Positions 1 through 64,000 of a stretch of 64,000 bases of DNA are shown here, in pieces. Below the pieces are notes generated by a model, which was not told where the DNA came from, made no database searches, and worked only from the letters and a program-made list of their open reading frames with translations. The stretch spans positions 794,919-858,918 of the forward strand of contig WJKK01000001.1 in assembly GCA_014729135.1 (NCBI GenBank), written 5' to 3'. This DNA comes from a candidate division WWE3 bacterium (GTDB taxonomy: Bacteria; Patescibacteriota; WWE3; UBA101185; UBA10185). Within the stretch, counting starts at the first letter, position 1. Every line of letters starts with the position of its first letter. Made by a program: the position numbers and the translations under genes.

Positions 1-1
1 A

Positions 2-163
2 GTGGGAACTGGTGACCGTAGTGAAAAGATTAGAACTTATAATTTCCCTCAAGATAGAATAACGGATCATAGGATTAATGAAAGCTGGCATAATATTGAG
101 GCTATTTTAGATGGTGATTTGGATGCTGTTTTGAGGGAGACGGTGGGAATTCGGGAAGGTTAA
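2..163 (+). CDS. peptide chain release factor (RF1/RF2 family), C-terminal fragment; 5' end lies outside the window
   Basis: Frame 2 translates as [53 protein letters not shown]. The [15 protein letters not shown] block followed by LEGDLD is the conserved C-terminus of class I release factors. The ORF is absent from the supplied track because it runs off the window edge. Confidence 0.8.
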
Positions 164-524
164 CGCCCCCAAAGTTACGTGCAAATGCGGATTCTTTTCA
201 TTAAAAAATCGGAAAATACCGCCTTTCTCGTTCAGGTTTCGCTTCGCTCAAAATTCACTCGAAAGGGATATTTTCCTCTTCTTTTAAACTTAAAGTAATA
301 AATATAGGATTCGTTGCATATTTTTCAAAATTTATCTCGAGAGGATTGTTAAAAAAAAACGACCCTCAGCTAGGATAACCGTGCACAATGCACAGCTTTA
401 CAAAATCCTAAACTGAGGGTCTGGTAACCAAGTTAACATGTTGGCAGGCATGCCAACTTGGTTGTAACATCAAGTTTCGCTATTGATTTAAGTCCCTGCG
501 AAAAGGGACTCTAGAGTGAATCAG

Positions 525-1823
525 CTAGTCAGTTCCCCACCACTCGGGGGAACTCTGGTACACCAAGGTACCATCCTCACCGACCCGATAAACGTCAGCA
601 ACGCCAGCGTCCCAGGTCAGAATAGCCGGGCCCATTCCGTCGCAGTTCGTCCAAACAGAGATCACATCGGGGTTAGCGTCCCTGTTATCTTCGTAGTAGT
701 GAGGAACCCCGTTCTCATCGAATGCGAGCAGCACACTACCTGCAGAGAAGCACTCATCCTCAGAGCATTCCCACCCACGACCCACGAGGGCAAGAGAACC
801 CGGTGCCGCATCAAAACCATAAGGGAGGCGAACAGTGCCTTCCGTGCGAACCCAGCGGTGAGTCCCGGTCAACCACTCGTGCGCCCAGGAGACATCACAC
901 TCATCAGAAGCTACGTGAACTTCCCAAGACACCGTATCCCCTGCGGGGCTGGTGACTGAGAAGGTGTGCTGATCATTGCCGTGCTCATGGCGGAGCCATG
1001 AGGGACGCTCGATCTCACTCAGGGTGTTCTGACACAGGTTGATCACAGTGTTGTAGCGGGTGTTCCATGTTTCGTACTCATGCTGGACATCACGAACATC
1101 CTCGTCCCACGTGTCGACATAGAACGTTTGGTCGGGAGAAGTCTCGAAACTCTCCAGAAGGCTGTCCGCCCAACAAGCCGAATCGACACTTATATCCCTG
1201 TTGGGACGAACCGAACCAAGATAAACCCCGCTGACATCATAGATGTCGTACACGTGGTCATCTAACAACGAACCAGACGAAAAACCCACCTCAAAGTGAG
1301 CATTCGCGGCTTCGATTGTAAGGTGACCATTGCGCGGGATGGAGGTCCCACCAAGCTCCTCAAGAGCAATGAGGCACTCCTCGTCCATACCATACCCGCC
1401 CCGACGTAATTTCCCAGAGGGGCCCCAGGAGGAGGCGTGCGTGTATCCACATACCTCAATGGCAGGATCGATGGCGGTAATCAGAACGTCCCAGGCCTCC
1501 CGCATTGTGAGGCTATTCTCTGTGGAGGGAATTAATTGACCCTGGATCACAAAGGCACCACGGCCAACGGTTGAGGCCGTGACGGTGATGACATGATCGA
1601 AACCGAGAGGTTCTGGAGTCGGGACAACTACATCGATCTCCACGGGTTCGGGCGACGGGGTAGCCGTGGCCACAACCGTCACGTATTCGATTACCGTTTC
1701 GGGCGCCACGAAGGGCGACCCGAAGATAAGGAGCGCCGTAGCGCTCAGGCCAAAAAGACCTGCTAGAATTCCAAATGCAACCTTTAACCAATCCGTATAG
1801 GTATTGCTTTTGCGATTATACAT
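525..1823 (-). CDS. hypothetical membrane-anchored/secreted protein on a GC-rich gene
   Basis: Continuous 432-aa ORF. N-terminal signal anchor (KVAFGILAGLFGLSATALLIFG) is followed by a Pro-rich linker. AAGGAG sits 5 nt upstream of the ATG. The gene is visibly richer in G+C (roughly 55-60%) than its neighbours (about 43%). Confidence 0.65.
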   Translation of the reverse strand: MYNRKSNTYTDWLKVAFGILAGLFGLSATALLIFGSPFVAPETVIEYVTVVATATPSPEPVEIDVVVPTPEPLGFDHVITVTASTVGRGAFVIQGQLIPSTENSLTMREAWDVLITAIDPAIEVCGYTHASSWGPSGKLRRGGYGMDEECLIALEELGGTSIPRNGHLTIEAANAHFEVGFSSGSLLDDHVYDIYDVSGVYLGSVRPNRDISVDSACWADSLLESFETSPDQTFYVDTWDEDVRDVQHEYETWNTRYNTVINLCQNTLSEIERPSWLRHEHGNDQHTFSVTSPAGDTVSWEVHVASDECDVSWAHEWLTGTHRWVRTEGTVRLPYGFDAAPGSLALVGRGWECSEDECFSAGSVLLAFDENGVPHYYEDNRDANPDVISVWTNCDGMGPAILTWDAGVADVYRVGEDGTLVYQSSPEWWGTD

Positions 1824-2262
1824 TATCTTCTCCTTTTAAAGGGTGAATTGTTTCTTAGGCGATCTTAGTAGCAGCCTCGACTCAAACAAACAAGAAGGTT
1901 CTGCCAAAAACCCTCCTGGAGGCATCTCTACTCCTAAATCCCCTACTCTAGAACAAATAATATAATAGTATTTAAGAACAAAGATGCCGCCAGAAAGAAA
2001 ACAGTTCCTTCTTTTTGCCAAATATTAAATTGTCAAAGTCCAGTCTCTTGTTTATATATAAATATAGAACTCCCTAAAACTACAAGCTGGGGAATAAAAA
2101 AGCGACTGGGTTTTGCTAAGAACATGGGCTAAAGTCCTTCTCAATACTCAATCGCTTTTATTTATTGTTTTTTGCTTACATGCATATTATAGGCTACTTA
2201 CTCTCTCCTGTCAAGTGCTATGGGATGTTGTTTAGGCATTAGCTCTTTTCACCAACGAAGCC

Positions 2263-3420
2263 CTAAAACTCCCTCGGCAGCTCTGCTAAAGTCACAAAAA
2301 ACTCGCGGGACTCCCCTCCCCTATCAACCACAACCTTCAAAGTCTCCCCCACCGAAAAACGCGAAATTACCCCCACCAAAGTATTCTTTGCATTAATCTC
2401 CTCACCCTCCACACTTAAAATAATGTCACCTCTTTCCAAGCCGGCCTTATCAGCAGGCGAATCCGGATAAACCGAGGCAATGTAAGCCCCCTCCGACAAG
2501 TCACGCAACTTAGCAATCTCCTCGGTAACAATCCTATAAGATACACCTAAATAAGGGCGCACAATCCTTCCCTTTTCCAAAAACGTCGTCAACAAAGGCG
2601 CTAAAGTATTTGAAGGGATGGCAAAGCTAATATTGTCAGCATAGGGAGTAGTGGCAACGTTAATTCCAATCACCTGCCCCGCTAAATTTAACAAAGGACC
2701 CCCGGAATTTCCCGGATTTAAAGCTGCATCCGTTTGAATAACCTCCTCATAAACCGTGCTCTCGGCTCCAAAACCTGAAGAAGCCACAATTTCGCGAGAA
2801 ATACCCGACACAATCCCCCTTGTTACAGTGTTTTGAAATTTACCTAAAGCGTTTCCTATGGCTATCGCCGTTTGACCTACTTGCAAAGTATCGGAATCGG
2901 CTAGTTCCAAAGCGGGAAGATCCCGGGCGGTGACCTCTATTATCGCTAAATCTGACATGCGATCTAAATGAATGTCTTCTACAACGTAAGTAGTTCCGTC
3001 GTTTAAAACTACTGAATATTCTCCCGAGGGATCTGACACTACATGACTATTTGTGACAATTACTCCGTTAGAATCAACTATAAAGCCGGTTCCTATCCCC
3101 TCTTCGTTTACGGAAGGGCCGCTGAAAAAGTCAAAGTTTACGGTTTCTACAACTATGGAAACAACGGAGGGAGAGGCTTTTTCGACTACTGAAATTAGGG
3201 AGGATTCTTCTTCTACAAGTTTTTGGATTTCTTTTGCGTTTTGGTTTTTGCCGCCGGAGGGGGTTTCAAAGCGCTCAAAAAAGTTTTCAATTTTGTATTT
3301 GTAGCGGTTTATGCCCACGCCGTTTCCAAATGTGTTGGAAAGCATAACTAAAAAGAAGATGAAAGTGAAGAGGCTGAAGATGCCTAGTGTGGTTTTTCTA
3401 TTTGGTTTTTTGATTTTCAT
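2263..3420 (-). CDS. htrA: HtrA/DegP-family periplasmic serine protease with C-terminal PDZ domain
   Basis: N-terminal signal anchor; trypsin-like catalytic motifs including GNSGGPLLN (Ser box); PDZ-like C-terminus. Confidence 0.85.
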   Translation of the reverse strand: MKIKKPNRKTTLGIFSLFTFIFFLVMLSNTFGNGVGINRYKYKIENFFERFETPSGGKNQNAKEIQKLVEEESSLISVVEKASPSVVSIVVETVNFDFFSGPSVNEEGIGTGFIVDSNGVIVTNSHVVSDPSGEYSVVLNDGTTYVVEDIHLDRMSDLAIIEVTARDLPALELADSDTLQVGQTAIAIGNALGKFQNTVTRGIVSGISREIVASSGFGAESTVYEEVIQTDAALNPGNSGGPLLNLAGQVIGINVATTPYADNISFAIPSNTLAPLLTTFLEKGRIVRPYLGVSYRIVTEEIAKLRDLSEGAYIASVYPDSPADKAGLERGDIILSVEGEEINAKNTLVGVISRFSVGETLKVVVDRGGESREFFVTLAELPREF

Positions 3421-3452
3421 GGAGATATTATATAACGTGAAAAATTGAATTT

Positions 3453-4688
3453 CTAAATCTCCTCTGCTAACTCCAACGCCCTATCAAGCTGCGGATCCCT
3501 CCCCGCCTCAAAATCCTCATAAGTACGCTCAACCTCCACATCCGGAGAAATACCCACCTCATGCACCCAATTCTTCTCAGGCGTCAACCACTTAGCAATC
3601 GTAATATGCAGCGCCGAACCATCCGTAAAATCCTTAGCATCCTGAATTGTGCCCTTACCAAAAGACGTCTCCCCCACTATAGTAGTCATGTCCGCCTTAT
3701 TTTCCTTTAATGCTGCCGCCAAAATCTCAGAAGCTGAAGCACTTCCTCCATCAAGCAGAACAAAAACTGCCGGGATGTCTTCAAACAAACCACTTCGCTT
3801 GTCTTTGTAAGGCATCAAATCGCCTAGCGCCGACTCCTGATACATCACAACATCGCCGCTGTCCAAAAAGTCGGAAGCTAAGTAAACGGCGGAGTCCATG
3901 TAGCCGCCCGGATTACCGCGAAGATCCAAAACAACTGCGTCAAGTTCTGACATTTCTACATTGATTTCATGAAGTGTGGAGGTCCAGTCGGCATTTGTGT
4001 CACCGCCAAAACGGCTCACTCTAATGTAGGCGGTTCCGTTGCCCTTATCCTCCCAGGAGACACTGGAAATTGTTATAACACCACGCTCTATGGGAACGTC
4101 GAAAGGTTCACGTTGCGCCCGCTGGAGGGTTAGTGTAATTGTTGTGCCAGCATCTCCTCTGATTTTAGCTACGGCCTCGGTTAAGGAAATTCCCACAGTG
4201 CTTTCGCCTGCAATTTTTACAATGCGATCTCCCGGCATAACGCCTGCTTCTTTTGCTGGAGAGCCATCCAGTGGGGCAACTATTATAAGCTGGCCATCAC
4301 GCATGCCGAGTTCTGCGCCTATACCTTGGTATTCCCCGTTTAAGGAGCTGGTTACTAAGTCGTTTTCATCAGCAGGCAAAAAGGAGGTATAAGGGTCACC
4401 AAGTGAGTTGACCATGCCTTTTATAGCGCCATCTACCATGTCTTCAGGGTTGTGGGGGCGGTCTAAGTGTCGCGCACGAACCATTTCCCAAACTTGCCAA
4501 AACTGATCAAAGTCAATTTCTTCAGGGTAATTATTGCGATTTTTGATTTCTATGGAGGGGACGTTTTCTTTTATTTCAATTTCGTATCCGCGCTTTCCGT
4601 AGTAGTGCCCCCCGTAAAAAGCTACTATTAAAAGGAGAAAGATTATTAGGTTGCGTTGAAAGATTTTTACTTTTTCCTTGGTTTCCAT
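3453..4688 (-). CDS. ctpA: carboxyl-terminal processing (tail-specific) protease, S41 family
   Basis: N-terminal TM segment, PDZ region, and the S41 catalytic region LDGGSASASEILAAAL. Confidence 0.85.
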   Translation of the reverse strand: METKEKVKIFQRNLIIFLLLIVAFYGGHYYGKRGYEIEIKENVPSIEIKNRNNYPEEIDFDQFWQVWEMVRARHLDRPHNPEDMVDGAIKGMVNSLGDPYTSFLPADENDLVTSSLNGEYQGIGAELGMRDGQLIIVAPLDGSPAKEAGVMPGDRIVKIAGESTVGISLTEAVAKIRGDAGTTITLTLQRAQREPFDVPIERGVITISSVSWEDKGNGTAYIRVSRFGGDTNADWTSTLHEINVEMSELDAVVLDLRGNPGGYMDSAVYLASDFLDSGDVVMYQESALGDLMPYKDKRSGLFEDIPAVFVLLDGGSASASEILAAALKENKADMTTIVGETSFGKGTIQDAKDFTDGSALHITIAKWLTPEKNWVHEVGISPDVEVERTYEDFEAGRDPQLDRALELAEEI

Positions 4689-4784
4689 GTCTTTAGATAA
4701 ATTTTTTTGAATTTGGAGTCAATGAAATTGACATCAGGCATTATATCAGATGGAAAGGAGTTGGGGGTTTCAGATGGAAAAACC

Positions 4785-5204
4785 TTAGAGTTTTTCCAGC
4801 AAAGAATTAGGCTTAACCCAGTCAACCTGCAACCTCCTGTAATCCTTATCATAAGAAAGAACAGTCGCCCCCAATCTCAAAGCCGCTGTAGCAATTAAAC
4901 AGTCAATAAAAGGAGCTCGATTTTGGTAATACCAATTTAAAGCATAAGCATAGTCATAAGTATCGGAAATGCTTAGGCCTTTAATCCAAACTACGGATTT
5001 TAAGGAGCGCACAATGTCTTCTCTAGGTACGGCATAATGAGAGCTAAGCAACCAAACTAGTTCCGATAAGACAACTCCGGGAACATAAGCTTGAACCTTG
5101 TTGCTCTTTAAAGCCTCGAAAAGACGAGAACACTCTTGGAACATTCTTTCATGATCGCGCATTAAAGCACGCGAAAAAATATTAGTATCTAACACATATT
5201 TCAT
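4785..5204 (-). CDS. vapC: PIN-domain toxin (VapC-like)
   Basis: MKYVLDTNIF start with acidic PIN residues; lies immediately downstream of a small AbrB/MazE-like gene on the same strand. Confidence 0.7.
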   Translation of the reverse strand: MKYVLDTNIFSRALMRDHERMFQECSRLFEALKSNKVQAYVPGVVLSELVWLLSSHYAVPREDIVRSLKSVVWIKGLSISDTYDYAYALNWYYQNRAPFIDCLIATAALRLGATVLSYDKDYRRLQVDWVKPNSLLEKL

Positions 5205-5278
5205 TTGAATTTTTTAGGATTTTAGAAGAAAGAGCAAAAACTGAATCTTAAATTTTGGTCAGCTTTTAGCCGGAGTAG

Positions 5279-5533
5279 TTAGAAACGCCGATAACTGGTT
5301 TCAAGTTTCCTACGAGCCTCAACAGGATCAGAACCCTTATTAGCGCGCGCCTCAATAGTTCCCAAAATATCCATAATATCCTCAACGGGCTCAACAGAGA
5401 GTTGCTTGTAGTCCTCTCCTTCGACTACTTTAAGCTGCACCCTATCTGTTGTACCTATGCCCAACAAATCGCGCATGGGTTTGGGAATTGTTATTTGTCC
5501 TGCTTTTGTTACTGTAGTTATAAACATTTCCAT
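5279..5533 (-). CDS. vapB: AbrB/MazE/SpoVT-type antitoxin (VapB-like)
   Basis: 84-aa protein with a swapped-hairpin N-terminus (ITIPKPMRDLLGIGTTDRV), sitting upstream of the PIN gene. Confidence 0.6.
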   Translation of the reverse strand: MEMFITTVTKAGQITIPKPMRDLLGIGTTDRVQLKVVEGEDYKQLSVEPVEDIMDILGTIEARANKGSDPVEARRKLETSYRRF

Positions 5534-5725
5534 ACTGTACTGATTATACAGTACTTCTCCTTCTTTCTTTGGGAGTTTTTGTTCGAAATTTAAAGGTTAG
5601 GATCCGGATTCACTAGATTTAGCAGTGAGACAAACGTGGATCCTGATTTTCATCAGGATGACGTCTTCATCAAACCGGAGCCTAATGGGATAACGGCTCC
5701 TCCAAGAGAGCTAAACGTGAAAGGA

Positions 5726-5983
5726 CTAAATCGTGTGCCTATCAGTATAGGGCAAAAGAGCCATGTAACGAGCCTTCTTTATAGCAGCCGAAAGCAATCT
5801 TTGGTTCTTAGCAGTCAACCCCGTTAAAGTCCCACGCAAAATCTTCCCGCGAGAAGTGATAAAACGGCGTAAAATCAGCACATCTTTATAATCCGGTTTC
5901 GTCTCATTCTCCTCAAAATAATCAACATTACTTACCTTTTTATGCGCATAACGACGGCTCTTTTTTCGAACAAACTTACCCAT
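5726..5983 (-). CDS. rpsR: 30S ribosomal protein S18
   Basis: [41 protein letters not shown] matches the S18 core; standard rpsF-ssb-rpsR arrangement. Confidence 0.85.
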
Positions 5984-5992
5984 GTTTAATCC

Positions 5993-6529
5993 TTACTCCT
6001 CAGAATCCTCATTGGAAGAATCATCTAAATCAAAATCTGTATCAGCCAAAATTTCATCTAAATCAACGTCATCATCCATTTTTACAGGATTAGACTTAGC
6101 AGAGGATTTCTTTGCGCCTCCACCGGAGTTTCCCCCACCGGATGAATCTCCACCGGAAGAACTGTTACTCCCACCGGAATCACCTGAAAAACCGCCCTTA
6201 CCACGACTTAAAAGCAACATCTCCTCCAGAACAACTTCCGTACGATAGTGCTTAACATCACTGTCATCAGTCCAACTTCTGGTAGTCAAACGACCTTCCA
6301 AGTAAACCTGAGAACCTTTCTGCAAAAGCTGATCGCAAATCTCAGCTAACTTTCTCCAAGCTACTATATTGTGATACTCAACCGCCTCCTGCTTTTCGCC
6401 ATCAGAAGTCCACTCTCTGTTTGTTGCAACTGCAAAATTTACTACTGCTGCTCCACTGGAAATATACTTCAACTCAGGATCTCTTGTTAAATTGCCTATT
6501 AACATTACTTTGTTTAAACTTCGTGCCAT
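5993..6529 (-). CDS. ssb: single-stranded DNA-binding protein
   Basis: MARSLNKVMLIGNLTRDPELKY OB-fold N-terminus, Gly/Ser-rich linker and acidic C-terminal tail. Confidence 0.9.
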   Translation of the reverse strand: MARSLNKVMLIGNLTRDPELKYISSGAAVVNFAVATNREWTSDGEKQEAVEYHNIVAWRKLAEICDQLLQKGSQVYLEGRLTTRSWTDDSDVKHYRTEVVLEEMLLLSRGKGGFSGDSGGSNSSSGGDSSGGGNSGGGAKKSSAKSNPVKMDDDVDLDEILADTDFDLDDSSNEDSEE

Positions 6530-6599
6530 TTTTAATAATTTCCTTTCGAGTTACTTTTTTAGAGGTTTCAAAAGCCTCAACGGAATAAATCCGCTAAAC

Positions 6600-6887
6600 C
6601 TACTCCTCCAAAGAAGTAACCAAATACCTTACTACATCTTTATGCAGTTCAAGTTCTCGCTGAAGACCCGCGATCTGGGAGGGATCGATATCGAATTCAT
6701 TAACGTCATAGTAGCCTTGCTCATTACCGGCCACTTTATAGGCAAACTTGCGCTTACCCCAGAAGTGCTCAGCCACAACCTCTCCCCCACGGGACGTGAT
6801 CATGCCTTTAACCTCCTCAGAGACGCCCTTTGCTCCGGACTCTCCTAACTCGATATTATAAATTGTCATCAGTTCGTATGAACGCAT
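6600..6887 (-). CDS. rpsF: 30S ribosomal protein S6
   Basis: MRSYELMTIYN...WGKRKFAYKV S6 signature. The start is taken at the third Met of the track ORF. Confidence 0.8.
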   Translation of the reverse strand: MRSYELMTIYNIELGESGAKGVSEEVKGMITSRGGEVVAEHFWGKRKFAYKVAGNEQGYYDVNEFDIDPSQIAGLQRELELHKDVVRYLVTSLEE

Positions 6888-7006
6888 ATTCATAAAGATT
6901 ATACTAAGGCCGTCAAGTGATTGTCTAGGGGGTATATTCCAGTTAAAATAGAATCTCTTCCCATGTTTGCTTTTTTAGCAGACTTAGCAACGGCTTGGGT
7001 ATGTTA

Positions 7007-8209
7007 CTACACACTAAACCTAAATTCAACAACATCTCCTTCTCTCATAGCATAATCCTTACCTTCGGATCGAATCTTGCCTTGGTTACGGGCTTCCTTC
7101 CAGCCTTCTAGTTTAACTAGAATATTGTATGAAATTACTTGAGCTGCTATAAATCCTCGTTGAAAGTCGGAGTGGATTTTGCCTGCTGCTTCGGGGGCGG
7201 TAGAGCCTTCTTTGATGGTCCATGCATGTACTTCTTTTGGGCCATAGGTGAAGAAGGTTTGTAGTCCAAGGAGTTTGTAGCTTTCGCGAATGATTTTGTT
7301 GAGGCCGGATTCTTGAATGCCTACTTGCTCCATGTAATCTTTTTGCTCCTGTGGAGTTAGTGCAGCTAGATCGGCCTCTAATTTAGCGCAAACAGGTATT
7401 CCCTTGATTTGATGGTCAGAATGAGGGGACAGTGCATCGAAATCCTCCCTCGTTGGATTCTGACTTTCGTCAGAATGACGGTGTGGGGAGTGTGTCATCC
7501 CGGACTCGATCCGGGATCCCCAATCACCATAAACATCTTCAGAAACATTAAACACATACATTACAGGCTTTAACGTCAGCAAATTCAAATCCTTAACCAA
7601 TTCTCGCTCCTTCTCCGACAAATCCAAAGTCAAAGCCAACTTTCCCGCATTCAAATGCCCCTGCAGCCTCTTATAAACCGCAAGACGAACAATTGACTCC
7701 TTTTGACCGGACTTGGCAGCTCTCTCCTCCGTTGTAATACGCTTTTCCAAAACCTCCAAATCCGCCAAAATCAGCTCAGTATTAATAACTTCCTTGTCCT
7801 CCTGAGGAGAAACCGAACCCGCCCGAGCAATATTTGCGTCCCTAAACAAGCGCAAAACGTGAATAATTGCATCTACCTCGCGAATATGGCTCAAAAATTT
7901 ATTACCCAATCCTTCACCTTTTGCTGCTCCTTTAACCAATCCGGCAATGTCTACAAACTTAACTACTGCCGGAATCACCTTATCGGGATCCTTATCATGC
8001 TCTTTTCTAACCAAATCCGTCAGACCCTGCACACGAGAATCCGGAACCTCCACAATACCTACATTGGGCTCTATAGTGGCAAAGGGATAGTTGGCAGCCA
8101 GCGCAGTTTGCTTTTTTAGAAGTGCATTAAAAAGGGTGGATTTGCCTACATTGGGAAGGCCTACTATTCCTATGGAGAGGTTTGTGCTTTTGCTTGACAT
8201 AAGAAACAC
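7007..8209 (-). CDS. ychF: ribosome-binding ATPase YchF (Obg-family GTPase) carrying an in-frame repeat-derived insertion
   Basis: P-loop IGIVGLPNVGKSTLFNAL, G-domain motifs and a C-terminal TGS-like region. About 35 aa (SGMTHSPHRHSDESQNPTREDFDALSPHSDHQIKG) are encoded by the dispersed palindromic element at 7456-7520. Confidence 0.85.
   Translation of the reverse strand: MFLMSSKSTNLSIGIVGLPNVGKSTLFNALLKKQTALAANYPFATIEPNVGIVEVPDSRVQGLTDLVRKEHDKDPDKVIPAVVKFVDIAGLVKGAAKGEGLGNKFLSHIREVDAIIHVLRLFRDANIARAGSVSPQEDKEVINTELILADLEVLEKRITTEERAAKSGQKESIVRLAVYKRLQGHLNAGKLALTLDLSEKERELVKDLNLLTLKPVMYVFNVSEDVYGDWGSRIESGMTHSPHRHSDESQNPTREDFDALSPHSDHQIKGIPVCAKLEADLAALTPQEQKDYMEQVGIQESGLNKIIRESYKLLGLQTFFTYGPKEVHAWTIKEGSTAPEAAGKIHSDFQRGFIAAQVISYNILVKLEGWKEARNQGKIRSEGKDYAMREGDVVEFRFSV
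7456..7520. repeat. dispersed palindromic element, family 2 (TCTGACTTTCGTCAGAATGAC ... CCCGGACTCGATCCGGG), inside ychF
   Basis: Related copies at 5638-5662, 13961-14017, 22671-22730 and 27181-27250. Confidence 0.7.
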
Positions 8210-8222
8210 TTTAACATAACAG

Positions 8223-9251
8223 CTACTTTAAAACGTAATGAGTTGCTCTCCCCTTCCCCTTCCTCCTTATCAAATCCAAATTTATTAGCTTATCAAAATC
8301 CAGAGCCCTAGTAGACTTAGCCCTATCCGTTAATTCCGCGTAATCCGAATCCGTTATAAAACCGTGCTTTTCAATATATTTGAGTATATCTTTATGGTGT
8401 TTCTTTAGTGTGGACCCGGGATCAACTCCCACTTTCTTAAGTTCCCCTGAAACCCTAAGCAACTCATCAATTATCCCATCGGTAAAGTATTCCAACCACT
8501 CGGTAAAGTCAATATCTTCGTTAATCTCATAATAATCACCAAGAACACCGACATTTTGAAAGTACTTAGTTACATTACTGTTGTAATAATTCTCAAAACT
8601 AAATAAATTAAAAGTATCTAAACCCATATTGGCAAGTAGCAGCTTAGTAAGGAGTCTTGCAGTACGGCCATTACCATCCGCAAAAGGGTGAATAATGACA
8701 AACTGCTTGTGAAATAAACCCGCAAGAAGCACGGGATCAACACCATCTCCGTTTTTATTTATGTAATCAAGTAAAGCATCCATTAATTTCCCTACATCTT
8801 GAACATTGGGAGGTAAATATACCGTTTCACCCGTTCTTGGATCGTTAACAACTACAGGAACATCTCTGTAACTACCGGATTTCTCTTTTGGCAACAGGTC
8901 CTTTACTACTTTTTTATGGATGTTTTGCACAAGTTCATCCCCAATTTTTACCTTTTGATCTAACAATTTACCCAAATAGACCAAAGCATCGTTATAATTG
9001 AGAACTTCCTTTTCGCTATCTCTAGCATGTTTCGGTTTACTTTTTAAGATTTTTTTAACTTCCGTTAAAGGGAGAGGGTTGCCTTCAATACTTGTCGAGG
9101 AGTGAACGGATAAACTAACAGCGCTTTTTTCTAAATGCATTTTAATTGTAGTTGGAAAACGTTTATTGTTTAGTTCCGTTTTTATCTTTGTGATTTGCTT
9201 GATGTTATCGAGCAATTTAGGAGTAACTGTGTATTTGGGAGTGTACTTCAT
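8223..9251 (-). CDS. Fic/DOC family protein (likely AMPylase) with an internal inhibitory-helix-like motif
   Basis: Fic active-site motif IIHPFADGNGRTARLL; N-terminal STSIEGN matches the (S/T)xxxE(G/N) inhibitory motif of class II/III Fic proteins. Confidence 0.85.
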   Translation of the reverse strand: MKYTPKYTVTPKLLDNIKQITKIKTELNNKRFPTTIKMHLEKSAVSLSVHSSTSIEGNPLPLTEVKKILKSKPKHARDSEKEVLNYNDALVYLGKLLDQKVKIGDELVQNIHKKVVKDLLPKEKSGSYRDVPVVVNDPRTGETVYLPPNVQDVGKLMDALLDYINKNGDGVDPVLLAGLFHKQFVIIHPFADGNGRTARLLTKLLLANMGLDTFNLFSFENYYNSNVTKYFQNVGVLGDYYEINEDIDFTEWLEYFTDGIIDELLRVSGELKKVGVDPGSTLKKHHKDILKYIEKHGFITDSDYAELTDRAKSTRALDFDKLINLDLIRRKGKGRATHYVLK

Positions 9252-9493
9252 GGACTAATATTAGACGATAATTAGACGATTGTCAACTACTAAGGAGGGT
9301 CTTTTTGGAAGCTGTTCCAGAGCCTTGCCAGAAACTATTCTACCTTTCGCATGCCTTATAAGAGCTAACTCTCCCGCAAACCCTCCGGTGAAACTACCTG
9401 CAAAACTCCAAAATAAGCCAAATCCAAAAGCTCCTCTAAAAAACACGAAAATTGCTATATAATAGAAACAATACCAATTTAGAAAGGCACTTT

Positions 9494-9874
9494 ATGTATA
9501 CAGAAACAGGAAAAAGACCGCAAGGGGAAACAGGACCAAATGAAGTTTTGATAAAAATGAAAGAAGGTTCCTTAAGAGGAATCCCCGTGAGATTATCTAA
9601 AAATGGAGGCGAACCGGATCCGGAACGATTGGGTTTAGGTAAGATATCTACCGGCGGTAATGAGATAGAGATAAAATTATGGGAAGAAGCAGAAAAATGG
9701 GGGCGAACTGTTGAAGGAAAAGATGCGGAAGAGGGAGACATGCCAAGAGTAGTAGACGCCATGGTGAAAACACTCCAAAAGGGGGAACACCCATCTAAAG
9801 TGGCTTGGGAGCTTGGGGCAGATCCCGAACAGTTAGAAACTGCTTACTATGCAGCTCTCGACAAAATAAACTAG
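9494..9874 (+). CDS. hypothetical protein
   Basis: ORF on the opposite strand to its neighbours. Start taken at MYTETGKRPQ, which has a GAAAGG-like purine stretch upstream. No recognisable motifs. Confidence 0.35.
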   Translation: MYTETGKRPQGETGPNEVLIKMKEGSLRGIPVRLSKNGGEPDPERLGLGKISTGGNEIEIKLWEEAEKWGRTVEGKDAEEGDMPRVVDAMVKTLQKGEHPSKVAWELGADPEQLETAYYAALDKIN

Positions 9875-9931
9875 ACTTGCTTAAAAAAAAGAAAAACCTG
9901 CCAGTTAGATACCTACTTTACTTTTGTGGAA

Positions 9932-10555
9932 TTACACCCTCCTGAATTGAAAAAGGACAATCTCTTTTCTACCGGTGTCATATCCTTTAGGAGTATTCAC
10001 GTGGTCTATCGGGATATCCTCTCTAACTTGCCCCACCATACCTAAGTCTTCAAATGCCTCCTCTAAGGCCTCTCCCCCGGAACGAGGATACACAATATAA
10101 GCATAAGTATCCCCCTCTAAATCCCACTTTAAAAGAGCATTTATATTTTGCGCCAAGCGAGCCGGAGTAACTCCTGAAAAAGGAGGATCTACAATAACGG
10201 TATCAAAGGAATATTCATACTCAGGAGTTAAGGAATCCGCATTTTCCTGATGAAGACTGTGAAGACCTCTATAAAGATCATAAGGAACAAAAACATCCTC
10301 CCCAAAAAGTTCTTTAAACCGCGGATCTATGTCAAACAGAGTCACCTCATTCCCCTTGCGCACTGCAGCTTCTGCTACAGTTGGCGTACACAAACAAGCC
10401 GTTCGACCCTCACATAAAGGAACAAGCCTTTCTATGGTATCTTCTGTAAAGAAATATTGCTCTTGACTGGCACGACGCTCCTCCAGCTGAAGTACTTCTG
10501 GTTTCCCGGAGAGGAGAGCAGCTTCTCCTGATACGTGAGATTCATTCTTTTTCAT
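9932..10555 (-). CDS. putative SAM-dependent methyltransferase (DPPF motif, RsmD/N6-MTase-like)
   Basis: VIVDPPFSG matches the (D/N)PP(F/Y) catalytic motif of N6-adenine/N2-guanine methyltransferases; the size (207 aa) fits small rRNA/protein methyltransferases. Its substrate is not known. Confidence 0.5.
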   Translation of the reverse strand: MKKNESHVSGEAALLSGKPEVLQLEERRASQEQYFFTEDTIERLVPLCEGRTACLCTPTVAEAAVRKGNEVTLFDIDPRFKELFGEDVFVPYDLYRGLHSLHQENADSLTPEYEYSFDTVIVDPPFSGVTPARLAQNINALLKWDLEGDTYAYIVYPRSGGEALEEAFEDLGMVGQVREDIPIDHVNTPKGYDTGRKEIVLFQFRRV

Positions 10556-10668
10556 GAGATAACTTTACTATATGGCAGCTAATGGAAAGACGCAAGAGAG
10601 AAACTTAAAACCAATCTCTCAACTTGTATTTATCCAGAAAAACTGCCCGGTATTGCTCAAAACAAATC

Positions 10669-10700
10669 CTTGACACACGAACGCAAATTGATATATAATT
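10669..10700 (+). promoter_or_regulatory. sigma70-like promoter (TTGACA-N16/17-TATATAAT)
   Basis: ttgaca cacgaacgcaaattga tatataat read directly from the sequence; lies upstream of the small plus-strand ORFs. Confidence 0.45.
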
Positions 10701-10867
10701 TCCGCAATGCCCAAGAACAAAATTAAAATTTCACTTAACCAACAGCAAATCCAAAGAATTGCCATCCCCTTTGCACTGCAAAAATCATTTAACATCCTTT
10801 TCATTTCTACCGTAGGAACCACCTTTCTACTATGGGGAGTTGCAGTTTTGCTGGAGGGAAATATCCA

Positions 10868-11056
10868 ATGAGGTATCCGGAACTTGCATTTATGGCTTTT
10901 TCGGCTTTCATTGCTTCTATTGCAACGTTTATAGCAGTGGCCGTTTTAATGGGAAACAAGGATGATGCAAAAGAGGAGTCTAATAAAGCCGAGGCTGAAG
11001 CCGGCAACAAGGGAAGGGATGCGATGCCTTCGGTAAAAAAAGAAAACAAAAAATGA
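10868..11056 (+). CDS. small membrane protein (hypothetical)
   Basis: MRYPELAFMAFSAFIASIATFIAVAVLMG TM helix followed by a K/E-rich tail; GGAGGG lies 11 nt upstream of the ATG. Confidence 0.35.
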   Translation: MRYPELAFMAFSAFIASIATFIAVAVLMGNKDDAKEESNKAEAEAGNKGRDAMPSVKKENKK

Positions 11057-11187
11057 CTGAAATAGCAGCCTCAATTAAAGACAACTTACCTATAATAGCT
11101 CTTTCGGGACTTTCCTGGATTTTTACGCTTTTAACCTTGTGGAATCTTTATGTGTTTTGGCAAGAGAAGCGCAAAAAAGGCGATTAA
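11053..11187 (+). CDS. small membrane protein (44 aa, hypothetical), translationally coupled to the preceding ORF
   Basis: ATGA stop/start overlap; MTEIAASIKDNLPIIALSGLSWIFTLLTLWNLYVFWQEKRKKGD has a single TM helix. Not in the track because it is shorter than 60 aa. Confidence 0.3.
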   Translation: MTEIAASIKDNLPIIALSGLSWIFTLLTLWNLYVFWQEKRKKGD

Positions 11188-12572
11188 AACCGCTTCTTCA
11201 GCTTGTAACCACCTGCCAAATCCTCAATAACAAAACCCCTCTCCTCTATTTGACGGCGAATCAAATCCGCCTTATCCCAAATCCCGTTTTTGCGGTATTC
11301 AGCACGGGTTTTGGCCAAATCCTCTACCTCCTGCGGAACCTCATAGCCAACATAATCCTGGAAATCTAAGCCCAAAACCTGATCAAAATGAATCAAAGTT
11401 TGAACCTTGTCGCCTTCGGGAAGATCGCTCTTTATAAGCTCCCAAACGACTGCAACAGCTTTAGGCATATTTAAATCGTCCAAAATTGCCGCCTCAAACT
11501 TATAAACATAATCCGCAGAAATATCGCCGTCGGTTTCGGTATAACCGCTTAAAATATTATAGAGGCGGTCTAAAGCGGAGTGAGATGCCCCTAAAGCTTC
11601 CCACGTGAAATTAAGCGTGGACCTGTAATGGGCACTTAAATAAAAGTAGCGAAGGTCAAGCGGTTTGAAGTCTTTGGCTTTGATGTCATCTAAGGTGTAA
11701 GCATTACCCAAACTTTTACTCATTTTGCCATTATCAACTTTAAGGAAGGCACCATGCAACCAGTAATTTACAAATTTCTTACCGGTTACTGCCTCACTTT
11801 GTGCTATTTCGTTTTGATGGTGAATCATTTTGAGGTCCTCTCCACCAATGTGGATGTCTACAGTTTCGCCAAGCTCTGCCATACACATAGCGGAACATTC
11901 AAGGTGCCATCCGGGAAAGCCCTTTCCCCAAGGCGAATTCCACTCCTGCCATCTCTTAGAATCTTTAGGGGAAAATTTCCATAATGCAAAGTCTGTTGCA
12001 TGCTTTTTTTCGGGATTTGGCTCTACGCGAGCGCCTTCTTTTACGGTTTCTTCAGTTAATCCTGAAAGCTCGCCATAATTTTCAAATTTGCCTGTATTAA
12101 AGTAAATTCCATCGGAAGTGCGGTAGGTATAGCCTCTTTTTTCAAGTTCTTTTACTAGTTTGACTTGTTCGGCGATATACTCTGTTGCTCTGGTGAATTT
12201 GGTTGGTTTGAGTAAATTTAGTTCTCGAAATCCTTTTTGAAAGTCTTTAATGTAAAAATCGGCTATTTCAGAAGCGCTCTTCCCTTCCCTTTCAGCGGCC
12301 ATTTCCAAACGATCCTCTCCTGTGTCGGCGTCGCCTTCGTTGTCGCCGGTTAAATGGCCAACGTCGGTCAAGTTCATGATGTAGCGAACGTCGTACTTTT
12401 TGTAGCGGAGGGTTCTGTAGAGTATATCGCCAAGTGTGTAGGTACGGTAATTGCCGATGGTGACGTAGTTGTAGACGGTAGGGCCACATGTGTACATGGT
12501 TATGAGATCGGGGTTTTGCGGAATAAATTCTTGAAGTTTTTTGGTGAGTGAGTTGTGAAGTTTTAGTTGCAT
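11184..12572 (-). CDS. cysS: cysteinyl-tRNA synthetase
   Basis: CGPTVYNY, WHLECSAM, DIHIGGEDLKMIHHQNEIAQS and KMSKSLGN motifs. The HIGH position reads TIGN, which is unusual. Confidence 0.9.
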   Translation of the reverse strand: MQLKLHNSLTKKLQEFIPQNPDLITMYTCGPTVYNYVTIGNYRTYTLGDILYRTLRYKKYDVRYIMNLTDVGHLTGDNEGDADTGEDRLEMAAEREGKSASEIADFYIKDFQKGFRELNLLKPTKFTRATEYIAEQVKLVKELEKRGYTYRTSDGIYFNTGKFENYGELSGLTEETVKEGARVEPNPEKKHATDFALWKFSPKDSKRWQEWNSPWGKGFPGWHLECSAMCMAELGETVDIHIGGEDLKMIHHQNEIAQSEAVTGKKFVNYWLHGAFLKVDNGKMSKSLGNAYTLDDIKAKDFKPLDLRYFYLSAHYRSTLNFTWEALGASHSALDRLYNILSGYTETDGDISADYVYKFEAAILDDLNMPKAVAVVWELIKSDLPEGDKVQTLIHFDQVLGLDFQDYVGYEVPQEVEDLAKTRAEYRKNGIWDKADLIRRQIEERGFVIEDLAGGYKLKKRF

Positions 12573-12707
12573 GTTGTGGTTATTTTAGCACAGGAGGATT
12601 GGGACACCTATATTCTATAAGTCTCGTGACATAAAATGTAATGTGAGATACAATATGCACATAGTCAAGGTTGGCTCTTAGATCCTTTGGGATAAGAGGC
12701 TAAACAA

Positions 12708-12739
12708 GAAAAAAGCTCCGTTTTTACGGGGCTTTTTTG
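12708..12739 (-). terminator. rho-independent terminator after recR (bidirectional hairpin)
   Basis: aaaaaagctccg-ttttt-acggggcttttttg. On the minus strand the stem is followed by a T-run; sits between the recR stop and the cysS start. Confidence 0.5.
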
Positions 12740-12762
12740 TTTGGTTTGCTAAAACCCTTGAA

Positions 12763-13392
12763 TTAACGACGAGAATCAAGCGCACGAGAAAGCGTATTAT
12801 CGTCGGCATACTCAATATCCCCTCCCACCGGCAAACCCCTCCCAATTCGCGTAATTCTCACAACACTTTCATCAAAACCCTTCTCACGGATCAAATCCCG
12901 GATGTAATGCGCTGTCGACTCCCCCTCCATTCCGGCGTTTGTTGCCAACACTACCTCCACAAAAGAATCAGGATCATTTTTGACCTCAAAGACAAGCTTT
13001 TCTAAACGCTCCACCAAACTTGCTAAATAAATGTCGTCAGGGCCAATGTAACTTAAGGGATCGATTAGGCCGTGGAGCACATGGTAGACGCCTTTGTAGT
13101 CGGTTCTTTCGAGGGCAACTACGTCTAGAGGGGAGGTGACGACAAGGATTTGGCGATGATTGCGGGAGGTATCGGAGCAGATTTTGCAGGTTTCTTCTTC
13201 GGAGATGTTTTTGCAGGTGCTGCAGAGTTGGGTGCGTTTTTTTAAAGCGCCTACTAGAGAGCCGAATTCTTCTAATTCACGATCAGGAAAGTTGAGCATA
13301 TAAAAAACCAGTCGCTGTGCAGTCTTAGAGCCTACTCCCGGCAAACGTTCGAAGTAGTTTATTAAGTCTGTGATGATGTTTGGAAACGCCAC
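12763..13392 (-). CDS. recR: recombination protein RecR
   Basis: HhH N-terminus, C4 zinc finger (CSTCKNISEEETCKIC) and Toprim domain. Confidence 0.9.
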   Translation of the reverse strand: MAFPNIITDLINYFERLPGVGSKTAQRLVFYMLNFPDRELEEFGSLVGALKKRTQLCSTCKNISEEETCKICSDTSRNHRQILVVTSPLDVVALERTDYKGVYHVLHGLIDPLSYIGPDDIYLASLVERLEKLVFEVKNDPDSFVEVVLATNAGMEGESTAHYIRDLIREKGFDESVVRITRIGRGLPVGGDIEYADDNTLSRALDSRR

Positions 13393-13436
13393 TTATGAAT
13401 TCTACCAAATACTCTTATAAGGAATTAGACTTGATT

Positions 13437-15224
13437 CTACACCCCGGGAAGGCCGCCATCAAAAACCTCCAGTAAAGAACCATCCAAACTCACCTCACTA
13501 CTCTGCATACTTGGGACAACAACATTCAAATCGGTTAACTCCCCCGTCTCACGACCCCTCTTTTTAGGAGAGGCTTTCACAACACACTCCAGGGACAACT
13601 CCATATCAAAAACTTCGGAAAAAACCGTCTCCACAATCCTGCGATTTTTTGTATATTCCAGGCGATCTTTGTGAAAGGCAAACTCCACCTCTAAGACCAC
13701 AGCATCCCCTTTGACTTCCACTGGCTCCGCTGCCTTTAGTAAAGCTCTTACCGAGTGATTATATTTGCGAGAGGATCTTAAAACGTCGTTCCATTTTTTG
13801 GCTATTTCGGAGGCGGTTATGTCAATTGGGGACTTTGTTTCAGCTTTTTTCGGGGAGGGGCCTTCACTCCCATCCGGCATCCTACTGCCATCTGCCATCC
13901 CACTTCCGTTTTCCAGCTCACTTACACCCGTCATCCTACTGGCCTCCGCCATTCCGCCTCCGTCTGTCATCCCGGACTTGCTCCGAGATTCGGGACCCTG
14001 ATTTTCATCAGGATGACAAGGTTTAGAGGCATCGGAAGGGTTTTCCTCCACAGGGGTGGGTTTACTGGAAGATCTCTCCTCCGTAGATGTGGAGATATTA
14101 GTCATACCTTTTCCTAGAAAAGGGACAGGCTTCTTAGAGGACTGTCCTCTTAAAGGACTGTCCCCTCCTCCACAAATCTCGGCAACGGCAAGCTCCAAAG
14201 GCAACGTCGCAATATTAGACTCCGCAATCTCATTGCGCGCCTGCAAAAACTTCCGCGTATAAAACACCAAATCCTCCACCGAAAAGCCGGCAGCCTGCTC
14301 CTCCATTAACGCTGCTACCTCCTCCGTAACGTCCGACAAAACACCCTTGGCCCCCGCCTGCACAAACAAAAGCGACTTCAAATACTCCAAAAGCTGATAA
14401 GACCAAACCTCCATGTCCACACCCGACGCAAACTTCTCCTCCAAAAACTCCAAAGCCGAAGCCGCCTCCCCCGCAACCAAAAACGCAACAAAATCATGAA
14501 ACTCAACATAAGACGAAAAACCAAACAAACTCTCAGGATCCAGACTCCCCTGAATCACCTGCTGCAACATCGTCTCCGCATCTCGATAACCACCAAAAGA
14601 CGCCTGCGCAATCTTCCGCAAAGTCGCTTCCGCCACCTCCTCGCCAACCCCCTCCTCCGAAGCAATCAAACCCAACTTGGCAACCAGCTGCTCCATGGAA
14701 GCGCGCCTAAAATTAAAAACCTGACAGCGCGACTTAATAGTATCCAAAACTTTGTGCGGCTCAGTTGTGCACAAAACAAACAGGGCATGCTCCGGCGGCT
14801 CCTCCAAAGTCTTAAGCAAGGCGTTAAAAGCCTCCTTGGTCAACATGTGAACCTCGTCAATTATATAAACTTTTTTCGTTCCTTGCGAGGGAGCCAGGCC
14901 AATTCGATCACGAAGATTGCGAATGTCATCAATTCCGCGATTACTGGCAGCATCAATTTCTATTAGGTCCAGAAAATTACCTTTTTTAATGGTCTTACAA
15001 TTTGGGCAGGTATCGCAAGGATCACCATTTGGCTGAATGTTTGTGCAGTTTGCAGCCTTAGCCAGTAAACGCGCGGTTGTAGTCTTACCGGTTCCACGAG
15101 GGCCAATGAAAAGGTAGGCGTGCGAAAGGTTCCCATTTTTTACCTGAGTAGCCAGTGCATCTGCAATGGGGTTTGGCTTAACAAGTTCGCTAAATTTTTG
15201 CGGTCGGTATTTTAGATAAAACAT
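13437..15224 (-). CDS. dnaX: DNA polymerase III subunit gamma/tau, with a repeat-laden C-terminal linker
   Basis: AAA+ Walker A FIGPRGTGKTTTARLLAKAANC and zinc module CDTCPNC. The C-terminal region (coding coordinates about 13850-14170) contains low-complexity peptide repeats encoded by three dispersed DNA repeat families. Confidence 0.9.
   Translation of the reverse strand: MFYLKYRPQKFSELVKPNPIADALATQVKNGNLSHAYLFIGPRGTGKTTTARLLAKAANCTNIQPNGDPCDTCPNCKTIKKGNFLDLIEIDAASNRGIDDIRNLRDRIGLAPSQGTKKVYIIDEVHMLTKEAFNALLKTLEEPPEHALFVLCTTEPHKVLDTIKSRCQVFNFRRASMEQLVAKLGLIASEEGVGEEVAEATLRKIAQASFGGYRDAETMLQQVIQGSLDPESLFGFSSYVEFHDFVAFLVAGEAASALEFLEEKFASGVDMEVWSYQLLEYLKSLLFVQAGAKGVLSDVTEEVAALMEEQAAGFSVEDLVFYTRKFLQARNEIAESNIATLPLELAVAEICGGGDSPLRGQSSKKPVPFLGKGMTNISTSTEERSSSKPTPVEENPSDASKPCHPDENQGPESRSKSGMTDGGGMAEASRMTGVSELENGSGMADGSRMPDGSEGPSPKKAETKSPIDITASEIAKKWNDVLRSSRKYNHSVRALLKAAEPVEVKGDAVVLEVEFAFHKDRLEYTKNRRIVETVFSEVFDMELSLECVVKASPKKRGRETGELTDLNVVVPSMQSSEVSLDGSLLEVFDGGLPGV
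14122..14166. repeat. REP palindrome cluster (GGGACAGGC..GGACTGTCC..GGACTGTCCCC) inside the dnaX coding sequence
   Basis: Same GGAC(A/T)GTCC units, 6-7 nt apart, as the RAYT-flanking REPs; translated in frame as GGGDSPLRGQSSKKPVPFLGKG. Confidence 0.8.
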
Positions 15225-15435
15225 AGACAGGTTTTTTTGTTTTTAAGGTGGCGGGTTTTCCCGCGGGATTTTCTTCAGCGCCTTGACGCCTTAGACCCCC
15301 AAAGCTCTGAAGCCCTAAGACTTTAGAGCCGGCAACAACTCCATTATTATTTGTTGCAGTAAAAGGAAAATATCCGAAAAAATTCTCTAATCGTCAATCG
15401 GACACGGCCCACTATAAAATTAGCATCAGGAAAAT

Positions 15436-15936
15436 TTAATATCCACCAATTGGCAGCTGAATATCCTTAATTTCGTCAAGCTCTTGTGGGGAAAAACCGG
15501 AAAGCACCCAATCTTCCGTATCAATTTGTTCATTTTTTGGGCGCCCAACTCCTACGCGAAAACGCCAAAAGTTCTTGGTTTTTAAAGAGACAATTACATC
15601 TTCAACGCCTTTATGACCGGCAGGGCCGACACCTTTCTGCAACTTAGTTTGGGCAAAGGCTAGGTCAACGTCGTCATGAACTAAAAGGATTTTTTCGGAA
15701 GGGATTTTGAAGTAGGCGGATAAGTAGCCTGCCGTAATTCCGGAACGATTCATCATGGTTTGAGGTTTTGCAAGAATTATGTCGTTATATTGTGTCACTT
15801 TTGCCTGAGCTTTTTTGTCGGTTTTCCAGGAAAGATTGTTTTGGGAGGCGTACTCATCTAGAAGAATAAATCCGACGTTATGCCGTGTGTTTTTGTAGGC
15901 TTTTCCTATGTTGCCTAGCCCTATTATTAGTTTCAT
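15436..15936 (-). CDS. pth: peptidyl-tRNA hydrolase
   Basis: MKLIIGLGNIGKAYKNTRHNVGF is the canonical Pth N-terminus; start trimmed to this Met. Confidence 0.85.
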   Translation of the reverse strand: MKLIIGLGNIGKAYKNTRHNVGFILLDEYASQNNLSWKTDKKAQAKVTQYNDIILAKPQTMMNRSGITAGYLSAYFKIPSEKILLVHDDVDLAFAQTKLQKGVGPAGHKGVEDVIVSLKTKNFWRFRVGVGRPKNEQIDTEDWVLSGFSPQELDEIKDIQLPIGGY

Positions 15937-15989
15937 TTTTGTTTTTGCTCCGGCGAACGTCATGGCGAACCCCAATCCGCCGTCAAAAT

Positions 15990-16379
15990 CTAAGCGTTGT
16001 CATCCCCTTCATGATGCACTCCCAATAAATGTAAAACTCCATGCTCCACCAGCTCCGCAATTTCATGCGCCAAATCATTGTTGTAATCTGGAGCTTGAGC
16101 TGCTGCCCTATCCGTTGATACCACAATGTCGCCCAAATGATAAGTTTCATCATCTATTTTTTGGTTAATATTAAAGGAGAGAACGTCGGTTGGAGTGTCA
16201 CGGTTTAAATACTTTTTGTTAAGTTTATGAATCGTTTCATTATCAACCAAAGAAACGGAAATAGTGACCTTTTGAAACTTTGCCAAATCCTTTAGTGGAG
16301 GCATTTCCGCAGCATTCCCCGGAGCACTTTTTGGCAGCTGAGTGGAAATAGAATCCGAAGCTTTACTGACTTTTGACAT
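15990..16379 (-). CDS. ybeY: endoribonuclease YbeY (rRNA maturation factor)
   Basis: TDVLSFN, HLGDIVVS and the H-x3-H-x5-H zinc motif HGVLHLLGVHH. Confidence 0.8.
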   Translation of the reverse strand: MSKVSKASDSISTQLPKSAPGNAAEMPPLKDLAKFQKVTISVSLVDNETIHKLNKKYLNRDTPTDVLSFNINQKIDDETYHLGDIVVSTDRAAAQAPDYNNDLAHEIAELVEHGVLHLLGVHHEGDDNA

Positions 16380-16659
16380 ACTTTAGCAGTTCCGAAAGAA
16401 TTTCAACTTCTCTTTGATCCTTTTCTGCTAAATCGTCTCGGCCGGCATCCTTGTACAACTGAGCCGTTTCCTTGCGCTGTTTAAGCTGCTTCTCAGTTAT
16501 GGCAACAACTTGTTCCTTGGAAATTTTTTCCCCATTAGCCCGCAGCTCAATTTCCTTGTTTTTCACTTGAGAAAGCAAATACCTCAACACGGAAACCTTT
16601 TCCTTGTCCCCTGCTTTTTGAAGCTCAAGAAGTTTCTTTTGAAGTTTTGTTGTGATCAT
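16363..16659 (-). CDS. GatB/YqeY-domain protein
   Basis: 98-aa all-helical K/E-rich protein whose length and pattern resemble the YqeY family. Confidence 0.45.
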   Translation of the reverse strand: MITTKLQKKLLELQKAGDKEKVSVLRYLLSQVKNKEIELRANGEKISKEQVVAITEKQLKQRKETAQLYKDAGRDDLAEKDQREVEILSELLKYVKSQ

Positions 16660-16856
16660 TATCTTCGTCTCCTTCTTTGTTCCAATCTAATTTTACGTTG
16701 TTTTGCTTCGAGTTTTTGTTGTTTTATTTTACTAGCCGATATGTGACGATCTCTTAGACGGGTTTCACTTAAAACCCCCGATTTATTCACTTTATGAATG
16801 AATCTTCGAAGAGTACGCTCAAATGGCTCGTTCTTTCTCGCTTTTACTTTAGGCAC
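16659..16856 (-). CDS. rpsU: 30S ribosomal protein S21
   Basis: MPKVKARKNEPFERTLRRF...KRKIRLEQRRRRR is an S21-like basic protein. Confidence 0.8.
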   Translation of the reverse strand: MPKVKARKNEPFERTLRRFIHKVNKSGVLSETRLRDRHISASKIKQQKLEAKQRKIRLEQRRRRR

Positions 16857-17037
16857 AGGTTAAAAAGCACCTCCAAATCTGATTAAATCATGTACTTTTA
16901 GTTGGCTGTTTTGTAGCTGTTCTGTCGAACTTCTCGCTAGATGTCTAAGTATGCTAATTTACAACAGATGTTCTTGTTGGCCAACTTTAGATAACATTAG
17001 CAGTATATATTTAATGTCGTTATCTTGCAAATTTTTA

Positions 17038-17177
17038 AAGGATAATCCTTGCAAAGGAATACCGAAATACTAACACCACAGGCAAAAGTCTGAAAAATAC
17101 AAGGATAATCCTTCATCAAAACAAGCAGTCTAGTTATAACAAGGGCAATACCCTGAAAACGTAGAAGGATTATCCTT
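17038..17177. promoter_or_regulatory. three copies of a 13-bp palindrome, AAGGAT(A/T)ATCCTT, phased at 63-64 bp upstream of rpsU
   Basis: Copies at 17038-17050, 17101-17113 and 17165-17177, read directly; a perfect dyad suggests operator sites for a dimeric regulator. Confidence 0.4.
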
Positions 17178-17190
17178 AAAACTTGGATGT

Positions 17191-18396
17191 TTAAAAGATG
17201 CGGATGACGTCGCGAACACTAACTAGCAAAAGAAGCGACATCAAAACCAAAATCCCCGCCTTGTGCACAGCAGCCTCCACCTTAGGACTCACCCGCTTAC
17301 CCCTCACAGACTCAATTGCAATAAACAACACCCTTCCTCCATCTAGCGCGGGCAGGGGCAAAACATTTAAAACTGCCAAACTTACAGAGATCAAAGCAGT
17401 CAAATCAATTAAATTCAAAGCAATCTGACCGACACTCCCTTTAGAATAGGAAACAATATTTTCCACCAGCGAATAGATCCCCACGGGACCCGAAACGCTT
17501 TCAGATAAAGGCTCGGCACTCCCCTGCTCCACTGACAACCCAATTAACTTTCCAAAAGCACTTGTTGAATAACCCAAGACATTATAGGCATGCAAGAAAC
17601 CCGACGCTAACTTTTGCGCAGGCTCCTGATAAAAAATCTGAGCAGAACTACCCAAATACACGCCTAAAAGCGGATCGCCTTCTTCATCCAAATAAGGCGT
17701 GATAGTTAAGCTACGCTCCTTTTCAGCTGCCAAATCCAAGACTCGCACAACAACCTCCTTTGTATTCCCCACCTCTTCCGCCTCCAAAGATTCCTCCTCC
17801 ACGGAAAGCTCCATGGAATAAGCCGTTGCAACAGCCTCCCGAATCTCCTCCACAGAATCCACCGGAGTCCCCCAATTAACATCAGAAGCTCCAATAAAAA
17901 CGATAGCCTCCCCCGGCTCCATCTTATCCTTCAAAGGCGACTTCTCATCCAGGCTAAAAACCACAGTATCAACAGTGCGGACCTCTCCAAACTCGAAAGC
18001 ATGATCAAAAATCAGCGGAATGTGAGAGGTTTTAGACCCATTAGCCACCATGAAAACGTAAAACAAAGCAACGCCAAATAAAGTATTCATGACAACCCCT
18101 GCCAACAAAATTGCAGCCCTTTGCAAAGGCGTTTTAGAAATAAAGTTCTGCGGATCTTTCAAGTCTTCCTTGGAATATTCATAGCTATCCTCCCCTTTTA
18201 GACGAACAAACCCACCAAAAGGAAGCAGGTTTAAAGAGTAAATTGTTTCCCCAATTTTTTTGCCGTAAATTCTGGGAGGGATGCCCAGGCCAAATTCTTC
18301 CACAGCTACTCCCATTTTTTTGGCCGTCAAAAAGTGACCCAGTTCGTGAATTAAAACTAAAACTGAAAGTATTAAAATGAAAATTATAAATGACAT
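17191..18396 (-). CDS. rseP: RIP metalloprotease RseP (site-2 protease, M50) with PDZ domain
   Basis: HELGHFLTAKKMGV HExxH motif, PDZ region and C-terminal LDGG-type motif. Confidence 0.85.
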   Translation of the reverse strand: MSFIIFILILSVLVLIHELGHFLTAKKMGVAVEEFGLGIPPRIYGKKIGETIYSLNLLPFGGFVRLKGEDSYEYSKEDLKDPQNFISKTPLQRAAILLAGVVMNTLFGVALFYVFMVANGSKTSHIPLIFDHAFEFGEVRTVDTVVFSLDEKSPLKDKMEPGEAIVFIGASDVNWGTPVDSVEEIREAVATAYSMELSVEEESLEAEEVGNTKEVVVRVLDLAAEKERSLTITPYLDEEGDPLLGVYLGSSAQIFYQEPAQKLASGFLHAYNVLGYSTSAFGKLIGLSVEQGSAEPLSESVSGPVGIYSLVENIVSYSKGSVGQIALNLIDLTALISVSLAVLNVLPLPALDGGRVLFIAIESVRGKRVSPKVEAAVHKAGILVLMSLLLLVSVRDVIRIF

Positions 18397-18465
18397 ATTT
18401 TTGCTTTTTTGCTTCTTGCTTTGGGGCTTGCGGACAGATAAATTCGAACTAAAACCTACAACAGC

Positions 18466-19014
18466 CTAAACCGTCATTATCTCCTTAGTCTTCTTCTCCC
18501 CCAAATCCTCAAGCTTATCGTTATACTCCTTAACAACCTCCTCCACATCTTCCCGCAGCTTAAACTTTTCATCCTCGCCAATCTCCTTATCGGCAAAAAG
18601 CTTGTCAATATCTTTCATAGCCTCCTGACGAATTCGACGGATTTGCTGACGGCTCTCCTCAACTTTTGCAGACACAATTTTTGCAAATTCTTTTCTGCGC
18701 TCTTCCGTTAGGCCGGGGAAAGACAAACGCACACGGTCCCCTTCAACTACAGGTTCCACTTGAACGTCGCTTTCACGAATAGCTTTAGCGATATTTTCAA
18801 TAAGACTTTTGTCCCAGGGAGTTATTACTATTGTAGTGGCATCGGGCATTGTAATGGATCCTACTTCTTGAAGTGACATTTGGGATTCGTAGGCGTTAAC
18901 TCTAACGGGATCTAGCATGGAAGTGTTGGCCCGCCCGGTTCGAATTTGAGTTAACTCTTGTTTTAAGGCATCAACAGCTTTTTGAAGTTGGGTTTTTAGT
19001 TCGTTTTTGTTCAT
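18466..19014 (-). CDS. frr: ribosome recycling factor
   Basis: Full-length Frr-like sequence (MNKNELKT...RIRQEAMKDIDKL). Confidence 0.9.
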   Translation of the reverse strand: MNKNELKTQLQKAVDALKQELTQIRTGRANTSMLDPVRVNAYESQMSLQEVGSITMPDATTIVITPWDKSLIENIAKAIRESDVQVEPVVEGDRVRLSFPGLTEERRKEFAKIVSAKVEESRQQIRRIRQEAMKDIDKLFADKEIGEDEKFKLREDVEEVVKEYNDKLEDLGEKKTKEIMTV

Positions 19015-19080
19015 GTGGTAATTCTAACACATGGAGTTGCTTGTAGACTTTCCTATTTTTATCTTTATTTCTATTTTGAA

Positions 19081-19539
19081 CTATATAGAAAAGCGGGCGG
19101 TCTTTGAAAGCACTATTTTCTCACCTGTTTTTGCAATAGCCTCAGTCACCAATTCACTCACTTTTTTACTTGGATCACGAATGTACTCATCTTCTAACAA
19201 TTCACCTACATCAAAGTAATCTTTAATAGCTGCTTGCATTGCAATTTCCTGTGCTAAATCCTTAAACTCATCAGTTTTTGCAACAAAATCTGTTTCACAC
19301 TCAAGCTGAATCATGCTACCAATATTGCCGCCTGTGTGAATGTAACTATGAATCAAGCCGGCACCTACTGTTCTTTCGGCAGTTTTCTTTGCTGCTATAG
19401 CTTTTCCACGTTCTATTAATGCTTCTTTAGCTTTCTCGAAATCTCCACCGGCTTCTTCTAAAGCTTTTTTAACATCTAATACGGAGGCGCTTGTTTCCTC
19501 ACGAAGTTTTTTAATATTTTTAATGTCTATTTTTGACAT
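19081..19539 (-). CDS. tsf: elongation factor Ts (short form)
   Basis: UBA-like N-terminus IKKLREETSASVLDVKKALEEAGGDFEKA and core TDFVAKTDEF; sits in the rpsB-tsf-frr arrangement. Confidence 0.8.
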   Translation of the reverse strand: MSKIDIKNIKKLREETSASVLDVKKALEEAGGDFEKAKEALIERGKAIAAKKTAERTVGAGLIHSYIHTGGNIGSMIQLECETDFVAKTDEFKDLAQEIAMQAAIKDYFDVGELLEDEYIRDPSKKVSELVTEAIAKTGEKIVLSKTARFSI

Positions 19540-19594
19540 AAATCTCCTTTAATAAAATTTAAATAATTTTTGATCTAACACTTTACCCAATTTT

Positions 19595-20410
19595 TTATTT
19601 CTCTTCTTTATTCTCGTTCTCCTCACTTTCCTCCTTTTCCTGCTCCCGCTTCTCCTGCTCCCGCTTCTCCTGCTCCTGCTCCTCCTCAGCATCCTGCTCC
19701 TCCTCAGCATCCTGCTTCTCATAATCCTCATAACCCTTCTCAATAGCACCACACAAAACCTTCAAAATCAGCGAAGTAGACTTAATAGCATCATCATTTC
19801 CGGGAATAGGATAGTCAATCCCCGTAGGATCAGTATCAGTGTCAAGCAAAGCTACAATAGGAACATCGGTTCGCTTAGCCTCTCGTACAGCTGTTTTTTC
19901 TCGATGAGCATCAATAACAACAACAGCACCGGGCAATCCACGAATCCCAACAAGCCCACCCACCGAATTTTCAAGCTTCGTTATCTCCCTATCCAAAAGC
20001 AACTGCTCCTTTTTTGTGTACATTTCATACTCACCTGCTTCACGCTTCTTCTTCATTTTAACTAACTTATCAATATTATTCTTAATCACACGATAGTTAG
20101 TTAAAGTTCCACCAAGCCAGCGCTGATTTACATACAAAGCTTTGCAGTGTTGAGATTCCAGTTTGATAAGCTCAGAAACCTGACGTTTAGTACCTACCAA
20201 AATAATCTGCTCTCCTTTTTTGGCCGTCTCATACAAAAACTCAGCGCCCTCCTTTAGCAACTCGTGAGTTTTTTCCAGATTTATTACGTGAATATTCTTG
20301 CGAGCCTCATAGATATAAGGCGCCGCATTAGGATGCCATCTTCGAATTTGATGTCCTAAGTGAACGCCTGCATCAAAGAGTTCTTTAACTGTTGGTATTT
20401 TTAGTTTCAT
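19595..20410 (-). CDS. rpsB: 30S ribosomal protein S2 with an acidic repetitive C-terminal extension
   Basis: [33 protein letters not shown]. Start taken at MKLKIPTV, which has AAGGAGG 9 nt upstream. The C-terminal tail ([23 protein letters not shown]) is encoded by tandem DNA repeats. Confidence 0.9.
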
Positions 20411-20793
20411 AAAAAAATCCTCCTTTTTTGTTTTGTACAAAGGAGGTTTAAAAAAATAAATATTTGGTTTACCTCCCTTTTATTTTGAACTTGATTTTGG
20501 CACTTTACACTGCAAGCTCTCATTGAGGCCCTGCTTTTTAAACTTTTCCTCTTGTGTTTTTTGGCTTTTCAGAGCTGTCTTCACAGGAGGTGTTTTGCAG
20601 AGAGGGTTCCTCACTGACTTTTGTAGACTAACATAAAGAGGGGGCGTGTGCAAAATTATTTAGAGATAGCGAGAAATGGGGAGGGCCTGCCAACAAACAA
20701 AATAAAGCTTATTGTGACATGTTTTATTTTTCTTATATAATTGGCTTATCTCGATTCCTACTTAAAACCCATCAAGGTTTAAGCAGAAACATT

Positions 20794-20826
20794 AAAGCCT
20801 TCGCAAAAAGCGAAGGCTTTTTTGCT
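20794..20826 (+). terminator. rho-independent terminator-like hairpin (aaagccttcgc-aaaaa-gcgaaggcttttttt)
   Basis: Perfect 10-bp stem followed by a T-run on the plus strand, with no annotated plus-strand gene upstream; it may terminate an unannotated sRNA or leader. Confidence 0.45.
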
Positions 20827-20983
20827 TTAAACCTCCTCCCACTCCTAGTCCTAATCCCACTCCTAGAAAAACCCACCCAAACCAAGTATCATACTTAAAA
20901 CAAGGGTAAGGGAAAAACCGGCAACACCTAAAAGAAAAACCCCGCAACAAAAGCACAAGCCCAGTATCATGCTCAAAACTTAA

Positions 20984-21946
20984 ATGATCATAAACCTACT
21001 AAACAAAAAAAGCAAAAAAGACGAATACCTCTTCAAAAAAGAATACCACCAGCGCCTAGAGCAAATCCTTAAAGAAAAATACAGCATAGAAACAAAATTC
21101 TCCGAAAACTTCTCGTGGGGATACACCTCCACATCCACCTACATTAAAGACACCAAAGATCAAGAATTTGTTGCCAGAATCAGCGCCAACACTCCCCTAA
21201 AAGAAGCTGCGACTTTTAAAGACCTGGCCATCACCCAACAAATTGCCGACAAAATCGCAACCAGAACCTACATTCCCAACAACAAAGGAAATCACCTGAC
21301 TTACATTGACCAAGAGCGCGACTCCCAAGGCAACACCCTCATAGAAAACGCCATCCTTACCTGCTATCCGTACATTCATGGCACTCCCCCATTTAAAATG
21401 ACAGAGGACATTATCACGCAAGCGGTTGACCGACTTAAAATGATTCATAAGCTGGACCCGACGCCTATTCAGAAGGCTTTGGAAACGTATTCTTTGGAGG
21501 AGGCTTTAACCGCCGACCTGGGCAAGATTGCAGCGGTTGTGGAGGGGGTTGAAGGTGCTGACAGTGCAGAAATCAACAAAGTAGCTTTCCTCCATGGAGA
21601 CATGACACCCTCCAACATTTTGGTGTCCTATGAAAAGATTGTGGCTGTGGTGGATTTTGAGTTGGCTGTGGTGGGTCCGGTGGAGTGGGATTTGGCAAGG
21701 CTTGCGGTTTTTTCGTGGTTTCGTTTACCGGAAAATTATGATTTTGGAACAGTTTTGGATTTGATAGAGAAAACTTATAAAGAGGATTTAAAGCGTGATT
21801 TTTTGGAGGCGTTTTCACTGGAGCATGCTAAAAGCCATGCCGAAAATATTGAATCTCATAAGGATTTGCATAAAAGCAAAAGGGACTATCGAGCACAGCT
21901 GAAATTTGCTAAAAAGAAGTTAAAGCAACTGAAAAAAAGTCTTTAA
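20984..21946 (+). CDS. APH/choline-ethanolamine-kinase-family phosphotransferase
   Basis: Catalytic loop HGDMTPSNILV (HGDxxxxN) and metal-binding VDFE (the DFG equivalent); convergent with the ThyA-like operon. Confidence 0.7.
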   Translation: MIINLLNKKSKKDEYLFKKEYHQRLEQILKEKYSIETKFSENFSWGYTSTSTYIKDTKDQEFVARISANTPLKEAATFKDLAITQQIADKIATRTYIPNNKGNHLTYIDQERDSQGNTLIENAILTCYPYIHGTPPFKMTEDIITQAVDRLKMIHKLDPTPIQKALETYSLEEALTADLGKIAAVVEGVEGADSAEINKVAFLHGDMTPSNILVSYEKIVAVVDFELAVVGPVEWDLARLAVFSWFRLPENYDFGTVLDLIEKTYKEDLKRDFLEAFSLEHAKSHAENIESHKDLHKSKRDYRAQLKFAKKKLKQLKKSL

Positions 21947-23595
21947 TTTGCAGGGCGCAAAGGTTGGTCCTGCTCAAACGTAAGCCCAAGCTTCACCGCA
22001 GCCTCCGCCTTAGCCAACTGCCTCCCCAAATCACAAGCAGCTCCCAAATCGCTAACAAGCAAATCCTTAAAAATCATAGCCGACAAATCTCGTGCCGCCT
22101 TCTCTGCATGACCATCAATAGAAAACTTAGCCAACTCCTTAGTACCCTCCGGTGAGAAAAACGTCACCAAAATTTGCGAACTGTCATCCCCTGACAAACA
22201 CACCGTATAATAACCGCGAGGATCATACTGGCAAGTGCGCCCTAAATGATCATTTTCTGCCACTACGGCCAAAGCAGCCTCCCAATTAATCTCGTAAATC
22301 TCGGCAATATGGGAAATTGTGGTTAAAACACCCATCTCACAAGAAATCTTATGGGATAACTTTTTTTGAAAAGCTCGCAAGGCAAAGACGTTCAACGGCC
22401 AAGCCCCATAGATGTCGTTATTTCTGAACACGGCTGTCATGTCAAACTTCCCATCTACAACCTGACCTAAAATCATAACCATGCAAGGCACTCGCCACTT
22501 TTTGGTCTGCCCCATTTCCTTACGCTCAATATCAGAGGGGGGAAAATTGTCGTTATGCGGCTCCCATAAAACCGCCAATGCTCCCCTATCAAAGTTAAAG
22601 CGCTTTAATTTTTCCACCATGATTTTTTCCTGATCTAAGGGAATGTTTAGTTTGAAGTCAGGGTTTTTGGATTCCGGATCGAGTCCGGAAGAACGGGAAT
22701 CCGTAGAACTAGAGGCGGAATGACGGGAAAGACCTCCGAAGGAGTCTCTCCCCCACTTAAAAATTCGCTCCCCGTAAGTGTAAACCTCCTGTTTTTCTCC
22801 CGATTTGTTAGGCTCATTAGGATCAAAGAACCCCTTTATATAAAGGTCTAGCTGCTTTTTATCAAAATTAAAAAAGTCGTAAATCTCAGGACTTGCGGGA
22901 TCCTCTTCCTCAACAACAATGGAAAGGTTTTGAACCTGGCCAACCTCACCGTACATTCCGGGAATTCGACGACCAAAGCGAGTTACTGTTTTTAGAGCAT
23001 CCAACCAAGCTTCTCCAATGTATTTTCTACGGATTTTAAAAACTGACCTGTCGGTGGGAAATGTTTTAGGAGCAGCTTTTTCCGCCTCAGGAAATGTTAT
23101 AGGTTGTGTAAAGGGTTCCGTGTTTTTTGAGGCCTCATGCACCTTGGCTACTTTTCTTGCCAAATCCTCCAGAGATTCTAAACGAAAGTCATAAAAAGCC
23201 ACCTTTTGTCTTAGTAGCTCCAAAATCTCCAAAGGGATCTCCTTGTCAATAAAAGCTTTTTTTGTGTTTTTAATTGCCCAATGCGTAATATTCTCATTCT
23301 CATCCTGAACCGGCTCCACTCCTTTTTCAAAAAAATTCTTTAAAGCTATACCACTTTCCTGCCGATCTATTCCACACAAAAACAGATGCCGAATTTTTGG
23401 ATTAGCAAGAATGTTTCGCAAAAGATAGTTGATGCCTCCTTTTGTGTAGAGCTGCCCACATGCTGCAAAAGTTTGAGGAGTGAGCTTTTCGGCAACCATT
23501 TCTTTTGGCATCCAAAGTGTTGCTATTGCAGTGGAGGAGTTTAGGTTTTCCATTAGGATGCGGTCTTTGAAGTATTTCGGCCAGTTTTCAATCAC
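21943..23595 (-). CDS. thymidylate-synthase-like (ThyA-fold) multidomain protein, 550 aa, carrying an in-frame repeat-derived insertion
   Basis: The core WEPHNDN...VPCMVMILGQVVDGKFDMTAVFRNNDIYGAWPLNVFALRAF aligns with the ThyA PCH...DGKLSCQLYQRSxDVFLGVPFNIASYALL region; catalytic Cys, Arg and Asp are retained. There is an N-terminal extension of about 190 aa and a C-terminal extension of about 80 aa. Residues SRHSASSSTDSRSSGLDPESKNPD are encoded by the palindromic element at 22671-22730. Confidence 0.6.
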   Translation of the reverse strand: MIENWPKYFKDRILMENLNSSTAIATLWMPKEMVAEKLTPQTFAACGQLYTKGGINYLLRNILANPKIRHLFLCGIDRQESGIALKNFFEKGVEPVQDENENITHWAIKNTKKAFIDKEIPLEILELLRQKVAFYDFRLESLEDLARKVAKVHEASKNTEPFTQPITFPEAEKAAPKTFPTDRSVFKIRRKYIGEAWLDALKTVTRFGRRIPGMYGEVGQVQNLSIVVEEEDPASPEIYDFFNFDKKQLDLYIKGFFDPNEPNKSGEKQEVYTYGERIFKWGRDSFGGLSRHSASSSTDSRSSGLDPESKNPDFKLNIPLDQEKIMVEKLKRFNFDRGALAVLWEPHNDNFPPSDIERKEMGQTKKWRVPCMVMILGQVVDGKFDMTAVFRNNDIYGAWPLNVFALRAFQKKLSHKISCEMGVLTTISHIAEIYEINWEAALAVVAENDHLGRTCQYDPRGYYTVCLSGDDSSQILVTFFSPEGTKELAKFSIDGHAEKAARDLSAMIFKDLLVSDLGAACDLGRQLAKAEAAVKLGLTFEQDQPLRPAN

Positions 23596-23620
23596 AGGAG
23601 TATTTTAGCATGGGAGTTTT

Positions 23621-24097
23621 TTAAGCCCTACCCCAAACAACATCTTCCGGGATTTGTGTTACAGAAACTCCTGCTTCTTTAAAAACAGGCATTGCCTCAT
23701 TTCCCGAGGTAAAGTGATCTGACATATAAAAAATTTGCACTACCCCCTCCCCTACTAGTTTCTTTGCACAATCCATACAGGGAAAACGGGTTACATAGAC
23801 CGTAGCTCCTTTTATACTGACTCCCTTTTGTTTGGCTTGATTTAGAGCGGCTATTTCAGCGTGAATAATCGGAGGCATGCCACTTTCCTGCTCCACGACG
23901 TCGCTTTGCTCCGAAATGTCGCGGGAAAGGGCATGCCCTCCTTTTGCAATTTTATTATGACCTTCGCCAATAACGACACCTTCCGACGAAACAAAAACAC
24001 ATCCCGTGCGTACATCCAGTGAAGAATTGTCACACAACAAACACGCTCTTTGCATTAAATTAATATCCTGTGAATTAAAACTCATAAAACAAACCAA
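23621..24097 (-). CDS. dCMP (deoxycytidylate) deaminase with an in-frame hairpin-element insertion
   Basis: Zinc motifs HAEIAAL and PCMDCAKKL. About 20 aa (ALSRDISEQSDVVEQESGMP) are encoded by the palindromic element at 23876-23936. Confidence 0.75.
   Translation of the reverse strand: MVCFMSFNSQDINLMQRACLLCDNSSLDVRTGCVFVSSEGVVIGEGHNKIAKGGHALSRDISEQSDVVEQESGMPPIIHAEIAALNQAKQKGVSIKGATVYVTRFPCMDCAKKLVGEGVVQIFYMSDHFTSGNEAMPVFKEAGVSVTQIPEDVVWGRA
23876..23936. repeat. dispersed hairpin element, family 3 (stem GGCATGCCACTTTCC/GGGAAAGGGCATGCC, loop ...CTCCACGACGTC...CGAAATGTCGC...), inside the dCMP deaminase gene
   Basis: The loop core recurs at 29507-29545, 29576-29636 and 50822-50868 with different flanking stems. 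Confidence 0.6.
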
Positions 24098-24137
24098 CCC
24101 TTACGGAGCAGTTGCCTAACAAAAAATTTTAGCAGCG

Positions 24138-24677
24138 TCAGCGACAAGCTTTTTTCGCGAAGGGAATTTCCGCAGCCACGCTCCGCAACCTCTTAGCCAT
24201 CTCCACCGGAGCAACCTCAATATCGCAAAAATTGTAACTAAACCTAAAATTCTCATAGACCATAAACTCCGGTGTAATAGGCAACAAATGAATGTGCAAA
24301 TGCTTCAAACTACTCCCCGATTTTTTAGTCCCCTCCCGATACAAAACATTCACATCCTTGACATCACAACCTTGGCGAATAACCTCCATTCCAAGTGAAA
24401 TCATTTTATGAGCATCCCGCCAATCCTGAGGTGAAAAATCCTCCAAACGCTCAATATGCTTTTTTGGAATCACCATTAAATGGCCATCAATATAGGGAAA
24501 AAGATTCATAGTTAAAACAACATCGCCGGATTCCGCAATAATATACTTTTCCTTCAAATCACAAAAAGGGCACTTGGTTACAGAACTTGCAATATCACTA
24601 TACCAATGGGATTTGCGTGCATTCTTCTGCGCCTCCTCCGAATAAGCATGCTTTTTATTTGTGTCATCCTTTTTCAT
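24138..24677 (-). CDS. HIT-family protein (GalT/Ap4A-phosphorylase-like branch) with an N-terminal CxxC
   Basis: Histidine triad HLHIHLLP; CPFCDLKEK zinc-binding-like motif. Confidence 0.7.
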   Translation of the reverse strand: MKKDDTNKKHAYSEEAQKNARKSHWYSDIASSVTKCPFCDLKEKYIIAESGDVVLTMNLFPYIDGHLMVIPKKHIERLEDFSPQDWRDAHKMISLGMEVIRQGCDVKDVNVLYREGTKKSGSSLKHLHIHLLPITPEFMVYENFRFSYNFCDIEVAPVEMAKRLRSVAAEIPFAKKACR

Positions 24678-24734
24678 AGTTTAAAACCCAGGCAGTAGGA
24701 GCAGCGCAAAAAACAGAACGTAATAAAAGCCACC

Positions 24735-26015
24735 TCAAACATCCCCATTCAGCCGAGACCGCTCCATCAAAAACGCCTCATAACGGCTGCGATCCATACA
24801 CTCCTCAAAAATCTCCCTCACCTTCTCATGCGCCACCTTATCTATTATAGCCGACGCCGAAATATTTGTAGACTGCTTTGCTCCACGGATGACCTCACCG
24901 CCATAACTTTTCATAGCCTTATACTCCGGAGAGTCCTTGTAACCTTCATTCCAGCTTTCCTTAACCGTATAAAAAACGTCAGGCTTTAACCCATGAATCG
25001 TCTGCAAAACATCTGTCTGAGGGAAAATTGCCACATGATCAACCATATCCAAGCTTGCCAAAACATAAGCTCGCGATCTTTCCGACATTACCGGACGACC
25101 GGATCCTTTTAAACTGCGAACAGCCTCATCGGATGGGATTGCTGCCACTAAAACGTCTCCTTGCAAAGATGCCTGCTCAATAAAGCGGGCATGCCCCACG
25201 TGAAGCAAATCGTAACTTCCTGAAACTAAAACCACTTTTTTACCTTGCTTTTTGTACTTTTCGGAAAGGGTCGGCAGCTCTTTTGGCGTGTGAATGAATT
25301 TGTTGGCGTTGTAGGCAAAAAGATTTAGAGGCTTTTGCTGTCCAAAATCCACCGGTTTTAAGTTGGGCTCGGCATTAAAATTTAGGGAGGGCATGTTGTC
25401 GTTGAGGTAAGTTTGAAGGATTTGGAGAAAGCGGATGTGGGCAATGGAGCTTACCAGGCTGTTAACGCTGTAGTAGGGCTGCATTTTAGCTTCTCGGTAA
25501 GTAGCGCCACCATACATTTCTAAAACCGCTTTGTCCTGGTTGTTGCGAAGGCCATTTTCCCAGTCGTGTTCGCAGGTGTAAAAGGTTTCCGGTTGCAGCA
25601 TGATAAGAGAGGCATGCGGTCGGTCGTTGTCTACAATTGTCACATAGTCAACGTTTTTTATGTAGGTGACAAGTTCGGCTCTGATGTCTTCGGGGATTAA
25701 CGGGTAAGGCTTGCCTTTAACTCTCTTGTCGGAGGCATCTGAGGAGACGCCGGCTACTAGGATATGTCCTGCTGCTTTTGCGTCTGCTAAGTAGCGGCAG
25801 TGTCCGGGGTTGATTAAATCCCAGGAGCCTATTGTGAAGACGATTTTCTTGCCTTGCTTTTTGAGTTTTTTGCTTGTTTTTTGAAGGTCTTTGAATTCTA
25901 GGAGTTTTTTGTGGCGCTTTTTGTGATTTTTTTGTTTGGTTTTTTGGGTTTTGGGAGGTAGTTTGGAGGCTTTGTTGTGGGCTTGGTTCTGAGTTTCTTG
26001 TGCTTTGTTTGCCAT
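24735..26015 (-). CDS. tandem cytidylyltransferase-domain protein (two TagD/ECT-like CTP-transferase domains) with a Lys-rich N-terminus
   Basis: Domain 1 GSWDLINPGH...SDASDKRVKG; domain 2 GSYDLLHVGH...SDEAVRSLKG (the HxGH and RxxKG motifs of the cytidylyltransferase superfamily). The N-terminal 55 aa are K/Q-rich. Confidence 0.6.
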   Translation of the reverse strand: MANKAQETQNQAHNKASKLPPKTQKTKQKNHKKRHKKLLEFKDLQKTSKKLKKQGKKIVFTIGSWDLINPGHCRYLADAKAAGHILVAGVSSDASDKRVKGKPYPLIPEDIRAELVTYIKNVDYVTIVDNDRPHASLIMLQPETFYTCEHDWENGLRNNQDKAVLEMYGGATYREAKMQPYYSVNSLVSSIAHIRFLQILQTYLNDNMPSLNFNAEPNLKPVDFGQQKPLNLFAYNANKFIHTPKELPTLSEKYKKQGKKVVLVSGSYDLLHVGHARFIEQASLQGDVLVAAIPSDEAVRSLKGSGRPVMSERSRAYVLASLDMVDHVAIFPQTDVLQTIHGLKPDVFYTVKESWNEGYKDSPEYKAMKSYGGEVIRGAKQSTNISASAIIDKVAHEKVREIFEECMDRSRYEAFLMERSRLNGDV

Positions 26016-26151
26016 TGTAATGTGATGATATCACACAGGAAAAGTGGGAAACGCGACCAAAACAACCCTATAAGTTGAGAAAATGAGAGAAAAGAAGTAG
26101 AATTTCCCCAGTTAATCGGGTGTTGTTAGAGAAGTCAAACAGGAGGAATGA

Positions 26152-26404
26152 GATGGAAATAGGCGGAGAAACGATAGCGCTACTCGTAGGATTGGGGTTG
26201 GTCTTCGTCGGAGTAGGTATTACCCTATTGAGAAATCCCCCGGCATGGACATGGCCCCATATGACGGAAGGAGAGTTCGAAACGGAGGGGTGCCCGGAAT
26301 GCGGCTACAAGACGTCACCAAAGGACGTTTTGGGAACATACGCTTGTCCGAAATGCGGGAAAAAGGTCATTCTCATCTCCCAATGGGAAAAGGAGAATAT
26401 GTAA
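26152..26404 (+). CDS. small membrane-anchored zinc-ribbon protein (paralog 1)
   Basis: AGGAGG lies 6 nt upstream of ATG; TM helix IALLVGLGLVFVGVGITLL; C-terminal CPECG...CPKCGKK zinc ribbon. Confidence 0.45.
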
Positions 26405-26613
26405 TGCCACCGCAGTTTTGGCAGGGTCTACTAATAGCCATACCGATTGGAACCATCGTTTTCTTCCTGCGGAGAGACAGTATCGTTCATATCTCCCAAG
26501 AAGAGTGGGATGAGTTCGGATGCCCTCGGTGCGAGGCAAAAGGGCACTACAAAAAAAACGATGTCCTACACTGCGCCGAGTGTGGGAAACGTTACATAAT
26601 CGACGCAGAATAG
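26404..26613 (+). CDS. small membrane-anchored zinc-ribbon protein (paralog 2)
   Basis: TAATG overlap with paralog 1; MPPQFWQGLLIAIPIGTIVFFL TM helix; CPRCE...CAECGKR zinc ribbon. Read from the sequence because the track merges it with an upstream frame. Confidence 0.45.
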   Translation: MPPQFWQGLLIAIPIGTIVFFLRRDSIVHISQEEWDEFGCPRCEAKGHYKKNDVLHCAECGKRYIIDAE

Positions 26614-27051
26614 AAACAAGATGGGGGTCGCCCAAAGACGCTTGGGCGATCCCTGCTACCACTCCCCTTTTTAACTACTCCACATAAAACGTTTTCAAAA
26701 AGCACACTCTTTTCCCTTTTTTAAAACCATTCCATAGATTTGCACGATATCCTATAAAGTAATAAAATTGTCCCTGTCGCCAAAATTTCATTGCGAAAGG
26801 AGAAACTCGTGAGCGGAAAGACAAAAATCGTGGTGAGGTGCACTTGCTCGAAAAACCCCATATACAAGGGAAAATCGATACGAAGGGCTCAAGAAGTCTA
26901 TCAAGAGCACGCAAAGCAAGGACACCAACCTGGATTTGGTTCCTCAAAGTAGAGTATCTCGCGGGTGAGACTGCCAAAGACGTAATCGGCAAGCTCATTC
27001 GCGAGACCATCCCCCTTCCACAAACAACTTCAAACTCAAATTCCATTTTTT

Positions 27052-27129
27052 ATAAAGCGCAGAAATATCCCTTTTGAACGAATTTTGGCGTACTCGCCAA
27101 CCTGAGCAAAAAAGGGATATTTCAAGCTG
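27052..27129. repeat. 78-bp structured palindromic repeat, copy A
   Basis: ATAAAGCGCAGAAATATCCCTTTTG..CGAATTTTGGCGTACTCGCCAACCTGAGCAAAAAAGGGATATTTCAAGCTG is nearly identical (2 mismatches) to 49781-49858. It has 16-bp outer inverted arms and an inner TTGGCG/CGCCAA hairpin. Confidence 0.8.
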
Positions 27130-27291
27130 CTAAATCAAAAGGGGTGAAGCGAGAAAGGGTATGCCTGTTTTATCAGAGATCCTGACTTTCGTCAGGATGA
27201 CGGTATGAAGCTCAGGATGACGCACTACTAAAAAGGATGACGGAATACAAAATTTAGAATAGGTAAACAAGCTCTGGAGGTATGACCGGAT

Positions 27292-29448
27292 CTAAGAATC
27301 TTTAGCCTCGTCACCATCCTCACTCCCCTCAGCACCCTCCTCCAAAGGATTCTTCCAAGATGACCACTCACAATCCGGATAATTACTGCAACCAAAAAAC
27401 TCCCGACCCTTCGCCTTCTTCCTCACAACCTCCCCATCCTCACAATCAGGACACTTCATGCCAATCTTATCCAAATAAGGCTTCGTATTCTTACAATCAG
27501 GATAATTGCTGCACGCCAAAAACTTCCCATAACGCCCACGCTTCAAAATAAAATGACCATCATCACACTTATCACACTCCCCAAAATCCGTAATCTCCTT
27601 ACCGTCCTCATCAAAAACCTTATCCTCCTCCAAAGGCTCCGCATAATCACACTCCGGATAACCCGAACAACTCAAAAACTTCCCATACTTCCCCAACTTC
27701 ACAACAAGCTTATTCTTCTTACACTTGGGGCAAGTCTTATCCGTCTCCTCCAGCGTTGTAACATCCCTTTTATTAAGCTCTTTCTCCTTTTTCTCCAGAG
27801 TCTTCTCAAACGGAGTGTAAAACTCCTTAATAATTTTGTGCCAATCCTTGCCTTCATGAGCAATGGCATCCAAATCATCTTCCATTTCAGCCGTAAAGTC
27901 ATAACCAACTATTGACGGAAAGTGCTCTACTAAAAGGTCGGTTACTACATAAGCTACATCTTCAGGGATAAAATAACGACCTTCTTTGCGAATATATTTT
28001 CTTCTTTGGATTGTGGAAATTGTTGGAGCATACGTTGAGGGACGACCAATTCCTAATTCTTCCAACTTTTTTATCAGGGTTGCGTCAGAATATCTTGCAG
28101 GAGGTTGAGTAAAATGTTGATCCGTTCTTACTTCTTTTGCCTCTAGAGAAGTGCCTTCTTTTATCTCCGGGAGTTCAGTTAGCTCACCTGTAGAAGAACC
28201 AATTCCCAATTTTTCTCCAACAGCCAACCACCCTTTAAATGTAATGATAGAGCCGTTTGCTCGCAACATGTAACCTTTTTTAGACTCTATATCCACACGA
28301 GTTTGATCATAAACTGCGGGAACAGATTGGCATTCCAAAGCCCTTTGCCAAATCAATGAGTAAAGTTTGTGCTCATCCTTAGTTAGTTTCAACTTTTCAG
28401 GAGTGTTTTTAATGTCGGTGGGTCGAACAGCTTCATGCGCTTCCTGGGCTCCTTTGGATTTGGTCTTAAACTGCTTAGCTTTTTTAGGGATGTACTCCTC
28501 TCCTAGTTCTTTTTTCAAATGAGATCTGGTGCTTTTTACAAAAGCCGGCGCCAAGTTCAAGGAGTCAGTTCTGTGATACGTAATATGACCTTTCTCAAAG
28601 AGCTTTTGCGCTATGCCCATGGTCCTTCGAGCTGTAAACCCAAAAACATTAGAGGCTGCTCGCTGAAGTGTAGATGTCTTAAAGGGCTTAGGAGTCTTTC
28701 GCTTACGCTGACTCTTTTTAACTAAGGCAACCTCAAATTCGTCCTTTTCTAACTCCTTTTTAATCTTTTCAGCATCTTTTTCGTTGGAAATCTCAACCTT
28801 TTTGCCATCCTTTTTCTTTAAATCCGCCGTCAACTGCTCCTTTTTAGTGGTCAAAAAGTCAACGTCCAGTGTCCAATACTCCTCAACATCAAAGGCATCT
28901 CTTTCGCGCTCTTTTTCGACAATTAACCTTACGGCGACGCTTTGCACCCTTCCTGCGGAAAGCCCATAGCGAACTTTTTTCCAAAGGAGTGGTGACAGCT
29001 TATAACCTACAAGCCGATCTAAAACTCGACGAGCTTGCTGGGCATTTACAAGATCTTCGTTTAGCTCTGCGGGATGATCAAAGGCGTCCATAACGGCATC
29101 TTTTGTGAGCTCGTGGAAAAAGACGCGGGAGAATTTGAGATCTTTGTTTTTTTCTTTTAATAAGTGCTTTAAATGCCAGGCTATTGCCTCCCCTTCTCGG
29201 TCAGGGTCGGTTGCTAAAACCACTTCTTTTGTTTCTTTGGTAAGTTTTTGCAGCTCTTTTATAGTTTTTTTAGCTTTTTTAGGAACTACGTACTGCGGTT
29301 CAAAGTTGTTTTCTACATCTACACCGAGGTCTTTACGAGGAAGATCCCGTACGTGGCCTTTTGAGGATGTGACGGAGAATTTGTCCTTAGGTAAGTATTT
29401 AGATAGTGTTTTTGCTTTGGTTGGTGACTCTACAATTACTAGACTCAT
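27292..29448 (-). CDS. topA: DNA topoisomerase I
   Basis: Toprim N-terminus MSLVIVESPTKAKTLSKYL...GHVRDLP and multiple C-terminal C4 zinc-ribbon repeats. Confidence 0.9.
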   Translation of the reverse strand: MSLVIVESPTKAKTLSKYLPKDKFSVTSSKGHVRDLPRKDLGVDVENNFEPQYVVPKKAKKTIKELQKLTKETKEVVLATDPDREGEAIAWHLKHLLKEKNKDLKFSRVFFHELTKDAVMDAFDHPAELNEDLVNAQQARRVLDRLVGYKLSPLLWKKVRYGLSAGRVQSVAVRLIVEKERERDAFDVEEYWTLDVDFLTTKKEQLTADLKKKDGKKVEISNEKDAEKIKKELEKDEFEVALVKKSQRKRKTPKPFKTSTLQRAASNVFGFTARRTMGIAQKLFEKGHITYHRTDSLNLAPAFVKSTRSHLKKELGEEYIPKKAKQFKTKSKGAQEAHEAVRPTDIKNTPEKLKLTKDEHKLYSLIWQRALECQSVPAVYDQTRVDIESKKGYMLRANGSIITFKGWLAVGEKLGIGSSTGELTELPEIKEGTSLEAKEVRTDQHFTQPPARYSDATLIKKLEELGIGRPSTYAPTISTIQRRKYIRKEGRYFIPEDVAYVVTDLLVEHFPSIVGYDFTAEMEDDLDAIAHEGKDWHKIIKEFYTPFEKTLEKKEKELNKRDVTTLEETDKTCPKCKKNKLVVKLGKYGKFLSCSGYPECDYAEPLEEDKVFDEDGKEITDFGECDKCDDGHFILKRGRYGKFLACSNYPDCKNTKPYLDKIGMKCPDCEDGEVVRKKAKGREFFGCSNYPDCEWSSWKNPLEEGAEGSEDGDEAKDS

Positions 29449-29679
29449 ACTCTTTGAAGGATACTGGGTTGGGGGGTTTTATGCAAATGTAAGCTCAACC
29501 CTGCTTTCCGGCTCCACGACGTCATGTGCTCGGCTGTCTTTTTGCTCTTTTTCTGAAACGCTTGGCCAATGCAAGCATACCCGCCCTCTGTCTCCACGAC
29601 TCCATTTCATTTCGTAATGTCGCCAGAGGGAGGGCGTGCTTTTCGGGAACTGGAGTATGATACTCAAGAAAATGGGGGT

Positions 29680-31773
29680 TTATTCACGGTTCTCGGAAAA
29701 CCAGTAATCCAAGAGCGTGCGAGCAATAGGAGCAGCATCATCAGAACCCCCTCCCCCACCTTCCAAGAAAACCGTCAAAACAATTTCAGCATCCTCCAAG
29801 GGCCCCCAAACTGTAAACCAAGCATGCGTCCTTTCATTGCCTTGCGGATCAATATACTCAGAAGTTCCTGTCTTGCCGGCCAGCACCACTCCGTACTTTT
29901 CCGGAAAATCAAACACAGGGTAACCCGTTCCTCCCGGAGTAACCGCCCGTCGAAGCCCTTCACGAACCAAATCCAGAGTCTGCGGAGAAATTAAATCGCG
30001 CGCTAAAACCTCCTTTGAAGTTGCCTCCCCCGCCACCTCGGAAACCACACGAGGGCGCAGCAGCTCGCGCCCATTAGCAAAGTAAGAAGTCACCATATTC
30101 ACCTGCAAGGGAGTCGCCAAAAAGTCGCCCTGCCCAATGGAAGTGATGTAAGTGTCGCCCAAATACCAGTCTTTGTAGTCGCCATCAGGGACAAAGCCTG
30201 CCACTTCTCCCGGAATATCGATACCTGTTTTAGCGCCAAAGCCAAATTTTTTTGACCAATTGGAGATGCGGTCAATGCCTAGGCCTTCAATGTTGCCGTA
30301 GCCTCCTCCTATGGTGTAAAAGTAGGTGTCGTTGCTGACCTGGAGGGCTCTTAAGAGGTCCACTTGGCCATGCCCGTCGAGTTTCCAGTTTCTAAATGTG
30401 TAGCCTGCAACGGAAAGGTAACCGGGGTCGTTGATAGTGCTATAGGGTGTTATGGCGGATTCTTCGAGCGCTGCTGAGGCCATAACCATTTTATAGGTCG
30501 ATCCGGGAGGGTAGTTGGCGCCAATTGCTCTGTTGAAAAAGGGGTGGTTGTAGGTTTCTTCTAAGGTGGCAAGTTCGGCGGAGGTTACTCCTGAGACCAT
30601 TTTTTGGGCGTCAAAGGAGGGGTAGCTGGCTAGAGCAAGGACACCTCCGGTTTGTGGGTCTTGGGCTACAACGACTCCGGCGTCTGCTGTGGCTCCGGGG
30701 ATTTTTTCGTTTTCCGGAGTGGCGGGGCTGTTAGGGTCTGCGGAGGTGTTGGAGTTTTTGGAGGCGTCAACAGCTTTTTTCAGTTCTTCATAGGCTAGTT
30801 TTTGAAGGCCTATGTCGGCAAAAAGTTTAATGTTTTCGCCGGGAACGGGATCTTTGGTGTCAAACTCCCGGAGGCTTTCGTTGGAGGAGTTTACTTGAAT
30901 TAATCTTTGTCCGGAAATTCCTGTTAGTGGCTTGTTGTAGGAGGCTTCTAAGCCGGTTTTTCCTTCTATTAGTGGGGTTAGGCTTTCGTTGGAGAGGCCG
31001 GTGTAACCAAGGAGGTGTGCAAAGGCTTCGGGATAGTGGTAGTCGCGGGTGGGATAGGTTAGGACATCGATGGCGGGGACTTTTTGTGTTCCAAGGGAGT
31101 CCAGTAGTGAGGCGGATTCAAGCGAGAGGAGTTGATCTTTGTTAAGGTTCTGCGCAATTACAAGGGATTGAATTCCCGGTGTATCGAGTTGGGTGAGTTG
31201 AGGGACAGTCCTTTGAGGGGACAGTCCTTTCCAGGGACTGTCCTCTCCGAGGACAGTCCTCTTAAAGGACTGTCCCCTCCTCAGGTGATCGAGCGTGTCT
31301 GAGACTAGGCGTTTACAAAGAGTACGATCTTTACCCAAACTGCATCGGGACACATTAAGTACAAGGTTGAAAGTTGGGCGGTTTTGCGCAATTACTTCTC
31401 CTTTTTGATCAAAAATGACTCCTCGTGGGGCGGGAATTTCATAAGTACGTGTCCGATTTCTTTGAGCCAGTGCCTGATATTCCTTCGACTCCAAAACCTG
31501 TAATTTAAATGCTCGCGCAAAAAAAACTAAGAAACTTGCCAGCAATAAAAAAGTAAAAAACAAGAGGTGCCCATGAAAAGTTTTGCGACCGGAGTTAAAA
31601 TAGTCCTTACCTATTAGGGGATTAACCTCGTTTAAATGCGCACCCTCCCCTCCCCTTTTTAAACGGCTCCTTTTTGAACCGGACTTTCCCGGGTATTTAA
31701 AACGCAATAACCTCTTTAAAAAAGACTCCCCACCCTTTAACTCCTCAAAAAAGTTCGGATTTATTGCGTTCAT
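29680..31773 (-). CDS. mrdA: class B penicillin-binding protein 2 (elongasome transpeptidase), with an in-frame REP insertion
   Basis: SxxK (GSTYKM), SxN (VSNDTYF) and KTGT (AGKTGTSE) motifs; sits in the mreBCD-pbp2 arrangement. RRGQSFKRTVLGEDSPWKGLSPQRTVPQL is encoded by five copies of the GGAC(A/T)GTCC palindrome at 31202-31277. Confidence 0.85.
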   Translation of the reverse strand: MNAINPNFFEELKGGESFLKRLLRFKYPGKSGSKRSRLKRGGEGAHLNEVNPLIGKDYFNSGRKTFHGHLLFFTFLLLASFLVFFARAFKLQVLESKEYQALAQRNRTRTYEIPAPRGVIFDQKGEVIAQNRPTFNLVLNVSRCSLGKDRTLCKRLVSDTLDHLRRGQSFKRTVLGEDSPWKGLSPQRTVPQLTQLDTPGIQSLVIAQNLNKDQLLSLESASLLDSLGTQKVPAIDVLTYPTRDYHYPEAFAHLLGYTGLSNESLTPLIEGKTGLEASYNKPLTGISGQRLIQVNSSNESLREFDTKDPVPGENIKLFADIGLQKLAYEELKKAVDASKNSNTSADPNSPATPENEKIPGATADAGVVVAQDPQTGGVLALASYPSFDAQKMVSGVTSAELATLEETYNHPFFNRAIGANYPPGSTYKMVMASAALEESAITPYSTINDPGYLSVAGYTFRNWKLDGHGQVDLLRALQVSNDTYFYTIGGGYGNIEGLGIDRISNWSKKFGFGAKTGIDIPGEVAGFVPDGDYKDWYLGDTYITSIGQGDFLATPLQVNMVTSYFANGRELLRPRVVSEVAGEATSKEVLARDLISPQTLDLVREGLRRAVTPGGTGYPVFDFPEKYGVVLAGKTGTSEYIDPQGNERTHAWFTVWGPLEDAEIVLTVFLEGGGGGSDDAAPIARTLLDYWFSENRE
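31202..31277. repeat. REP palindrome array (5 copies of GGAC(A/T)GTCC) inside the mrdA coding sequence
   Basis: gggacagtcc tttgag gggacagtcc tttcca gggactgtcc tctccga ggacagtcc tcttaaa ggactgtcccc, read directly. Confidence 0.85.
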
Positions 31774-31778
31774 AAAAG

Positions 31779-32261
31779 CTAATTATAGCGACGCTTCCCC
31801 AAAAGATAAAAGAAAGCAAAACTTAATAGATTTAAAAGTAAAAAGGGCAAACTAAAAACTTCCGGTCCCTCTAACCGAAAACTCCACCAAATAAAGGAAA
31901 AAATAGTTAGAGTCAGCAAATAAAGAATGAGATTGCCGAAAAACTTGTTGACATAGTAGGTCACAAGCAGACATGCAAGCATGATTACAGAACTCACTCC
32001 CCAAAAACCGGGAGTTAGCAAGTCAAATAGCAGCCCTCCAATGAAGGCGCTAAAGCAGGCCTTATTGGTTTTTTCTAAGGCCAAAAGCGCCAAAGGCAAC
32101 GTAAAGATTAAAATAGGAGTTGCCTCCTGCAAAAAAACAGGCAAAAAGCTTCCTTGAATTAGAGCTGTCACTAAAGTCAACAAAGCGAGTCCAAAGTAGG
32201 AGCGCCAAGTGCTTTTAGATCTTTGTGAAAGGTCCTTGGAATGGATGTGTTTAGTCATCAT
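31779..32261 (-). CDS. mreD: rod shape-determining protein MreD (polytopic membrane protein)
   Basis: 160-aa multi-TM protein positioned between mreC and pbp2. Confidence 0.5.
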   Translation of the reverse strand: MMTKHIHSKDLSQRSKSTWRSYFGLALLTLVTALIQGSFLPVFLQEATPILIFTLPLALLALEKTNKACFSAFIGGLLFDLLTPGFWGVSSVIMLACLLVTYYVNKFFGNLILYLLTLTIFSFIWWSFRLEGPEVFSLPFLLLNLLSFAFFYLLGKRRYN

Positions 32262-32335
32262 AAGATATATTGAAAGCGGTCTTTACTTCTAGATTTTTCA
32301 AAGAGAGTCAACCCCAATGACTTAGAAATCAAAAG

Positions 32336-33322
32336 CTAAAGACCCTCCTCCCGCAAACTTAATAAAACAAAAACCTTACTTAAGCGTTCAAGCTCCAATA
32401 AAGGAATCACCTGGGCACTCTTTAAAGGCTGCGTGGGCTCCGCCTCAATTTTACCAACTCGGCCAACAATGTAGTTGGGCTTGAAAAAACCTTCCCTTCC
32501 GGAGGTCAAGAGCAGGTCGCCTTCCGTCAGTGGTTCCTTTTGCAGCACCCTTGTTAGCTTTAGAGAAGTTCCAAAGTCGCCAGTGACGATTCCTTCGGTC
32601 TGGTAAGGGCTTGTTGATTGAAGGGAGGTTGCTGGAGTTTCTTGGGAGGCGTCCGATTCAGGGGATTCCGATGAGTTCGGAGAAACGTCTGCTTCCTCAT
32701 TACCTGCTTTACCTGGAACCAAGGCCTCAAACGAAAACCGCTTAACAGGAACCTTCAACTCCGGCGAATACAAAAGCTCAACCAAACTGCTAAACTTTCC
32801 TGCCTCCTTTACGCGAGCCACCAAAAAATTCTTGTAAACAAGCAAATCGCCCTGCTTAATCTGCTTGTTAGAGCCTGCATTTATGTACGCAGTAGAATTC
32901 GTTGTATCTGTAGGGTTTCCTGTCAACGAAACAAGCAGAAGTTTTTCTTGAGAGTTGTGCAAAGTAGGCGTCGGTGGCTGTGGCACTTCTAACCAGGAAG
33001 TGCTATCCTCTATTGTTGTACCTACCAAATCGGGATTTTTCAGAAAAAACTGATCCTGCAAAACTCCATATTCTTCCACAAAATCCTGATAAGAAGCCTT
33101 TTCGGACTGAAGATTCAAAACCCGCGCCTTCAAATCCTGATTTTCCCGGTAAATAGAGCGTATGTTGACCAAAAAGGTTGCGTAATCCTGCGTTTGAAGA
33201 GCAGCTTCCCTAAAAGGAATAGATAAAAAGTTTAAACTTGCCCCGCCCGCCTCCTCGATTGGATGGGAAACTCCTAAAAAGGAGAGTATAAGTATGAAAA
33301 TTGCTGCCAAAAGATATTTCAT
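32336..33322 (-). CDS. mreC: rod shape-determining protein MreC
   Basis: N-terminal TM helix, a coiled-coil segment and a beta-rich C-terminal domain; immediately downstream of mreB. Confidence 0.6.
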   Translation of the reverse strand: MKYLLAAIFILILSFLGVSHPIEEAGGASLNFLSIPFREAALQTQDYATFLVNIRSIYRENQDLKARVLNLQSEKASYQDFVEEYGVLQDQFFLKNPDLVGTTIEDSTSWLEVPQPPTPTLHNSQEKLLLVSLTGNPTDTTNSTAYINAGSNKQIKQGDLLVYKNFLVARVKEAGKFSSLVELLYSPELKVPVKRFSFEALVPGKAGNEEADVSPNSSESPESDASQETPATSLQSTSPYQTEGIVTGDFGTSLKLTRVLQKEPLTEGDLLLTSGREGFFKPNYIVGRVGKIEAEPTQPLKSAQVIPLLELERLSKVFVLLSLREEGL

Positions 33323-33403
33323 TCGATTTTTATTTTACAGGTTTTTGAGGTGGGAGTTTCCTGCAAGCTGCTTTACCGTCAAACACCCAGCCGACACAGC
33401 CAA

Positions 33404-34477
33404 CTAATCCACACGCACCAAATCCAAAAGCATCTCATCCTCCAGCAACTTCCCACAGCCGCGAACAACACAAGAAATAGGATCCTCCGCCAAATGAACA
33501 GGTGCTTTAAGCTCTTTGGACAATAAAAGATCCAGATTCTTAAGCTGAGAAGTGCCTCCGGCCAAAACAGCACCGGAAGACAAGATGTCAGGCATCAACT
33601 CTGCAGGAGTGGCCTCTATCACATCCTTGACTGCATTGATAATAAGGGTCAGGGAACCTTTCATGGCCTCCTCCAGCTCCTCAGGGGATGCCTTAATTGA
33701 ACGCGGTAATCCGGTTTTTAAATCCCGACCCTGAAAAACCAAAGCGTCCTGCACACCTTCACGCGAGGCCTCCAAACGACTCCCTCCGGAAACCCCCTCC
33801 ACTAAAGCGCTGCCAAAAGCACACTTCAAAGCCTCCGCTGTCCCCTCCCCCAACAAAAGATTGTATTTTTTGCGGGCATAATTAACGATGTCCATGTCCA
33901 ACTGATCCCCCGCCACACGAAGCGAATTACTTATAACCATGCCTCCCAAAGAGATGACTGCAATTTCCGTGGTGCCGCCGCCAATGTCCACAATCAAATT
34001 TCCGGCTGCTTTCTTAACGGGAAGACCTGCTCCAATTGCTGCAGCCATGGGTTCTTCCACTAAAATGGCTTTGCGCGCACCGGCGGTTAGCGCGGAGTCA
34101 ATTACGGCCTTCCTTTCCACTGAGGTCAATCCTGAGGGAACACCTATGACGATTTTGGGCTTGGGATATTTGGGGAATTTTGTGGGAATGGCGTTAACGG
34201 ATTTTATGAAGTGCTCTAGCATTTTTTCGGTGGCGTAAAAGTCTGAGATGACGCCGTTGCGAAGGGGTCTGATGGCTTCTAATGTTTGAGGGGTTTTGCC
34301 TAGCATCTTTTTGGCCTCAGCTCCAACGGCCAAAATCTGTTTCGTTTTTTTGTGGATGGTTACTACGCTGGGCTCGTTTATGAGGATGCCTTTACCTTTG
34401 ACATAAACCAGTATGTTGGCGGTTCCAAGGTCTATCCCAATATCGTAGGAAATCTTGCTCAAAATTTTATCAATCAT
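33404..34477 (-). CDS. mreB: rod shape-determining protein MreB (actin homolog)
   Basis: DIGIDLGTANILVYVKGKGILINEPSVV and the other actin-fold motifs. Confidence 0.9.
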   Translation of the reverse strand: MIDKILSKISYDIGIDLGTANILVYVKGKGILINEPSVVTIHKKTKQILAVGAEAKKMLGKTPQTLEAIRPLRNGVISDFYATEKMLEHFIKSVNAIPTKFPKYPKPKIVIGVPSGLTSVERKAVIDSALTAGARKAILVEEPMAAAIGAGLPVKKAAGNLIVDIGGGTTEIAVISLGGMVISNSLRVAGDQLDMDIVNYARKKYNLLLGEGTAEALKCAFGSALVEGVSGGSRLEASREGVQDALVFQGRDLKTGLPRSIKASPEELEEAMKGSLTLIINAVKDVIEATPAELMPDILSSGAVLAGGTSQLKNLDLLLSKELKAPVHLAEDPISCVVRGCGKLLEDEMLLDLVRVD

Positions 34478-34494
34478 ATGGTGAGTTTAGCAGA

Positions 34495-35276
34495 GGGGAC
34501 AGTCCTCTTAAAGGACTGTCCCCTTTTGAAATTCTAGTTTAGCTAGAATATTGGTTTGAAAAAGGATTATAGGATGAAAAAAAGCGGAGATTAATCTTCG
34601 AGATTTACAAATCTTTTATACCCGGGACCGGACTTTTTGAAGTGCTGAAGCACTTCCGAAGTATCCAAAAACTTAAAACTTTTCCCGGGCGAAACAGCAG
34701 AATCCTGATAAAAAGAAAAGCTGGAATAGGGATAAGAAAAGATCTCTTTGTCTAATTCCAAGGGATTGCGGTGAATGTAGCGACTAACATGCAAAAGATC
34801 GGCGGAATCCTTAATAAGACGAGCCTTATACCGACCCTCCAACAAACGACCTCTAAGAGCGTATCTGCCTTTACAATAAAAAACATAACTGAGCTGTAAG
34901 CTTTTCATGAAGCGCGACATGTCATATTCTTCCTTTTGTTTTAAAAGAAGGTGAAAATGCGTGGGCATCAGACAAAAAGCATAAAGAGATATTTTTTCGT
35001 GGAAAGTTTTTCTATTACTTATAGGATTATTTCTTTCTAAAAGCTTATCCCTCAAAAAACTAAGGAAAACTTTGTAATCTTGTTCATCGCGAAACAACAA
35101 ACCTCGATCATTGGCTCTATTATAGGCGTGATAGATACCCTCTTCTTGATAATCTTTTAGAGCATTCTTGGCGGGCATATTTAAATCCTACTCAATATTT
35201 AGTCCAATTCAAGTGCCTATATTCTAGTTAAATTGGAATCTCTAAAAAAGGGACAGTCCTCTTAAAGGACTGTCCC
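34495..35276 (-). mobile_element. RAYT (REP-associated tyrosine transposase) gene flanked on both sides by REP hairpins
   Basis: REP GGGACAGTCCTCTTAAAGGACTGTCCC at 34495-34524 and 35250-35276 brackets the tnpA-like ORF. Confidence 0.65.
34591..35178 (-). CDS. REP-associated tyrosine transposase (IS200/IS605-like Y1 HUH transposase)
   Basis: HUH motif PTHFHLLLK; catalytic Tyr region SRYIHRNPLE (the YxxxNP pattern of RAYTs); N-terminal YHAYNRANDRGLLF. Confidence 0.7.
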   Translation of the reverse strand: MPAKNALKDYQEEGIYHAYNRANDRGLLFRDEQDYKVFLSFLRDKLLERNNPISNRKTFHEKISLYAFCLMPTHFHLLLKQKEEYDMSRFMKSLQLSYVFYCKGRYALRGRLLEGRYKARLIKDSADLLHVSRYIHRNPLELDKEIFSYPYSSFSFYQDSAVSPGKSFKFLDTSEVLQHFKKSGPGYKRFVNLED

Positions 35277-35302
35277 TTCCAAAAATATGGTAAAATGGCG
35301 GT

Positions 35303-35827
35303 ATGGCAATAGTAACCATAGTAAAGGCGCCAAACCCCCTCCTGGATAAACCAACCGAAACAGTGGAACAGTTTGGCAAAAACACAGAAACCGCCGAAAC
35401 AATCAAGGACCTCAAAGACACACTAGACGCTGCAAGTGAACCCGAAGGAGCAGGTCTATCCGCAAATCAAATAGGCATCAACAAAAACGTCTGTGTAGTT
35501 CGCAAATTCTTCCAAGACCCAATGGACCCAAACACGCAACTCTTTGAAGAAAAAGTCCTCATTAACCCCAAAATCACAAACTCCTCAAAAGAGACAGAAA
35601 CCGACTGGGAAGGCTGCCTTAGCGTCCCCGACACCTACGGCAAAGTCACCCGCCCAACAAAAATCCAAATAACCTATCAAGACGAATCAAGCACCTCTCA
35701 AAAACTTATAGCAGAAGGATTTTACGCCAGAGTCATCCAACATGAAATCGACCACCTCAATGGAATCCTCTTTACCTCCAAAGTCGAAGGAAACACCGTC
35801 ACCGGAGACTATTTCAAGGACAACTAA
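35303..35827 (+). CDS. def: peptide deformylase
   Basis: Motifs GAGLSANQIG, EGCLSVPD and HEIDHLNG. Confidence 0.9.
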   Translation: MAIVTIVKAPNPLLDKPTETVEQFGKNTETAETIKDLKDTLDAASEPEGAGLSANQIGINKNVCVVRKFFQDPMDPNTQLFEEKVLINPKITNSSKETETDWEGCLSVPDTYGKVTRPTKIQITYQDESSTSQKLIAEGFYARVIQHEIDHLNGILFTSKVEGNTVTGDYFKDN

Positions 35828-35833
35828 CTAAAA

Positions 35834-36808
35834 ATGAACTTAAACATTGCTTTTTTTGGAACTTCGGATAGAGCCACTCCCCTACTGGAGGCTCTAAACG
35901 GCGATCCACAACTAAACTTAAAACTTGTTGTAACAAAAACGGATCGCAAAATGGGAAGGCATCAAAAACTTAAACCCACGCAAGTTAAGGAGTGGGCTGA
36001 AAAGCATAACATAGCAAAATTTGAGCTTAAAAATCAGAGGGATTTTCAAAAGAAAGAAAAGGCTTTACTAAGGGAACTTAGCAAACAAAGAATAGATCTG
36101 ATAATTGTGGCAGATTTTGGCTTCATGGTACCGGAGACTCTAATTCAAACATATAAAGGCAAAATTATAAACGTACATTTTTCACTTCTCCCTAAATATC
36201 GCGGGGCAAACCCGGTGCAAGCTGCAATTATAAACGGCGACAAAGAAACCGGAATCACTTTTATCCTTATGGAAGAAGGCTTAGACTCAGGACCAATTCT
36301 CCACCAAATTAAACATCCCCTAACAAAAAAGGAAACAACGGGAATGCTTTATAAAGAGCTTTTTGACCTGGCAGCCAAGCGCCTCCCCGAAACAGTGAAA
36401 AAGTATGCCAATCAAGAATTAACACCTCAACAACAAGACGATAGTAAAGCGGAAATTTACTACTCCCCCTCCCACCCCAAAAGCACGTACATTTACAAGG
36501 AGGATGCCAAAATTAACTGGAATGAAACACCGCAGCAAATAGAGCAAAAGATTCGGGCGTTTAATCCCTGGCCTATTGCCTGGACCACTTTGGAGGCGTT
36601 AGAGCATAATGAAAAGTTAGAGGATTTGGCTTTACGGGAGGGTGTGGATGCCTCCCTAAGGGTTAAGATTTTTTCAGCAGAGGTGGTGGAAAAGGAAATG
36701 GCAGAGGCCGGTTCTAAAAAAAGCAAGCTAATCCCTAAAACAATTCAAGTGGCGGGAAAAAAGAAAACCTCTTGGGAAAACTTTAAAAACGGCTACGCAA
36801 AGAAATAA
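35834..36808 (+). CDS. fmt: methionyl-tRNA formyltransferase
   Basis: N-terminal formyltransferase domain with NVHFSLLPKYRGANPVQAAI; a C-terminal domain; adjacent to def. Confidence 0.85.
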   Translation: MNLNIAFFGTSDRATPLLEALNGDPQLNLKLVVTKTDRKMGRHQKLKPTQVKEWAEKHNIAKFELKNQRDFQKKEKALLRELSKQRIDLIIVADFGFMVPETLIQTYKGKIINVHFSLLPKYRGANPVQAAIINGDKETGITFILMEEGLDSGPILHQIKHPLTKKETTGMLYKELFDLAAKRLPETVKKYANQELTPQQQDDSKAEIYYSPSHPKSTYIYKEDAKINWNETPQQIEQKIRAFNPWPIAWTTLEALEHNEKLEDLALREGVDASLRVKIFSAEVVEKEMAEAGSKKSKLIPKTIQVAGKKKTSWENFKNGYAKK

Positions 36809-36957
36809 ACAGGCCATAAAACAAGCCGGAAATATCCCTTACTAAGAGTGAAAACCCTGGGAAATTGCAAAGGCTGTTCAGGTGACCAAATTTGAACGGT
36901 ACTGCCGTACAAGCCCCGCAAACCACGAAAACAACTCAGGCCGAACAAAACAAAAGC

Positions 36958-37182
36958 CTACTCAAAAGCCTTGCGAACATACTCCGGATCCTTCTTAGTT
37001 CGCTTCAAGCAAGAAGCACACAAAGTCAGCTTCACGCGCTTCCCATCAACCTCAAAACGCTTATTTCGCAAATTAGGCTGCTGTCTGCGAATCGTCCTGC
37101 GAGTAACACGCTTACCAATTCCTCGCGGAACGGAGTTTCCTTTTTTTGCTGTTTTCTGACATATTTGACAAATTCGTGCCAT
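36958..37182 (-). CDS. rpmB: 50S ribosomal protein L28
   Basis: MARICQICQKTAKKGNSVPRGIGKRVTRRTIRRQQPNLRNKRF; start trimmed to MARICQ. Confidence 0.8.
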   Translation of the reverse strand: MARICQICQKTAKKGNSVPRGIGKRVTRRTIRRQQPNLRNKRFEVDGKRVKLTLCASCLKRTKKDPEYVRKAFE

Positions 37183-37451
37183 AACATTGGGATTAAAGCA
37201 TAAAGGCACTCCCCTGTCAACGAGCATGCTTTTTGGTGGGTGTTTTTATGGGAGTGTTGTGTTTTTTATTGGTTTTCGTTTAGAGGGGGGGGTTTTTAAG
37301 TAGTACAAAGGATTATCTTAAACACGGCAGGAGTTTTAATGGAGTGGCTATAGGTTGCGTTAAGGCGGGATTTGCTTTATACTTCCAGGCATAGATAAGT
37401 CCGGTGGAGGCGAATTCCCGCCCCACCTCATGGAACCAAGAGGAGAAAAAG

Positions 37452-37583
37452 ATGGATGAGAAATGTGAAGGATGCCCGTTTTGCACCGCAACGAGGGAAG
37501 AGGCTATAGCAGAGCTCAATGGCTATGGCTGTCAAAAGGGCAAGGAAGGAACCTGCCCTACAGTGGAGGATAGAAGAAAATAG
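37452..37583 (+). CDS. small Cys-rich protein (43 aa, hypothetical)
   Basis: AGAGGAG upstream; MDEKCEGCPFCTATREEAIAELNGYGCQKGKEGTCPTVEDRRK; followed by a 12-bp-stem hairpin (gcacacgggagc...gctcccgtgtgc). Not in the track because it is shorter than 60 aa. Confidence 0.25.
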   Translation: MDEKCEGCPFCTATREEAIAELNGYGCQKGKEGTCPTVEDRRK

Positions 37584-37738
37584 GATGGCTCCTCCCCATC
37601 CCGGCACACGGGAGCTCCCGCGAGATTTGAAGTAAATTTCGCCGGCTCCCGTGTGCTAAACCCCCTCCCAATTAAAACCCAGCAAACACCTACACACATC
37701 CCTCCAAAAACAACCCAAAATCCGCTAAAATAAAAACC

Positions 37739-38089
37739 ATGAAAAAAACAAACCCCTCCACCAAATCCCCTAAAAAAACTAAAAACAACCACACATTCCA
37801 CAACTGGTCCGATACCGTCAGCAAAATCGTAGGCTCCCCCTATTGGTTCCTCTTCTCCTTTGCCATCATCATCGTCTGGGTACCCTCCGGATTCTTCTTT
37901 GGCTTCAACGACATCTGGCACCTGCTGATTAACACTACAACCACAATCTTAACCTTTTTAATGATGTCTCTTTTGCATGCGTCGCAGGATCAGTGGGAAA
38001 AGAAGATGGATAGGACGCAGGATCGTGAGCGTGAGGAGATGCGGGAGATTCGTAAGCACCTGGAGGAGCTTGAGAAGAGGATTAAGTAG
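37739..38089 (+). CDS. small membrane protein, DUF1003/low-affinity iron-permease-like
   Basis: Two TM helices, then ILTFLMMSLLHASQDQWEKKMDRTQDREREEMREIRKHLEELE, resembling the LQNxQNRD...LDEL pattern of the family. Confidence 0.45.
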   Translation: MKKTNPSTKSPKKTKNNHTFHNWSDTVSKIVGSPYWFLFSFAIIIVWVPSGFFFGFNDIWHLLINTTTTILTFLMMSLLHASQDQWEKKMDRTQDREREEMREIRKHLEELEKRIK

Positions 38090-38191
38090 CCCACCAAAGC
38101 AGAAGGCATAACAACACAGGATAGCGTAAGTTAGCAAATTCACCCTGATAATTATGTTAAAATCCTAAGGCGTAAGCATAAGAGAGGCTGC

Positions 38192-38266
38192 GCCTGGATA
38201 GCTCAGTGGTAGAGCAATCCCCTTGTAAGGGATAGGTCGTGAGTTCAAATCTCACTCCAGGCTCCA
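38192..38266 (+). tRNA. tRNA-Thr (anticodon TGT)
   Basis: Manual cloverleaf: acceptor GCCTGGA/TCCAGGC, D GCTC-AGTGGTA-GAGC, anticodon stem ATCCC/GGGAT with loop CTTGTAA, T-loop TTCAAAT, CCA encoded. Confidence 0.85.
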
Positions 38267-38579
38267 GAGGCCCCGCTGAAAGCGGGGGCGATGGCTTAAC
38301 AAAACACGAGCTTTCCTTTTGGACAGCAATGTTCAAGCAAAGTGTTTTGTTATGCTCGAAATCCGCCGAAGGCGGATTGAGAAACTTGTGATAAATTGAA
38401 AACATAAGCACCCACCCCAAGCCGGGGTACCGAACTGTAAAGTTTTTGCAAAAAACTTTATCAGCTTAAGCAAACGCGTAGCGTTTGTTTATGGCTAAAA
38501 AGTAGCAAAGCTACTTTTTATAGTCTTGAGTACCTTGTCAAGGTTTGTGATAAATTGAAAATATGAATACCTACCTCTA

Positions 38580-38665
38580 GCCGGGGTACCGAAGCGGTCA
38601 AACGGAACTGTCTGTAAAACAGTCGGCATTAGCCTACATAGGTTCGAATCCTATCCCCGGCACCA
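38580..38665 (+). tRNA. tRNA-Tyr (anticodon GTA) with a long variable arm
   Basis: Acceptor GCCGGGG/CCCCGGC, anticodon stem ACTGT/ACAGT with loop CTGTAAA, variable arm CGGCATTAGCCTAC, T-loop TTCGAAT, CCA encoded. Confidence 0.85.
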
Positions 38666-38804
38666 GCAAAAATCGCGAGTGAAGCGAGTATTTTTGCTGG
38701 CTCAAGCAAATGTGAGCGAATGCGAACATTTGTTTGTTGCCTCACAAGTTGTACTCAACTTGTGAAAGTGTGAAAGAAACGGTTTTATTAGATACAAGTT
38801 TTTA

Positions 38805-38880
38805 GCCCACTTAGCTCAGTTGGTAGAGCAACTCCATGGTAAGGAGTAGGTCGGCAGTTCAATTCTGCCAGTGGGCTCCA
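38805..38880 (+). tRNA. tRNA-Thr (anticodon GGT)
   Basis: Acceptor GCCCACT/AGTGGGC, anticodon stem ACTCC/GGAGT with loop ATGGTAA, T-loop TTCAATT, CCA encoded. Confidence 0.8.
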
Positions 38881-38934
38881 GAAAATCCACAACCACATTC
38901 CGCAAACAACCACCCAAGAATTTGCACCAAAAAC

Positions 38935-38966
38935 AGGTTGCTCGAGAACTCAAATGCATCTATAAT
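38935..38966 (+). promoter_or_regulatory. sigma70-like promoter upstream of tRNA-Trp (TTGCTC-N17-TATAAT)
   Basis: ttgctc gagaactcaaatgcatc tataat, read directly, about 25 nt upstream of the tRNA-Trp 5' end. Confidence 0.45.
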
Positions 38967-38990
38967 GCTTACGCTAAAAAGGTTTTACAA

Positions 38991-39064
38991 GGGGACGTCG
39001 GTTAGTGGTAAACCATGGGACTCCAAATCCCAAACCGGGGGTTCGATTCCCTCCGTCCCTGCCA
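38991..39064 (+). tRNA. tRNA-Trp (anticodon CCA)
   Basis: Acceptor GGGGACG/CGTCCCT (G1-U72 wobble), D GGTT-AGTGGTA-AACC, anticodon stem TGGGA/TCCCA with loop CTCCAAA, T-loop TTCGATT, CCA encoded. Confidence 0.8.
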
Positions 39065-39074
39065 AAAATCAACT

Positions 39075-39482
39075 TCACTCCCCACGCGAAAAAACCCTCA
39101 ACAAATCCCGGTCAAAAGAAGCAACCTCCACACACCCCTCCCCCAAAGCAGAAACCACCACAAAACAGTCCTCCAAATCCAGTTTCGGCACAGAGGCATA
39201 AAGATCTAAAGCCTCCAAAAACAAGTCGCGTTGATTAAAATCTATAGTCAAAAAATCCAGAGATGACAAACCTCCCAAGGCCTTAACAATAGAATCCTTC
39301 TCAAAACCATAATAACTGCTTAACACCCAACTGACCTCAAAAAACACTATCACAGAAGTCACTAAAGCCACTTCACCGACCATGCCTTTCTTAAAAAGGG
39401 CAGAAACCTGGCGGGATTGAGCGGGAACGTCCTTAATTAGATAGCGAAGGAAATAATTGGTGTCTACAAATACTTTTTTCAT
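39075..39482 (-). CDS. vapC: PIN-domain toxin (VapC-like)
   Basis: MKKVFVDTNYFLRYL PIN start; downstream of an AbrB/MazE-type gene. Confidence 0.7.
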   Translation of the reverse strand: MKKVFVDTNYFLRYLIKDVPAQSRQVSALFKKGMVGEVALVTSVIVFFEVSWVLSSYYGFEKDSIVKALGGLSSLDFLTIDFNQRDLFLEALDLYASVPKLDLEDCFVVVSALGEGCVEVASFDRDLLRVFSRGE

Positions 39483-39557
39483 ATGAACCATATAAGCTAC
39501 TCCTAAAAAGTTGTTTCAAAAGGCCGGAATTATCCGGGAACTATACCTATACACTGG

Positions 39558-39806
39558 CTATCTACGAGAAAAACGCTTCTTTTTGGCCTTTGCAATAACT
39601 TCGTCAATATCCTCCCCTTGTAAATCGGAGGGAATTTCAAACATGTCTTCCAGCTCTTCCAACAAGTGCACCTGAGATTTCAACAAATAAGCTCCATTAA
39701 CGCGCTCGAAAACAACTTTGGAGCCCTTCTCAAGACCCATTTCTTTTCTTATCTCAATGGGAACGGTGACCTGCCCTTTTGTTGTTACGGTGGATGTGTA
39801 AACCAT
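39558..39806 (-). CDS. vapB: AbrB/MazE/SpoVT-type antitoxin (VapB-like)
   Basis: TVTTKGQVTVPIEIRKEMGL swapped-hairpin motif. Confidence 0.6.
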   Translation of the reverse strand: MVYTSTVTTKGQVTVPIEIRKEMGLEKGSKVVFERVNGAYLLKSQVHLLEELEDMFEIPSDLQGEDIDEVIAKAKKKRFSRR

Positions 39807-39915
39807 AATTACATTTTAGCGCTAGGTAAGGAAGGTGTCAAGCAGGTAAGGAATTAGCAGGGCTGACTAAGCCTCTCTAGGCTAGGCTAGGCCAAGTTAA
39901 ATCAAGTTAAGTCAA

Positions 39916-40053
39916 GTATGATACTCCATGAAAAGAGCGTTTCTCTTTGCTTTGGGAGCCAGAAACCACCACACCCTTCGGTATGATACTCCATGGAAAA
40001 GGTGCTTCTACTTGCTGTGAAAGCTTTAAAACCCTGTGGAATCGAGTATCATA
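39916..40053. repeat. two 35-bp direct repeats (GTATGATACTCCATGRAAAAG...) plus an inverted partial copy and short tandem repeats upstream of the RNA-binding protein gene
   Basis: 39916-39950 and 39980-40014 are similar direct repeats; GAGTATCATAC at 40043 is the inverse; ctaggctaggctagg and caagtta x3 tandems occur just upstream. Confidence 0.6.
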
Positions 40054-40308
40054 CTCAAACTCCCCCACTCAAAACCAAAAAATGACAAAAGCACAAAAAA
40101 ATGCTACAATCCATTTCGATGTACGAAGTTACCCGGGCAAAAGCCCCTGTTACAGTTTAAGTTTAGAATCTAGTTCGAAAAGAATATCCGACAAGAATCG
40201 GTTAAAGTCAAAGGCAACGGCAACTAAAAAGCCAACGCCAAGTACTTCCCTCTTTCGCAAGAATTCCCCTTAATCAAAAGCAAAAAAGTAAAGGCGGTGA
40301 AATATTAA

Positions 40309-40554
40309 GTGAAATTATACATAGGAAATTTACCCTACTCCACAGATGATGCGGCCCTTAAGGCCTTATTTGAGCAATTCGGAACTGTTGTTTCTGCTAG
40401 CGTTATTACAGATAGAGCTACAGGACGCAGCAAAGGTTTCGGTTTTGTTGAATTTGAGAACGCTGAAGATGCTAAGAAGGCTATGGCTGAAATGAATGAG
40501 TCTGAGGTTGAAGGTAGAACAATTAAAGTGGATGAGGCTCGTCCTCGCCAGTAA
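40309..40554 (+). CDS. RRM-type RNA-binding protein (GTG start)
   Basis: RNP2 LYIGNL and RNP1 KGFGFVEF; 81 aa. Confidence 0.85.
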   Translation: MKLYIGNLPYSTDDAALKALFEQFGTVVSASVITDRATGRSKGFGFVEFENAEDAKKAMAEMNESEVEGRTIKVDEARPRQ

Positions 40555-40594
40555 TAATTAAGGATGGGTTTTTTGCCCATTTCTTTTTCAAGAG

Positions 40595-40620
40595 ACCCCG
40601 TTTTTTAGCGGGGTTTTTTG
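40595..40620 (+). terminator. rho-independent terminator (accccg-ttttttag-cggggttttttg)
   Basis: Stem plus T-run directly after the RNA-binding protein stop, between convergent genes. Confidence 0.55.
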
Positions 40621-40658
40621 TTTGTGTTTTTGTGGAGGGACTCCTTAAAGGAGGAGAA

Positions 40659-43600
40659 TCAACGGACAACAGCAGAGCCACCCATACCATTCCCGCGAAC
40701 ATCCGGTGAATGTGACTCAAAAGCCTGAGCCGGGCGCAAACGATACTCCCCCGGAACAGAAGCCTTTACCAAGTACACATATTCATAAACTCCCGCCGGT
40801 AAATAATCCAACAACAAACGCATAGAGTCCGGATACATCTCAAATCCCGAAGCATAAAAAGGAAAACCCTTGGAAGCCCCTTCCGAAACTGAATCCCTAA
40901 ACTCAGAAGGCCCAAGCCGAGACTCATTTTCTAAAGTATCATTAACCCCCTCCAAACCGGCTGGGAAATAATCCTCAACCACAACATGCCTGCGCAAATT
41001 GGGGACAGCCAAAGTTAACCGAACTGCATACGACTCCCCCACTTCAAAATTTAGGGGCGAAACCTTGTTACCCTGCAAATCAAAATATTCGCGAACAATT
41101 CCAATGCCCTCAGAATCTGCAACAATTTGATCAAAAGGCAAAATCTTATTTACAACCAAACTATAATAAGCACTTCCACCGTCAACAAGTTTAATTTGTG
41201 CACGCTTTTCACCGGCCGAAAGGTCTGACAAAGGAATCTCACCAAAAACAGAACTCCGGCCTTCCTTAAAGTTCAACGTGCCGGACAAAATTTCCGCTTC
41301 AACAGCTTCAACAGCTTCAGCAGAATCAGCAGAATCAGCGTCCTCCCCTACCACCACCCGAACATCAGAGGGTCTAAACTTAACCCCACGAGCAAGTCCA
41401 TTTTCCAACAAAGCAGCAACTCTTAAGGCATCCGAATAATTAGCAAAATAAGAGGCTTCACCCTGCAGGAGGTGATTCACCGCCAAATCCGCTACCAACG
41501 AATCGGGATCCGTCTTGTTAAACGCCCTCAAAATCACAGCAGTTGTGCTCATGTCATTTCCGTAAAACCAAACGGCCTCCGGATAATTCCAAAAGATTCT
41601 TTGAGATGCCAAGTCCGCACTTTGCAACAGGTCTGACTTCAATTGATCAACATATTTACCCCATTTACCTCCCTGCGCCTTCATAGCAAGAATCATGTAA
41701 CCCTTGGAAACATCCTTTAACGTAGAACGCCGATTGTACAAATAAGACAAGGTGCCGCTGGTATCACGCCCTACAGAGGACAAAGCAAAGGCAATCATAG
41801 CAGCCTGATCAGGTAGGAAATGCTGAACCTCAATAAGCTTAGTATTCAGGTAGTTAGCAGCCCTTTCAACCCCAACGGAATCCACGCTAAAACCGACTTC
41901 TTGAGCCCCGGATAAAGCTACAAGCACCTGCGAAGTTACATAAGTAGAACTTTCACGACTTCTTGACGTATATCCCCATCCCCCGTCCGAAAGGCGATAA
42001 TCCTCCAATGAGTAAATTGTTTTCTCAATTTTATCAGCATAAGACTGTACAACCCCCTCATCCGAACTCTCCACCTCCTTTTTATATTTATAAATGTGCA
42101 AATTAACCAACAACTCCCCCGCTAAACTCAAACTGGTTTCACAAGGATCCTCCTCCAAAAACTCGTCCGCGATGTCCTCGGCCATAGTCAAAGGCGCTCC
42201 AAAAACAGAGGCCTTCACACTTCCAAAACGGGTGTCTGCAACATCCTCAATAGTAAAAACTTCATAAGCAACATTCTTTACATTATTTGAAAACGACTCT
42301 ACGACCTCTAATCCATAAAGATACACCTCTAAAGCCTCTCCCAAGCGATCGACAAGAACATCCCCTTCGTAAACCTCAAAAGTTATATTTACCGCCTCTA
42401 AATCATTTCTAGCGGGAACTTCCACAGGAAAGGATATCTTCTGCTCAGAACCCCCTGCTACATCAACTACGGAGGAGCTGGCGCCCGAAAAAACTAAATC
42501 AGGAGCAAGTGCCTTAACAGAATATCGTCGAGAGACTTCGGTATTATTGTGAACTACCAAACCAAGGTCAAATTTATCCGTACTGCGAACAAATCTTGGT
42601 AAAGCAGATAAAGCAAAGCTGTCCAGGCTTGCCGTAAAAGTGAAGACAGCTTGACCAAATCCGTCAGAAGTACGCGCCAGTCCAAGAAGATTCCAGCGAG
42701 TAATGCTGTCAGGCAACTCAAAATCTATCACAGCTTTACCGGAGGCATCTGTTGTCACATCCACCTCCCAATGCGCTACATCCGAAAAGTTTTCACGGGT
42801 CAAATCAATATAGTCACCCCCCGCGCCACCCTTAGCTCCGGAGCCTCCCTTGGCGCCAAGCTCCGTATTAGCATTAACACGATCCCAAGAAGCCGTTAAA
42901 GTTTGTGTAGTATTAACACCCCAAAATCTCTTTGAATAAAAGTGATTAAACGCATTCCTACGCTTAACGGGACTCATCGTAAGAAGCGCATCATCCACCA
43001 GCGCCAATGTTAGATTTGCAGCAGCAACAGGATTCCCCTCTTTATCCGTTACTGTAATTGTGGCAGTACCCGAATCCCCCGGAGCATAGCCCTCCTCCCC
43101 TGGCTCTATATCGACATTCAAAAGATGATCAGTAACATCCACGTTTAAAACCTTCACACCCATTCTAAACTCCGGCGGATTGTAAACATCAGTTCCCGGT
43201 GCAACCAACAGAGCATTAACGTAGGCATTGGGAGCATAAACATCTTTAACCAAAAGCTTCATCAGATCTGCACTGGAGTCAGGACGCGCAATCTTGTAAT
43301 CTAAAACTCCTTCAGCCTCTACCGTTAGTAAAACCAAAGGCTCTTCCAAAGTAGAAGTCGTAATTATTTCGGCAGTATCTCCTATGGAATATTCTTCTTT
43401 ATCTAAAATCAACTTTACTCTGTCATGGTTTTCGCGCTTCCAATAGCCGGAATCCCGGGAAGCCACATAAAACGTGGTATCTGCAGCAGAAACATTTCCA
43501 ACGGAATCGGTGCTTACAACTTCTATAATGTGCAAGCCTCCTCCGGAGGGCATGAAAGCATAAGAAGCATCGCCCTGATCATCCGTTGTAACCCGATCCG

Positions 43601-46600
43601 AAGTAACTAAAGTATCCTCATAACTGGTTTTGTAATAGGAGCTGCCCTCGTTATCCTTAGTCTTAACCCTGAAATACTTGCGATTGTAAACGTTAACCGT
43701 AGCCGGAATACCGGCTTTATCCTCGGCAAAGACATCCACAGTCTTAATAGCAAACTCGGACTCCTCCCCCTCCACACCAACATAGGAAAGGGGCTTAACT
43801 CCGGTGTAGTGCTCAGCCATGTGGGCTACAAATTCGGTAGTTCCCGTAAAACGCTTACCACTTTCACCGGTAACATCAGCTTCAAAAGTGTAGATTTTGC
43901 TCATGCCGGAGTCCCCCGAAGTGTTAACGCCATAACTGAAAACGCCTAAGTTGTCGGTAGTTCCGGATCCCGAGGAAACTTTCTCCTCCTCAAAACCGCG
44001 CCAAACAAGGTCATCCCCAAAATAACGCTTTGAAGAATAAAACGAGTATCCGGAAAGTCCCGAAGGATTAAACACATATTTACGCTTATATAAACGGTAA
44101 TCTAAAGGACGCCCACTTAGAGGAGCACCATAAAAGTAATTAGCCTTTGCTTGCAATGAAACGTTTTGCCCATGAATAACTTCCTTGGCAGGGCCTTGTA
44201 CAGTCACCTCAAACTCGGGAACCTTATATTCCTCCACGCGAACATCTGCTGTGTATAAAACATCCTTGGAAGAGGCTACGTTTTTAGTGAACTGAAGCTT
44301 TAAGATGTAAGCACCGGGAGTTAAATCCTCGGGAAGCTGAACCGTCCCTTTAATGGAATCAGTAACATTTTCAAAAAGATGCGTGTAAATGGGGGCATCA
44401 CTGGAGTAGCGCTTTTCCAGTTGCATGTACAAGTTTAGACCGGGAGTAGCGCTTTCAGGGGTGCCGTCCTCACCGGAGTTTACTGAGGCGTCTGAATCTG
44501 CAATGTAATCAAAAGAAGTGGGAGTGTTTCGTCGAACAAAAGCATTAAAATTAAGCTCATTTCCGGGACGATACAAAGTCTTATCCGTAACAATAAACCC
44601 TTTGTAATCCAAAGCTCCATAGGAGGCAGCCGTATAACCATATTCAGCCTCATCAAACTGGTGCGGAGCTATCCCTTCATGCCAGCTACCAAGGCTCACG
44701 CCAAATTGGTCACCCTTTTCAACCAGAACAAAGCTGTAATCCCCTATTAGAGGTTCTTTTTGCCACCAAACTCCATCGGAGTTAGTTACTCCGGTTTTCA
44801 CTGGCTCTAAAAGATTCTTATCATGCGTAATTCCTAAAGAACGGCACATTTCGGGATCTTTAAACACTTTAACCGTATTGCCTTCCCTAACATCTCTGTT
44901 GTCAAGACTTGCAGCCCATACAAAAAAGCCGTCCTGATAGTCTTTCACGGTAACTGCTGTGTTTGTAACTGCAAAAACAAATCCGGTGTAATCTTTTCCG
45001 TCGTTAGCTAAAACGTCCAAATAGTAAAAACCGGGATCCAAATCCTTTTTAGCATCGCGCTCAAAACTAAACAACACATCTGTAGGAACATTAAGATTCA
45101 AGTCAAGAGGAGTGTCCCAAGAACCTTCCAAAGTGATGTTTTCTTTTTCCAGCCAGGCTCGATTTATGCTGCCCAAGGAATACTGACAGGTTGTGGCCAA
45201 ACTTTGAAACTCACTTGTTGTAAGCGAATAAAGATTGTATGTAAGCTTGTCTGCATTTGTCACACGAGTAATAACACGTGTATCTAAGTTGTCCGAAAAG
45301 TTCTTAATGCGGGAGTAGCCGGTGTTCATGGTTACAGCTATCTCATAGGGCTTGGTTGTAAATTCAAATGTGTGAGTTGCTCCAATGGCGCGGCCATAGC
45401 GATCCGGCGTGCCGGCAGGAATGGTTAAACGATACGTTGTGGAAGGTTTTAAATAACGGTTTAAAACAAAGGTCTTCCCACGAGAACGCGTGTAGCCCAA
45501 CGCCTCGACAGAACCGGGAGAGTCTCCGGTGAGGGCCGTTAGAGATAGGTGCTTTTCCAAAGTCTCACCATCCATGGGAGAATTGAAGTTTAAGTTTAAG
45601 TTGTCCTGATAACTAATTTCCTGACCGTCTTTAAACTTTCCTTGCCCTTTTGGCAGTGAGATGCTGTTAAACCCGGGAGCATCTGCCGTCTCAAAAGTGT
45701 AAGCGTATTCCGTGGGAGCAGGCGCATTTCCGCCATAACCTAAAAACCCTGAATTAACACGCGCGGAATATTCCGTTAAAGGCTTCAAGGTGCCAACCGG
45801 ATAGAAGTCGACTTTTTGCTGCCACTGCTCTTCCCAATCGTTGTAGTAGTAAGACTTGTTGTCTGCAGAGGTACGGTTAGAAAAGACAGCACGATAAGGA
45901 ACAGCCTCTTTTGTAGCCTTCTCCGTAAAAGTAAAGTTATCTAAAAGACTTTGCCGATCTATAGCCTGATTAAAATAAAAAGTAATAGGGCCTTGCGGGT
46001 TTATGTCACTAGGTTTTGAAGCACCTCCGGAGACGCCTCCTAAATCACCTTCTGCATACAAAACGGCCGGGACAAAGTTGGTGAATTCAAATGAGTAGCC
46101 CTTCTTAAGAACTCCTCCGTCTAAAGATTTCAGGTCTTGGTTTAACGAAACTGTGTATTTCATGCCCTTTTCAAGATTTTCGGGCTCTATTAGATAGGCA
46201 GCACTACCTACCCATTTTCCGGTACCTTCTATTTCGGGGGATATCGTTATGAAGGAGGCTATTTCATCGTTGTAGTAGTTTGCGGAGGTGGTGAGGTCTA
46301 TCTTGGGAGTGGCTCCGGAGGCATCAGGCCGTTGCATAGACTTTGAAAACATTAGCACAATTTTTTCTGCAGGCTCCTGTGTATTTCCGGTAGGAGATGC
46401 AAAAGCTACTTGCGGGTGAGCTATGGTTGTAAAAGCGGAGGTGTAGTCCTTTGCAAGTCCTCTTGAGTTTTTTGCACGCGCTTCTTTGGTTAGACGCACA
46501 GTTACTAAAGTGCTTCTACTTAAAGACTCGTTTGGCGTAAATGTAAGTGTAGAGGGGCTATCCCAGGAGATTGTTCCGGCAACTTCTTTAGAGTGAGTCT

Positions 46601-47111
46601 TTTGTGGGGGCATGTTTTGAGGAGAATCGGTAGGCGCAAGGTCCTTAAGATCATTAAGCGCAGCGTCTAAACCGTTTAAAGTGGGATTAGTGCTTTGAAT
46701 AGAATTTTCAACAGGAGCCGGTTGCTGAAGCACAGTTAAAGCTTGTTCAACACTTGCCTTCGCCATTTCCTCCGAGAAGGAAAGGGTTATTGAAGGTTTA
46801 AGTGAAACCTCCTCATCGCCTGCTGCTGGAGAAATTGAAACCACCTGAGGGCACTGCAAATAATTATCAAAGACGTAAATACCCGCTCTGAGAACCAAAA
46901 ATGGAAGAAGTATCAATCCAAAGATCAGACTACTTTTTTTAGGGTTTTGGCGAATGTACTTGAAAAAGGACAGTATCTTTGGAAATAGTTTCTCCGTGAG
47001 AATTAATGAAATTTGCTTCCAAAGTGAAAGTACCCTCTTGCGGATCCCATAAAAAGTGGGTTGAATCGTTTTTTGAATCTTCTTTGTAAAGCTTTCCCAG
47101 GTACTGTTCAT
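40659..47111 (-). CDS. bacterial alpha-2-macroglobulin-family protein (YfhM-like), about 2150 aa, N-terminally membrane-anchored
   Basis: The size, the N-terminal signal anchor, the many Ig-like/MG-like repeats and the position immediately downstream of a PBP1c gene all match the conserved A2M-PbpC pair. No canonical CxEQ thioester motif was seen. The annotated start overlaps the pbpC 3' end by 173 nt, so the true start may lie downstream. Confidence 0.75.
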   Translation of the reverse strand: MNSTWESFTKKIQKTIQPTFYGIRKRVLSLWKQISLILTEKLFPKILSFFKYIRQNPKKSSLIFGLILLPFLVLRAGIYVFDNYLQCPQVVSISPAAGDEEVSLKPSITLSFSEEMAKASVEQALTVLQQPAPVENSIQSTNPTLNGLDAALNDLKDLAPTDSPQNMPPQKTHSKEVAGTISWDSPSTLTFTPNESLSRSTLVTVRLTKEARAKNSRGLAKDYTSAFTTIAHPQVAFASPTGNTQEPAEKIVLMFSKSMQRPDASGATPKIDLTTSANYYNDEIASFITISPEIEGTGKWVGSAAYLIEPENLEKGMKYTVSLNQDLKSLDGGVLKKGYSFEFTNFVPAVLYAEGDLGGVSGGASKPSDINPQGPITFYFNQAIDRQSLLDNFTFTEKATKEAVPYRAVFSNRTSADNKSYYYNDWEEQWQQKVDFYPVGTLKPLTEYSARVNSGFLGYGGNAPAPTEYAYTFETADAPGFNSISLPKGQGKFKDGQEISYQDNLNLNFNSPMDGETLEKHLSLTALTGDSPGSVEALGYTRSRGKTFVLNRYLKPSTTYRLTIPAGTPDRYGRAIGATHTFEFTTKPYEIAVTMNTGYSRIKNFSDNLDTRVITRVTNADKLTYNLYSLTTSEFQSLATTCQYSLGSINRAWLEKENITLEGSWDTPLDLNLNVPTDVLFSFERDAKKDLDPGFYYLDVLANDGKDYTGFVFAVTNTAVTVKDYQDGFFVWAASLDNRDVREGNTVKVFKDPEMCRSLGITHDKNLLEPVKTGVTNSDGVWWQKEPLIGDYSFVLVEKGDQFGVSLGSWHEGIAPHQFDEAEYGYTAASYGALDYKGFIVTDKTLYRPGNELNFNAFVRRNTPTSFDYIADSDASVNSGEDGTPESATPGLNLYMQLEKRYSSDAPIYTHLFENVTDSIKGTVQLPEDLTPGAYILKLQFTKNVASSKDVLYTADVRVEEYKVPEFEVTVQGPAKEVIHGQNVSLQAKANYFYGAPLSGRPLDYRLYKRKYVFNPSGLSGYSFYSSKRYFGDDLVWRGFEEEKVSSGSGTTDNLGVFSYGVNTSGDSGMSKIYTFEADVTGESGKRFTGTTEFVAHMAEHYTGVKPLSYVGVEGEESEFAIKTVDVFAEDKAGIPATVNVYNRKYFRVKTKDNEGSSYYKTSYEDTLVTSDRVTTDDQGDASYAFMPSGGGLHIIEVVSTDSVGNVSAADTTFYVASRDSGYWKRENHDRVKLILDKEEYSIGDTAEIITTSTLEEPLVLLTVEAEGVLDYKIARPDSSADLMKLLVKDVYAPNAYVNALLVAPGTDVYNPPEFRMGVKVLNVDVTDHLLNVDIEPGEEGYAPGDSGTATITVTDKEGNPVAAANLTLALVDDALLTMSPVKRRNAFNHFYSKRFWGVNTTQTLTASWDRVNANTELGAKGGSGAKGGAGGDYIDLTRENFSDVAHWEVDVTTDASGKAVIDFELPDSITRWNLLGLARTSDGFGQAVFTFTASLDSFALSALPRFVRSTDKFDLGLVVHNNTEVSRRYSVKALAPDLVFSGASSSVVDVAGGSEQKISFPVEVPARNDLEAVNITFEVYEGDVLVDRLGEALEVYLYGLEVVESFSNNVKNVAYEVFTIEDVADTRFGSVKASVFGAPLTMAEDIADEFLEEDPCETSLSLAGELLVNLHIYKYKKEVESSDEGVVQSYADKIEKTIYSLEDYRLSDGGWGYTSRSRESSTYVTSQVLVALSGAQEVGFSVDSVGVERAANYLNTKLIEVQHFLPDQAAMIAFALSSVGRDTSGTLSYLYNRRSTLKDVSKGYMILAMKAQGGKWGKYVDQLKSDLLQSADLASQRIFWNYPEAVWFYGNDMSTTAVILRAFNKTDPDSLVADLAVNHLLQGEASYFANYSDALRVAALLENGLARGVKFRPSDVRVVVGEDADSADSAEAVEAVEAEILSGTLNFKEGRSSVFGEIPLSDLSAGEKRAQIKLVDGGSAYYSLVVNKILPFDQIVADSEGIGIVREYFDLQGNKVSPLNFEVGESYAVRLTLAVPNLRRHVVVEDYFPAGLEGVNDTLENESRLGPSEFRDSVSEGASKGFPFYASGFEMYPDSMRLLLDYLPAGVYEYVYLVKASVPGEYRLRPAQAFESHSPDVRGNGMGGSAVVR

Positions 47112-49377
47112 TAAGTATGAATTCTACAGCAACAATGGAGTGGTTTCCAGAGAAATCCGGTTTTAGAGGGGGTTTTTCTTCCGGAAATCCCGACGTTTCG
47201 GTAGCGCCCCATTGAACTTCAAACTCCAGTTTTTCATAGGTCTCCTCCCCCGGAATTAAATAGTAGGTGCTGTTTTGAGGAGGGTTTGTTATGGCGGGCT
47301 TGTTTTGCTCCCCCTCACTGAGAGAAATGTCTTCCGGTTCTTGCTTTTGTGCTAATCTTTCCGAAGGAGGCTCCTCCCGATCCGAGTTAGAGGCGTATTC
47401 AGAATTAGAAAAGAGGGGCTTGTTTAAATGATCATAAGTAGTCAACATGACCTCCCTCCAAATTGGACCGGCACCTGTAACACCATCTATACGGGACATT
47501 GGCGCATTGTCCGTATTTCCAACCCACACACCCACCGCAAAGTCTTCAGGATAATCCTTTGTATAGCCTAAAGTCCAATTGTCATGCCAATCTGTTGTAG
47601 TGCCTGTTTTAGAAGCTGCGTTAAATGGAAGAACCAGAACGTTATTACGCCCAAAACCAAGCACTTTAGCAGAGGGGTTACTTAGGATGCTAAAGAGGGT
47701 GTTACTGACTTCAGTGGAGCGGTTACCCCAAACGGGAGTACCTTTGTCATACTTGGCCATAGACTCCGAGGAGGTACCGGGGCGCTCATAAAGAATGCTA
47801 CTTCCATCTGCAGCTAAAACCTTGCGTACAAAATAAGGCTTCTTATAATAACCGTCTCTACCTAAAGAAGCATACGCATTAGTTAGATTTAGCAGGGTTA
47901 CCTCTCCCCCACCTAAAGTTACACTTAAGCCATAACGCTCCGGGTGGTTTAAGTTGTGAAGGCCAAGTCGCTGAGCAGCTCCTACCATGTCGGCAACACC
48001 TACCATGTCCAATACTTTAACTGCGGGGAGATTTAGAGAGCTTGCTAAAGCTGTGTGCACGGGAACCTCTCCATTGAAAACACCATTATAATTGTGCGGT
48101 ACAAAGCTCTTGCCTTCCTTGTCCACAAAAACGGTTTTCTCATCTAAAATGGTGCCTTCGGGATCCAAAACACCTTCATAAAAGGCCTGACCATAGGTAA
48201 TGGGCTTTAAGGCTGAACCGGGCTGTCGCAAGGAGGTTGCAACGTTTACGGAACCATCAATCTCTTCGTCAAAATAATCAATGCTACCCACCATTGTAAG
48301 AATGGCGCTATCTTTGTTGCGTAAAATTACAACGGAAGAGTTAGAAAGCTTATGTTTGTCCCCTACGGATTTTACTTTGTAATAAGCCTGTTCCCAGGCG
48401 TTGTGAGCTAAAAAAGGATCAAGCGTTGTGTAAATTCGCAGACCCTCCTGTTGAGTGTCAGCCAGAAGGGAATCAGTTTCTGCAAGAGCATATTCTATAA
48501 AGTGCATCTTATTTCTTAAATCCTCTGAAGTTTTAACAAAGACTCCCAAAGGTAACTGCTGAAGTGTCTCAAGGTCTTCTGCAGAAAGATCCTGCTCTTT
48601 AGCCAACAAACTCAACACATGGTTACGACGTTCCTTTGCAGCCTCCGGTGAGGAAATGGGATCATAAACTTCCGGAGAGCTAATCATTCCGGCGAGCAAA
48701 GAAGCCTCCAGTGTAGAAAGATCGGAAGCGCTTTTATTAAAGTAATACTGCGAAGCTGCCTCTACTCCATAGCGCATGTTGCCCAAATAAACAGAGTTCA
48801 AATAGTACTCCAAGATTGCCTCTTTTGTATGGAAAAGCTCTAGGAACAGGGCGGAGTTTGCTTCGCGGATTTTGCGGAGGTACTTGTTGGCGGAGGGGTG
48901 GAAGAGGGAATCTTTGGCAACCTGCTGCGTAATAGTGCTACCTCCCGAAACGATATGGCCGACGGATATATTGGATTGAAGGGCACGAATTATTGCAATG
49001 GGATCAATGCCAAAGTGGGAATAAAAGCGTTTGTCTTCTAGTGTGATAACGGCATTTTTGAGCTTTTCCGAAATTTCAGTGGATTTTATGGGCGATTGGT
49101 AGCCTTCTGAATTTAGGATGGATTCGTAAATTAGGTTATCGTTGATGTCGTAGACCTTTACGGAGGGGTTGTATTTGCCAAAGTTTCTTAGTGTGAGAAG
49201 GCCGTCTAGAAGGAGTGTTAGTGTGAGGATTATTAGTAGTGTTGTGATTATTGGGAGTGTTGAAAATGGTCGGAAGGGTGTTTGCGGTATTGAGGTGATT
49301 TTTTTAAGGAGTGTTTGGAGGCTGTTTTTGAGGGTTTTTATGTAGGAGCCCGGCAGCTTCAGGTTCTTTAAGTGCAT
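46939..49377 (-). CDS. pbpC: penicillin-binding protein 1C (bifunctional GT51 transglycosylase/transpeptidase)
   Basis: GT51 motifs EDKRFYSHFGID and GGSTITQQVAK; transpeptidase motifs SALK (SxxK), SLN and KTGT. Confidence 0.85.
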   Translation of the reverse strand: MHLKNLKLPGSYIKTLKNSLQTLLKKITSIPQTPFRPFSTLPIITTLLIILTLTLLLDGLLTLRNFGKYNPSVKVYDINDNLIYESILNSEGYQSPIKSTEISEKLKNAVITLEDKRFYSHFGIDPIAIIRALQSNISVGHIVSGGSTITQQVAKDSLFHPSANKYLRKIREANSALFLELFHTKEAILEYYLNSVYLGNMRYGVEAASQYYFNKSASDLSTLEASLLAGMISSPEVYDPISSPEAAKERRNHVLSLLAKEQDLSAEDLETLQQLPLGVFVKTSEDLRNKMHFIEYALAETDSLLADTQQEGLRIYTTLDPFLAHNAWEQAYYKVKSVGDKHKLSNSSVVILRNKDSAILTMVGSIDYFDEEIDGSVNVATSLRQPGSALKPITYGQAFYEGVLDPEGTILDEKTVFVDKEGKSFVPHNYNGVFNGEVPVHTALASSLNLPAVKVLDMVGVADMVGAAQRLGLHNLNHPERYGLSVTLGGGEVTLLNLTNAYASLGRDGYYKKPYFVRKVLAADGSSILYERPGTSSESMAKYDKGTPVWGNRSTEVSNTLFSILSNPSAKVLGFGRNNVLVLPFNAASKTGTTTDWHDNWTLGYTKDYPEDFAVGVWVGNTDNAPMSRIDGVTGAGPIWREVMLTTYDHLNKPLFSNSEYASNSDREEPPSERLAQKQEPEDISLSEGEQNKPAITNPPQNSTYYLIPGEETYEKLEFEVQWGATETSGFPEEKPPLKPDFSGNHSIVAVEFILNEQYLGKLYKEDSKNDSTHFLWDPQEGTFTLEANFINSHGETISKDTVLFQVHSPKP

Positions 49378-49512
49378 GGTTTTAGTTTAGCATTTGTGTT
49401 TTTGTGGAGGGGTTTGGGGGATTTAAAATGAACCGAGGGTACCGAAAGTACTACAAGCCATCGCCAATCAAAATACGCCCGACTGGCGATGGCTGCTGGA
49501 ATTAAGACGAGG

Positions 49513-49653
49513 CTACTTCTTCGCCTCCTCCTCACGTTCCCGACGTTTCTTCTCGCCGAGGCCGCATATGAGGGAACAGGTTTCGCAGGTACCCCCGCTT
49601 TCCAAATGTTCACGACAACGACGCCTCGCCTTAGCATCCTGCTTTCCAGCCAT
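49513..49653 (-). CDS. small Cys-rich basic protein (46 aa, hypothetical)
   Basis: AAGGAAGGAG lies 7 nt upstream of ATG; MAGKQDAKARRRCREHLESGGTCETCSLICGLGEKKRREREEEAKK (C-x9-C-x2-C-x3-C). The longer track ORF 49513..49902 runs through the 78-bp repeat and is probably not all real. Confidence 0.3.
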   Translation of the reverse strand: MAGKQDAKARRRCREHLESGGTCETCSLICGLGEKKRREREEEAKK

Positions 49654-49780
49654 TTGAAACTCCTTCCTTTCGTCTCTCTCAACAGGAGAGACATACATAA
49701 TATAAACGACACTAACGGTCAACGTACCAAGCACAATAACAAAAAAACTTTTATTCCGCAACTTTTTTCCCGCTCTTTTC

Positions 49781-49858
49781 ATAAAGCGCAGAAATATCCC
49801 TTTTGCGCGAATTTTGGCGTACTCGCCAACCTGAGCAAAAAAGGGATATTTCAAGCTG
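49781..49858. repeat. 78-bp structured palindromic repeat, copy B
   Basis: Near-identical to 27052-27129, read directly. Confidence 0.8.
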
Positions 49859-50143
49859 TGAAACCAGGAAGAAATGAGGGGAAAAAGAAAAAGGCCCGCC
49901 AAAGCGAGCCTCCTTCATGTCTAAAAAAAATCAAAATAAAACCGCCCGACGTGCCGTTCCACCGGAGTAGAATCCCTCGATTCTAAAGTGGGTTTCCTAT
50001 CTTGAGTCTTTACTCCCAAGAACCCGGAATCCCTATAAGCGAGTGTTGAGACTTACTTCAGTTCCGGCTTTTTCGAACACGTCAGAGTAGAGCTTTTTTC
50101 ATCTCTTATGCTAATTATATCAAAATTTCAGGCGCGTCAAATC

Positions 50144-50764
50144 CTACAATCCAAAAATGCCAAAAAACATTTCAACTGCAGGAAAAAGTATCCTATCCAG
50201 TGCATCCGTCAACACCAGAAATATTAAAATAAATGTTCCATAAGGAGCCAATTGGAGCCACTGTTGCGCCAGATTCTCCGGTAGGACACCTCTTACGAAT
50301 TTAAATCCATCTAATGGGGATATTGGCAAGGCGTTGAAGACAGCTAGAATTACGTTGTAGTAGCCAAAAAAGTAAAGGAAGGCGTGGAGAAATCCTCCTA
50401 TGGGGACGCTTAAGGAGAGCAACAAGCGAAGGAGGCCAGCGGAGGCGAAGGCAAGGGCTAGGTTGATGCCGGGGCCTGCAATGGAGACGAGTGCTGATCC
50501 TTTTTTGGGGTCTTTCATGTTGTAGGGGTTGATGGGCACGGGTTTTGCCCAGCCGAATCCCGCGAAAAGGAGGAGTAGTGTGCCGATGGGATCGAGGTGT
50601 GCTAGTGGGTTAAGTGTGAGGCGCCCTTGTTGCTTGGCGGTTGGGTCTCCTTGGAGGTAGGCCATGTAGGCGTGGGCAAATTCGTGGAGGGCTAGCGCAA
50701 ATATTAGCGCTGCGGTGAGTACTATGAAGAGGAGTGGGTTTTGGAAGAGTTGGTTTATTAGCAT
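50144..50764 (-). CDS. M50-family (site-2 protease-like) membrane metalloprotease
   Basis: HEFAHA HExxH in a TM helix and [13 protein letters not shown] motif; polytopic. Confidence 0.75.
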
Positions 50765-50972
50765 GTTGGGATTATATCATTCCCTTCGTTAGTCTCTGCT
50801 AAATAAGGAGGCCTGCCCATCTTTTTGTCTCCACGACTCCATTTCATTCCGTAATGTCGCCAAAAAGAGAGCCGACCTCCTTAAACTCCCATCCCCTATC
50901 TTATCGTGACACTCCTCCAAAAATGCAAACTAAAAATAACAACCTGCCCCCAAAATATGATAGAATTCCACA

Positions 50973-51158
50973 GTGAAAGCACTTATCAAGTTTTTAAAGG
51001 ACTCCAAAAGAGAGTTTACAAAGGTCGATTGGCCGTCAAAAAAAGAGACTTTGCGCTTGACGGGATACGTAATTGGTGTTAGCTTTAGCATCGCACTATT
51101 TGTTATGGGAATCGACTATGTGTTCAAATCGGGTCTGGAGGTTTTGCTAGGGTTTTGA
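50973..51158 (+). CDS. secE: preprotein translocase subunit SecE
   Basis: 61-aa single-TM protein directly upstream of nusG in the conserved order. Confidence 0.8.
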   Translation: MKALIKFLKDSKREFTKVDWPSKKETLRLTGYVIGVSFSIALFVMGIDYVFKSGLEVLLGF

Positions 51159-51272
51159 TAAGATTTTCAGATGGAGGGATGTTCTTTGGGAGGTGTGTGG
51201 AGCCCACTGAAATGCTTTTGCTAAAACAAAGTTAGTGCTACAAAGTTTAAAAAAGTTTAAGTCAGACAAACA

Positions 51273-51941
51273 ATGACAGAAGATACACAAAAAGACAATA
51301 CAGAGGCAGAGAACGTTGAGGTAGTTGAGGAAACTGCTACAACTGAAGAAACTCCGGAGTCAAGCAAGACCGCTCAAAGCGATAACATAGTCTTGTTGAG
51401 CACCCAAGAACCCACTAAAGAAGCCAATTGGTACGTTGTTCATACTTTTTCAGGCAACGAACACAAAGTTGCTAAACTCTTAAAAGAACGCGTTCAAATA
51501 GGCGGATTTACAGATCGCATTTTTAAAGTAATGGTCCCACAGCAAAAAAAGATTGTAGTAGAGGATGGTGAAAAAAAGACTGTAGAGGAGCGCTTGTTCC
51601 CCGGATACGTTTTGGTCTTAATGGAAGTGTCCGATGAAACCTGGCACGTTGTCCGTGGATTAAAGGGAGTAACAGGCTTTGTAGGTACAGGAACAACCCC
51701 CACTCCCCTCCCCGAGTCTGAAGTAGCAGCTTTAATGAGCTACATGTCTTCAGAGGAGCCTTCTTTTGAAGCAAGCTTTAATGTTGGGGATGCGGTGAAG
51801 ATAACTGGAGGTCCTTTTGCTGACTTTTTAGGAAAAGTCGAGGAAGTTAATGAAGAGCAAGGAAAAGTCAAAGTTCTGGTAAGTGTTTTCGGGCGAGAAA
51901 CTCCTGTGGAATTGGACTTTACACAAGCGGTTAACTTGTAA
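51273..51941 (+). CDS. nusG: transcription termination/antitermination factor NusG with an acidic N-terminal extension
   Basis: NGN domain NWYVVHTFSGNEHKVAKLL and KOW GDAVKITGGPFADFLGKVEEVN. Confidence 0.9.
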   Translation: MTEDTQKDNTEAENVEVVEETATTEETPESSKTAQSDNIVLLSTQEPTKEANWYVVHTFSGNEHKVAKLLKERVQIGGFTDRIFKVMVPQQKKIVVEDGEKKTVEERLFPGYVLVLMEVSDETWHVVRGLKGVTGFVGTGTTPTPLPESEVAALMSYMSSEEPSFEASFNVGDAVKITGGPFADFLGKVEEVNEEQGKVKVLVSVFGRETPVELDFTQAVNL

Positions 51942-52031
51942 TAAACTGTTAACCTGTTACAATCGTTAGGCTCTCAATTTGGGGTTTTAAGAACATCCCC
52001 GGGAATAAATCGAAAAAAGAAAGATTTTAAA

Positions 52032-52472
52032 ATGGCAAAAAAGAAAAGTAAGAAAAAAATAAAAGCAAAAGTTAGATTGAACATACCTGCGGGTAAAGCC
52101 ACACCGGCACCTCCTGTAGGGCCTGCTTTAGGACAACATGGAGTTCCTTTGATGGACTTCTGCAAGCAATTTAACGCTAAAACCGCAAAGATGGGGAATG
52201 ACTTGATTCCTGTGATTTTAACTGTTTATCAAGACCGATCCTTTGATTTTATAACCAAAACACCGGTTACTTCTTCGCTGATCTTGAAAAAACTTGGAGT
52301 GAAAAAGGGTTCCGGAGTGCCAAACAAAGAAAAAATAGGCAAACTTTCCCGTAAGGATTTGGAAGAAATTGCCGAGATTAAGATGCCTGACTTAAATACG
52401 GAGGATATGGATAAGGCTGTTAAGATCATTGCCGGAACAGCGGAATCTATGGGAGTTGAGTGCGAGGCGTAA
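52032..52472 (+). CDS. rplK: 50S ribosomal protein L11
   Basis: [20 protein letters not shown] canonical L11 motif. Confidence 0.95.
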
Positions 52473-52568
52473 ACCTAGAACTAAAGGATTAGCTAAGTTA
52501 TCGGGAAAACGACTATTTTAAAGTTTAGTAACAGAAACGAATCAGAAAGTTAAACAAGATTTAAAGAC

Positions 52569-53186
52569 ATGACATATACAGTCAAAGAAGCAGTTAAAAA
52601 AGTAAAGGAAAACGCTACTGAAAAATTTGATGCCTCTGTAGAAGCCCACATCAACTTAAAAGTACCTGAAAATCAAACGGTGCGTTTTACTACTACTCTT
52701 CCCGAAGGCACAGGTAAGGAAAGAAAAGTGGCCGTAATGTCTTCTGAGGATGTTCCCGAAGCTGATTTACAACTTAAAGAGGCGGATATTGCCAAAATTA
52801 AAAAGGGAGAATTGTCACCCGGAGAGGATTTTGACGTTTTTATAGCAGAGCCTCGATTTATGTCAAAGATTGCACAAGTTGCTCCTATTTTAGGACCCGC
52901 AGGAGTTATGCCTAACCCAAAAAGTGGGACAGTTACTGAAAATGTACAAAATACTGTGAAAGACTTTAAATCAGGACAGATAGAAGTGCGAACGGAACCT
53001 TCTGCTACAATAATTCATACTGTTATCGGAAAAGTCAGCTGGGATGATGAAAGGCTTGCTAGCAATTTAAACCACCTTTTGACAGCACTGCGCTCTAACC
53101 GACCGGTGGGTGCAAAACAAAACTGGATTAAGTCAGTTTATGTCACTTCTTCCATGGGACCTTCTTTTGAAGTCTCCTTGGAGTAA
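52569..53186 (+). CDS. rplA: 50S ribosomal protein L1
   Basis: L1 fold sequence; follows rplK. Confidence 0.95.
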   Translation: MTYTVKEAVKKVKENATEKFDASVEAHINLKVPENQTVRFTTTLPEGTGKERKVAVMSSEDVPEADLQLKEADIAKIKKGELSPGEDFDVFIAEPRFMSKIAQVAPILGPAGVMPNPKSGTVTENVQNTVKDFKSGQIEVRTEPSATIIHTVIGKVSWDDERLASNLNHLLTALRSNRPVGAKQNWIKSVYVTSSMGPSFEVSLE

Positions 53187-53349
53187 GTAATTAATCGCCA
53201 ACTAACTTCTACAAAACTACACTCGCTTAAGCATCTCTATAAGAGCAAAGAACGCCCTTTGACGAACTTTTGCAGCGAGAATTACATTATTTGTTATATA
53301 AGAAAATTCGAAGCGAAACGTGAGGAAAAGGGCGCTCTTTGCGTTTACT

Positions 53350-56060
<2,711 letters not shown>

Positions 56061-56064
<4 letters not shown>

Positions 56065-57629
56065 ATATTTATACCCAATAACTCCTTAATAGTTTCTTGC
56101 TCCTTCATAACAGCTGCTAACAAAGCATTAAAATCCTCACTTGTATTTACCAAATTATCTAAATAGCGTCTGAAATCTGCATCTTCTTTATACAAGGTTT
56201 TCATTTTCTTACCCAGGAATTTTAGACTTTGAATTTGTTTTGGCGTTATTAAACCTCCCCAAATCATTGTAAACAAGAGGTATTGAACATGGAGAGGGTA
56301 AATCTGGCGAGGAGGTTGCCTGAAAAAGGCTGTCACTTTTTCTCCGGTTTCTAAGCTGGTTCTAATTCCCTCACTTAGCTCCGCACCAAAGTGAACAAAT
56401 CTCTTGTGCTTTCTAAGAAGATTTAAAAATCCGGAAAGTTCTCTGTTAAGACTCTGGTGTAACTTTGACTGCACTTGGCGCCCCACACGTGTAACAGATA
56501 AGAAAGCATCTACTGCAGGACGGTTACCTTCATCAAAAAGAGCAGAGTCAAAGAAGACATGGCCGTCAGTCATTGACATTAAGTTGGTCTGGATATAACC
56601 GGAAATATCGCCTTCGACAGTTTCTGCCACAGGAAGACATGTTATGGAACTGGTACCGTTTTCATTCTTAAAGTTACCTGCTCGCTCAAATAACTGTGAA
56701 TGAATGAAGAATATATCCCCGGGATAAGACTCTCTACCAGGAAAACTACCTCCAACCAGCGACAATTCGCGATAATACTTGGCATGTGAGGACATATCAT
56801 CTAATATAAGTACAACGTCACGCCCCTGATTTCTAAAATACTCTGCAAAAGCCATGGCCGTATAGGGTGTCAAATATACTTCTCCCGCAGAATCTGAGGA
56901 GGAAGTTCCTACTAGCATGAACTTATCGCCTAAATTATGCTGTCTACTAAAATCCAAAACATCTAAAAGAGCCCCCTTGTTCTTACCTATGCCGGCGTAT
57001 ATGCAAATAGAGCCTTCACTAACCTGAGAAAGAATCACCTGCATTAAAAACTCGGTTTTTCCGGACTTTTTATCCCCTAATATAAGCTCCCGCTGTCCTT
57101 TACCCAAAGGAACCATAAGATCAACAATGGAAACGCCCGTTACTAACGGATCAGAAACTTTGGCGCGAGAGGGAAAGTCAGGAGCGTCGTTAAAAACTTC
57201 CATTAAGGTGGTTTCATTGGAATCACCGGAGATAGCGGACAAACCAACGGATCCGGGAGAAGACTGAAAAACACCAGCCACAGAGGCAGAATTAGCAGCG
57301 GAGCCTTCTGAAGAATCCATCAAGCTTTTTCCTAAGCAGTCATAGGCACCCCCTAGTAATTTTTCATGGGCTGCTATCTTTAAAGATTGCTTTGTTCTAG
57401 CAAGCTTATCGCCTACTTTAAAACCCACCTCATCCAGCAGCAAAACATGAGCAATATCCTCATCCAATGTCATGACTATTCCCAGATTTTCATCCTCAAA
57501 CACGACAACTTCACCTAGAAACACATTAGGCAAACCGGAGACTCCTACTAAAGGGAAATTCAGTGTCTCAACAAATCCTACTTCTTTGTTTTCTTCTAAA
57601 TAGTGCTTAAAACTTTTCCCAAGATACAT
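56061..57629 (-). CDS. atpA: F-type ATP synthase alpha subunit
   Basis: GDKKSGKTEFLMQVI Walker A, ILDDMSSHAKYYRELSL and PGREAYPGD-like PGRESYPGDIFFIHSQLFERA. Confidence 0.9.
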
Positions 57630-57637
57630 ATGTCGTA

Positions 57638-58132
57638 CTAATTCTCTCCTGCTAATGAAGTAACTCCGGCCGTCAAAGCCGTCTTTCCATTCTTAAAATA
57701 ATCATTTAATTTGGTACGCAAGGATAGGTCAAAGTAAGAACCTTTAAGATACAAAATGACACCGCCTAAAAGAGATTTGTCATACTCCCGGACAAGCACA
57801 AAAGGCTCTTTAACAACTTTTTCTTTTAAAAAAGCAAAGACCTGCACCCAAAAATCGGTGCTCATACCATTTAAAGCAACTTTTACACGAACCTCCTCTA
57901 ACTCTGAAAGACTTTTTCTAATTTCTTTTAAAGCTTTCTCAATAGCGGAAGCACTAGAAATGTCCACTCCATTAGCTTCTAAAAACTTGCGTAATTTTTG
58001 CAAATTGGTCTTACCTGTAGGCCAAACGAACTTGTTATCAGAATAAAGGGTTGACTGCAAGGAGCGGATTGTCTTTATTAGCTCAGACATGTCAGTGTTA
58101 AATTTTATTAGTTCGTTTACATCCATTGTCAT
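57638..58132 (-). CDS. atpH: F-type ATP synthase delta subunit (OSCP-like)
   Basis: 164 aa; C-terminal SLLGGVILYLKGSYFDLSL matches the delta SLIGGVVIRVGD...D.S pattern; position in the operon. Confidence 0.6.
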   Translation of the reverse strand: MTMDVNELIKFNTDMSELIKTIRSLQSTLYSDNKFVWPTGKTNLQKLRKFLEANGVDISSASAIEKALKEIRKSLSELEEVRVKVALNGMSTDFWVQVFAFLKEKVVKEPFVLVREYDKSLLGGVILYLKGSYFDLSLRTKLNDYFKNGKTALTAGVTSLAGEN

Positions 58133-58175
58133 ATTAAACTCTTAGCGGAAGAGGCGTGGGATTTGCTTCCCCTGA

Positions 58176-58904
58176 CTAGCTCTCAAAAACCTCATTCCTT
58201 TTAGCCTCCTCCAAAACCTTCAAAACATAGTCCTCATGATCCTTCAAACTCAAACTCTTCCCAATAATCGCCTTAGCAGCACTCTGCACCACACGCTCCA
58301 CCGAATCCCCTATTCTCTCCTTTTGCGCTGCCTTATACCGCGTCAACTCAGTCTGCATGTCCTCACGGGATTCTCTCAACGCCACCTCCAAGCTCTTCCT
58401 AAAAGCCTGCAGCTCATTAGCCATCTCATCCTTAAACTCTTGGGACACACCCTTCATAGCCTCCAAGTTTTCCTTAGACGCCTCCAATAAAGCCTTGCGA
58501 TTAACCTTTAGCAGATTCTCCGAGGATTCGCTAAGAAACTCCTGACTCTCCTCTGAAAACTCCTCAACCTGCTCATCCAAAGCTTCTGTCATATCTTGTC
58601 CTAACACATTTGCATCCGACAAAATCTTGCCGGCGCGCTTATTTGCCTCCTCTACAATCTCAAAGGCCTGTCGCTTAGCCTCATCCAGCGTCTCAGAAGC
58701 CTCCTCAAACTCCTCCTCCTTACACTCCTCCAGAGAAGACGCCTTAGATAAAAGGTTGATGAAAAAGGAACTTAAAGCGAAAAACAAAACAAAAAGTAAA
58801 ACAAATGACAAAATTGCCAAAGGAATAAGATATTCAGCTGATGGATAAGGCGGAAAGTTAATTCGGAAAGCTTGACCTATTGTTTCTAAAATGGGCAGAT
58901 TCAT
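58176..58904 (-). CDS. atpF: F-type ATP synthase b subunit (single N-terminal TM helix plus a long coiled coil)
   Basis: Architecture and position in the operon; the sequence is low-complexity and E/K-rich. Confidence 0.5.
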   Translation of the reverse strand: MNLPILETIGQAFRINFPPYPSAEYLIPLAILSFVLLFVLFFALSSFFINLLSKASSLEECKEEEFEEASETLDEAKRQAFEIVEEANKRAGKILSDANVLGQDMTEALDEQVEEFSEESQEFLSESSENLLKVNRKALLEASKENLEAMKGVSQEFKDEMANELQAFRKSLEVALRESREDMQTELTRYKAAQKERIGDSVERVVQSAAKAIIGKSLSLKDHEDYVLKVLEEAKRNEVFES

Positions 58905-58958
58905 TTTTATAAAGACCTTTCTTTAGTTATTTTTTATCTCCGGTTAGTTATAAATTAG

Positions 58959-59879
<921 letters not shown>

Positions 59880-61067
59880 TCAAAGGATTTGTTGTTTTTG
59901 GAGGTGTTTTTAAGTGCTTAATTTAATGCATACCTTTAGGAAAGATTCGGAAAACTTTTTGGGATAATGTTTTACTCAGGTTACTCGTGAGAATTTTTAA
60001 AGGAGTTTTGGAGTACGCTTTTAGGATAACTACAAAAGCCAGAAGGAGCGTTAGCAGGCGAAACCACGGAATGACAAATGGAGCGATCAAAATAAGCACA
60101 AGAGATGAAAAAGGGTGTAAATTTTTGATAAATCGCTAATTTGCAAATTATAACAACCTAAATAGCAAAGATCAAGGAAAAGCACGTGTTTCCTCTGGCT
60201 TTAAAGCCGTCCAAACAGAGGGTGCAAACTTTGTTATACACCCCTGTGGAGGGGAATAAAAAGGTTTATCAGACACAACACAAAGAGTGCCAGGTAAGAA
60301 GGCAATTTTTACTCATTTTACTCAAAACCATTCCATAGAGGTTGAAAAGTAGCGGGAATAGGGGTACATGTGTTGAGTCATTAGGAGAACTCAAAACAGC
60401 TCTCCTCCGATAAGTTTTTGAGGAAAATCGACAACATCTAGATCAATATCATCTAGCAACTTTTTAAGAAAAAAGATGAGAGCTGATTTAGGTTTGAGAA
60501 AATTACTTTGATTTTCCTAAAACACACCGCGCACAAAACAACGCAATTGCACACAAAGCTCTCTTTGGAAATTTTTGAGCAATTTCGTAACTTTTAGACC
60601 AGTCCAGTAGAGGCTTACCCTTTTCTAAAATCAACGGCATATTACTTAAAAAGACAAATTCCAGAAGAGCCTCCACTTTATATAGGATGAAATTGAACAA
60701 GTAAGGAGCTTTTTTCGATATAGAAATAAAAATTTCTCCGCAAGGGTGCCTAATTAAACAAATGCGCATTATTTTTTATTTCAAAAAATCAAATTTTTGA
60801 AACGGCGCCAAAGTAAAGAAAAATTTAGTTTTCAGAAAAAAGAAATTTTTAGGACTCCCCTACTCTGCAAAAGAAATCATCTTAAATTGAGTAGACAGTT
60901 GACTCAAAAAACCTCTCGACTGACTCTAGAAATTCTAAACGAAAAAAATCAGCTTAGTATTGGAGGCTGAGGTTTAGAAACTCCCAAAGTATCAATTTAA
61001 AAGTATTGTATGTCAAAATGGAGTGAAAAAACCGCTTAAAACGAATTCTAGAGCCTCGCTTGAAAAA

Positions 61068-61127
61068 GGGACAGGCTTCTAAGGGGACAGTCCTTTGAAA
61101 GGACTGTCCTCTCCGAGGACAGTCCCC
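61068..61127. repeat. REP palindrome array (4 copies), intergenic
   Basis: gggacaggc ttctaag gggacagtcc tttgaaa ggactgtcc tctccga ggacagtcccc. Confidence 0.85.
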
Positions 61128-61292
61128 TATAGTAAGCGAGCCCCTCTAGTAACTGTGGAAAAGTTGTTGACTTAAGCACTTGCATGGGATACTATTTATA
61201 TAACCTTGTTATTTGGCTCTATAAAGGTTTGTGACAAGGCTTTGAAAAACAATGACGACCAACAAAATGCCGGTTTAAAGAAAGAAAGAAAC

Positions 61293-64000
61293 ATGCCCGA
61301 TTCTGCCCAAGATAAAAACTACAAACAAAAAAACAGCTCAAAAACACCCCATAAGAAATATAATCTTAACGTTTCAAAAGCAGCAAAGCTTTTGGGAGTT
61401 TCCGCCTCCACGCTCCGCCGCTATGCAAAGGAAGGCAAAATCACCTCTCAGCGAGCAGAAAATGGCTACCGAAAGTTCTCAAAAACCGATGTTTTAGAGC
61501 TGAAGGATCGCTTGGCAGAGGAAGAGCGCCAAAAGGAGTTGGCCAAACAACAAAAGATGGAAAGAAATCCCAAAGCGATATCCGCACCGAAAAGCTCCTC
61601 GTTGTCGACGAGAAATGCAAGTCCTTCGGGCATTACACATCAACGTTACAACTCCGAATCCCGAATCAAGTCCAGAATGACAGGTACAAAAACAAAGGCA
61701 AAAACGAAAATTATCAAGCCCCGCAAAAAACAAAAGGAAGCAAACAAACTCCCACCGGCAGCTAAAAAAAGAATTCGACAAACAACAAATGCAACTGCCC
61801 TTGCAGGCATAACAAAGGGCATGTCGGCAGGAATCACCGCTTCAGCTATGGCCTTAACCGCAACCCTGGGCCTAACGCTGGCAACTTCCATTGCACCTAA
61901 AACCGCCAGACTCCAAGCAATGACAAAGGCTGAAGATATTACGGAAGTGGGCTTGGAGCATTTGGCTAGCGTTTATATTGAGAAAGTGAACCCACAGATA
62001 GAAAAGGTGGAAAAGGGATTGGCTGCCCTGACTCCAAACTATAACGAAGAGGATTCCGCTTCCGGATCGGTGTCCAGAACGACGGGAGCAGGCGAAGTGA
62101 CAAAAAGCACACTACTCTCCCGCTTAACAGGCAACAAAGAAAACCAACAAGGAATACTAGCCTCCAAACTCTCACCTGAACTTGCAGCTAAAATCCCCGC
62201 AGAATTTTCCTCCAAACTTGCACAAGCCCCCAAAATTCTAGGGCGAAGAACAACCCGACCCGACTTTGCCCTAGAACTCAACGTTCCCACCACAGTTCGA
62301 AACGACCTCACCGTAGAAGGAGCCATCACCGCTCAAACCTTATCCGTGCTTGCTGGCGGTCTATCAACTGAGAACCAGGGTATTGACACTGGAACAGGTG
62401 CTCTGACAGCGGGCTCCTTAACCTTTACAGCAGGAAGCACGGGCAGCCTCAACAACCTACTAACAATTGACGATCAAACTCAAACCACTCTAGAAGAAAC
62501 ATTAGAACTTGACGGCGATTTAGAAGGGACACTTGACGAGACAACAATAGCAACTCTTGGTGGAGCAGATGTAGGCGACATAGACTCCGGAGAACTTTTA
62601 ATATTAGACGGTGATGAAATCACATCCGGTGAAATAACTGACTTAGACACAACAGCAATTACAGAACTAGGCACAATCTCAACCGGAACCTGGACAGCAA
62701 CAGAAATAGGACCAACTTACGGAGGCACAGGACTCACAACATACACAACAGGCGACCTCCTCTACTCCTCCGCCTCAAACACGCTCGCAGCTCTCAACAT
62801 AGGCACAGAAGGCTACGTTCTCACTTCGACATCCGGAGTGCCAGCATGGACCGACATAGCCTCCGCCACAAACGCAGTTATTGGCAACCGCATTTACACC
62901 GAAAACAACTACGTCACGGACAGCCAAACAGTGACAGCCTCCATAGAAGCCTTGGACACCTCCATTTACGCCACATTTGGAAACCGCACCTACACCGAAG
63001 ACAACTTTGTAACCGATGCAGAAAGCATAACCTCCTCCATCGACGCACTTGACCAAGCAGTCTACTCCAACGCCTCCGGAGAAACAGGCCTCTGGAGAGT
63101 TTCAGACTCCGGAACATACATTTACCCAAACAACTTCTCCACCCTAGCAGTAACCGACTCCGGAAGACTTGGCATTGGCACCACCTCCCCCGACGCAGAG
63201 TTGCACGTTGAAGGCAGCGTTGTTCTGGGAGGCGATTCCAACGACACTATCACCTTTACAGGAGGAGTGACAACAGGCGGGTCACTTACTCCCGCCATAA
63301 ACCTAGGAGCAGACCTGGGGTCAGAAGACAAACGCTTCAACAACATCTACGTAGAAAACATCAACAACAACTCCCAATTAGAACAAGGCGGACAGGCAAT
63401 TTTCTCCTACGTTCCCGGAACCGCAGAAGGAAGCGACGAAACCAGCTGGACAGAGTCCACTGTTAGAATCAACCCAACAACTGCCCCAACCGACTCCTGG
63501 CTCTTTGGACTTGGTGTAGCCGGAAGCGAAGTAGCCGGAATCTACCATGACGGTGACTCATATTTTGAAGGCAGCATGGGAATCGGCCGTACTTCCCCAT
63601 CCGCAAAACTACATATAGAAGGAACCACCGAGCAACTACGTTTAGGCTATGACAGCAGCAACTACACCAGTTTTACTATAGGCAGCGACGGCGAACTGAC
63701 AATCGCAGACAGCGGAACAGACGTAGCCGTACTAGGCGCAACCCAAGCCAAATTCAGCGTACCAACCACATTCGACTCCGCGGGGGACGTGTCAATTGCA
63801 AACGACCTCGTCTTTACAAACCAAACCAGCGCCAACATTCAGTCCTATGGTCCTTTATATATAGAAGCGGGCGAAAATTTTGAAAACAACGATCTGACGC
63901 TAAAAACCTACGGCACAGGCAACGTCGCCATGGACCTTTCCGGCACGGGCTACCTGCACTTAATGGCTACGGACCCCGCAATTGTTTTTGACACGGCAAC
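61293..64000 (+). CDS. giant membrane/surface protein, 5' partial (over 900 aa in the window): N-terminal MerR/Xis-like HTH, Lys-rich linker, one TM helix, then Thr/Gly-rich repeats with phage-tail-fibre-like IGTTSP...LHVEG motifs
   Basis: Translated by hand in the frame of the ATG at 61293, with no stop codon through 64000. HTH: NVSKAAKLLGVSASTLRRYAKEGKITSQRAENGYRKFSKTDVLEL. TM: GMSAGITASAMALTATLGLTLATSIA. Repeats: LGIGTTSPDAELHVEGS and MGIGRTSPSAKLHIEGT. A TTGACT-N17-TACTAT promoter-like sequence lies about 120 nt upstream. Not in the supplied track because the ORF runs off the window edge. Confidence 0.6.
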   Translation, partial: MPDSAQDKNYKQKNSSKTPHKKYNLNVSKAAKLLGVSASTLRRYAKEGKITSQRAENGYRKFSKTDVLELKDRLAEEERQKELAKQQKMERNPKAISAPKSSSLSTRNASPSGITHQRYNSESRIKSRMTGTKTKAKTKIIKPRKKQKEANKLPPAAKKRIRQTTNATALAGITKGMSAGITASAMALTATLGLTLATSIAPKTARLQAMTKAEDITEVGLEHLASVYIEKVNPQIEKVEKGLAALTPNYNEEDSASGSVSRTTGAGEVTKSTLLSRLTGNKENQQGILASKLSPELAAKIPAEFSSKLAQAPKILGRRTTRPDFALELNVPTTVRNDLTVEGAITAQTLSVLAGGLSTENQGIDTGTGALTAGSLTFTAGSTGSLNNLLTIDDQTQTTLEETLELDGDLEGTLDETTIATLGGADVGDIDSGELLILDGDEITSGEITDLDTTAITELGTISTGTWTATEIGPTYGGTGLTTYTTGDLLYSSASNTLAALNIGTEGYVLTSTSGVPAWTDIASATNAVIGNRIYTENNYVTDSQTVTASIEALDTSIYATFGNRTYTEDNFVTDAESITSSIDALDQAVYSNASGETGLWRVSDSGTYIYPNNFSTLAVTDSGRLGIGTTSPDAELHVEGSVVLGGDSNDTITFTGGVTTGGSLTPAINLGADLGSEDKRFNNIYVENINNNSQLEQGGQAIFSYVPGTAEGSDETSWTESTVRINPTTAPTDSWLFGLGVAGSEVAGIYHDGDSYFEGSMGIGRTSPSAKLHIEGTTEQLRLGYDSSNYTSFTIGSDGELTIADSGTDVAVLGATQAKFSVPTTFDSAGDVSIANDLVFTNQTSANIQSYGPLYIEAGENFENNDLTLKTYGTGNVAMDLSGTGYLHLMATDPAIVFDTA

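Follow-up and report, generated by a model that had tools for sequence, protein, structure and literature searches.

Short repetitive palindromes of the CGTC class (CGTC-REPs) are defined by a CGTC, TGTC or CCTC tag, an 8-9-bp stem that starts with AT, a loop of 4-5 nt and a 3-nt tail with the consensus CCA (PMC3733652). Many copies are dispersed through each host genome, often as inverted dimers, and some lie within genes, those for replication and repair in particular, with no transposase alongside; CGTC repeats on both sides of a tyrosine transposase gene have been found in no species (PMC3733652). For the most part REPs are situated directly 3' of ORFs, and they are probably transcribed; members of the CGTC class include dRS3 of Neisseria and RPE-4/6 of Rickettsia (PMC3733652). 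A hairpin of this kind, CGTCATTCCCGCG...GGGAATC, has been reported as the single-stranded-DNA-specific target of SsnA, a GIY-YIG nuclease (Nat Commun 2025, PMC11893778). Cutting by SsnA depends critically on the three nucleotides 5' of the palindrome and binding on the C that follows it, RNA is not bound, and SRM-type motifs are found near 71% of ssn homologues (PMC11893778).

The window analyzed here, a 64-kb stretch of DNA from a candidate division WWE3 bacterium (Patescibacteria), contains seven well-formed hairpin-repeat units and one decayed unit, with a chance expectation of 0.1-0.2. These are very probably CGTC-tagged repetitive palindromes (CGTC-REPs; Ssn-related motifs, NTS-like repeats), i.e., non-coding, non-autonomous hairpins of 27-28 nt; they share with that class the tag, the AT-first 8-bp stem, the types of 4-5-nt loop and the lack of a flanking transposase. 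As the class has already been described (PMC3733652) and its protein partner Ssn was reported in 2025 (PMC11893778), the novelty of the element implied by an earlier note on this DNA is unsupported. What is new is the host phylum, which belongs to the Candidate Phyla Radiation (CPR), a group unmentioned in the main text of either paper.

Anatomy and copy number of the repeat

A unit reads, in order, [C/T]GTC as the tag, one arm of an 8-bp stem that opens with AT, a loop, the return arm and usually a C. The loop is either GAAA (loop-4) or five nucleotides of the form CTYGN (loop-5); across the units GAAA occurs four times, and the 5-nt loops read CTCGA, CTTGC, CTTGA and CTCGA. All seven well-formed units are tagged, three with CGTC (5640, 7457, 27179) and four with TGTC (7494, 13966, 13995, 61658), while the tag position of the decayed unit at 22671 reads CGTTC. 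The stems of all six strict units are 8 bp long with AT first and form 7-8 of 8 Watson-Crick pairs; that of the 61658 unit has five Watson-Crick and three G-T pairs. GTC precedes the palindrome in 7/7 units and a C directly follows it in 5/7, with 3' tails of CCA (two units, or three counting the decayed one), CCC (two), CTC (one) and TCG (two).

Several counts indicate that the dispersed palindromic family proposed in the earlier note is genuine, and that it is distinct from the GGGACAGTCC family. The 22-mer TCCTGAYTTTCRTCAGGATGAC is found with at most two mismatches at 5641, 7458, 13996 and 27180, always on the + strand, giving four matches in the window and none in 100 shuffles. A structure-aware scan of the window returned six strict units where 0.18 were expected, and a scored scan seven where 0.1 were expected. 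The sequence CCCGGACTCGATCCGGG, with 0.05 occurrences expected, is present at 7499, 13971 and 22673(-). In total there are eight units at six loci in 64 kb, including two inverted dimers, and all except one lie in the first 28 kb of the window. The five sites listed in the earlier note do carry units, and a further unit at 61658-61681(-) had been overlooked. Terminal inverted repeats and target-site duplications are absent from the units, and an Rfam search of the window at the gathering threshold returned four tRNAs only.

Identity among the units is 76-83% over 27-28 nt and only 19-32% in the flanks, and this drop at the unit edges indicates that the repeat is the 27-28-nt unit and not a 60-70-nt element with two hairpins. 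The copies had been described as ~60-nt elements with two hairpins each, to be regarded as chance palindromes if identity beyond an 8-10-bp core fell below 60%. Identity is well above that level, and the sites resolve into separate tagged units, sometimes paired as dimers, with unrelated flanks. Two hairpins are present in the dimers at 7457-7517, where the tags face inward across a 14-nt spacer, and 13966-14017, where they face outward across a 5-nt spacer; the sites at 5638-5662 and 27181-27250 have one hairpin each, the latter accompanied by two half-copies. The four loop-4 units are all on one strand and all in sense orientation. For this small sample, transcription, replication or chance could account for the strand bias.

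Intergenic copies and half-site duplications

The intergenic loop-4 unit at 5640..5662 (-), aCGTC-ATCCTGAT-GAAA-ATCAGGAT-CCA, lies 64 nt past the stop codon of rpsR (5726-5983), sense to the ssb-rpsR transcript, and folds as DNA with -9.3 kcal/mol (z = -3.8). The second, CGTC-ATCCTGAC-GAAA-GTCAGGAT-CTC at 27179..27201 (-), is found 91 nt past the topA stop (27292) and is sense to topA. Terminator scans at 5640 and 27179 detected no T-run and no terminator-like site, so these hairpins are not intrinsic terminators.

On the same strand as the topA unit, 20 and 40 nt 5' of it, are two half-sites, CGTCATCCTGA and CGTCATCCT (27210..27242 (-)). With the full unit they make up three copies of AGGATGACG spaced by exactly 20 nt (27194, 27214 and 27234), in agreement with the triplicated motif noted earlier near 27181-27250. 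Half-site duplications ~20 nt 5' of full units occur in the window and in five other lineages, and half-sites are counted upstream of full units 19 times and downstream five times. Such duplications could be the footprint of the mechanism by which CGTC repeats are copied, and may give a handle on how these repeats are generated.

Copies within protein-coding genes

As previously noted, the units at 7456-7520, 13961-14017 and 22671-22730 are located inside intact ORFs, encoding YchF, DnaX and a ThyA-like protein, respectively. The ychF dimer consists of a loop-4 unit, CGTC-ATTCTGAC-GAAA-GTCAGAAT-CCA at 7457..7479 (-), in frame and sense to the gene (peptide RHSDESQNP) and with a stem that differs from the other copies by two compensatory changes, and a loop-5 unit, TGTC-ATCCCGGA-CTCGA-TCCGGGAT-CCC at 7494..7517 (+), in frame and antisense (peptide GSRIESGMT). 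A probable half-site remnant, CCTCATTCTGAC followed by diverged sequence, lies at 7409..7432 (-) and encodes the peptide SPHSDHQ. This remnant falls inside a net insertion of ~29 aa that follows the NVSED motif of YchF in an alignment of homologues. YchF residues 228-249 are encoded by the repeats and overlap a segment with pLDDT<50 (residues 231-263).

In dnaX, the loop-5 unit TGTC-ATCCCGGA-CTTGC-TCCGAGAT (13966..13989 (+), 7/8 pairs) is in frame in the linker and antisense, encoding ESRSKSGMT, and the loop-4 unit TGTC-ATCCTGAT-GAAA-ATCAGGGT (13995..14017 (-), 7/8 pairs) is in frame and sense, encoding CHPDENQGP. The copy occupies approximately residues 403-420, between domain III (232-352) and DnaX_C (471-554), and its tags-outward arrangement is also seen at other Patescibacteria loci. 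On the 5' side of the loop-5 unit, at 13864..13963 (+), is a run of ~18-nt periodic tag and half-stem relics (GGCATCC, GCCATCC, CGTCATCC, GCCATTCC), a weak period-18 tandem repeat that encodes the GMT / GMA / RMT / RMP peptide repeats of the DnaX linker. This run appears to derive from the CGTC element.

The ThyA-like / DUF4346 gene carries a 108-nt (36-aa) in-frame insertion at 22642..22749 (-) that consists of decayed units, sense to the gene: CGTC-ATTCCG..CGGATT, in which the loop is expanded, is followed by CGTTC-TTCCGGA-CTCGA-TCCGGAA-TCCA at 22671-22694 and by a piece of an antisense loop-4 unit. The additional 36 aa are missing from 12/12 homologues and lie inside a segment with pLDDT<50 (residues 260-320). 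The ThyA-like insertion is thus larger than the earlier note has it. Comparison with predicted structures, as the earlier note had proposed, places the added YchF and ThyA-like peptides respectively overlapping and within predicted disordered segments. The fourth coding copy, a decayed loop-5 unit with three G-T wobbles, TGTC-ATTCTGGA-CTTGA-TTCGGGAT at 61658..61681 (-), is in frame and antisense (peptide SESRIKSRMT) in a + strand ORF with an N-terminal MerR HTH that runs from 61272 to past the window end. Loop-5 units are antisense to the host gene in three of four coding copies.

Coding copies are inserted cleanly and in frame, at a variable loop, in a linker or in a region of predicted disorder. 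The 20-36 extra residues in YchF, DnaX, the ThyA-like protein and the MerR-headed ORF are to be read as repeat-derived filler and not as functional domains, and short ORFs built on CGTC repeats elsewhere are best regarded as spurious.

Distribution in relatives and in other genomes

Three syntenic relatives (L121-L123), compared over 36 kb at 65-70% protein identity, contain zero CGTC units, so the units spread in the WWE3 lineage after its split from those relatives. Among the matches listed from other genomes, both loop classes and many different complementary stems recur across phyla, and the loop types of the window units also predominate in the 120 loci listed. Because these units were picked for pairing, it is the variety of stems and not the pairing itself that counts as evidence. 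At least nine Patescibacteria loci with such units are found among the matches listed, typically as GAAA + CTTGA heterodimers. A second Patescibacteria genome has in-frame units at two UvrB sites. Dimers are located between type IV pilin genes in a Patescibacteria genome other than that of the window, as are NTS repeats in Neisseria. A scan of viral contigs returned 10 loci, several of them with inverted doublets like those of Sphingomonas, and is uninformative for the CPR. CGTC/SRM repeats can now be extended to the Candidate Phyla Radiation.

Alternative explanations

Contrary to the earlier statement that the window has no neighbouring transposase, a Y1 (IS200/RAYT-like) transposase gene is present at 34591-35178 (Y1_Tnp, with HUH (HFH) and YIHRNP motifs). 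It is the sole transposase-like gene in the window and entered recently between mreB and def, two genes that are neighbours in the relative L122. Since tagged single-stranded-DNA hairpins are substrates of Y1 transposases, and this gene has itself recently moved, the CGTC units might be taken for REPINs mobilized by it. The GTAG REPs and REPINs associated with RAYTs are likewise short hairpins with a tag, which often come as inverted pairs and may lie within genes, and are thought to act as single-stranded DNA. However, the tag of the window units is CGTC or TGTC and not GTAG, and on either side of the transposase gene stand 62-nt inverted repeats with the hairpin of another family (GGGGACAGTCCT-CTTAA-AGGACTGTCCCC, family-1), the nearest CGTC unit being more than 7 kb away. 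Together with the lack, in any species, of a CGTC-flanked tyrosine transposase gene (PMC3733652), this renders mobilization by the Y1 enzyme quite improbable. Even a genome of ~0.86 Mb tolerates two expanding hairpin families, one of them with its RAYT present.

Three further explanations bear on the nature of the unit itself. That the units are chance or convergent short palindromes of no common origin could be argued from their shortness and from how common intergenic hairpins are, but this is refuted by the shuffle controls (zero against four observed, 0.18 against six and 0.1 against seven), and the conserved unpaired tag, loop and tail and the identity of the units to a class found in many phyla leave it a negligible probability. 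The adjacent loop-4 and loop-5 units at 7457-7517 and 13966-14017, and the GAAA + CTTGA heterodimers of other Patescibacteria, which in one genome form part of a ~100-nt repeat (L102, L111), would be expected of an RPE- or MITE-like composite of ~60-70 nt transposing as one piece. Such a composite is improbable, as the two window dimers differ in order, orientation and spacer, two sites have a single unit, the flanks are no more than 19-32% identical, and neither terminal inverted repeats nor target-site duplications accompany the units. A role in RNA, in which 3'-UTR hairpins with a GNRA tetraloop stabilize or punctuate transcripts and their spread is kept by that function and not by partnership with a nuclease or mobile element, is unlikely, if less so than the composite. 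It accords with the two intergenic copies past rpsR and topA, whose mRNA would carry CGUC-stem-GAAA-stem, with the sense orientation of all four loop-4 units, and with the prevalence of REPs, probably transcribed, 3' of ORFs (PMC3733652). On the other hand, the T-run of an intrinsic terminator is missing, loop-5 units are mostly antisense in genes, coding copies could not act as 3' stabilizers, and single-stranded-DNA recognition by Ssn accounts for the conserved unpaired tag and for the C that follows the stem, SsnA binding no RNA (PMC11893778). A function at the RNA level would be compatible with the assignment of the units to the CGTC-REP/Ssn class.

Ssn and a possible mechanism

Under the preferred reading as CGTC-REPs, a small GIY-YIG nuclease (Ssn; cd10448) would bind the hairpin as single-stranded DNA, as in Neisseria, Wolbachia and others. 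Binding would require the stem and the next C, with single-stranded DNA bearing 5'-CGTCATCCTGACGAAAGTCAGGATC as the substrate, and cutting would take place a few nucleotides 5' of the tag, with GTC required, on a substrate of the form 5'-N10-CGTCATCCTGACGAAAGTCAGGATCCA. The repeats may depend for their multiplication, as a non-autonomous partner, on an SRM-ssn-SRM cassette or on some other enzyme that acts on single-stranded DNA. Copies inserted in genes would persist only where they bring no stop codon in frame and where the peptide that they add to a surface loop is hydrophilic (xHSDESQNP, SRIESGMT), and the surviving ones would later decay through point mutation.

The association of these repeats with Ssn-like genes is seen in other genomes. 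The loop-4 20-mer CTGACTTTCGTCAGGATGAC has an exact match on both sides of an Ssn-like GIY-YIG ORF in Sphingomonas faeni (L077), and also adjoins Ssn-like ORFs in a Pseudomonadota MAG (L049) and a Bacteroidetes MAG (L057). In the window, which is ~7% of the 864-kb contig, tblastn (E<=10), a 3-sequence Ssn HMM, a GIY-YIG regular expression and Pfam searches on all plausible genes identified no Ssn/GIY-YIG gene; in the Patescibacteria loci, the GIY-YIG regular expression, tblastn and the 3-sequence HMM likewise identified no Ssn. One weak tblastn match to Ssn (L053) lies in an ORF that by eye looks RecO-like and not Ssn. The units may conceivably constitute an orphan CGTC/SRM family in a genome that lacks Ssn. 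Some other activity would then copy or maintain them, or, as markers, they would influence how incoming single-stranded DNA recombines in a DNA-uptake-dependent episymbiont; this is a doubtful reading, on which the dimers between pilin genes and the 5' half-site duplications both bear. If the genome does have Ssn, Patescibacteria would be a natural place to study Ssn and SRM outside Neisseria.

Comparison with known repeat systems

The window units share their architecture, CGTC-AT-stem-GNRA-like loop-stem-AT-C, with the dRS3/NTS/SRM repeats of Neisseria, the organism in which alone a role of SRM and Ssn in transformation has been demonstrated. The GTC of the tag and the C that follows the stem, both critical for SsnA, are conserved in 7/7 and 5/7 window units, respectively. 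The stem sequence differs (e.g., ATCCTGAC in the window vs. ATTCCCGC in Neisseria), so that most window units fail the published SRM regular expression: HGTCWYN(0-2)YYVSBRHN(0-5)WNVSBRGN(0-2)RNCYNB matches one of seven (7493-7521), and the loop-4 units miss it at stem positions. As this pattern was derived from GC-richer stems, the mismatch lowers formal membership and not mechanistic similarity.

Rickettsia RPEs and the window units are both palindromic repeats that sit in frame within genes for essential proteins, in hosts whose genomes are reduced. The classical RPE-1 is longer and is unrelated to the 27-nt units. The RPE-like in-frame tolerance proposed in the earlier note is borne out, and RPE-4 and RPE-6 of R. 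conorii belong to the same CGTC superfamily, as CGTC-4 and CGTC-1, respectively (PMC3733652), their likeness to the window units being literal at the level of class features.

The window units also correspond closely to the CGTC-REPs as a whole. CGTC-1 has a 4-nt loop and CGTC-2 to -4 a 5-nt loop (PMC3733652), and the window units are like them in tag, stem and loop and, in part, in the short tail, which is often CCA. In both, singletons are found together with inverted dimers, heterodimers included, at sites that lie just 3' of ORFs, and in-frame copies encoding ~20-30 aa are present, with DNA replication and repair genes prominent among their hosts (PMC3733652). The tails in the window (CCA, CCC, CTC, TCG) vary more than those of described CGTC-REPs, and the copy number of ~8 per 64 kb looks low in comparison. 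The host also differs, in that the WWE3 genome of ~0.86 Mb stands beside the Proteobacteria, Chlorobi, Bacteroidetes, Spirochaetes and Thermotogae listed as hosts of CGTC-REPs (PMC3733652).

Tagged hairpin units of the window

Pfam annotation of all plausible genes in the window (41–47% GC) describes a housekeeping region: htrA, ctpB, a vapBC pair, rpsR, ssb, ychF, fic, cysS, recR, dnaX, pth, ybeY, rpsU, rseP, frr, tsf, rpsB, APH, a ThyA-like/DUF4346 gene, dCMP deaminase, HIT, topA, PBP2, mreC, mreB, def, fmt, a tRNA cluster, a 2150-aa alpha-2-macroglobulin, PBP1, secE, nusG, rplK, rplA and the ATP synthase operon. Over the first 35 kb, almost every gene is encoded on the minus strand. Within this region, the motif TCCTGAYTTTCRTCAGGATGAC occurs four times at two or fewer mismatches (5641, 7458, 13996 and 27180), with no matches in 100 dinucleotide shuffles, and a second motif, that of the loop-5 units, occurs three times versus 0.05 expected. 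A structure-aware scanner (GTC, an 8–9-bp stem starting with AT, a 3–7-nt loop, at most one mismatch) detected six units, versus 0.18 in Markov shuffles. A scored scan returned seven units at a threshold with 0.1 expected, among them one at 61658–61681 that was absent from the list in the earlier note; it also recovered a decayed unit at 22671–22694. By these motif counts and shuffle controls, the dispersed repeat family outlined in that note is real and statistically solid, and its broad description was correct.

Every unit follows a common plan, read 5' to 3' on the tag strand: (C/T)GTC, AT-N6, a loop, N6'-AT and, mostly, C. Units with a four-nucleotide GAAA loop lie at 5640, 7457, 13995 and 27179, all on the minus strand; those with a five-nucleotide loop (CTCGA, CTTGC or CTTGA) lie at 7494 (+), 13966 (+) and 61658 (-), along with the decayed unit at 22671 (-). 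The stems differ between copies in a compensatory manner (e.g., ATCCTGAC/GTCAGGAT, ATTCTGAC/GTCAGAAT and ATCCTGAT/ATCAGGAT). Pairwise identity over the 27–28 nt from tag to tail is 83% for loop-4 and 76% for loop-5 units and falls to 19–32% in the 30-nt flanks on either side, indicating that the repeated entity is a single tagged hairpin. The assignment of two hairpins to each copy thus holds only where two units happen to adjoin, in the differently built dimers at 7457–7517 (tags inward, 14-nt spacer) and 13966–14017 (tags outward, 5-nt spacer). Well-formed units fold strongly as single-stranded DNA (-9.3 kcal/mol, z = -3.8 for the 5640 unit; z = -3.4 and -4.4 for the two strands of the ychF dimer), and the decayed units do not fold in this form. 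The reported triplication of AGGATGACG was confirmed at 27194, 27214 and 27234, with an exact 20-nt period; behind it are two half-sites, each a copy of the tag and 5' stem half, located 20 and 40 nt upstream of the full unit on the same strand.

Coding and intergenic copies

The coding copies are textbook in-frame insertions in tolerant protein segments. Compared with 13 homologues, YchF is longer by ~29 residues, inserted immediately behind the NVSED motif, where length also varies in other lineages. The CGTC dimer encodes residues 228–249 (GSRIESGMTHSPHRHSDESQNP), and a half-site relic contributes an additional SPHSDHQ; in the AlphaFold model (mean pLDDT 77.8) the only long low-confidence segment is 231–263. 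The ThyA-like protein has a clean 36-residue insertion found in none of 12 aligned homologues, and this is predicted to lie within a segment of pLDDT below 50 (260–320), in a weaker model (pTM 0.46) that serves as supporting evidence only. In DnaX, the dimer encodes residues ~403–420 (CHPDENQGPESRSKSGMT), between domain III (232–352) and the C-terminal domain (471–554), in a linker that also carries a family-1 array (14114–14182) and a run of tag-like relics with an 18-nt period. In an ORF at 61272–64000 (+) with an N-terminal MerR-type helix-turn-helix, the unit at 61658 supplies SESRIKSRMT immediately behind that domain. This ORF, which exceeds 900 aa and continues past the window end, is of unusual architecture, with a Thr/Gly/Ser-rich region lacking a Pfam match after the helix-turn-helix; the 1.4 kb preceding it contains no convincing gene.

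The surviving frames recur in different genes, as xH(S/P)DE(S/N)Q(N/G)P for loop-4 sense and (S/E)SR(I/S)(E/K)S(G/R)MT for loop-5 antisense. These hydrophilic frames, in the few copies available, are compatible with purifying selection on where and how copies persist. In a second Patescibacteria genome (JTS-AC14), uvrB (5766–8000 of locus L099) has CGTC units in frame at two distinct places, with CHSGESQNL and DSDFHQND as the encoded peptides. Relative to a typical UvrB, these are probably insertions. A parallel is the uvrB case described for R. conorii in 2013.

Two units are intergenic, located 64 nt past the rpsR stop (5640) and 91 nt past the topA stop (27179). Because both are oriented in sense, a GAAA-capped hairpin would be present in the transcript. 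They lack a T-run and are therefore not intrinsic terminators; a role of these hairpins in RNA stability is possible. The unit downstream of topA abuts one copy of an 83-nt repeat (27047–27129 and 49776–49858, 96% identity) that contains a 13-bp inverted repeat, AAATATCCCTTTT...AAAAGGGATATTT, and neither copy has an Rfam or Pfam match. The region downstream of topA is shorter by ~900 nt in the relative L122. A sub-threshold match to 6S RNA lies immediately upstream of the second copy and spans the full model length (49939–50091 (-), 31.4 bits versus a gathering score of 46.4, E = 1.7e-4). A 37-nt repeat is also present at 29589–29625 and 50826–50862 (97% identity).

The Y1 transposase, family-1 repeats and age of the copies

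The statement that no transposase neighbours the repeats in the window must be revised, as a Y1 (IS200/RAYT-like) transposase is encoded at 34591–35178 (-), with HFH and YIHRNP motifs and a Pfam Y1_Tnp match above the curated cut-off (E = 1.8e-8). The gene has inserted between mreB and def, direct neighbours in L122, and is bracketed by 62-nt inverted repeats (34493–34554 and 35216–35279, 84% identical), each containing the family-1 hairpin GGGGACAGTCCT-CTTAA-AGGACTGTCCCC. Because family-1 hairpins flank it, this transposase is likely the mobiliser of the family-1 repeats, and the segment 34493–35279 looks like a REPtron for them; no link between the transposase and the CGTC units was found. 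Family-1 palindrome arrays (GGAC(A/T)GTCC core, 16-nt period) occur at 14114–14182, 31185–31294 and 61060–61144. Those at 14114–14182 and 31185–31294 fall within open reading frames, in the dnaX linker and the dimerisation-domain region of the PBP2 gene, and family 1 therefore also inserts in-frame in proteins.

Syntenic relatives are represented by contigs L121 (ychF-rpsF-ssb-rpsR) and L122 (def-mreB ... topA ... thyA-like ... frr), at ~65–70% protein identity, and by the shorter L123, which has the same thyA-like-to-frr genes as L122. Neither CGTC units nor family-1 cores occur in these 36 kb; both families therefore expanded after the split from these relatives. Several coding copies have since decayed, including 22642–22749 and 61658, the latter with three transition-type G-T pairs.

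Occurrence in other genomes

A scan for the 20-mer CTGAYTTTCRTCAGRATGAC across one genome per species returned at least 120 loci, compared with a uniform-composition chance expectation of ~9 matches for the whole collection; the matches also agree in unscanned stem bases and tag context, beyond that estimate. Most of the matches listed are from Sphingomonas, with units as inverted doublets ~60 nt apart, Patescibacteria have nine loci (Shapirobacteria, Saccharibacteria, Nomurabacteria, Daviesbacteria and unclassified), and further hosts include Bacteroidota, Ignavibacteria, Pragia and Oceanisphaera. The usual Patescibacteria arrangement, a GAAA unit and a CTTGA unit with tags outward, is that of the dnaX dimer. 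In a 598-kb Patescibacteria contig (L102 4752–7658, L111 2225–2278), GAAA + CTTGA dimers belong to a longer ~100-nt repeat located between type IV pilin-like genes in tandem, an arrangement reminiscent of how NTS, the Neisseria version of the repeat, clusters around pilin genes. Loops are conserved across all loci and stems take many mutually complementary forms (ATCCTGAC, ATTCTGGC, ATCCCAGC, ATCCCCGC and ATTCCCGC, the last being the Neisseria stem); this diversity is descriptive and not a test, because units were selected for pairing.

Half-sites lacking the hairpin recur ~19–40 nt upstream of full units in the window and in loci of several phyla (L026, L039, L051, L060, L098 and L110), with near-identical examples in Pragia, Ignavibacteriales, Bacteroidales, Acidimicrobiales and Sphingomonas. 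Within 60 nt of 316 units from the window and fetched loci, 19 half-sites lie upstream versus 5 downstream, although the ychF relic, a counter-example, sits downstream. This upstream excess may be a footprint of repeat copying or repair.

Relationship to CGTC-tagged REPs and Ssn

The anatomy of the units agrees feature by feature with the CGTC-tagged REP superfamily of Di Nocera, De Gregorio and Rocco (PMC3733652). Its members have an unpaired CGTC, TGTC or CCTC tag, stems of 8–9 bp with A and T "almost invariably" first, loops of 4 nt (family 1 of that scheme) or 5 nt (families 2–4) and a 3-nt tail near CCA. They frequently form inverted dimers, including heterodimers, lie just downstream of ORFs and have no associated transposase; intragenic copies encode 20–30 aa, many in replication and repair genes (PMC3733652). 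Rickettsia conorii RPE-6 and RPE-4 belong to the superfamily, as does Neisseria dRS3 (PMC3733652), and the earlier impression of "RPE-like" behaviour was therefore literally correct.

A protein partner was found in 2025: SsnA, a 94-aa GIY-YIG nuclease whose binding and cutting of NTS (CGTCATTCCCGCGMAVGCGGGAATCYRG) are restricted to single-stranded DNA and to the tagged strand (PMC11893778). Cleavage, a few nucleotides 5' of the tag, is governed by three nucleotides 5' of the palindrome, and binding by the C after it (PMC11893778). Slipped repair or copying from such a cut would, speculatively, be a source of the half-sites. Ssn-related motifs (SRMs) occur near 71% of ssn homologues, often on both sides (PMC11893778). 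Homology searches and Pfam found no GIY-YIG gene within the 64-kb window. Small, mutually homologous GIY-YIG ORFs directly adjoin the exact 20-mer in three fetched loci, from Sphingomonas faeni (L077, motifs on both sides), a Pseudomonadota metagenome-assembled genome (MAG; L049) and a Bacteroidetes MAG (L057), and the loop-4 sequence type of the window is therefore tied to Ssn-like genes independently of PMC11893778. The window units are thus the CGTC-REP/SRM class in a CPR genome and not a new kind of element.

Follow-up and report, generated by a model that had tools for sequence, protein, structure and literature searches.

Why do a dCMP deaminase and a thymidylate synthase-like protein share a locus with a small-molecule kinase, a nucleotidyltransferase (NT), and a HIT-family protein? 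The five-gene cluster lies in a 64,000-nucleotide stretch of a candidate division WWE3 genome (the window), and all five open reading frames were found at the coordinates listed in Table 1. As the first-pass annotation had described, four genes run on the minus strand in the order NT, HIT, deaminase, thymidylate synthase, and a plus-strand kinase gene converges on them. The intergenic gaps on the minus strand measure 57, 40, and 25 bp, and the stop codons of the kinase and synthase genes overlap by 4 bp. That annotation proposed either a modified pyrimidine nucleotide or a Kennedy-like route to a CDP-alcohol as the purpose of the cluster. We consider it reasonably probable that the region is instead the WWE3 form of an operon that serves the pyrimidine branch of DNA-precursor synthesis throughout Patescibacteria, with the mechanism proposed below. 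The cluster would then be the local copy of a dTMP-making set found in many ultra-small Patescibacteria (CPR), in which a widely conserved but previously undescribed assembly of enzymes makes an ordinary end product.

Table 1. Genes and domains of the WWE3 cluster (window coordinates)
Feature	Position	Strand	Details
APH-fold small-molecule kinase	20984..21946	+	320 aa; Pfam APH, 55 bits
ThyA3, three-domain thymidylate synthase	21943..23595	-	550 aa
ThyA3 DUF4346 domain, C-terminal	21946..22233	-	residues about 455-550; DUF4346 at 458-543
ThyA3 thymidylate synthase domain, archaeal/methanogen type	22246..23058	-	residues about 180-450
ThyA3 Ser-rich disordered insert within synthase domain	22642..22749	-	residues about 283-318, 36 aa
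ThyA3 MtrA-like Rossmann-type domain, N-terminal	23092..23595	-	residues 1-168; MtrA-like at 3-154
dCMP deaminase, short form	23621..24097	-	158 aa; Pfam dCMP_cyt_deam_1, 62.6 bits
HIT-family protein	24138..24677	-	179 aa; Pfam HIT, 50.7 bits
Tandem HIGH-type NT, first operon gene	24735..26015	-	426 aa; two CTP_transf_like domains
NT C-terminal domain	24816..25268	-	residues about 250-400; canonical HVGH
NT N-terminal domain	25326..25874	-	residues about 48-230; degenerate NPGH replaces HxGH

The best family match to residues 188-439 of ThyA3 was TIGR03283 (103 bits, lower than the family cut-off of 174.55; the protein also scores under the curated cut-off of PF00303), and alignment to canonical ThyA with hhalign gave a probability of 97.3%. 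This alignment pairs C371 with C146, R391 with R166, D394 with D169, N402 with N177, Y274 with Y94, Y434 with Y209, and R337 with R126; across 23 homologues the aligned catalytic residues are mostly invariant, with the exception of R337. Like the archaeal thymidylate synthase (TIGR03283/MJ0757), ThyA3 has a compact ThyA fold with Cys, Arg, Asp, and Asn as the catalytic set, but only ThyA3 is flanked by MtrA-like and DUF4346 domains; to our knowledge, stand-alone archaeal thymidylate synthases are approximately 200 aa and have neither. Both flanking parts proved to be genuine conserved domains, as the first-pass annotation had suspected, so the alternative that ThyA3 is an ordinary ThyA with low-complexity inserts fails. 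The Ser-rich insert is lineage-specific: it is missing in most homologues, distant ones carry inserts of other lengths at the same site, and residues 286-316 have a pLDDT of <50. We compared the N-terminal domain with MtrA (PDB 5laa, 5l8x), which is the corrinoid subunit of methyl-H4MPT:CoM methyltransferase. The cobalamin-binding residues of MtrA are absent from the ThyA3 domain: His84, which ligates the cobalt, and the Glu54 that partners it are substituted, as is the GAIPF/YxEN segment, and the ThyA3 family has invariants of its own (TLW, GQLY, RN, NP, and Ser81).

We then considered the genomic surroundings of ThyA3 in related genomes. Among the 56 assessable loci, defined by at least 4 kb of sequence upstream of ThyA3, the deaminase lay upstream on the same strand in 48, HIT in 43, and NT in 40, with all three present in 37; these counts come from open reading frames called by a simple custom script and are of loci that are not phylogenetically independent. 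The NT-HIT-deaminase-ThyA linkage is kept in many Patescibacteria classes while the flanks vary (topA/rpsB versus nusG-L11-L1/gatB), and thus the scattering of orthologues that would have spoken against a module was not seen. Additional operon members in relatives include dUTPase/Tmk (21 loci), SHMT with FolD, DeoC, and NUDIX proteins.

Saccharibacteria-like contigs have this module next to a canonical ThyA of 270 aa. Use of a kinase-NT fusion as the sampling query recovered kinase-NT-HIT-deaminase sets adjoining canonical ThyA, and the NT proteins there were 75-84% identical to those of ThyA3 loci. DHFR adjoins canonical ThyA in 9 of 23 loci but was found adjacent to ThyA3 in none of 81. These data strongly support the view that ThyA3 fills the genomic slot of canonical ThyA, with the same metabolic place as the canonical ThyA-FolA (DHFR) pair. 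Fusion of a thymidylate synthase to extra domains recalls the bifunctional protozoan and plant DHFR-TS, although the fused domains of ThyA3 are not DHFR-like; that they are a candidate replacement for DHFR is a testable idea. Alternatively, the kinase, NT, and HIT proteins might salvage an FAD-, CoA-, or NAD-type cofactor needed by these domains, since cofactor salvage as a rule pairs a kinase with an adenylyltransferase, and NT weakly matches models of FAD synthetase, of archaeal PPAT, and of the NadR type. However, the kinase-NT-HIT-deaminase set also accompanies canonical ThyA, which lacks the extra domains, and its members are fused to the deaminase rather than to ThyA3, making cofactor salvage very improbable.

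Because the module adjoins dUTPase/Tmk, SHMT, and FolD, and elsewhere canonical ThyA with DHFR, we assign it to ordinary dTMP/dTTP synthesis. The unusual additional domains and accessory enzymes might also serve to make or activate a hydroxymethyl-, hydroxy-, or other dUMP or dCMP derivative, in the style of phage hypermodification or nucleoside antibiotics. Among published diagnostic residues, Asn at N177 specifies uracil and Asp cytosine, Asn at D169 occurs in hydroxylases, and an acidic L143 (Asp/Glu) is a further diagnostic residue (PMC13326640). The ThyA3 equivalents are an invariant, uracil-specific Asn at N177, a folate-type Asp at D169, and Arg, Lys, or Thr, never an acidic residue, at L143. 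In addition, ThyA3 appears to be a housekeeping gene, found in 223 species (mostly Patescibacteria, plus a few DPANN archaea). Together with the co-operonic genes and the interchangeability with canonical ThyA and DHFR, these observations argue against the modified pyrimidine of the first-pass annotation, to which we give very little credence; dUMP hydroxymethylation by ThyA3 is still conceivable from its residues.

The deaminase was correctly recognized from the outset: besides its Pfam score, its best solved relatives are the dCMP deaminases human DCTD (2w4l), T4 cd (1vq2), and Streptococcus mutans 2hvv. The annotated start is TTG, with an in-frame ATG 5 codons further downstream. Conversion of dCMP to dUMP by a zinc dCMP deaminase, and of dUMP to dTMP by ThyA3, is therefore strongly supported as a prediction from sequence.

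NT matches PF01467 in two stretches and TIGR02199 (rfaE_dom_II) with 203 bits, a sum over two domains, and residues 251-395 align to positions 3-143 of the 144 in the latter model. The tandem architecture claimed for it was borne out, as was the occurrence of RxxKG/KxxKG twice, but HxGH is present only in the C-terminal domain, presumably the catalytic one. The Lys-rich leader of approximately 45 aa is real, though homologues do not conserve it. By motif scan, NPGH is present in 8 WWE3-like tandem NTs and HVGH/HIGH in 15 of 23 C-terminal domains; 24 of 51 single-domain NTs have HxGQ in place of HxGH, and nucleotidyl-transfer chemistry may be altered or lost in these. In other lineages the deaminase is longer and carries an N-terminal NT-like domain (hhalign probability 86-94%, E values of 1.5e-7 to 5e-6; six control families all gave <1%). 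Loci with at least two NT domains have short and long deaminases in a ratio of 25:0, and those with one NT domain in a ratio of 4:38, where three of the four exceptions have an NT truncated by the contig end. The NT-like deaminase domain is thus strictly complementary to the number of NT domains, and the NPGH domain has the same role of second NT-type domain as the N-terminal domain of long deaminases. We suggest that it is a non-catalytic partner, placed on the deaminase in most other lineages.

The HIT protein contains the expected CxxC (CPFC, residues 36-39) and an HLHIHLL motif (residues 126-132). Its closest solved structures, 6af2 (E value 6e-12) and the Rv2613c Ap4A phosphorylase 3ano (3e-11), place it by sequence in the Ap4A phosphorylase-like branch. 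It has the HxHxHxx motif in common with the Rv2613c-type enzymes, as well as the preceding Gly-Ser pair, which we take to be significant. It differs from them in its score of 53 bits, where the family cut-off is 290, in its additional N-terminal CxxC, and in having relatives fused to NT, deaminase, or NUDIX domains.

Gene fusions join the same partners repeatedly. We observed APH-NT-NT-HIT proteins of 726-745 aa (L034, L039, and L062), an APH-NT plus an NT-HIT fusion at a single locus (L038), further NT-HIT (L032, P0188) and APH-NT (P0199) fusions, HIT-deaminase fusions (L005, L014/L016, L094), HIT-NUDIX fusions (L030 and others), and, in 38 loci, deaminases that bear the NT-like domain. Taken together, these data strongly support the kinase, NT, HIT, and deaminase as one functional unit, which is probably also a physical one. 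The independent fusions of kinase to NT likewise support a Kennedy-like pairing of these two proteins. The classic CDP-alcohol route gained no support, as no open reading frame in 105 loci contained a CDP-alcohol phosphotransferase motif. HIT links the kinase-NT pair to the deaminase, a connection for which the Kennedy pathway does not account.

The kinase, NT, and HIT proteins might nevertheless form a sugar-nucleotide or Kennedy-like pathway that activates a cell envelope component, with the kinase producing X-1-P or a phospho-alcohol, NT forming ADP- or CDP-X, and HIT or NUDIX proteins acting in turnover or exchange; proximity to the dTMP genes would reflect sharing or recycling of cytidine nucleotides, or inherited synteny. 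The nearest relatives of NT outside Patescibacteria are HldE domain II proteins (34-44% identity), which like HldC are heptose-1-phosphate adenylyltransferases and have the HIGH-type nucleotidyltransferase fold in common with NT; among solved structures its best relative is human ECT (3elb), the ethanolamine-phosphate cytidylyltransferase, which NT resembles as a tandem with one less canonical domain. The kinase model is nearest to the anomeric kinase NahK, with choline kinases also similar, and pathways of this kind typically contain kinase-NT fusions. Moreover, the bifidobacterial LNB/GNB Leloir-like pathway follows this logic, combining an APH-type anomeric kinase with a HIT-type transferase. 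As to differences from these relatives, HldE domain II is partnered by a PfkB kinase rather than an APH-fold one, single-domain NT orthologues reach 96-127 bits where the cut-off in the HldE domain II/HldC comparison is 181.5, and NT, unlike HldE/HldC and ECT, is coupled to HIT and dCMP deaminase. Against an envelope role, HIT-deaminase fusions have at least three separate origins, the deaminase gene of Parcubacteria sits between NT and HIT, and the only glycosyltransferase that recurs (GT4) lies on the other strand and is confined to some lineages. With the complementary deaminase domain and the lack of the phosphotransferase motif, this evidence renders an envelope role unlikely.

A further explanation is that the NT-type domains and HIT are chiefly regulatory, binding or interconverting nucleotides (dCTP, dTTP, or dinucleoside polyphosphates such as Ap4A) and thereby controlling the deaminase as well as the supply of dTTP, while the kinase would phosphorylate a small molecule for signalling. 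dCTP and dTTP are classic allosteric controllers of dCMP deaminases, every system has one degenerate NT-type domain (NPGH, HxGQ, or HKGY), and the nearest HIT relatives are Ap4A phosphorylases. Also in favor of regulation, a related kinase (L059) weakly matches the replication regulator CcrZ (E value 6.7e-7), an ATPase whose activity rises with ribose and deoxyribose (PMC12369353). In contrast, a full HxGH is usually retained in one NT domain of each system, HIT keeps an intact catalytic triad, and NT is very strongly constrained, its identity between lineages (75-84%) exceeding that of neighboring proteins (37-70%). We therefore regard a mainly regulatory function as improbable. The kinase itself is absent near Parcubacteria-type loci, and that of the window is fast-evolving, reaching the fused kinases solely via iterative profile searches of a set in which no other APH proteins were present as negative controls.

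Returning to dTMP synthesis, we propose that the kinase-NT-HIT unit supplies the deaminase with its cytidine-nucleotide substrate. In the most likely chemistry, the kinase would make a phospho-acceptor, X-P; the folds and families involved suggest that this is either a sugar-1-phosphate or an amino-alcohol phosphate. NT would then convert X-P and (d)CTP to (d)CDP-X and PPi, and the Ap4A phosphorylase-like HIT would attack the alpha-phosphate, releasing (d)CMP or (d)CDP beside the deaminase. The gap between dCTP/dCDP and dCMP faced by organisms dependent on dCMP deaminase would thereby be filled. Several points count against this reading: three enzymes are a less economical way to dCMP than one dCTP pyrophosphatase, and a HIT protein of the phosphorylase type would yield (d)CDP, not (d)CMP. 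To these are added the HxGQ of many single-domain NTs, the lack of a kinase near Parcubacteria-type loci, the fast evolution of the window's kinase, and the ThyA3 scores under the curated cut-offs. The path from dCTP through dCMP and dUMP to dTMP is taken by the dCTPase gp56, cd, and td in T4 and by DCTPP1, DCTD, and TYMS in eukaryotes. The logic is the same, with dCMP supply preceding the deaminase and thymidylate synthase, and dUTPase and dTMP kinase near; however, those routes use a single pyrophosphatase where the WWE3 supply step would consist of kinase, NT, and HIT.

The five open reading frames (ORFs) named in the first-pass annotation were recovered at their positions by an ORF check (see the table). 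On the minus strand, the genes for a tandem HIGH-type nucleotidyltransferase (NT), a HIT protein, a deaminase and a ThyA-like protein, here called ThyA3, are separated by gaps of 57, 40 and 25 bp, and the stop codons of ThyA3 and the APH-fold kinase overlap by 4 bp. ThyA3 is 100% identical to a protein of an 864-kb candidate division WWE3 (Patescibacteria/CPR) contig. The cluster lies among housekeeping genes: topA and a PBP2-like gene are found on one flank, and rseP, frr, a short tsf and rpsB occupy the other. Promoter and terminator scans gave scores no better than those of shuffled sequence, and an Rfam search of the 1.3 kb upstream of NT (26000-27300), at E values up to 1, returned no RNA family.

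Features of the cluster and other parts of the window
Feature	Position	Strand	Length	Remarks
NT	24735-26015	minus	426 aa	
HIT protein	24138-24677	minus	179 aa	
Deaminase	23621-24097	minus	158 aa	
ThyA3	21943-23595	minus	550 aa	
APH-fold kinase	20984-21946	plus	320 aa	convergent on the ThyA3 gene
First small ORF	26120-26404	plus	94 aa	divergent from the NT operon
Second small ORF	26404-26613	plus	about 69 aa	in tandem with the first
Repeated motif	about 27180-27245			three copies of CGTCATCCT(GA), between topA and the small ORFs
Stem-loop	20794-20820		11-bp stem	perfect, AAAGCCTTCGC...GCGAAGGCTTT, between the rpsB and kinase starts
EF-Ts gene	19081-19539	minus	152 aa	
Ribosomal protein S2 gene	19595-20440	minus		C-terminal tail of ~45 aa rich in Glu, Gln and Lys
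Very large ORF	40659-47111	minus	2150 aa	
Very large ORF	46939-49377	minus	812 aa	slight overlap with the 2150-aa ORF
tRNA genes	38192-39064			four: Thr, Tyr, Thr, Trp

ThyA3 was found in 223 species representatives, assigned to many classes of Patescibacteria, namely, WWE3, Dojka-, Shapiro-, Collier-, Nealson-, Falkow-, Buchanan-, Moranii- and Abawacabacteria, Paceibacterota and others, and in a few cases to DPANN archaea, the taxon labels of many of these MAG records being unreliable. In 80 fetched loci (L numbers), ORFs were predicted with an in-house script and grouped into clusters, of which the representatives were annotated. Of these loci, 56 had 4 kb or more of sequence upstream of ThyA3; there, the same strand carried the deaminase in 48, the HIT protein in 43, NT in 40 and all three in 37. 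The flanking genes change between lineages (topA and rpsB-tsf-frr in WWE3, nusG-L11-L1 and gatB in Parcubacteria), which indicates that the core is kept for its own sake; the grouping that the first-pass annotation had drawn from a single genome is thus a conserved linkage. Genes for dUTPase and dTMP kinase lie directly downstream in 21 loci, and those for SHMT and FolD likewise in several; deoxyribose-phosphate aldolase and NUDIX hydrolases also recur. The ThyA3 cluster is a dTTP-precursor operon.

An APH kinase was present in 34 loci of the 80. Of these, 21 are WWE3-like and have it downstream of ThyA3 in convergent orientation, as in the window; synteny across the whole region is common to these loci, and we therefore discounted them as independent evidence that the kinase belongs to the module. 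We retained it solely because 13 loci of other lineages have the kinase immediately upstream of NT or fused with it. No APH kinase was found near the Parcubacteria-type loci, and the NT, HIT and deaminase partners are absent from the DPANN loci. One Woesearchaeota contig (L067) carries a stand-alone 202-aa archaeal-type ThyA (3389-3997, minus strand) as well as a full ThyA3 (7995-9443, plus strand). In L074 (7441-7998) and at the equivalent place in L079, NT and HIT are absent and the gene for a 185-aa P-loop protein lies between those for the deaminase and ThyA3. This protein, which resembles T4-type dNMP kinase and the kinase-like N-terminal portion of anti-phage dCTP deaminases, may substitute for NT/HIT as a non-orthologous replacement.

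The additional parts of the ThyA-like protein remarked on in the first-pass annotation proved to be conserved domains. ThyA3 consists of an MtrA-like domain (residues 3-154), a thymidylate synthase domain of the archaeal (methanogen) type (188-439) and DUF4346 (458-543). The ThyA fold is present, with scores below the curated thresholds (PF00303, 22.2 versus 24.3 bits; TIGR03283, 103.1 versus 174.55 bits). Residues were mapped by hhalign profile-profile alignment to canonical ThyA (probability 97.3%), in which a manually entered E. coli ThyA reference sequence was aligned together with 14 canonical ThyA proteins from the fetched loci. Pro370-Cys371 of ThyA3 corresponds to Pro145-Cys146 of the E. 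coli enzyme (the catalytic nucleophile), Arg391 to Arg166, Asp394 to Asp169, Asn402 to Asn177, Tyr274 to Tyr94, Tyr434 to Tyr209 and Arg337 to Arg126; in ThyA, Arg166, Asp169, Asn177, Tyr94 and Tyr209 bind dUMP. Among 23 homologues, Pro370-Cys371, Arg391, Asp394, Asn402 and Tyr274 are invariant, Tyr434 is nearly so and Arg337 is variable. The position of His207 is occupied by Glu432, and no equivalent of Arg21 was identified in the alignment to canonical ThyA.

Three positions of the ThyA family are diagnostic of the reaction: Asn177 marks a uracil substrate and N177D a cytosine substrate, Asp169 marks the folate type and D169N a flavin hydroxylase, and an acidic residue at 143 (L143D/E) marks hydroxymethylation (PMC13326640). 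With Asn402, Asp394 and Arg368 at positions 177, 169 and 143, ThyA3 is predicted to be a dUMP-acting, folate-type enzyme. Synthesis of a modified pyrimidine, proposed in the first-pass annotation, is contradicted by the lack of the N177D, D169N and L143D/E signatures, and the occurrence of the same partner genes beside canonical ThyA (described below) also opposes a modified base.

The N-terminal domain has the Rossmann-type fold of MtrA, scoring 23.6 bits against a Pfam cutoff of 25. The cobalamin-binding features of MtrA are the cobalt ligand His84, Glu54 and a GAIPF/YxEN segment (PMC4915002). In ThyA3, His84 is replaced by an invariant Ser81 and Glu54 by Lys52, and the GAIPF/YxEN segment is missing, its region being unconserved. 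Because all of these defining features are lost, MetH-like cobalamin-dependent methyl transfer by this domain was rejected. The fetched loci contained no stand-alone MtrA-like or DUF4346 domain except in two split ThyA3 genes (L010, 7445-8923; L022, 4948-6355), which consist of an MtrA-like ORF of 143-186 aa and a synthase-plus-DUF4346 ORF of 281-345 aa. Proteins of 345-438 aa (P0071-P0075) also lack the N-terminal domain. The domain may be able to work as a separate subunit, or these forms may be frameshifts.

For reciprocal sampling, we scanned metagenome contigs starting from a kinase-NT fusion protein (P0199). In the loci recovered, the kinase, NT, HIT (or HIT-NUDIX) protein and a long deaminase adjoin a canonical ThyA of 265-284 aa, and none of these loci contains the ThyA3 domains. 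Compared with three ThyA3 loci (L030, L036 and L061), identity was 75-84% for NT, 45-70% for HIT, 42-45% for the deaminase and 49-50% for a glycosyltransferase on the opposite strand (L036 and L061). The same partners thus stand beside either type of synthase, and therefore canonical ThyA and ThyA3 replace one another in the same slot. This exchange argues strongly, from genomic context, that ThyA3 is the thymidylate synthase. It also led us to reject the kinase, NT and HIT as suppliers of a cofactor to the extra ThyA3 domains and, together with the diagnostic residues, contradicts a cofactor-salvage role. In the Saccharibacteria-like contigs (L081-L104; e.g., L081, 8001-9578), the sole NT domain has HxGQ rather than HxGH, yet no other protein of the module is as well conserved (75-84% identity across lineages). 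The version of the module with canonical ThyA also occurs in cultivated Saccharibacteria. In L081, genes for an HD-domain 5'-deoxynucleotidase-like protein and a HAD phosphatase follow SHMT.

A gene for dihydrofolate reductase (DHFR) adjoined the module in 9 of 23 loci with canonical ThyA and was absent from all 81 with ThyA3 (the 80 loci and the 64-kb window; Fisher P = 3e-7), in otherwise syntenic surroundings. DUF4346 also terminates the archaeal dihydropteroate-synthase-like protein, an enzyme that likewise releases a dihydropterin product. Both observations hint at a self-sufficient synthase, in which the MtrA-like and DUF4346 domains would re-reduce dihydrofolate or supply reducing equivalents, a reading that we regard as possible but rather unlikely. 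A third hint is that folA occurs in 54.8% of 4,581 CPR genomes, compared with ~80% for glyA and folD (PMC11974145). Were ThyA3 self-sufficient, FolA would be dispensable and a third thymidylate route would exist beside ThyA with DHFR and the flavin-dependent ThyX.

The partner proteins could be placed in families, and no protein of the cluster, ThyA3 included, reached an equivalog-level score for a characterized enzyme. NT has two cytidylyltransferase-like domains (PF01467, 81 bits). The HxGH motif reported for both in the first-pass annotation is present in the C-terminal domain (HVGH), and the N-terminal domain has a degenerate NPGH. The best family is HldE domain II (TIGR02199), at 203 bits as a two-domain sum against a cutoff of 181.5; single-domain orthologues score 96-127 bits, below that cutoff. 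Among solved structures, the tandem-domain human ECT is its best match, and the nearest proteins outside Patescibacteria are HldE proteins, with 34-44% identity over one domain. No PfkB heptose kinase domain was found in the module across the annotated loci. The HIT protein carries CPFC and HLHIHLL (HxHxHxx) motifs (PF01230, 50.7 versus 21.5 bits); the mycobacterial Ap4A phosphorylases 6af2 and 3ano are its closest solved relatives, and it scores below the equivalog level for that enzyme (NF052622, 53 bits; cutoff, 290). The deaminase has IHAE (HAE) and FPCMDC (PCxxC) motifs (PF00383, 62.6 bits), its top solved matches are all dCMP deaminases, and its score lies below the ComEB equivalog cutoff (63.6 versus 219). 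The kinase has an APH domain with an HGDxxxxN catalytic loop and a DFE/DFG metal-binding motif; a homologue search gave only nine matches, all stand-alone, and a profile search against solved structures was weak (best E, 0.003).

Gene fusions connect these proteins repeatedly. Single ORFs of 726-745 aa join the APH kinase, two NT domains and HIT (L034, L039 and L062); L038 has APH-NT followed by NT-HIT. We also found NT-HIT (L032 and P0188), APH-NT (P0199), HIT-deaminase (L005; L014/L016; and L094, with a different deaminase subtype) and, in Dojkabacteria-like and Saccharibacteria-like loci, HIT-NUDIX. Several Parcubacteria-type loci have the deaminase gene between those for NT and HIT. Outside the WWE3-like group, deaminases are mostly 270-355 aa long, with an extra N-terminal domain that aligns to the NT family (hhalign probability, 86-94%; E, 1.5e-7 to 5e-6), compared with <1% for six unrelated control families from the same loci; in this domain HKGY replaces HxGH. 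Loci with two NT domains had a short deaminase in 25 of 25 cases and those with one NT domain a long deaminase in 38 of 42, NT being cut by the contig end in three of the four exceptions (Fisher P of about 1e-14, with lineages that are not independent). So every system pairs a canonical NT-type domain with a degenerate one, which is carried by NT, as in the window (NPGH), or by the deaminase. This complementarity is best explained by physical assembly of NT and deaminase. That the kinase, NT, HIT protein and deaminase act together is well supported.

Two activities are predicted with confidence: conversion of dCMP to dUMP by the deaminase and methylation of dUMP to dTMP by ThyA3 with methylene-tetrahydrofolate. 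Production of dUMP by dCMP deaminase requires a route to dCMP from dCTP or dCDP, the products of ribonucleotide reductase; the step from dCTP to dCMP is carried out by gp56 in phage T4 and by DCTPP1 in eukaryotes. We infer that the kinase, NT, HIT protein and deaminase together deliver the substrate of the deaminase. In the proposed route, NT would move (d)CMP from (d)CTP onto a phospho-acceptor produced by the kinase, and HIT would attack the alpha-phosphate, freeing (d)CMP beside the deaminase. Several points weaken this model: a simple pyrophosphatase would be a shorter route, the diphosphate would be the product of a phosphorylase-type HIT, and 24 of 51 single-domain NTs have HxGQ. Alternatively, the kinase, NT and HIT may belong to an envelope sugar-nucleotide pathway or, as the first-pass annotation also proposed, to a Kennedy-like one. 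Kinase and nucleotidyltransferase are fused in several lineages and may form a Kennedy-type kinase/cytidylyltransferase pair. The CDP-alcohol phosphotransferase motif D..DG..AR...G...D...D was found in no ORF of the gene neighborhoods searched (105 loci and the window), and the classic Kennedy pathway was rejected for this reason. A regulatory, nucleotide-sensing role is a further alternative to substrate delivery.

All proteins of the cluster can be assigned to known superfamilies, and the pathway ends in an ordinary product; the cluster is a variant of a dTMP-synthesis operon. In the literature searched, we found no description of the three-domain architecture of ThyA3 or of the fusion-linked kinase/NT/HIT/deaminase assembly, and a full-text search for DUF4346 returned no paper. 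Patescibacteria account for a large part of bacterial diversity and depend on salvage for nucleotides, and what is known of their DNA-precursor metabolism comes almost wholly from automated annotation. In the Patescibacteria sampled here, the dTMP branch is built around a conserved operon, in which an APH-fold kinase, a HIGH nucleotidyltransferase and a HIT protein are tied to dCMP deaminase by repeated fusions, and many lineages use the three-domain thymidylate synthase. Study of the locus could close two pathway gaps, namely, the source of dCMP for organisms that use dCMP deaminase and a thymidylate synthesis that needs neither FolA nor ThyX. Should the assembly be essential and CPR specific, it would also mark the lineage and might offer a selective target.

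Several minor features of the window were also recorded. Both small ORFs encode a single predicted membrane helix with a CxxC...CxxC zinc-ribbon after it, and the two overlap at ATGA, the stop of the first with the start of the second. The CGTCATCCT(GA) copies, one of which is followed by a short palindrome (CCTGACGAAAGTCAGG), look like a small repeat element. The stem-loop has a T run on one side only and a terminator score on both strands. EF-Ts is usually about twice as long as the product encoded here, and a short form (139-159 aa) is kept in 17 of 17 related loci that bear tsf.

Follow-up and report, generated by a model that had tools for sequence, protein, structure and literature searches.

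A ThyA-like protein with an MtrA-like domain and DUF4346: a candidate thymidylate synthase of a WWE3 bacterium and its CPR and DPANN relatives

Thymidylate synthesis is essential, and the textbook types of thymidylate synthase (TS) are two only, ThyA and ThyX. A gene from a candidate division WWE3 bacterium raises the question of what is made by a protein in which a ThyA-like core is enclosed between two further domains, and what these domains add to it. The gene is at 21943..23595 on the minus strand of the window, which is the whole 64-kb stretch of DNA that was analysed, and it encodes 550 aa from a GTG start, with an MtrA-like domain, a methanogen-type ThyA core, and DUF4346. The sequence-only reading that preceded this analysis had called a 550-aa open reading frame (ORF) here, and its extent, strand, and GTG start were confirmed. 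NCBI has an identical protein from an 864-kb contig, under the name 'hypothetical protein GF360_04175 [candidate division WWE3 bacterium]'. The N-termini of homologues match MIENWPKYFKD, which supports the GTG start.

Close relatives of the 550-aa protein form 95 homologue clusters, aligned over the full length, and family relatives are present in 208 species genomes. The N-terminal domain alone has 1194 representatives (50% clustering, E<=1e-3). Judged by these homologue counts, this is no chance ORF. The three-domain architecture is common among CPR bacteria and DPANN archaea. No literature was found on DUF4346, MJ0301, MJ0757, or the combination of MtrA with thymidylate synthase, and papers on thymidylate synthase in CPR or DPANN organisms do not describe the three-domain architecture; what both extra domains do appears to be unstudied. 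The residue census used below covers 235 relatives of the three-domain protein, the neighbourhood counts cover 79 related loci, and the covariation set is small, with an effective number of sequences of about 190. The AlphaFold2 model of the 550-aa protein has a pLDDT of 88.8.

The ThyA core occupies residues 185-447 (22255..23043, minus strand). TIGR03283 matches residues 188-439 over model positions 3-199 of 201 with an E value of 1.4e-29, at a score of 103.1 bits, which is under the equivalog cut-off of 174.55. The PF00303 score of 22.2 bits is likewise under its gathering cut-off of 24.3, and several of the relatives pass PF00303. A Foldseek search with the AlphaFold2 model found many solved ThyA structures with E values of about 1e-11 and a probability of 1.0. 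The fold is thus directly supported by TIGR03283, hhalign, and Foldseek, and the earlier placement of a ThyA fold in the middle of the protein was correct. Its proposed limits of about residues 190-470 were slightly too wide, since the three methods give approximately 185-447; the parts that are not ThyA thus amount to about 184 aa N-terminal and about 100 aa C-terminal to the core.

The catalytic residues can also be placed. Aligned by hhalign to E. coli ThyA, C146 corresponds to C371, R166 to R391, D169 to D394, N177 to N402, Y94 to Y274, Y209 to Y434, and R126 to R337. The motifs reported from the sequence are all found in the translation, at residues 370-372 (PCM), 390-394 (FRNND), and 397-406 (GAWPLNVFAL). 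P370-C371 aligns with E. coli P145-C146, and the catalytic Cys371 (codon 22483-22485), which had been described as retained, is indeed a Cys in 234 of the 235 relatives. Arg391, Asn402, and Tyr274 are each conserved in 233, Asp394 in 221, and Tyr434 in 218, with position 337 being Arg or Lys in 222. It had been proposed that the folate-binding and phosphate-binding residues be examined for conservation, and the outcome is mixed: R391, R337, and D394 are kept, whereas Gly338 stands in place of E. coli R127, the second phosphate-binding Arg that comes from the partner subunit, with Arg in 59 of the 235 relatives, and no counterpart of E. coli R21 was identified in the core by the hhalign mapping or the census of relatives.

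Within the core, residues 283-321 (22633..22749, minus strand) are a Ser-rich low-complexity insert in the loop preceding a conserved DQ motif. The insert is predicted to be disordered, with pLDDT below 50 at residues 286-315, and is missing from close homologues. The loop at this site is 43 residues long here against a median of 7, and 28 of the 235 relatives have at least 30 residues.

The substrate had been left as dUMP, dCMP, or CMP. ThyA-fold enzymes acting on cytosine nucleotides carry Asp where E. coli ThyA has N177. In this family 233 of the 235 relatives have Asn there and one has Asp. A dCMP/cytidine deaminase family gene (23621..24097, minus strand; PF00383, E 3.4e-17) is co-oriented with the TS gene and 25 nt upstream of it. 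A dCMP deaminase homologue is present in 53 of the 79 related loci, within 100 bp in 35, and one relative (P0270) is a natural fusion of the MtrA-like domain, TS, DUF4346, and dCMP deaminase. Thymidylate kinase is found in 13 of the 79 loci (20 by clustering), adjoining the TS gene in archaeal loci, and the other neighbours include FolD in seven, SHMT in five, and FolA in two. Taken together, the Asn, the deaminase adjacency and fusion, and the neighbouring genes of the dTMP pathway make dCMP or CMP unlikely and leave dUMP of the three suggestions, with the upstream deaminase as its presumed supplier. No SHMT gene is present within the 64-kb window. Across 4,581 CPR genomes, folA has been reported in 54.8%, glyA in 81.3%, and folD in 79.7% (PMC11974145). 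The local gene order is kept between relatives.

On the basis of sequence, we consider it reasonably probable that the protein is a synthase converting dUMP to dTMP, probably dependent on methylene-tetrahydrofolate, in which a minimal core probably has its cofactor site or its assembly extended by the accessory domains. The dCMP deaminase whose gene lies 25 nt upstream would deliver dUMP; the phosphate of dUMP would be held by Arg391 and Arg337, and its uracil face would be read by Asn402. Cys371 would be the nucleophile at C6 of dUMP, with Asp394 keeping the pterin ring of the one-carbon carrier in place and Tyr274 assisting in the removal of the C5 proton. The one-carbon source would most likely be 5,10-methylene-tetrahydrofolate, from SHMT or FolD. 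We infer dTMP as the product, which would pass to thymidylate kinase, and the dihydrofolate formed with it would be recycled by FolA. As the core is of the methanogen type and methanogens use methanopterin rather than folate, the identity of the carrier is uncertain.

Canonical ThyA has a C-terminal segment and other elements that contact folate, and these are missing from the minimal core. It is possible that the two appended domains compensate for them: DUF4346 would pack directly on the catalytic sheet, where canonical ThyA has its C-terminal part, and the MtrA-like pocket, its cobalt ligation lost, could take up the pterin carrier's tail or some other nucleotide-like ligand. These roles for the accessory domains we infer from homology, conservation, and the small covariation analysis.

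The sequence-only reading had called both flanks unexplained. They do lack a counterpart in canonical ThyA; they can, however, be assigned, the first to MtrA (PDB 5laa, E 4.5e-21) and the second to PF14251 above its gathering score. The statement that neither is DHFR-like holds, with DHFR families unmatched in Pfam and NCBIfam. A DHFR-like N-terminus was thus ruled out, this domain being MtrA-like. Also ruled out was the possibility that the flanks are insertions in a canonical ThyA, as they are separate domains that are also found without ThyA.

The N-terminal domain, residues 1-160 (23116..23595, minus strand), is of the Rossmann type. The match of its family profile to 5laa covers positions 5-147, the whole domain, and MtrA (PF04208) is among the families that the protein matched. 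The cobalt-ligating His is absent. MtrA His84 aligns with Ser81 (codon 23353-23355), and the residues at this position are Ser in 213 relatives, Thr in 15, Ala in six, and Cys in one, with His in none of the 235. Binding of cobalamin in the His-on form, as in MtrA, was ruled out on these grounds. Glu54, the partner of His84 in MtrA, aligns with Lys52, with Lys or Arg in 189 of the 235, and Asn55, which binds a corrin side chain in MtrA, aligns with position 53, which is variable among relatives. MtrA fixes the nucleotide tail of cobalamin through D17, T53, G57, and N64 (PMC4915002), and their counterparts D11, T51, G54, and N61 are largely conserved, ranging from position 11 (138 Asp and 58 Glu of 235) up to position 54 (228 Gly of 235). 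The most conserved motifs of the domain fall in stretches that correspond to the lining of the cobalamin site in MtrA (PMC4915002), and its conserved residues include W5, W28, Q48, Y50, R60, N61, and S81.

A linker, residues 161-184 (23044..23115, minus strand), follows and has a conserved P165 and FPxD motif (P180). The linker packs on the N-terminal domain, with covariation pairs 62-162, 66-162, 124-166, and 93-169, and its pLDDT is lower, at 68-84. No covarying pair among the top 60 indicates direct contact between the N-terminal domain and DUF4346.

The C-terminal PterinBD-DUF4346 domain, residues 448-550 (21946..22254, minus strand), has three strands followed by two helices. PF14251 matches residues 458-543 with an E value of 1.2e-8 and 36 bits against a gathering cut-off of 29.6, spanning model positions 2-86 of 86. 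Its conserved residues include D458, R460, E531, Q542, and D543. The isolated-domain model has a pLDDT of 87.9 and a long helical hairpin at its end. Covariation pairs 427-476, 375-508, 242-481, and 241-494 join DUF4346 to the ThyA core, the first two of these connecting it with the catalytic sheet. When solved structures were searched by sequence profile, the top match, to a WGR-like N-terminal part of 2ra8, was not significant at an E value of 0.019; nor were the best Foldseek matches, at E 0.048 in the PDB and E 0.039 among viral models. An alignment of the first strands of DUF4346 with the C-terminal strands of E. coli ThyA could be forced, with columns of low confidence, and for this reason homology between them is not claimed. 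DUF4346 is also found behind two pterin-linked modules, the archaeal DHPS-like TIGR00284 and the MtrA-like NF002128. The neighbourhoods of stand-alone DUF4346 genes are uninformative, save for one (L004), in which the DUF4346 gene overlaps a DHPS-like gene, its normal fusion partner.

In two relatives (P0169 and P0213) the TS core is gutted while the N-terminal domain and DUF4346 are intact, which hints that the function of the accessory domains may not need TS catalysis. This retention bears on an alternative that is unlikely though not negligible, namely that the protein is a TS whose accessory domains act away from the cofactor, in assembly into a dimer or higher oligomer, in stability, or in allosteric sensing of nucleotides such as dTTP and dCTP. 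DUF4346 follows domains of two kinds, ThyA and DHPS, each of which is an obligate oligomer, the hairpin at its end is suited to this reading, and the conserved MtrA-like pocket corresponds to the site for a nucleotide-like moiety in MtrA. However, the many invariant polar and aromatic residues in both accessory domains suggest ligand binding rather than mere scaffolding, and DUF4346 is specifically associated with pterin-linked proteins.

It is improbable that the carrier is methanopterin-like or otherwise not a folate, with the accessory domains recognising its aryl-ribosyl-phosphate tail. Such a carrier would suit the closeness of the core to methanogen-type ThyA, the links of the accessory domains elsewhere to methanopterin (MtrA, and the DHPS-like archaeal enzyme that takes part in making methanopterin), and the binding of a base-ribose-phosphate moiety by the MtrA pocket. 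Set against this, several loci have FolD, FolA, and SHMT as neighbours, CPR genomes commonly carry folate-cycling genes (PMC11974145), and none of the loci examined showed methanopterin genes.

It is very improbable that the His-less MtrA-like domain and DUF4346 form a hitherto unrecognised cofactor module that alters the chemistry of the ThyA core, perhaps with a corrinoid, a flavin, or an unusual pterin as the source of the methyl group or of the reducing equivalents. More doubtful still is a mechanistically new TS in which the MtrA-like domain, with a His-off corrinoid or another redox or methyl cofactor, gives the methyl or hydride and the product is not dihydrofolate. Certain corrinoid proteins do function without a His ligand, homology to a corrinoid protein extends over the full length of the N-terminal domain and includes a conserved tail pocket, and flavin-using, non-folate ThyA-fold enzymes that have recently been solved (9iqc and 9iqu) are among the Foldseek matches. 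Nevertheless, the cobalt-ligating His, its Glu partner, and the corrin side-chain Asn are all replaced, the pterin-binding Asp of ThyA is retained, the FolA, SHMT, and FolD neighbours suit the classical reaction, and corrinoid-handling genes were not seen nearby.

Least credible of all is a dUMP hydroxymethylase or other C5-pyrimidine modifier that feeds a modified-base or sugar-nucleotide pathway of the neighbouring genes, for although ThyA-fold hydroxymethylases and hydroxylases match as well as ThyA in Foldseek (5jnh and 9iqu) and the conserved operon includes an RfaE-domain-II-like tandem nucleotidyltransferase and a HIT protein, with a NUDIX gene in five of the 79 related loci and an APH-type kinase gene on the opposite strand ending against the TS gene, the uracil-specifying Asn is near-invariant, thymidylate kinase, FolA, FolD, and SHMT are neighbours, and the wide, single-copy-like spread in minimal genomes suits a housekeeping dTMP synthase.

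If the protein is a dUMP-to-dTMP synthase, the three-domain architecture appears to be a common type of thymidylate synthase in two large radiations of microbes that are ultra-small and host-dependent. HMM scores below the cut-offs, together with 'hypothetical protein' labels, mean that metabolic reconstructions can wrongly score such organisms as dTMP-deficient, and the same annotation gap can affect how folA, glyA, and folD of CPR and DPANN are interpreted. The ligands of the accessory domains would give DUF4346 a function and would show how a minimal ThyA core gains competence; new chemistry would be revealed if a new cofactor is involved. Were the cofactor-module reading true, CPR and DPANN would have a third thymidylate route, distinct from classical ThyA and from ThyX.

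Among known systems, the best-matching family for the core is methanogen-type ThyA (TIGR03283), which is archaeal and about 200 aa long and of which we take M. jannaschii MJ0757 to be an example. The two share a short core without the canonical C-terminal segment and the catalytic Cys, Arg, Asn, and Asp set. To this the WWE3 protein adds a 160-aa MtrA-like front, a 100-aa DUF4346 rear, and the 39-aa disordered insert, and its family comes from CPR bacteria and DPANN archaea, not from methanogens, and has folate-cycle genes as neighbours. With canonical ThyA (E. coli b2827; PF00303; EC 2.1.1.45) it has in common the fold, at an identity of about 18%, the conserved counterparts of C146, R166, D169, N177, Y94, Y209, and R126, and the functional link to FolA, SHMT, and dCMP deaminase. 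It differs in having Gly for R127, Met or Leu for H147, and no counterpart found for R21, and in having DUF4346 in place of the C-terminal 45 residues of ThyA.

The bifunctional DHFR-TS of protozoa and plants is likewise a TS fused to a domain linked to the pterin cycle, and DHFR-TS structures are among the fold matches because of their TS half. Here the N-terminal domain is MtrA-like rather than DHFR, and FolA, where present, is a separate gene. MilA (5jnh) and the phage dCMP hydroxylase AfhB (9iqu) have the same fold and similar Foldseek scores, and T4 dCMP hydroxymethylase is another enzyme of this kind. Those that act on cytosine nucleotides differ from this family in that it keeps Asn at the N177 position and has the gene context of thymidylate synthesis.

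MtrA, the corrinoid subunit of methyl-tetrahydromethanopterin:coenzyme M methyltransferase (5laa, 5l8x, and 8q3v; PMC4915002), is homologous across its soluble domain. In place of its His84 and Glu54 there are Ser and Lys, and the Asn55 position varies. The N-terminal domain also has no membrane anchor, is fused to a ThyA core, and is without nearby mtr genes (mtrB-H), no other mtr family having been matched among the neighbours checked in the window or the related loci shown. DUF4346 closes two other proteins as well: the archaeal DHPS-like TIGR00284 of the MJ0301 type, at model positions 418-497, and the 390-aa MtrA-like NF002128, at positions 287-369 directly after the MtrA-like domain. TIGR00284 has no MtrA-like domain, and in Methanomicrobiales its DUF4346 part is a separate, overlapping gene. 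In comparison with both, the catalytic partner is different in the WWE3 protein, where a ThyA core sits between the MtrA-like domain and DUF4346.

The studied gene (TS gene) is a 550-aa ORF at 21943-23595 on the minus strand. Its GTG start is supported because its homologues, with N-termini of the form M-x-x-x-WPxYFKD, begin at the identical point. NCBI has the identical protein, from an 864-kb contig of a candidate division WWE3 bacterium (Patescibacteria/CPR), under the name 'hypothetical protein'. Family scans divide the protein into three domains: MtrA-like, methanogen-type ThyA and PterinBD-DUF4346. The sequence-only reading had described a ThyA-like middle between unexplained flanks, and the motifs it quoted are all present (PCM, 370-372; FRNND, 390-394; GAWPLNVFAL, 397-406). 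The AlphaFold2 model, built with 36 homologues, is confident except at residues 286-315 (pLDDT 88.8, pTM 0.67).

The middle part, residues 188-439, is matched by TIGR03283, the model for methanogen-type thymidylate synthase (E 1.4e-29, model positions 3-199 of 201), and, weakly, by PF00303. By Foldseek, the middle domain groups with solved ThyA structures and with the ThyA-fold enzymes MilA and AfhB (E about 1e-11). Profile alignment to E. coli ThyA maps C146, R166, R126, D169, N177, Y94 and Y209 to C371, R391, R337, D394, N402, Y274 and Y434, respectively; unlike the E. coli enzyme, the WWE3 protein has G338 for R127 and M372 for H147. A residue census was taken over 235 distinct full-length relatives, pooled from the homologue, N-terminal domain profile and species-genome searches. 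Cys371 is conserved in 234 of these, Arg391, Asn402 and Tyr274 in 233 each, Asp394 in 221 and Tyr434 in 218, and position 337 is Arg or Lys in 222. Uracil is specified by Asn, and cytosine by Asp, at the N177 position, as is established for ThyA and T4 dCMP hydroxymethylase. With Asn at this position (N402), dUMP is the expected substrate. A Ser-rich, low-complexity insertion of 39 residues (283-321; window 22633-22749, minus strand), missing in the closest homologues, is predicted to be disordered. The loop that holds it varies across the family: its length is 43 residues in this protein, 7 at the median and at least 30 in 28 of the 235 relatives.

The N-terminal flank, residues 3-171, matches the MtrA models PF04208, NF002126, NF002128 and TIGR01111. 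The profile built from residues 1-160 aligns over the whole domain with 5laa, a solved cytoplasmic homologue of MtrA (E 4.5e-21), and the homology to MtrA is therefore not in doubt. In MtrA, His84 ligates the cobalt of cobalamin, Glu54 hydrogen-bonds to His84 and a corrin side chain is bound by Asn55; Asp17, Lys52-N, Thr53, Gly57 and Asn64 hold the nucleotide tail, which lies sandwiched between Tyr18 and Val61 (PMC4915002). The tail-pocket positions are kept in the TS family: D11 (138 Asp and 58 Glu among the 235 relatives), T/S51 (118 Thr and 94 Ser), G54 (228/235) and N61 (221/235). The domain thus preserves a putative ligand pocket at the site where MtrA holds the nucleotide tail. The other contacts differ. 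His84 corresponds to Ser81, which is Ser in 213 relatives, Thr in 15, Ala in 6, Cys in 1 and His in none; at the Glu54 position the family has Lys52, and the residue aligned with Asn55 varies. Because these three residues are replaced, MtrA-style cobalamin binding by this domain is ruled out.

The C-terminal flank matches PterinBD-DUF4346 (PF14251) above the gathering cut-off at residues 458-543. Modelled alone (pLDDT 87.9), it has three strands followed by two helices; no significant relative was found in the PDB by sequence profile or Foldseek, nor among viral models by Foldseek. DUF4346 is also C-terminal in the archaeal dihydropteroate-synthase-like protein TIGR00284 (model positions 418-497) and in the 390-aa MtrA-like protein NF002128 (positions 287-369). 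It can therefore be seen as a recurrent C-terminal add-on to pterin-linked modules. Methanomicrobiales encode the DUF4346 part of the dihydropteroate-synthase-like protein in a gene of its own, which overlaps the catalytic gene. On one Methanomicrobiales-like contig (L004:5052-6465), TIGR00284 exists as two overlapping genes, a catalytic one of 333 aa and a DUF4346 one of 154 aa. Such splitting explains why many stand-alone methanogen DUF4346 proteins are named 'dihydropteroate synthase'. A mean-field covariation analysis was conducted on 235 sequences (effective number about 190). As expected, 48 of the top 60 pairs are intradomain. Four join the ThyA core to DUF4346 (427-476, 375-508, 242-481 and 241-494), three join the N-terminal domain to the core and none joins the N-terminal domain to DUF4346. 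This is modest evidence, which suggests that DUF4346 packs against the catalytic sheet, near the strand after Cys371.

The N-terminal domain profile found 1194 representatives at 50% clustering, 114 of them with E < 1e-30. The best 150 are mostly 460-540-aa proteins with the MtrA-like domain N-terminal; the remainder of these are mainly shorter entries (73-420 aa), which may be fragments. With one genome scanned per species, relatives were found in 208 species genomes, all of the best 80 being full-length proteins. They occur in CPR (WWE3, Shapiro-, Collier-, Nealson-, Buchanan-, Morani- and Abawacabacteria, and Paceibacterota) and in DPANN (Woese-, Nano- and Aenigmatarchaeota), with 17 of 21 archaeal sequences forming one clade in a rough tree. 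Some have altered architectures. One 862-aa homologue (P0233) has two tandem MtrA-like domains, separated by an acidic low-complexity linker, before the ThyA core and DUF4346. Another, of 733 aa (P0270, from the N-terminal domain profile search), is a natural fusion of all three domains with a C-terminal dCMP deaminase. Two archaeal proteins of about 395 aa, P0169 (L091:6001-7188) and P0213, keep the MtrA-like domain and DUF4346 without the segment bearing the catalytic Cys and FRSND motif. They could be pseudo-enzymes, or could point to a separate function of the two accessory domains.

A dCMP/cytidine deaminase gene lies 25 nt upstream of the TS gene on the same strand. Further upstream are the genes for a HIT protein similar to ATP adenylyltransferase and for a nucleotidyltransferase of the tandem RfaE-domain-II-like kind, which at 203 bits exceeds the cut-off of TIGR02199. 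An APH-type kinase gene is convergent with the 3' end of the TS gene. Relatives share this order, making a conserved CPR cluster around the deaminase-TS pair (20984-21946, plus strand; 24138-26015, minus strand), in which a sugar-nucleotide-like module accompanies the thymidylate genes. At one locus (L009:3740-6004) a single 754-aa protein combines the domains of the kinase, the nucleotidyltransferase and the HIT protein, and there is an additional NUDIX gene. Across 79 related loci, dCMP deaminase is present at 53 (within 100 bp in 35), thymidylate kinase at 13 by direct search and 20 by clustering, FolD at 7, SHMT at 5 (3 adjacent) and FolA at 2, both archaeal. At 7 archaeal loci thymidylate kinase typically adjoins the TS gene, with a median gap of 4 bp. 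The syntenic relative L001 has an SHMT gene between topoisomerase I and the nucleotidyltransferase. No SHMT match was found by tblastn across the 64-kb window, including the corresponding slot (26015-27292), which holds two small overlapping plus-strand ORFs (26120-26404 and 26245-26613) with CxxC...CxxC zinc-ribbon motifs and hydrophobic stretches. Among 4,581 CPR genomes, folA is present in 54.8%, glyA in 81.3% and folD in 79.7% (PMC11974145). Together, the neighbours, the CPR folate genes and the deaminase fusion outline the predicted classical module for thymidylate, which runs from dCMP through dUMP and dTMP to dTDP, with a folate cycle alongside.

Elsewhere in the window are a giant 2150-aa ORF (40659-47111, minus strand) and four clustered tRNA genes (38192-39061, plus strand), the sole Rfam matches. 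An acidic repeat tail (19595-19720, minus strand; 15- and 18-nt tandem repeats at 19634-19720) ends the ribosomal protein S2 gene, and an imperfect 16/32-nt tandem repeat (31201-31280; 2.5-3.9 copies) lies within a 697-aa ORF (29680-31773, minus strand). An ORF of more than 941 aa (61176-64000, plus strand) runs past the right window end and explains why the final 3 kb have raised G+C and a strong AT skew. Its product, with an HTH motif followed by Thr/Gly-rich sequence, is probably surface-exposed.

The protein is most likely a thymidylate synthase acting on dUMP. The favoured role of the accessory domains is that they would contribute to the carrier-binding site of the core, because DUF4346 follows pterin-linked modules and covaries with the catalytic sheet, and because the MtrA-like domain conserves a ligand pocket. 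That they are purely structural or regulatory is a serious rival, and the dead-core variants P0169 and P0213 suggest that the pair may also work independently of the core. The methyl donor is probably methylene-tetrahydrofolate; the methanogen-type core is a point in favour of a methanopterin-like carrier instead, which is a minority possibility. New cofactor chemistry, with a corrinoid lacking His ligation or a flavin, is unlikely because the classical pterin-binding Asp is kept and the neighbours are folate-cycle genes.

Only a new cofactor brought by the accessory domains would make the system one of high interest. A literature search found no paper describing or testing the architecture of MtrA-like domain, ThyA and DUF4346. 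Precomputed Pfam annotations already show this architecture, and the name 'thymidylate synthase (methanogen type)' is given to relatives by some pipelines; the WWE3 member, which falls short of the curated cut-offs, has the annotation 'hypothetical protein'. Compared with canonical ThyA, its core is without the C-terminal and other folate-contacting elements. Compared with NF002128, where DUF4346 directly follows the MtrA-like part, the WWE3 protein has the ThyA core in between.

Follow-up and report, generated by a model that had tools for sequence, protein, structure and literature searches.

The mrdA gene of a candidate division WWE3 bacterium, encoding penicillin-binding protein 2 (PBP2), carries in frame a cluster of REP-type palindromes of the same family that flanks a Y1 transposase gene 3.3 kb away, and the protein segment read from this cluster is missing from every PBP2 ortholog that was compared. 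The DNA analysed (the window) is 64 kb long and is part of an 864-kb genome; repeat counts for this organism cover the window, and the features concerned are collected in Table 1. Taken together, the observations are probably explained by a REP cluster, paired with a RAYT-like gene, that entered mrdA in this lineage and encodes a tolerated by-product.

Table 1. Features of the window discussed in the text.
Feature	Position	Strand	Description
dnaX (DNA polymerase III gamma/tau)	13437..15224	-	595 aa; Pfam DNA_pol3_delta2, DNA_pol3_gamma3, DnaX_C
In-frame array within dnaX	14121..14171	.	three arms of the mrdA-type REP family
mrdA (class B PBP2)	29680..31773	-	intact 697-aa ORF; Pfam, motifs and model
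REP array within mrdA	31201..31283	.	five GGAC(A/T)GTCC arms and shared CCTCCTC flank
mreD	31779..32261	-	neighbour of mrdA
mreC	32336..33322	-	neighbour of mrdA
mreB	33404..34477	-	neighbour of mrdA
Canonical REP hairpin GGGGACAGTCCT-CTTAA-AGGACTGTCCCC	34494..34524	.	between RAYT stop codon and mreB start codon
RAYT-like Y1/HUH tyrosine transposase	34591..35178	-	195 aa; Pfam Y1_Tnp
Canonical REP hairpin	35249..35277	.	between RAYT start and divergent def
Intergenic four-arm array	61067..61128	.	same family as mrdA array; sequence match

The repeat array within mrdA

Five exact GGAC[A/T]GTCC 9-mers lie within mrdA, starting at 31203, 31219, 31235, 31251 and 31267 and spanning 31203-31275, and the enclosing ORF is free of stops, as a preliminary description of this DNA had reported. 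That description also gave a unit spacing of 15-17 bp and an alternating orientation, neither of which survived measurement: the spacing is exactly 16 bp throughout, and the central bases of the arms (A, A, T, A and T, in order) do not alternate strictly. Such 9-mers number 14 in the window against 0.35 expected from shuffled sequences, and not one of 100 shuffles reached that count. The four spacers of the array (TTTGAGG, TTTCCAG, TCTCCGA and TCTTAAA) are mutually distinct, which makes it unlikely that the number of copies arose through an error of assembly.

The family is built on a hairpin, GGGGACAGTCCT-CTTAA-AGGACTGTCCCC, some 29 nt long; the two arms of this basic unit are what had previously been called units. 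The arms are near-palindromes themselves and keep a rigid 16-nt register, and the stretch of 76-84 bp within mrdA amounts to about 2.5 hairpins. Folded as mRNA, the array is predicted to form a long hairpin (-58.6 kcal/mol over 106 nt, z = -5.4); an RNA structure of this stability could have regulatory consequences that go beyond a label of "neutral". An Rfam scan of the window at the gathering threshold returned four tRNAs only, and the array matches no known RNA family. Several other identities for the array were considered and rejected: a CRISPR array, in view of the resemblance among spacers within a cluster and the rigid 16-nt register; a transcription-factor operator, in view of the dispersal of the copies, their presence inside ORFs and their position beside Y1 transposase genes; and a terminator, because the mrdA copy is internal to the ORF.

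The host gene and the encoded segment

The host gene had been named as mrdA, and the product bears this out, having the Pfam domains PBP_dimer (residues 113-303) and Transpeptidase (366-688), identity of 100% to the NCBI entry 'penicillin-binding protein 2 [candidate division WWE3 bacterium]', and, as the best Foldseek matches of its structural model, the PBP2 structures 6tii, 6g9f and 5lp5 (E about 1e-48). The SxxK, SxN/D and KTG motifs of class B PBP2 are all present, with S425/K428, S480-N481-D482 and K634-T635-G636 invariant in an alignment of 118 sequences. Like other PBP2 genes of the elongasome, it is associated with mreB, mreC and mreD, all of them on the minus strand (Table 1). PBP2 is essential in model bacteria and is assumed to be so in this WWE3 organism, and the modified protein, as judged from its sequence, is probably functional.

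The ORF reads through the array, on the minus strand and with no stop, as DHLRRGQSFKRTVLGEDSPWKGLSPQRTVPQLTQL, and the REP-encoded residues are 165-192 (28 aa, 84 nt). Conservation is high on either side of this insert. Its position in the N-terminal, non-catalytic part of the protein, ahead of the transpeptidase domain, was rightly anticipated, as the domain map and the AlphaFold model (AF2; mean pLDDT 87.3) agree: the insert is modelled, at low confidence, as a loop that belongs to the N-terminal head subdomain and lies apart from the transpeptidase domain, and residues 171-190 have a pLDDT of only 52-59 and no secondary structure.

Absence of the segment from orthologs

The segment is absent from the 17 closest orthologs and from all 117 that were aligned (43-68% identity), an outcome in keeping with the lineage specificity that had been proposed. 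Against the four nearest orthologs, the alignment gap is exactly GEDSPWKGLSPQRTVPQ. An addition of about 28 aa had been claimed, and this figure holds for the REP-encoded stretch, but the net gain in length is 17 aa relative to the four closest orthologs and 22 aa relative to the orthologs P0008 and P0009; the first 11 or so REP-encoded residues align over native residues of variable length. With a net gain of only 17 aa for a REP stretch that encodes 28 aa, the case for a simple, clean insertion is incomplete.

The closest relative (contig L124) has the same gene order, def-mreB-mreC-mreD-mrdA-topA, with zero GGACWGTCC in its 16.6 kb, no RAYT gene and a def-mreB spacer of only 45 nt, and the peptide is absent from this repeat-free locus too; the outcome that the preliminary description had named as its refutation, the same peptide in repeat-free relatives, was thus not obtained. 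At the homologous position the closest ortholog carries CCTGAGGACTGC, which resembles one arm and could reflect either a preferred target or chance. The databases searched held no relative closer than about 64% protein identity and no empty-site or variant allele, and a metagenome scan for the WWE3-type hairpin gave four matches, all on contigs of 61-66% GC unrelated to WWE3, with no alleles or relatives among them. At 64% amino acid identity the nearest ortholog is too diverged for an empty-site comparison at the nucleotide level.

Other copies in the window and the question of frame

The window has five arrays of the GGACWGTCC type, namely those within mrdA and dnaX, the intergenic one and a pair on either side of the Y1 transposase gene. 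The intergenic array is 87% identical to the first four mrdA arms over 62 nt. In dnaX, the product of which is identical to an NCBI WWE3 DnaX, the array encodes GGGDSPLRGQSSKKPVPF within the variable linker after domain III, and its first arm is the GGGACAGGC variant that is also seen in the intergenic array. Both mrdA (697 aa) and dnaX (595 aa), each an ORF of more than 120 aa for a known protein, contain their REPs wholly and in frame. On the coding strand the two arrays have 34 nt in common with one mismatch (GAGGAGGGGACAGTCCTTTAAGAGGAC[A/T]GTCCTC), and these nucleotides are translated in different frames (GGGDSPLRGQS vs RRGQSFKRTV). The homology is therefore at the level of DNA, and what these alignments indicate to be the repeated unit is DNA rather than peptide. 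A second repeat family, CGTC-ATYCTGAC-GAAA-GTCAGRAT, is likewise found in frame, in ychF and dnaX, and the ychF ORF is open through it.

The preservation of frame had been attributed to codon-compatible units and to an array length that compensates for unit spacing; the first of these ideas is only half right. The 9-mer core is free of stops in all six frames, but the spacers and loops do carry stops, and the mrdA and dnaX arrays can be read through in just one of the three frames of each strand. Both genes use that sole open frame, which fits survivorship and not design. As for length, five units of 16 bp alone give 80 bp, a figure not divisible by 3; the mrdA frame is kept either because the whole REP stretch and its flank come to 84 nt or because native codons were replaced. 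Frame retention is the outcome expected of selection on a gene that the cell needs, and is not evidence of design.

The transposase gene and its flanking hairpins

The transposase gene, present in one copy in the window, lies between mreB and def. The HUH motif of its product is HFH in PTHFHLLL and the catalytic tyrosine lies in SRYIHRNP, with H74, H76 and Y134 invariant across 47 homologs; the Pfam Y1_Tnp match has E = 1.8e-8 (35 bits vs a cut-off of 23), and the score against the NCBIfam equivalog REP_Tyr_transpos (NF047646) is 39.8 bits, under the cut-off of 80. Among proteins of known structure, a profile of the family aligns with ISDra2 TnpA (2xm3) at E = 2.8e-4, HUH and tyrosine included, but with E. 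coli TnpA-REP (4er8) at E = 0.22 only, and a PDB search with the single sequence found nothing. Homologs at 51% identity hold the same def-mreB slot in relatives, and at the locus L125 the RAYT homolog in this slot is flanked by closely related hairpins.

On the plus strand, CTTAA forms the loop of both hairpins beside the gene, which would make their orientation direct and not inverted, although their stems are perfectly symmetric, so that orientation is read from the loop alone. The feet of hairpins in the window are AGAG, AAAA, GGAA, TTGA or GGAG, and a GT[AG]G foot or CGTC tag is absent from all window copies of the mrdA-type hairpin. The family had been described as REPs of the RAYT type; the presence of the same repeat on both sides of a Y1/HUH transposase gene, with more arrays elsewhere in the window, supports that description.

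The hairpin is also found well beyond this organism. A genome scan gave at least 119 loci, and the hairpin is near-identical across at least 10 phyla. It flanks RAYT homologs in loci of Microgenomates, Planctomycetota and Aminicenantes; the arrangement of a transposase gene between hairpins is seen at L125, L089, L034 and L087; and in other phyla the same hairpin lies in frame within Pfam-verified genes for ValRS, RfbB, Era and a MiaB-like protein. Among the matches listed from other phyla, 123 hairpins could be oriented, and a GT[AG]G tetranucleotide lies close to just 14 of these.

Comparison with known systems

In-frame intragenic REPs, both of RAYT-associated (GTAG) families and of CGTC families, were catalogued in 2013 (Di Nocera, De Gregorio, Rocco, BMC Genomics 14:522; PMC3733652). 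In that catalogue, dimers and groups encode 20-30 aa, replication and repair genes such as dnaE and uvrA are enriched, a PBP 1C gene of R. conorii (RC0249) is included, GTAG-type REPs are linked to RAYT genes, and the authors favour the view that loops and linkers tolerate the insertions (PMC3733652). Since intragenic REPs had been described by then, the mrdA case is not unusual in kind, and the earlier view that it is unusual for a RAYT-type REP is not borne out. The WWE3 repeats resemble the catalogued ones in being short palindromes wholly within ORFs for known proteins, in affecting a replication gene (here dnaX) and in involving a PBP gene, and the second family, in ychF and dnaX, fits the CGTC type. 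They differ in that the mrdA hairpin has no GTAG or CGTC tag and has near-palindromic arms on a 16-nt register, and the 2013 sample contained no CPR/Patescibacteria genome, unlike the present host.

Rickettsia palindromic elements (RPEs; Ogata et al. 2000, cited in PMC3733652 and PMC10969869) are also in-frame palindromes. Elements of the RPE-1 type are about 100-150 bp long and encode a conserved peptide in one frame; they are known only from Rickettsia and are not known to have a dedicated transposase. The two cases are alike in that conserved genes of a small genome, presumably functional, carry palindromes in frame and gain surface peptide segments from them, whereas the WWE3 unit is about 29 nt long, is read in frames that differ between genes, has a Y1 transposase gene adjacent and resides in a CPR host. 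The resemblance to RPEs is functional only.

Another comparison is with the REP/REPIN-RAYT systems (Nunvar 2010; Bertels and Rainey 2011, PMC3116915; Quentin 2018, PMC6006769), in which REPs are reported to have inserted into genes, tnpA-REP genes among them. Shared features include a Y1/HUH gene flanked by a hairpin that is dispersed in the genome, a single chromosomal slot across relatives, and hairpin clusters. In contrast to those systems, the WWE3 hairpin has no GT[AG]G guide tetranucleotide, its copies beside the gene appear to be direct, the protein's relationship to characterised RAYTs is distant, and the hairpin is near-identical over many phyla. A literature search for REPs or RAYTs in Patescibacteria/CPR yielded nothing relevant, and one on the motif strings brought up nothing but eukaryotic primers and the like.

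Origin and persistence of the array

The explanation that we favour runs as follows. The cluster of about 2.5 hairpins would belong to a REP family paired with the single RAYT-like Y1/HUH gene, and would have entered mrdA, or expanded there by steps of 16 or 32 nt, on the branch that ends in this WWE3 genome. By analogy with the enzymes of IS200/IS605 and with TnpA-REP, the RAYT probably catalysed the insertion through single-strand cleavage and ligation. The landing site appears to be in the head subdomain of PBP2, at the loop between helices one and two, where length already varies among orthologs. The array would persist because its total length keeps the frame, because the gene reads the sole stop-free frame, and because the 17-28 extra residues are predicted to form a disordered surface loop off the active site. 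The effect of the insert is probably near-neutral, and the encoded peptide, as a by-product of DNA that is itself selfish or neutral, would be tolerated rather than selected as a module.

A different origin of the repeats would make the hairpins the ends of an IS200/IS605-type IS, or solo-end derivatives (PATE/MITE-like), and the mrdA array a cluster of IS-end remnants. The WWE3 system does have the Y1 HUH/Tyr catalytic core of that family, presumably recognizes hairpins as its members do, and has flanking hairpins that appear to be direct, like the left and right ends of IS200; its transposase matches ISDra2 TnpA better than TnpA-REP and scores under the NCBIfam RAYT cut-off, and its hairpin has no GTAG foot. 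Such an origin is nonetheless unlikely, given that one and the same hairpin stands on both sides of the gene in place of distinct left and right ends, that there is no tnpB, that short hairpins and arrays are dispersed without the gene, and that the transposase, at 195 aa, is longer than IS200 TnpA (chains of 140-143 aa). The gene, with one copy in the window, also sits in a syntenic slot, and the sharing of the def-mreB slot by relatives at only 51% identity suggests long vertical inheritance and not mobility of the whole unit. The array might be kept for use, either as an mRNA hairpin of about 30 bp that tunes mrdA or mreBCD-mrdA (by pausing ribosomes, offering an RNase III site or protecting the upstream mRNA) or as a loop that modulates the interaction of the head with MreC/RodA. 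The head subdomain, in which the insert lies, reportedly participates in a regulatory conformational change in published PBP2-MreC work (PDB 5lp5), and the predicted stability of the hairpin and the exactness of all five arms, with no decay, would suit such a use. Recent insertion, however, explains exact arms equally well; dnaX reads the same DNA in another frame, which leaves the peptide unconserved; disorder is predicted for the loop; no ortholog has anything at this site; unrelated genes are affected (dnaX here, and ValRS, Era and RfbB elsewhere); and the 2013 survey took a pattern of this kind as speaking against function (PMC3733652). A selected use is accordingly very unlikely.

It is more improbable still that the array is an error of assembly or that mrdA is a non-functional gene with a luckily open frame. 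The genome is a metagenome assembly, in which palindromic repeats are error-prone, and roughly one gene in nine would by chance come out open and in frame (1/3 for length, multiplied by 1/3 for an open frame); against this, two independent genes, mrdA and dnaX, have both kept their frames open (a chance of about 1/81), ychF is open through a different repeat family, every spacer in the array is distinct, and the catalytic motifs and the 697-aa ORF are intact, with both flanks of the insert well conserved. The converse proposition, that the peptide is ancestral and the repeats elsewhere derived from it or converged on it, is effectively refuted: its sole hint is the arm-like CCTGAGGACTGC of the closest ortholog, perhaps a preferred target or chance, whereas the segment is missing from 117 of 117 orthologs, the same DNA occurs at non-coding sites and in another frame in dnaX, and the repeat family is spread over many phyla.

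Significance

The phenomenon is in principle already known from Rickettsia and other bacteria, and the principles of intragenic REPs are unchanged. What appears to be new is the CPR host lineage, a REP hairpin that is near-identical over at least 10 phyla while having no GTAG or CGTC tag, and a CGTC-type family in frame in ychF and dnaX. It is tempting to go further and regard the GGGGAC(A/T)GTCCCC hairpin and its Y1 transposase as an ancient REP lineage, conserved as DNA over at least 10 phyla, for which the stop-free core and residence within genes (with G(Q/L)SPxGTVP as the preferred reading) are part of the element's niche and not a rare accident; this extension is speculative and, on balance, doubtful. 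If it were true, the conservation of the hairpin would contradict the description of REPs as species-specific (PMC3116915; PMC6006769), and a core free of stops in six frames would let the element live in coding sequence, a real advantage in the gene-dense, reduced genomes of the CPR.

REP-type mobile palindromes and a RAYT-like transposase thus exist in Patescibacteria. With the hairpin conserved across phyla, the Y1 enzyme and its putative substrate, 29 nt of fixed sequence with a T·T mismatch at the centre, make a tractable pair for the evolution of REP recognition. For annotators, odd low-complexity loops in CPR proteins find an explanation as repeat-derived segments rather than lineage-specific functional domains. 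Until now, the main example of intragenic tolerance was Rickettsia; here, a genome of 0.86 Mb tolerates repeats in core genes of cell-wall synthesis (mrdA) and replication (dnaX) and in a translation-associated gene (ychF).

The mrdA Array and its Reading Frame

The REP-derived array lies in mrdA, a minus-strand gene for a class B penicillin-binding protein (PBP2; ORF 29680-31773) that stays open through 697 codons. On the plus strand, 31201-31283 reads AGGGACAGTCC-TTTGAGG-GGACAGTCC-TTTCCAG-GGACTGTCC-TCTCCGA-GGACAGTCC-TCTTAAA-GGACTGTCC-CCTCCTC, with five exact GGAC[A/T]GTCC 9-mers (arms) starting at 31203, 31219, 31235, 31251, and 31267; the window holds 14 such 9-mers relative to 0.35 from shuffles. 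Re-reading of the sequence bore out the array coordinates, the five units, the in-frame status, and the encoded peptide (residues 165-192, RRGQSFKRTVLGEDSPWKGLSPQRTVPQ) of the preliminary description. However, the units are exactly 16 bp apart rather than 15-17 bp, and their reported alternation in orientation was slightly wrong, the central bases being A, A, T, A, and T in order. The canonical element is one hairpin, GGGGACAGTCCT-CTTAA-AGGACTGTCCCC, of which these units are the arms, each a near-palindrome in its own right. The mrdA array amounts to ~2.5 hairpins, and taking out 32 nt regains the canonical form, such that it can be read as nested hairpins or as a 32-nt tandem duplication. In the folded mRNA, arms 2-5 form one long helix (106 nt, -58.6 kcal/mol, z = -5.4).

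The 16-nt register shifts the reading frame by one at each arm, and the peptide therefore reads GQS / RTV / DSP / GLS / RTV. The five arms add up to 80 nt, a length not divisible by three, and the frame is kept only via the full 84-nt stretch that includes the CCTCCTC flank common to the dnaX copy. The repetition is at the level of DNA rather than peptide: GAGGAGGGGACAGTCCTTTAAGAGGAC[A/T]GTCCTC, present in the coding strand of both copies, is read as GGGDSPLRGQS in dnaX versus RRGQSFKRTV in mrdA. The proposal that these REPs are built from codon-compatible units holds for the 9-mer core, which is stop-free in all six frames, but not for the spacers, which carry stops; through the mrdA and dnaX arrays, each strand has only a single open frame out of three, and each gene uses that one. 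This pattern is of the kind that purifying selection on needed genes leaves and has no evidential value for an element "built" for codons.

The Host Protein

Directly downstream of mreB-mreC-mreD, mrdA encodes PBP_dimer and Transpeptidase domains, and its product is a 100% match to the NCBI "penicillin-binding protein 2" of a candidate division WWE3 bacterium, on an 864,248-bp contig. The SxxK, S-N-D, and KTG motifs are invariant in an alignment of 118 sequences, and the AlphaFold2 model from that alignment (mean pLDDT 87.3) has PBP2 crystal structures from Yersinia, E. coli, Campylobacter, and Helicobacter as its top structural matches; on these grounds, mrdA looks intact. That PBP2 is essential to this WWE3 bacterium is an assumption carried over from model bacteria. 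In the model, a helix (151-166) precedes residues 167-190, which lack secondary structure (pLDDT 52-59), followed by a short helix (191-195) and a strand (203-210). Alignment to P. aeruginosa PBP2 (7kis) maps the insert to the helical head of the N-terminal module, with ~170 residues separating it from the downstream transpeptidase domain, in agreement with the N-terminal placement first suggested. PBP2 also possesses a lineage-specific low-complexity segment, SKNSNTSADPNSPATPENEKIP (window 30686-30751, residues ~341-362), between the pedestal and transpeptidase domains, and a lineage-specific basic low-complexity stretch at its N-terminus (residues ~36-55); both have low pLDDT and match no repeat family within the window.

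Lineage Specificity of the Insert

Among 5.8 billion proteins, the closest non-identical PBP2 shares 64% identity. The REP-encoded segment was found in none of the 17 closest orthologs and in none of 117 in the wider alignment, as expected of the lineage-specific, repeat-derived segment originally proposed. Relative to the four nearest orthologs, the surplus is a clean 17 residues (GEDSPWKGLSPQRTVPQ); RRGQSFKRTVL, just before it, lies opposite native residues (LPEDCKPDRESI in ortholog P0002) in a stretch that varies by up to 5 residues among orthologs, and the 28 REP-encoded aa thus amount to a net gain of 17-22 aa. With the nearest ortholog at 64% identity, the alignment fits either the loss of some native codons to the array or its entry into an ancestral loop that was shorter. 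In the closest relative, genes on the 16.6-kb contig L124 likewise run def-mreB-mreC-mreD-mrdA-topA, with no GGACWGTCC anywhere on the contig and no transposase in the 45-nt def-mreB spacer; the peptide is not there either, such that the refuting case named at the outset, a REP-free ortholog with the same segment, was looked for in this contig and not seen. At the site homologous to the insertion (L124 ~5105), the closest ortholog reads CTTCCTGAGGACTGCAAA and has CCTGAGGA in common with the window's array junction, although displaced by 3 nt and read in a different frame; the ortholog's sequence here resembles one REP arm, a likeness that could be target preference or chance.

Repeat Families and the Transposase Gene

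Repeats in the window and in-frame hairpins at loci of other genomes.
Feature	Location	Arms or copies	Context
CGTC-type repeat	5639-5668		intergenic
CGTC-type repeat	7456-7517		in frame in ychF (ORF 7007-8209, minus)
18-nt tandem repeat	13865-13904		dnaX linker
CGTC-type repeat	13962-14023		in frame in dnaX linker
mrdA-type REP array	14121-14171	3 arms	inside dnaX
91-nt dispersed repeat	27047-27137, 49776-49866	2 copies	93% identity; internal 29-nt inverted repeat
CGTC-type repeat	27178-27207		intergenic
47-nt dispersed repeat	29589-29635, 50826-50872	2 copies	89% identity; one copy between mrdA and topA
mrdA-type REP hairpin	34494-34524	2 arms	flanks ORF 34591-35178
mrdA-type REP hairpin	35249-35277	2 arms	flanks ORF 34591-35178
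mrdA-type REP array	61067-61128	4 arms	intergenic
In-frame hairpin	L029 3032		Saccharibacteria ValRS
In-frame hairpin	L050 7549		Omnitrophota MiaB-like
In-frame hairpin	L055 2902	2 copies	Omnitrophota RfbB
In-frame hairpin	L066 567		Planctomycetia Era

Aligned over 62 nt, the intergenic array at 61067 matches arms 1-4 of its mrdA counterpart with 87% identity. The dnaX array occupies a non-alignable linker after domain III; both this and the mrdA site are loop or linker positions, where added residues do least harm. A second palindromic family, of the CGTC-tagged REP type, comprises CGTC-ATYCTGAC-GAAA-GTCAGRAT and a partner hairpin, ATCCCGGA-nnnn-TCCGGGAT. Its ychF copy encodes GDWGSRIESGMTHSPHRHSDESQNPTRE, ~23 aa beyond E. 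coli YchF at that site, and its dnaX copy encodes CHPDENQGPESRSKSGMTD; both are similar to CHSRESGNP, the CGTC-1 peptide of Rickettsia. Counting mrdA, dnaX, and ychF, three conserved genes in 64 kb contain repeat-derived segments. The 18-nt tandem repeat encodes a GMTDGGGMAEASRM...GSGMADGSRMPDGS expansion that orthologs lack, and its position beside two REP families gives the dnaX linker three kinds of repeat-derived sequence.

The hairpin-bracketed ORF 34591-35178 encodes a Y1_Tnp protein with its HUH motif as HFH and its tyrosine within SRYIHRNP, both invariant in 47 homologs. The family profile aligns these residues with ISDra2 TnpA (2xm3, E = 2.8e-4) and matches E. coli TnpA-REP weakly (4er8, E = 0.22), while the NCBIfam model for REP-associated tyrosine transposases (RAYTs) gives 39.8 bits, under its cut-off of 80. 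The same def-mreB slot (window 34478-35302) holds 51%-identity RAYT homologs in the WWE3-like contigs L125, L127, and L128, that of L127 being inverted and that of L125 being flanked by related hairpins (GAGGCCTGTCCTTTCAAAGGACTGTCCCC and GGGGCCTGTCCTCTCAGAGGACTGTCCTC); Woesebacteria-type homologs (L129, L132) have flanking hairpins of their own, unrelated to these. The arrangement is that of a REPtron: a transposase gene, probably single and passed on vertically, sits between copies of a repeat that also occurs at scattered sites.

The Hairpin Family in Other Genomes

A scan of one genome per GTDB species, with two arms 16 nt apart as the query, returned at least 119 loci; the matches listed include Omnitrophota, Planctomycetota, Actinomycetota, Gammaproteobacteria, Myxococcota, Acidobacteriota/Aminicenantes, Chloroflexota, Nitrospirota, Bacillota, and three CPR groups. 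The consensus of the loci listed, GGGGACTGTCCCC-GCA/GAA-GGGGACTGTCCCC, pairs a triloop with a 12-13-bp stem broken at its centre by a T·T (or A·A) mismatch, and near-identical copies occur at no fewer than 119 loci in ten or more phyla; both arms share the same centre in 123 of 144 cases among the matches listed. There are often several hairpins per genome (e.g., Oxalobacteraceae UBA6704, Myxococcaceae, and Gammaproteobacteria MFD09964), clustered in some with a period of ~46 nt, and hairpin-bracketed homologs of the window's transposase (29-39% identity) occur in Microgenomates (L089), Planctomycetota (L034), and Aminicenantes (L087).

Among listed loci below 55% GC, ORFs of 250 aa or more enclose 11 of 43 hairpins. 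The reading G(Q/L)S(P)xGTVP appears in nine of these 11 copies, with two of six frames used and, among the matches listed, Cys-containing frames avoided. Four hosts were confirmed by Pfam (ValRS, a MiaB-like enzyme, RfbB, and Era), and in-frame residence is thus recurrent in the family rather than peculiar to mrdA. The Saccharibacteria ValRS ORF (881 aa) has further inserts, SYCHSRESGNLVAKDPRVKPEDD and IGNLSKDPRVKPEDD, that look like CGTC-type REP-derived peptides, which would place two repeat families in one gene. Homologous giant proteins of Omnitrophota (L096 449) and Planctomycetales (L115 7137) possess a hairpin at the same position, after YAPLRQxYYSLxLAxWFK, in opposite orientations (GQSPAGTVP versus GLSLKGTVP); independent hits, palindrome inversion, or gene transfer could account for the shared site.

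Relation to Known Elements and Proposed Mechanism

REPs inside ORFs were catalogued for many species by Di Nocera et al. 2013 (PMC3733652); intragenic dimers or groups encode 20-30 aa, are enriched in replication and repair genes, and have R. conorii PBP 1C and dnaE among their hosts; a link to RAYTs characterizes the GTAG class. Rickettsia palindromic elements are the classic in-frame case (PMC3733652, PMC10969869), and Quentin et al. 2018 (PMC6006769) note REP insertions even within tnpA-REP genes. An in-frame RAYT-type REP, initially considered unusual, is therefore of a known kind. In the literature searched, the CPR host, the tag-less hairpin, and the cross-phylum hairpin conservation look undescribed. 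Unlike GTAG and CGTC REPs, the mrdA-type hairpin has no tag, and its near-identity across phyla is at odds with the usual view of REPs as species-specific, with a GT[AG]G foot (PMC6006769).

In the window, REP-type hairpins of one family are dispersed and linked to a Y1 transposase gene, and a lineage-specific cluster of them lies at a length-variable loop of an intact mrdA. We consider it quite probable that this is a Y1-linked REP cluster tolerated in the gene, with the RAYT-catalysed step carrying less of that confidence than the remainder. It is unlikely that the transposase and hairpins are IS200-type instead: a profile that matches ISDra2 better, flanking hairpins that face the same way as judged by their loops, and the lack of a GTAG foot would fit, whereas the conserved chromosomal slot and identical end hairpins would not. 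The very stable mRNA hairpin might suggest selection for a regulatory or structural role, an improbable explanation given the frame-independence of the repeat, the predicted disorder of the loop, and the variety of host genes. Still less credible is an artefact or an mrdA pseudogene, as three genes remain open through repeats and the array spacers all differ, and an ancestral peptide, contradicted by every ortholog, is barely conceivable.

For the tolerated, Y1-linked cluster, the cleavage and ligation of single strands established for IS200/IS605 TnpA and E. coli TnpA-REP suggest how the Y1 enzyme may mobilise or copy the hairpins, and arrays may also enlarge by 16- or 32-nt duplication. Gene-breaking copies would be lost from essential genes, such that rare in-frame, stop-free, loop-placed copies would remain, with a probably near-neutral effect on PBP2.
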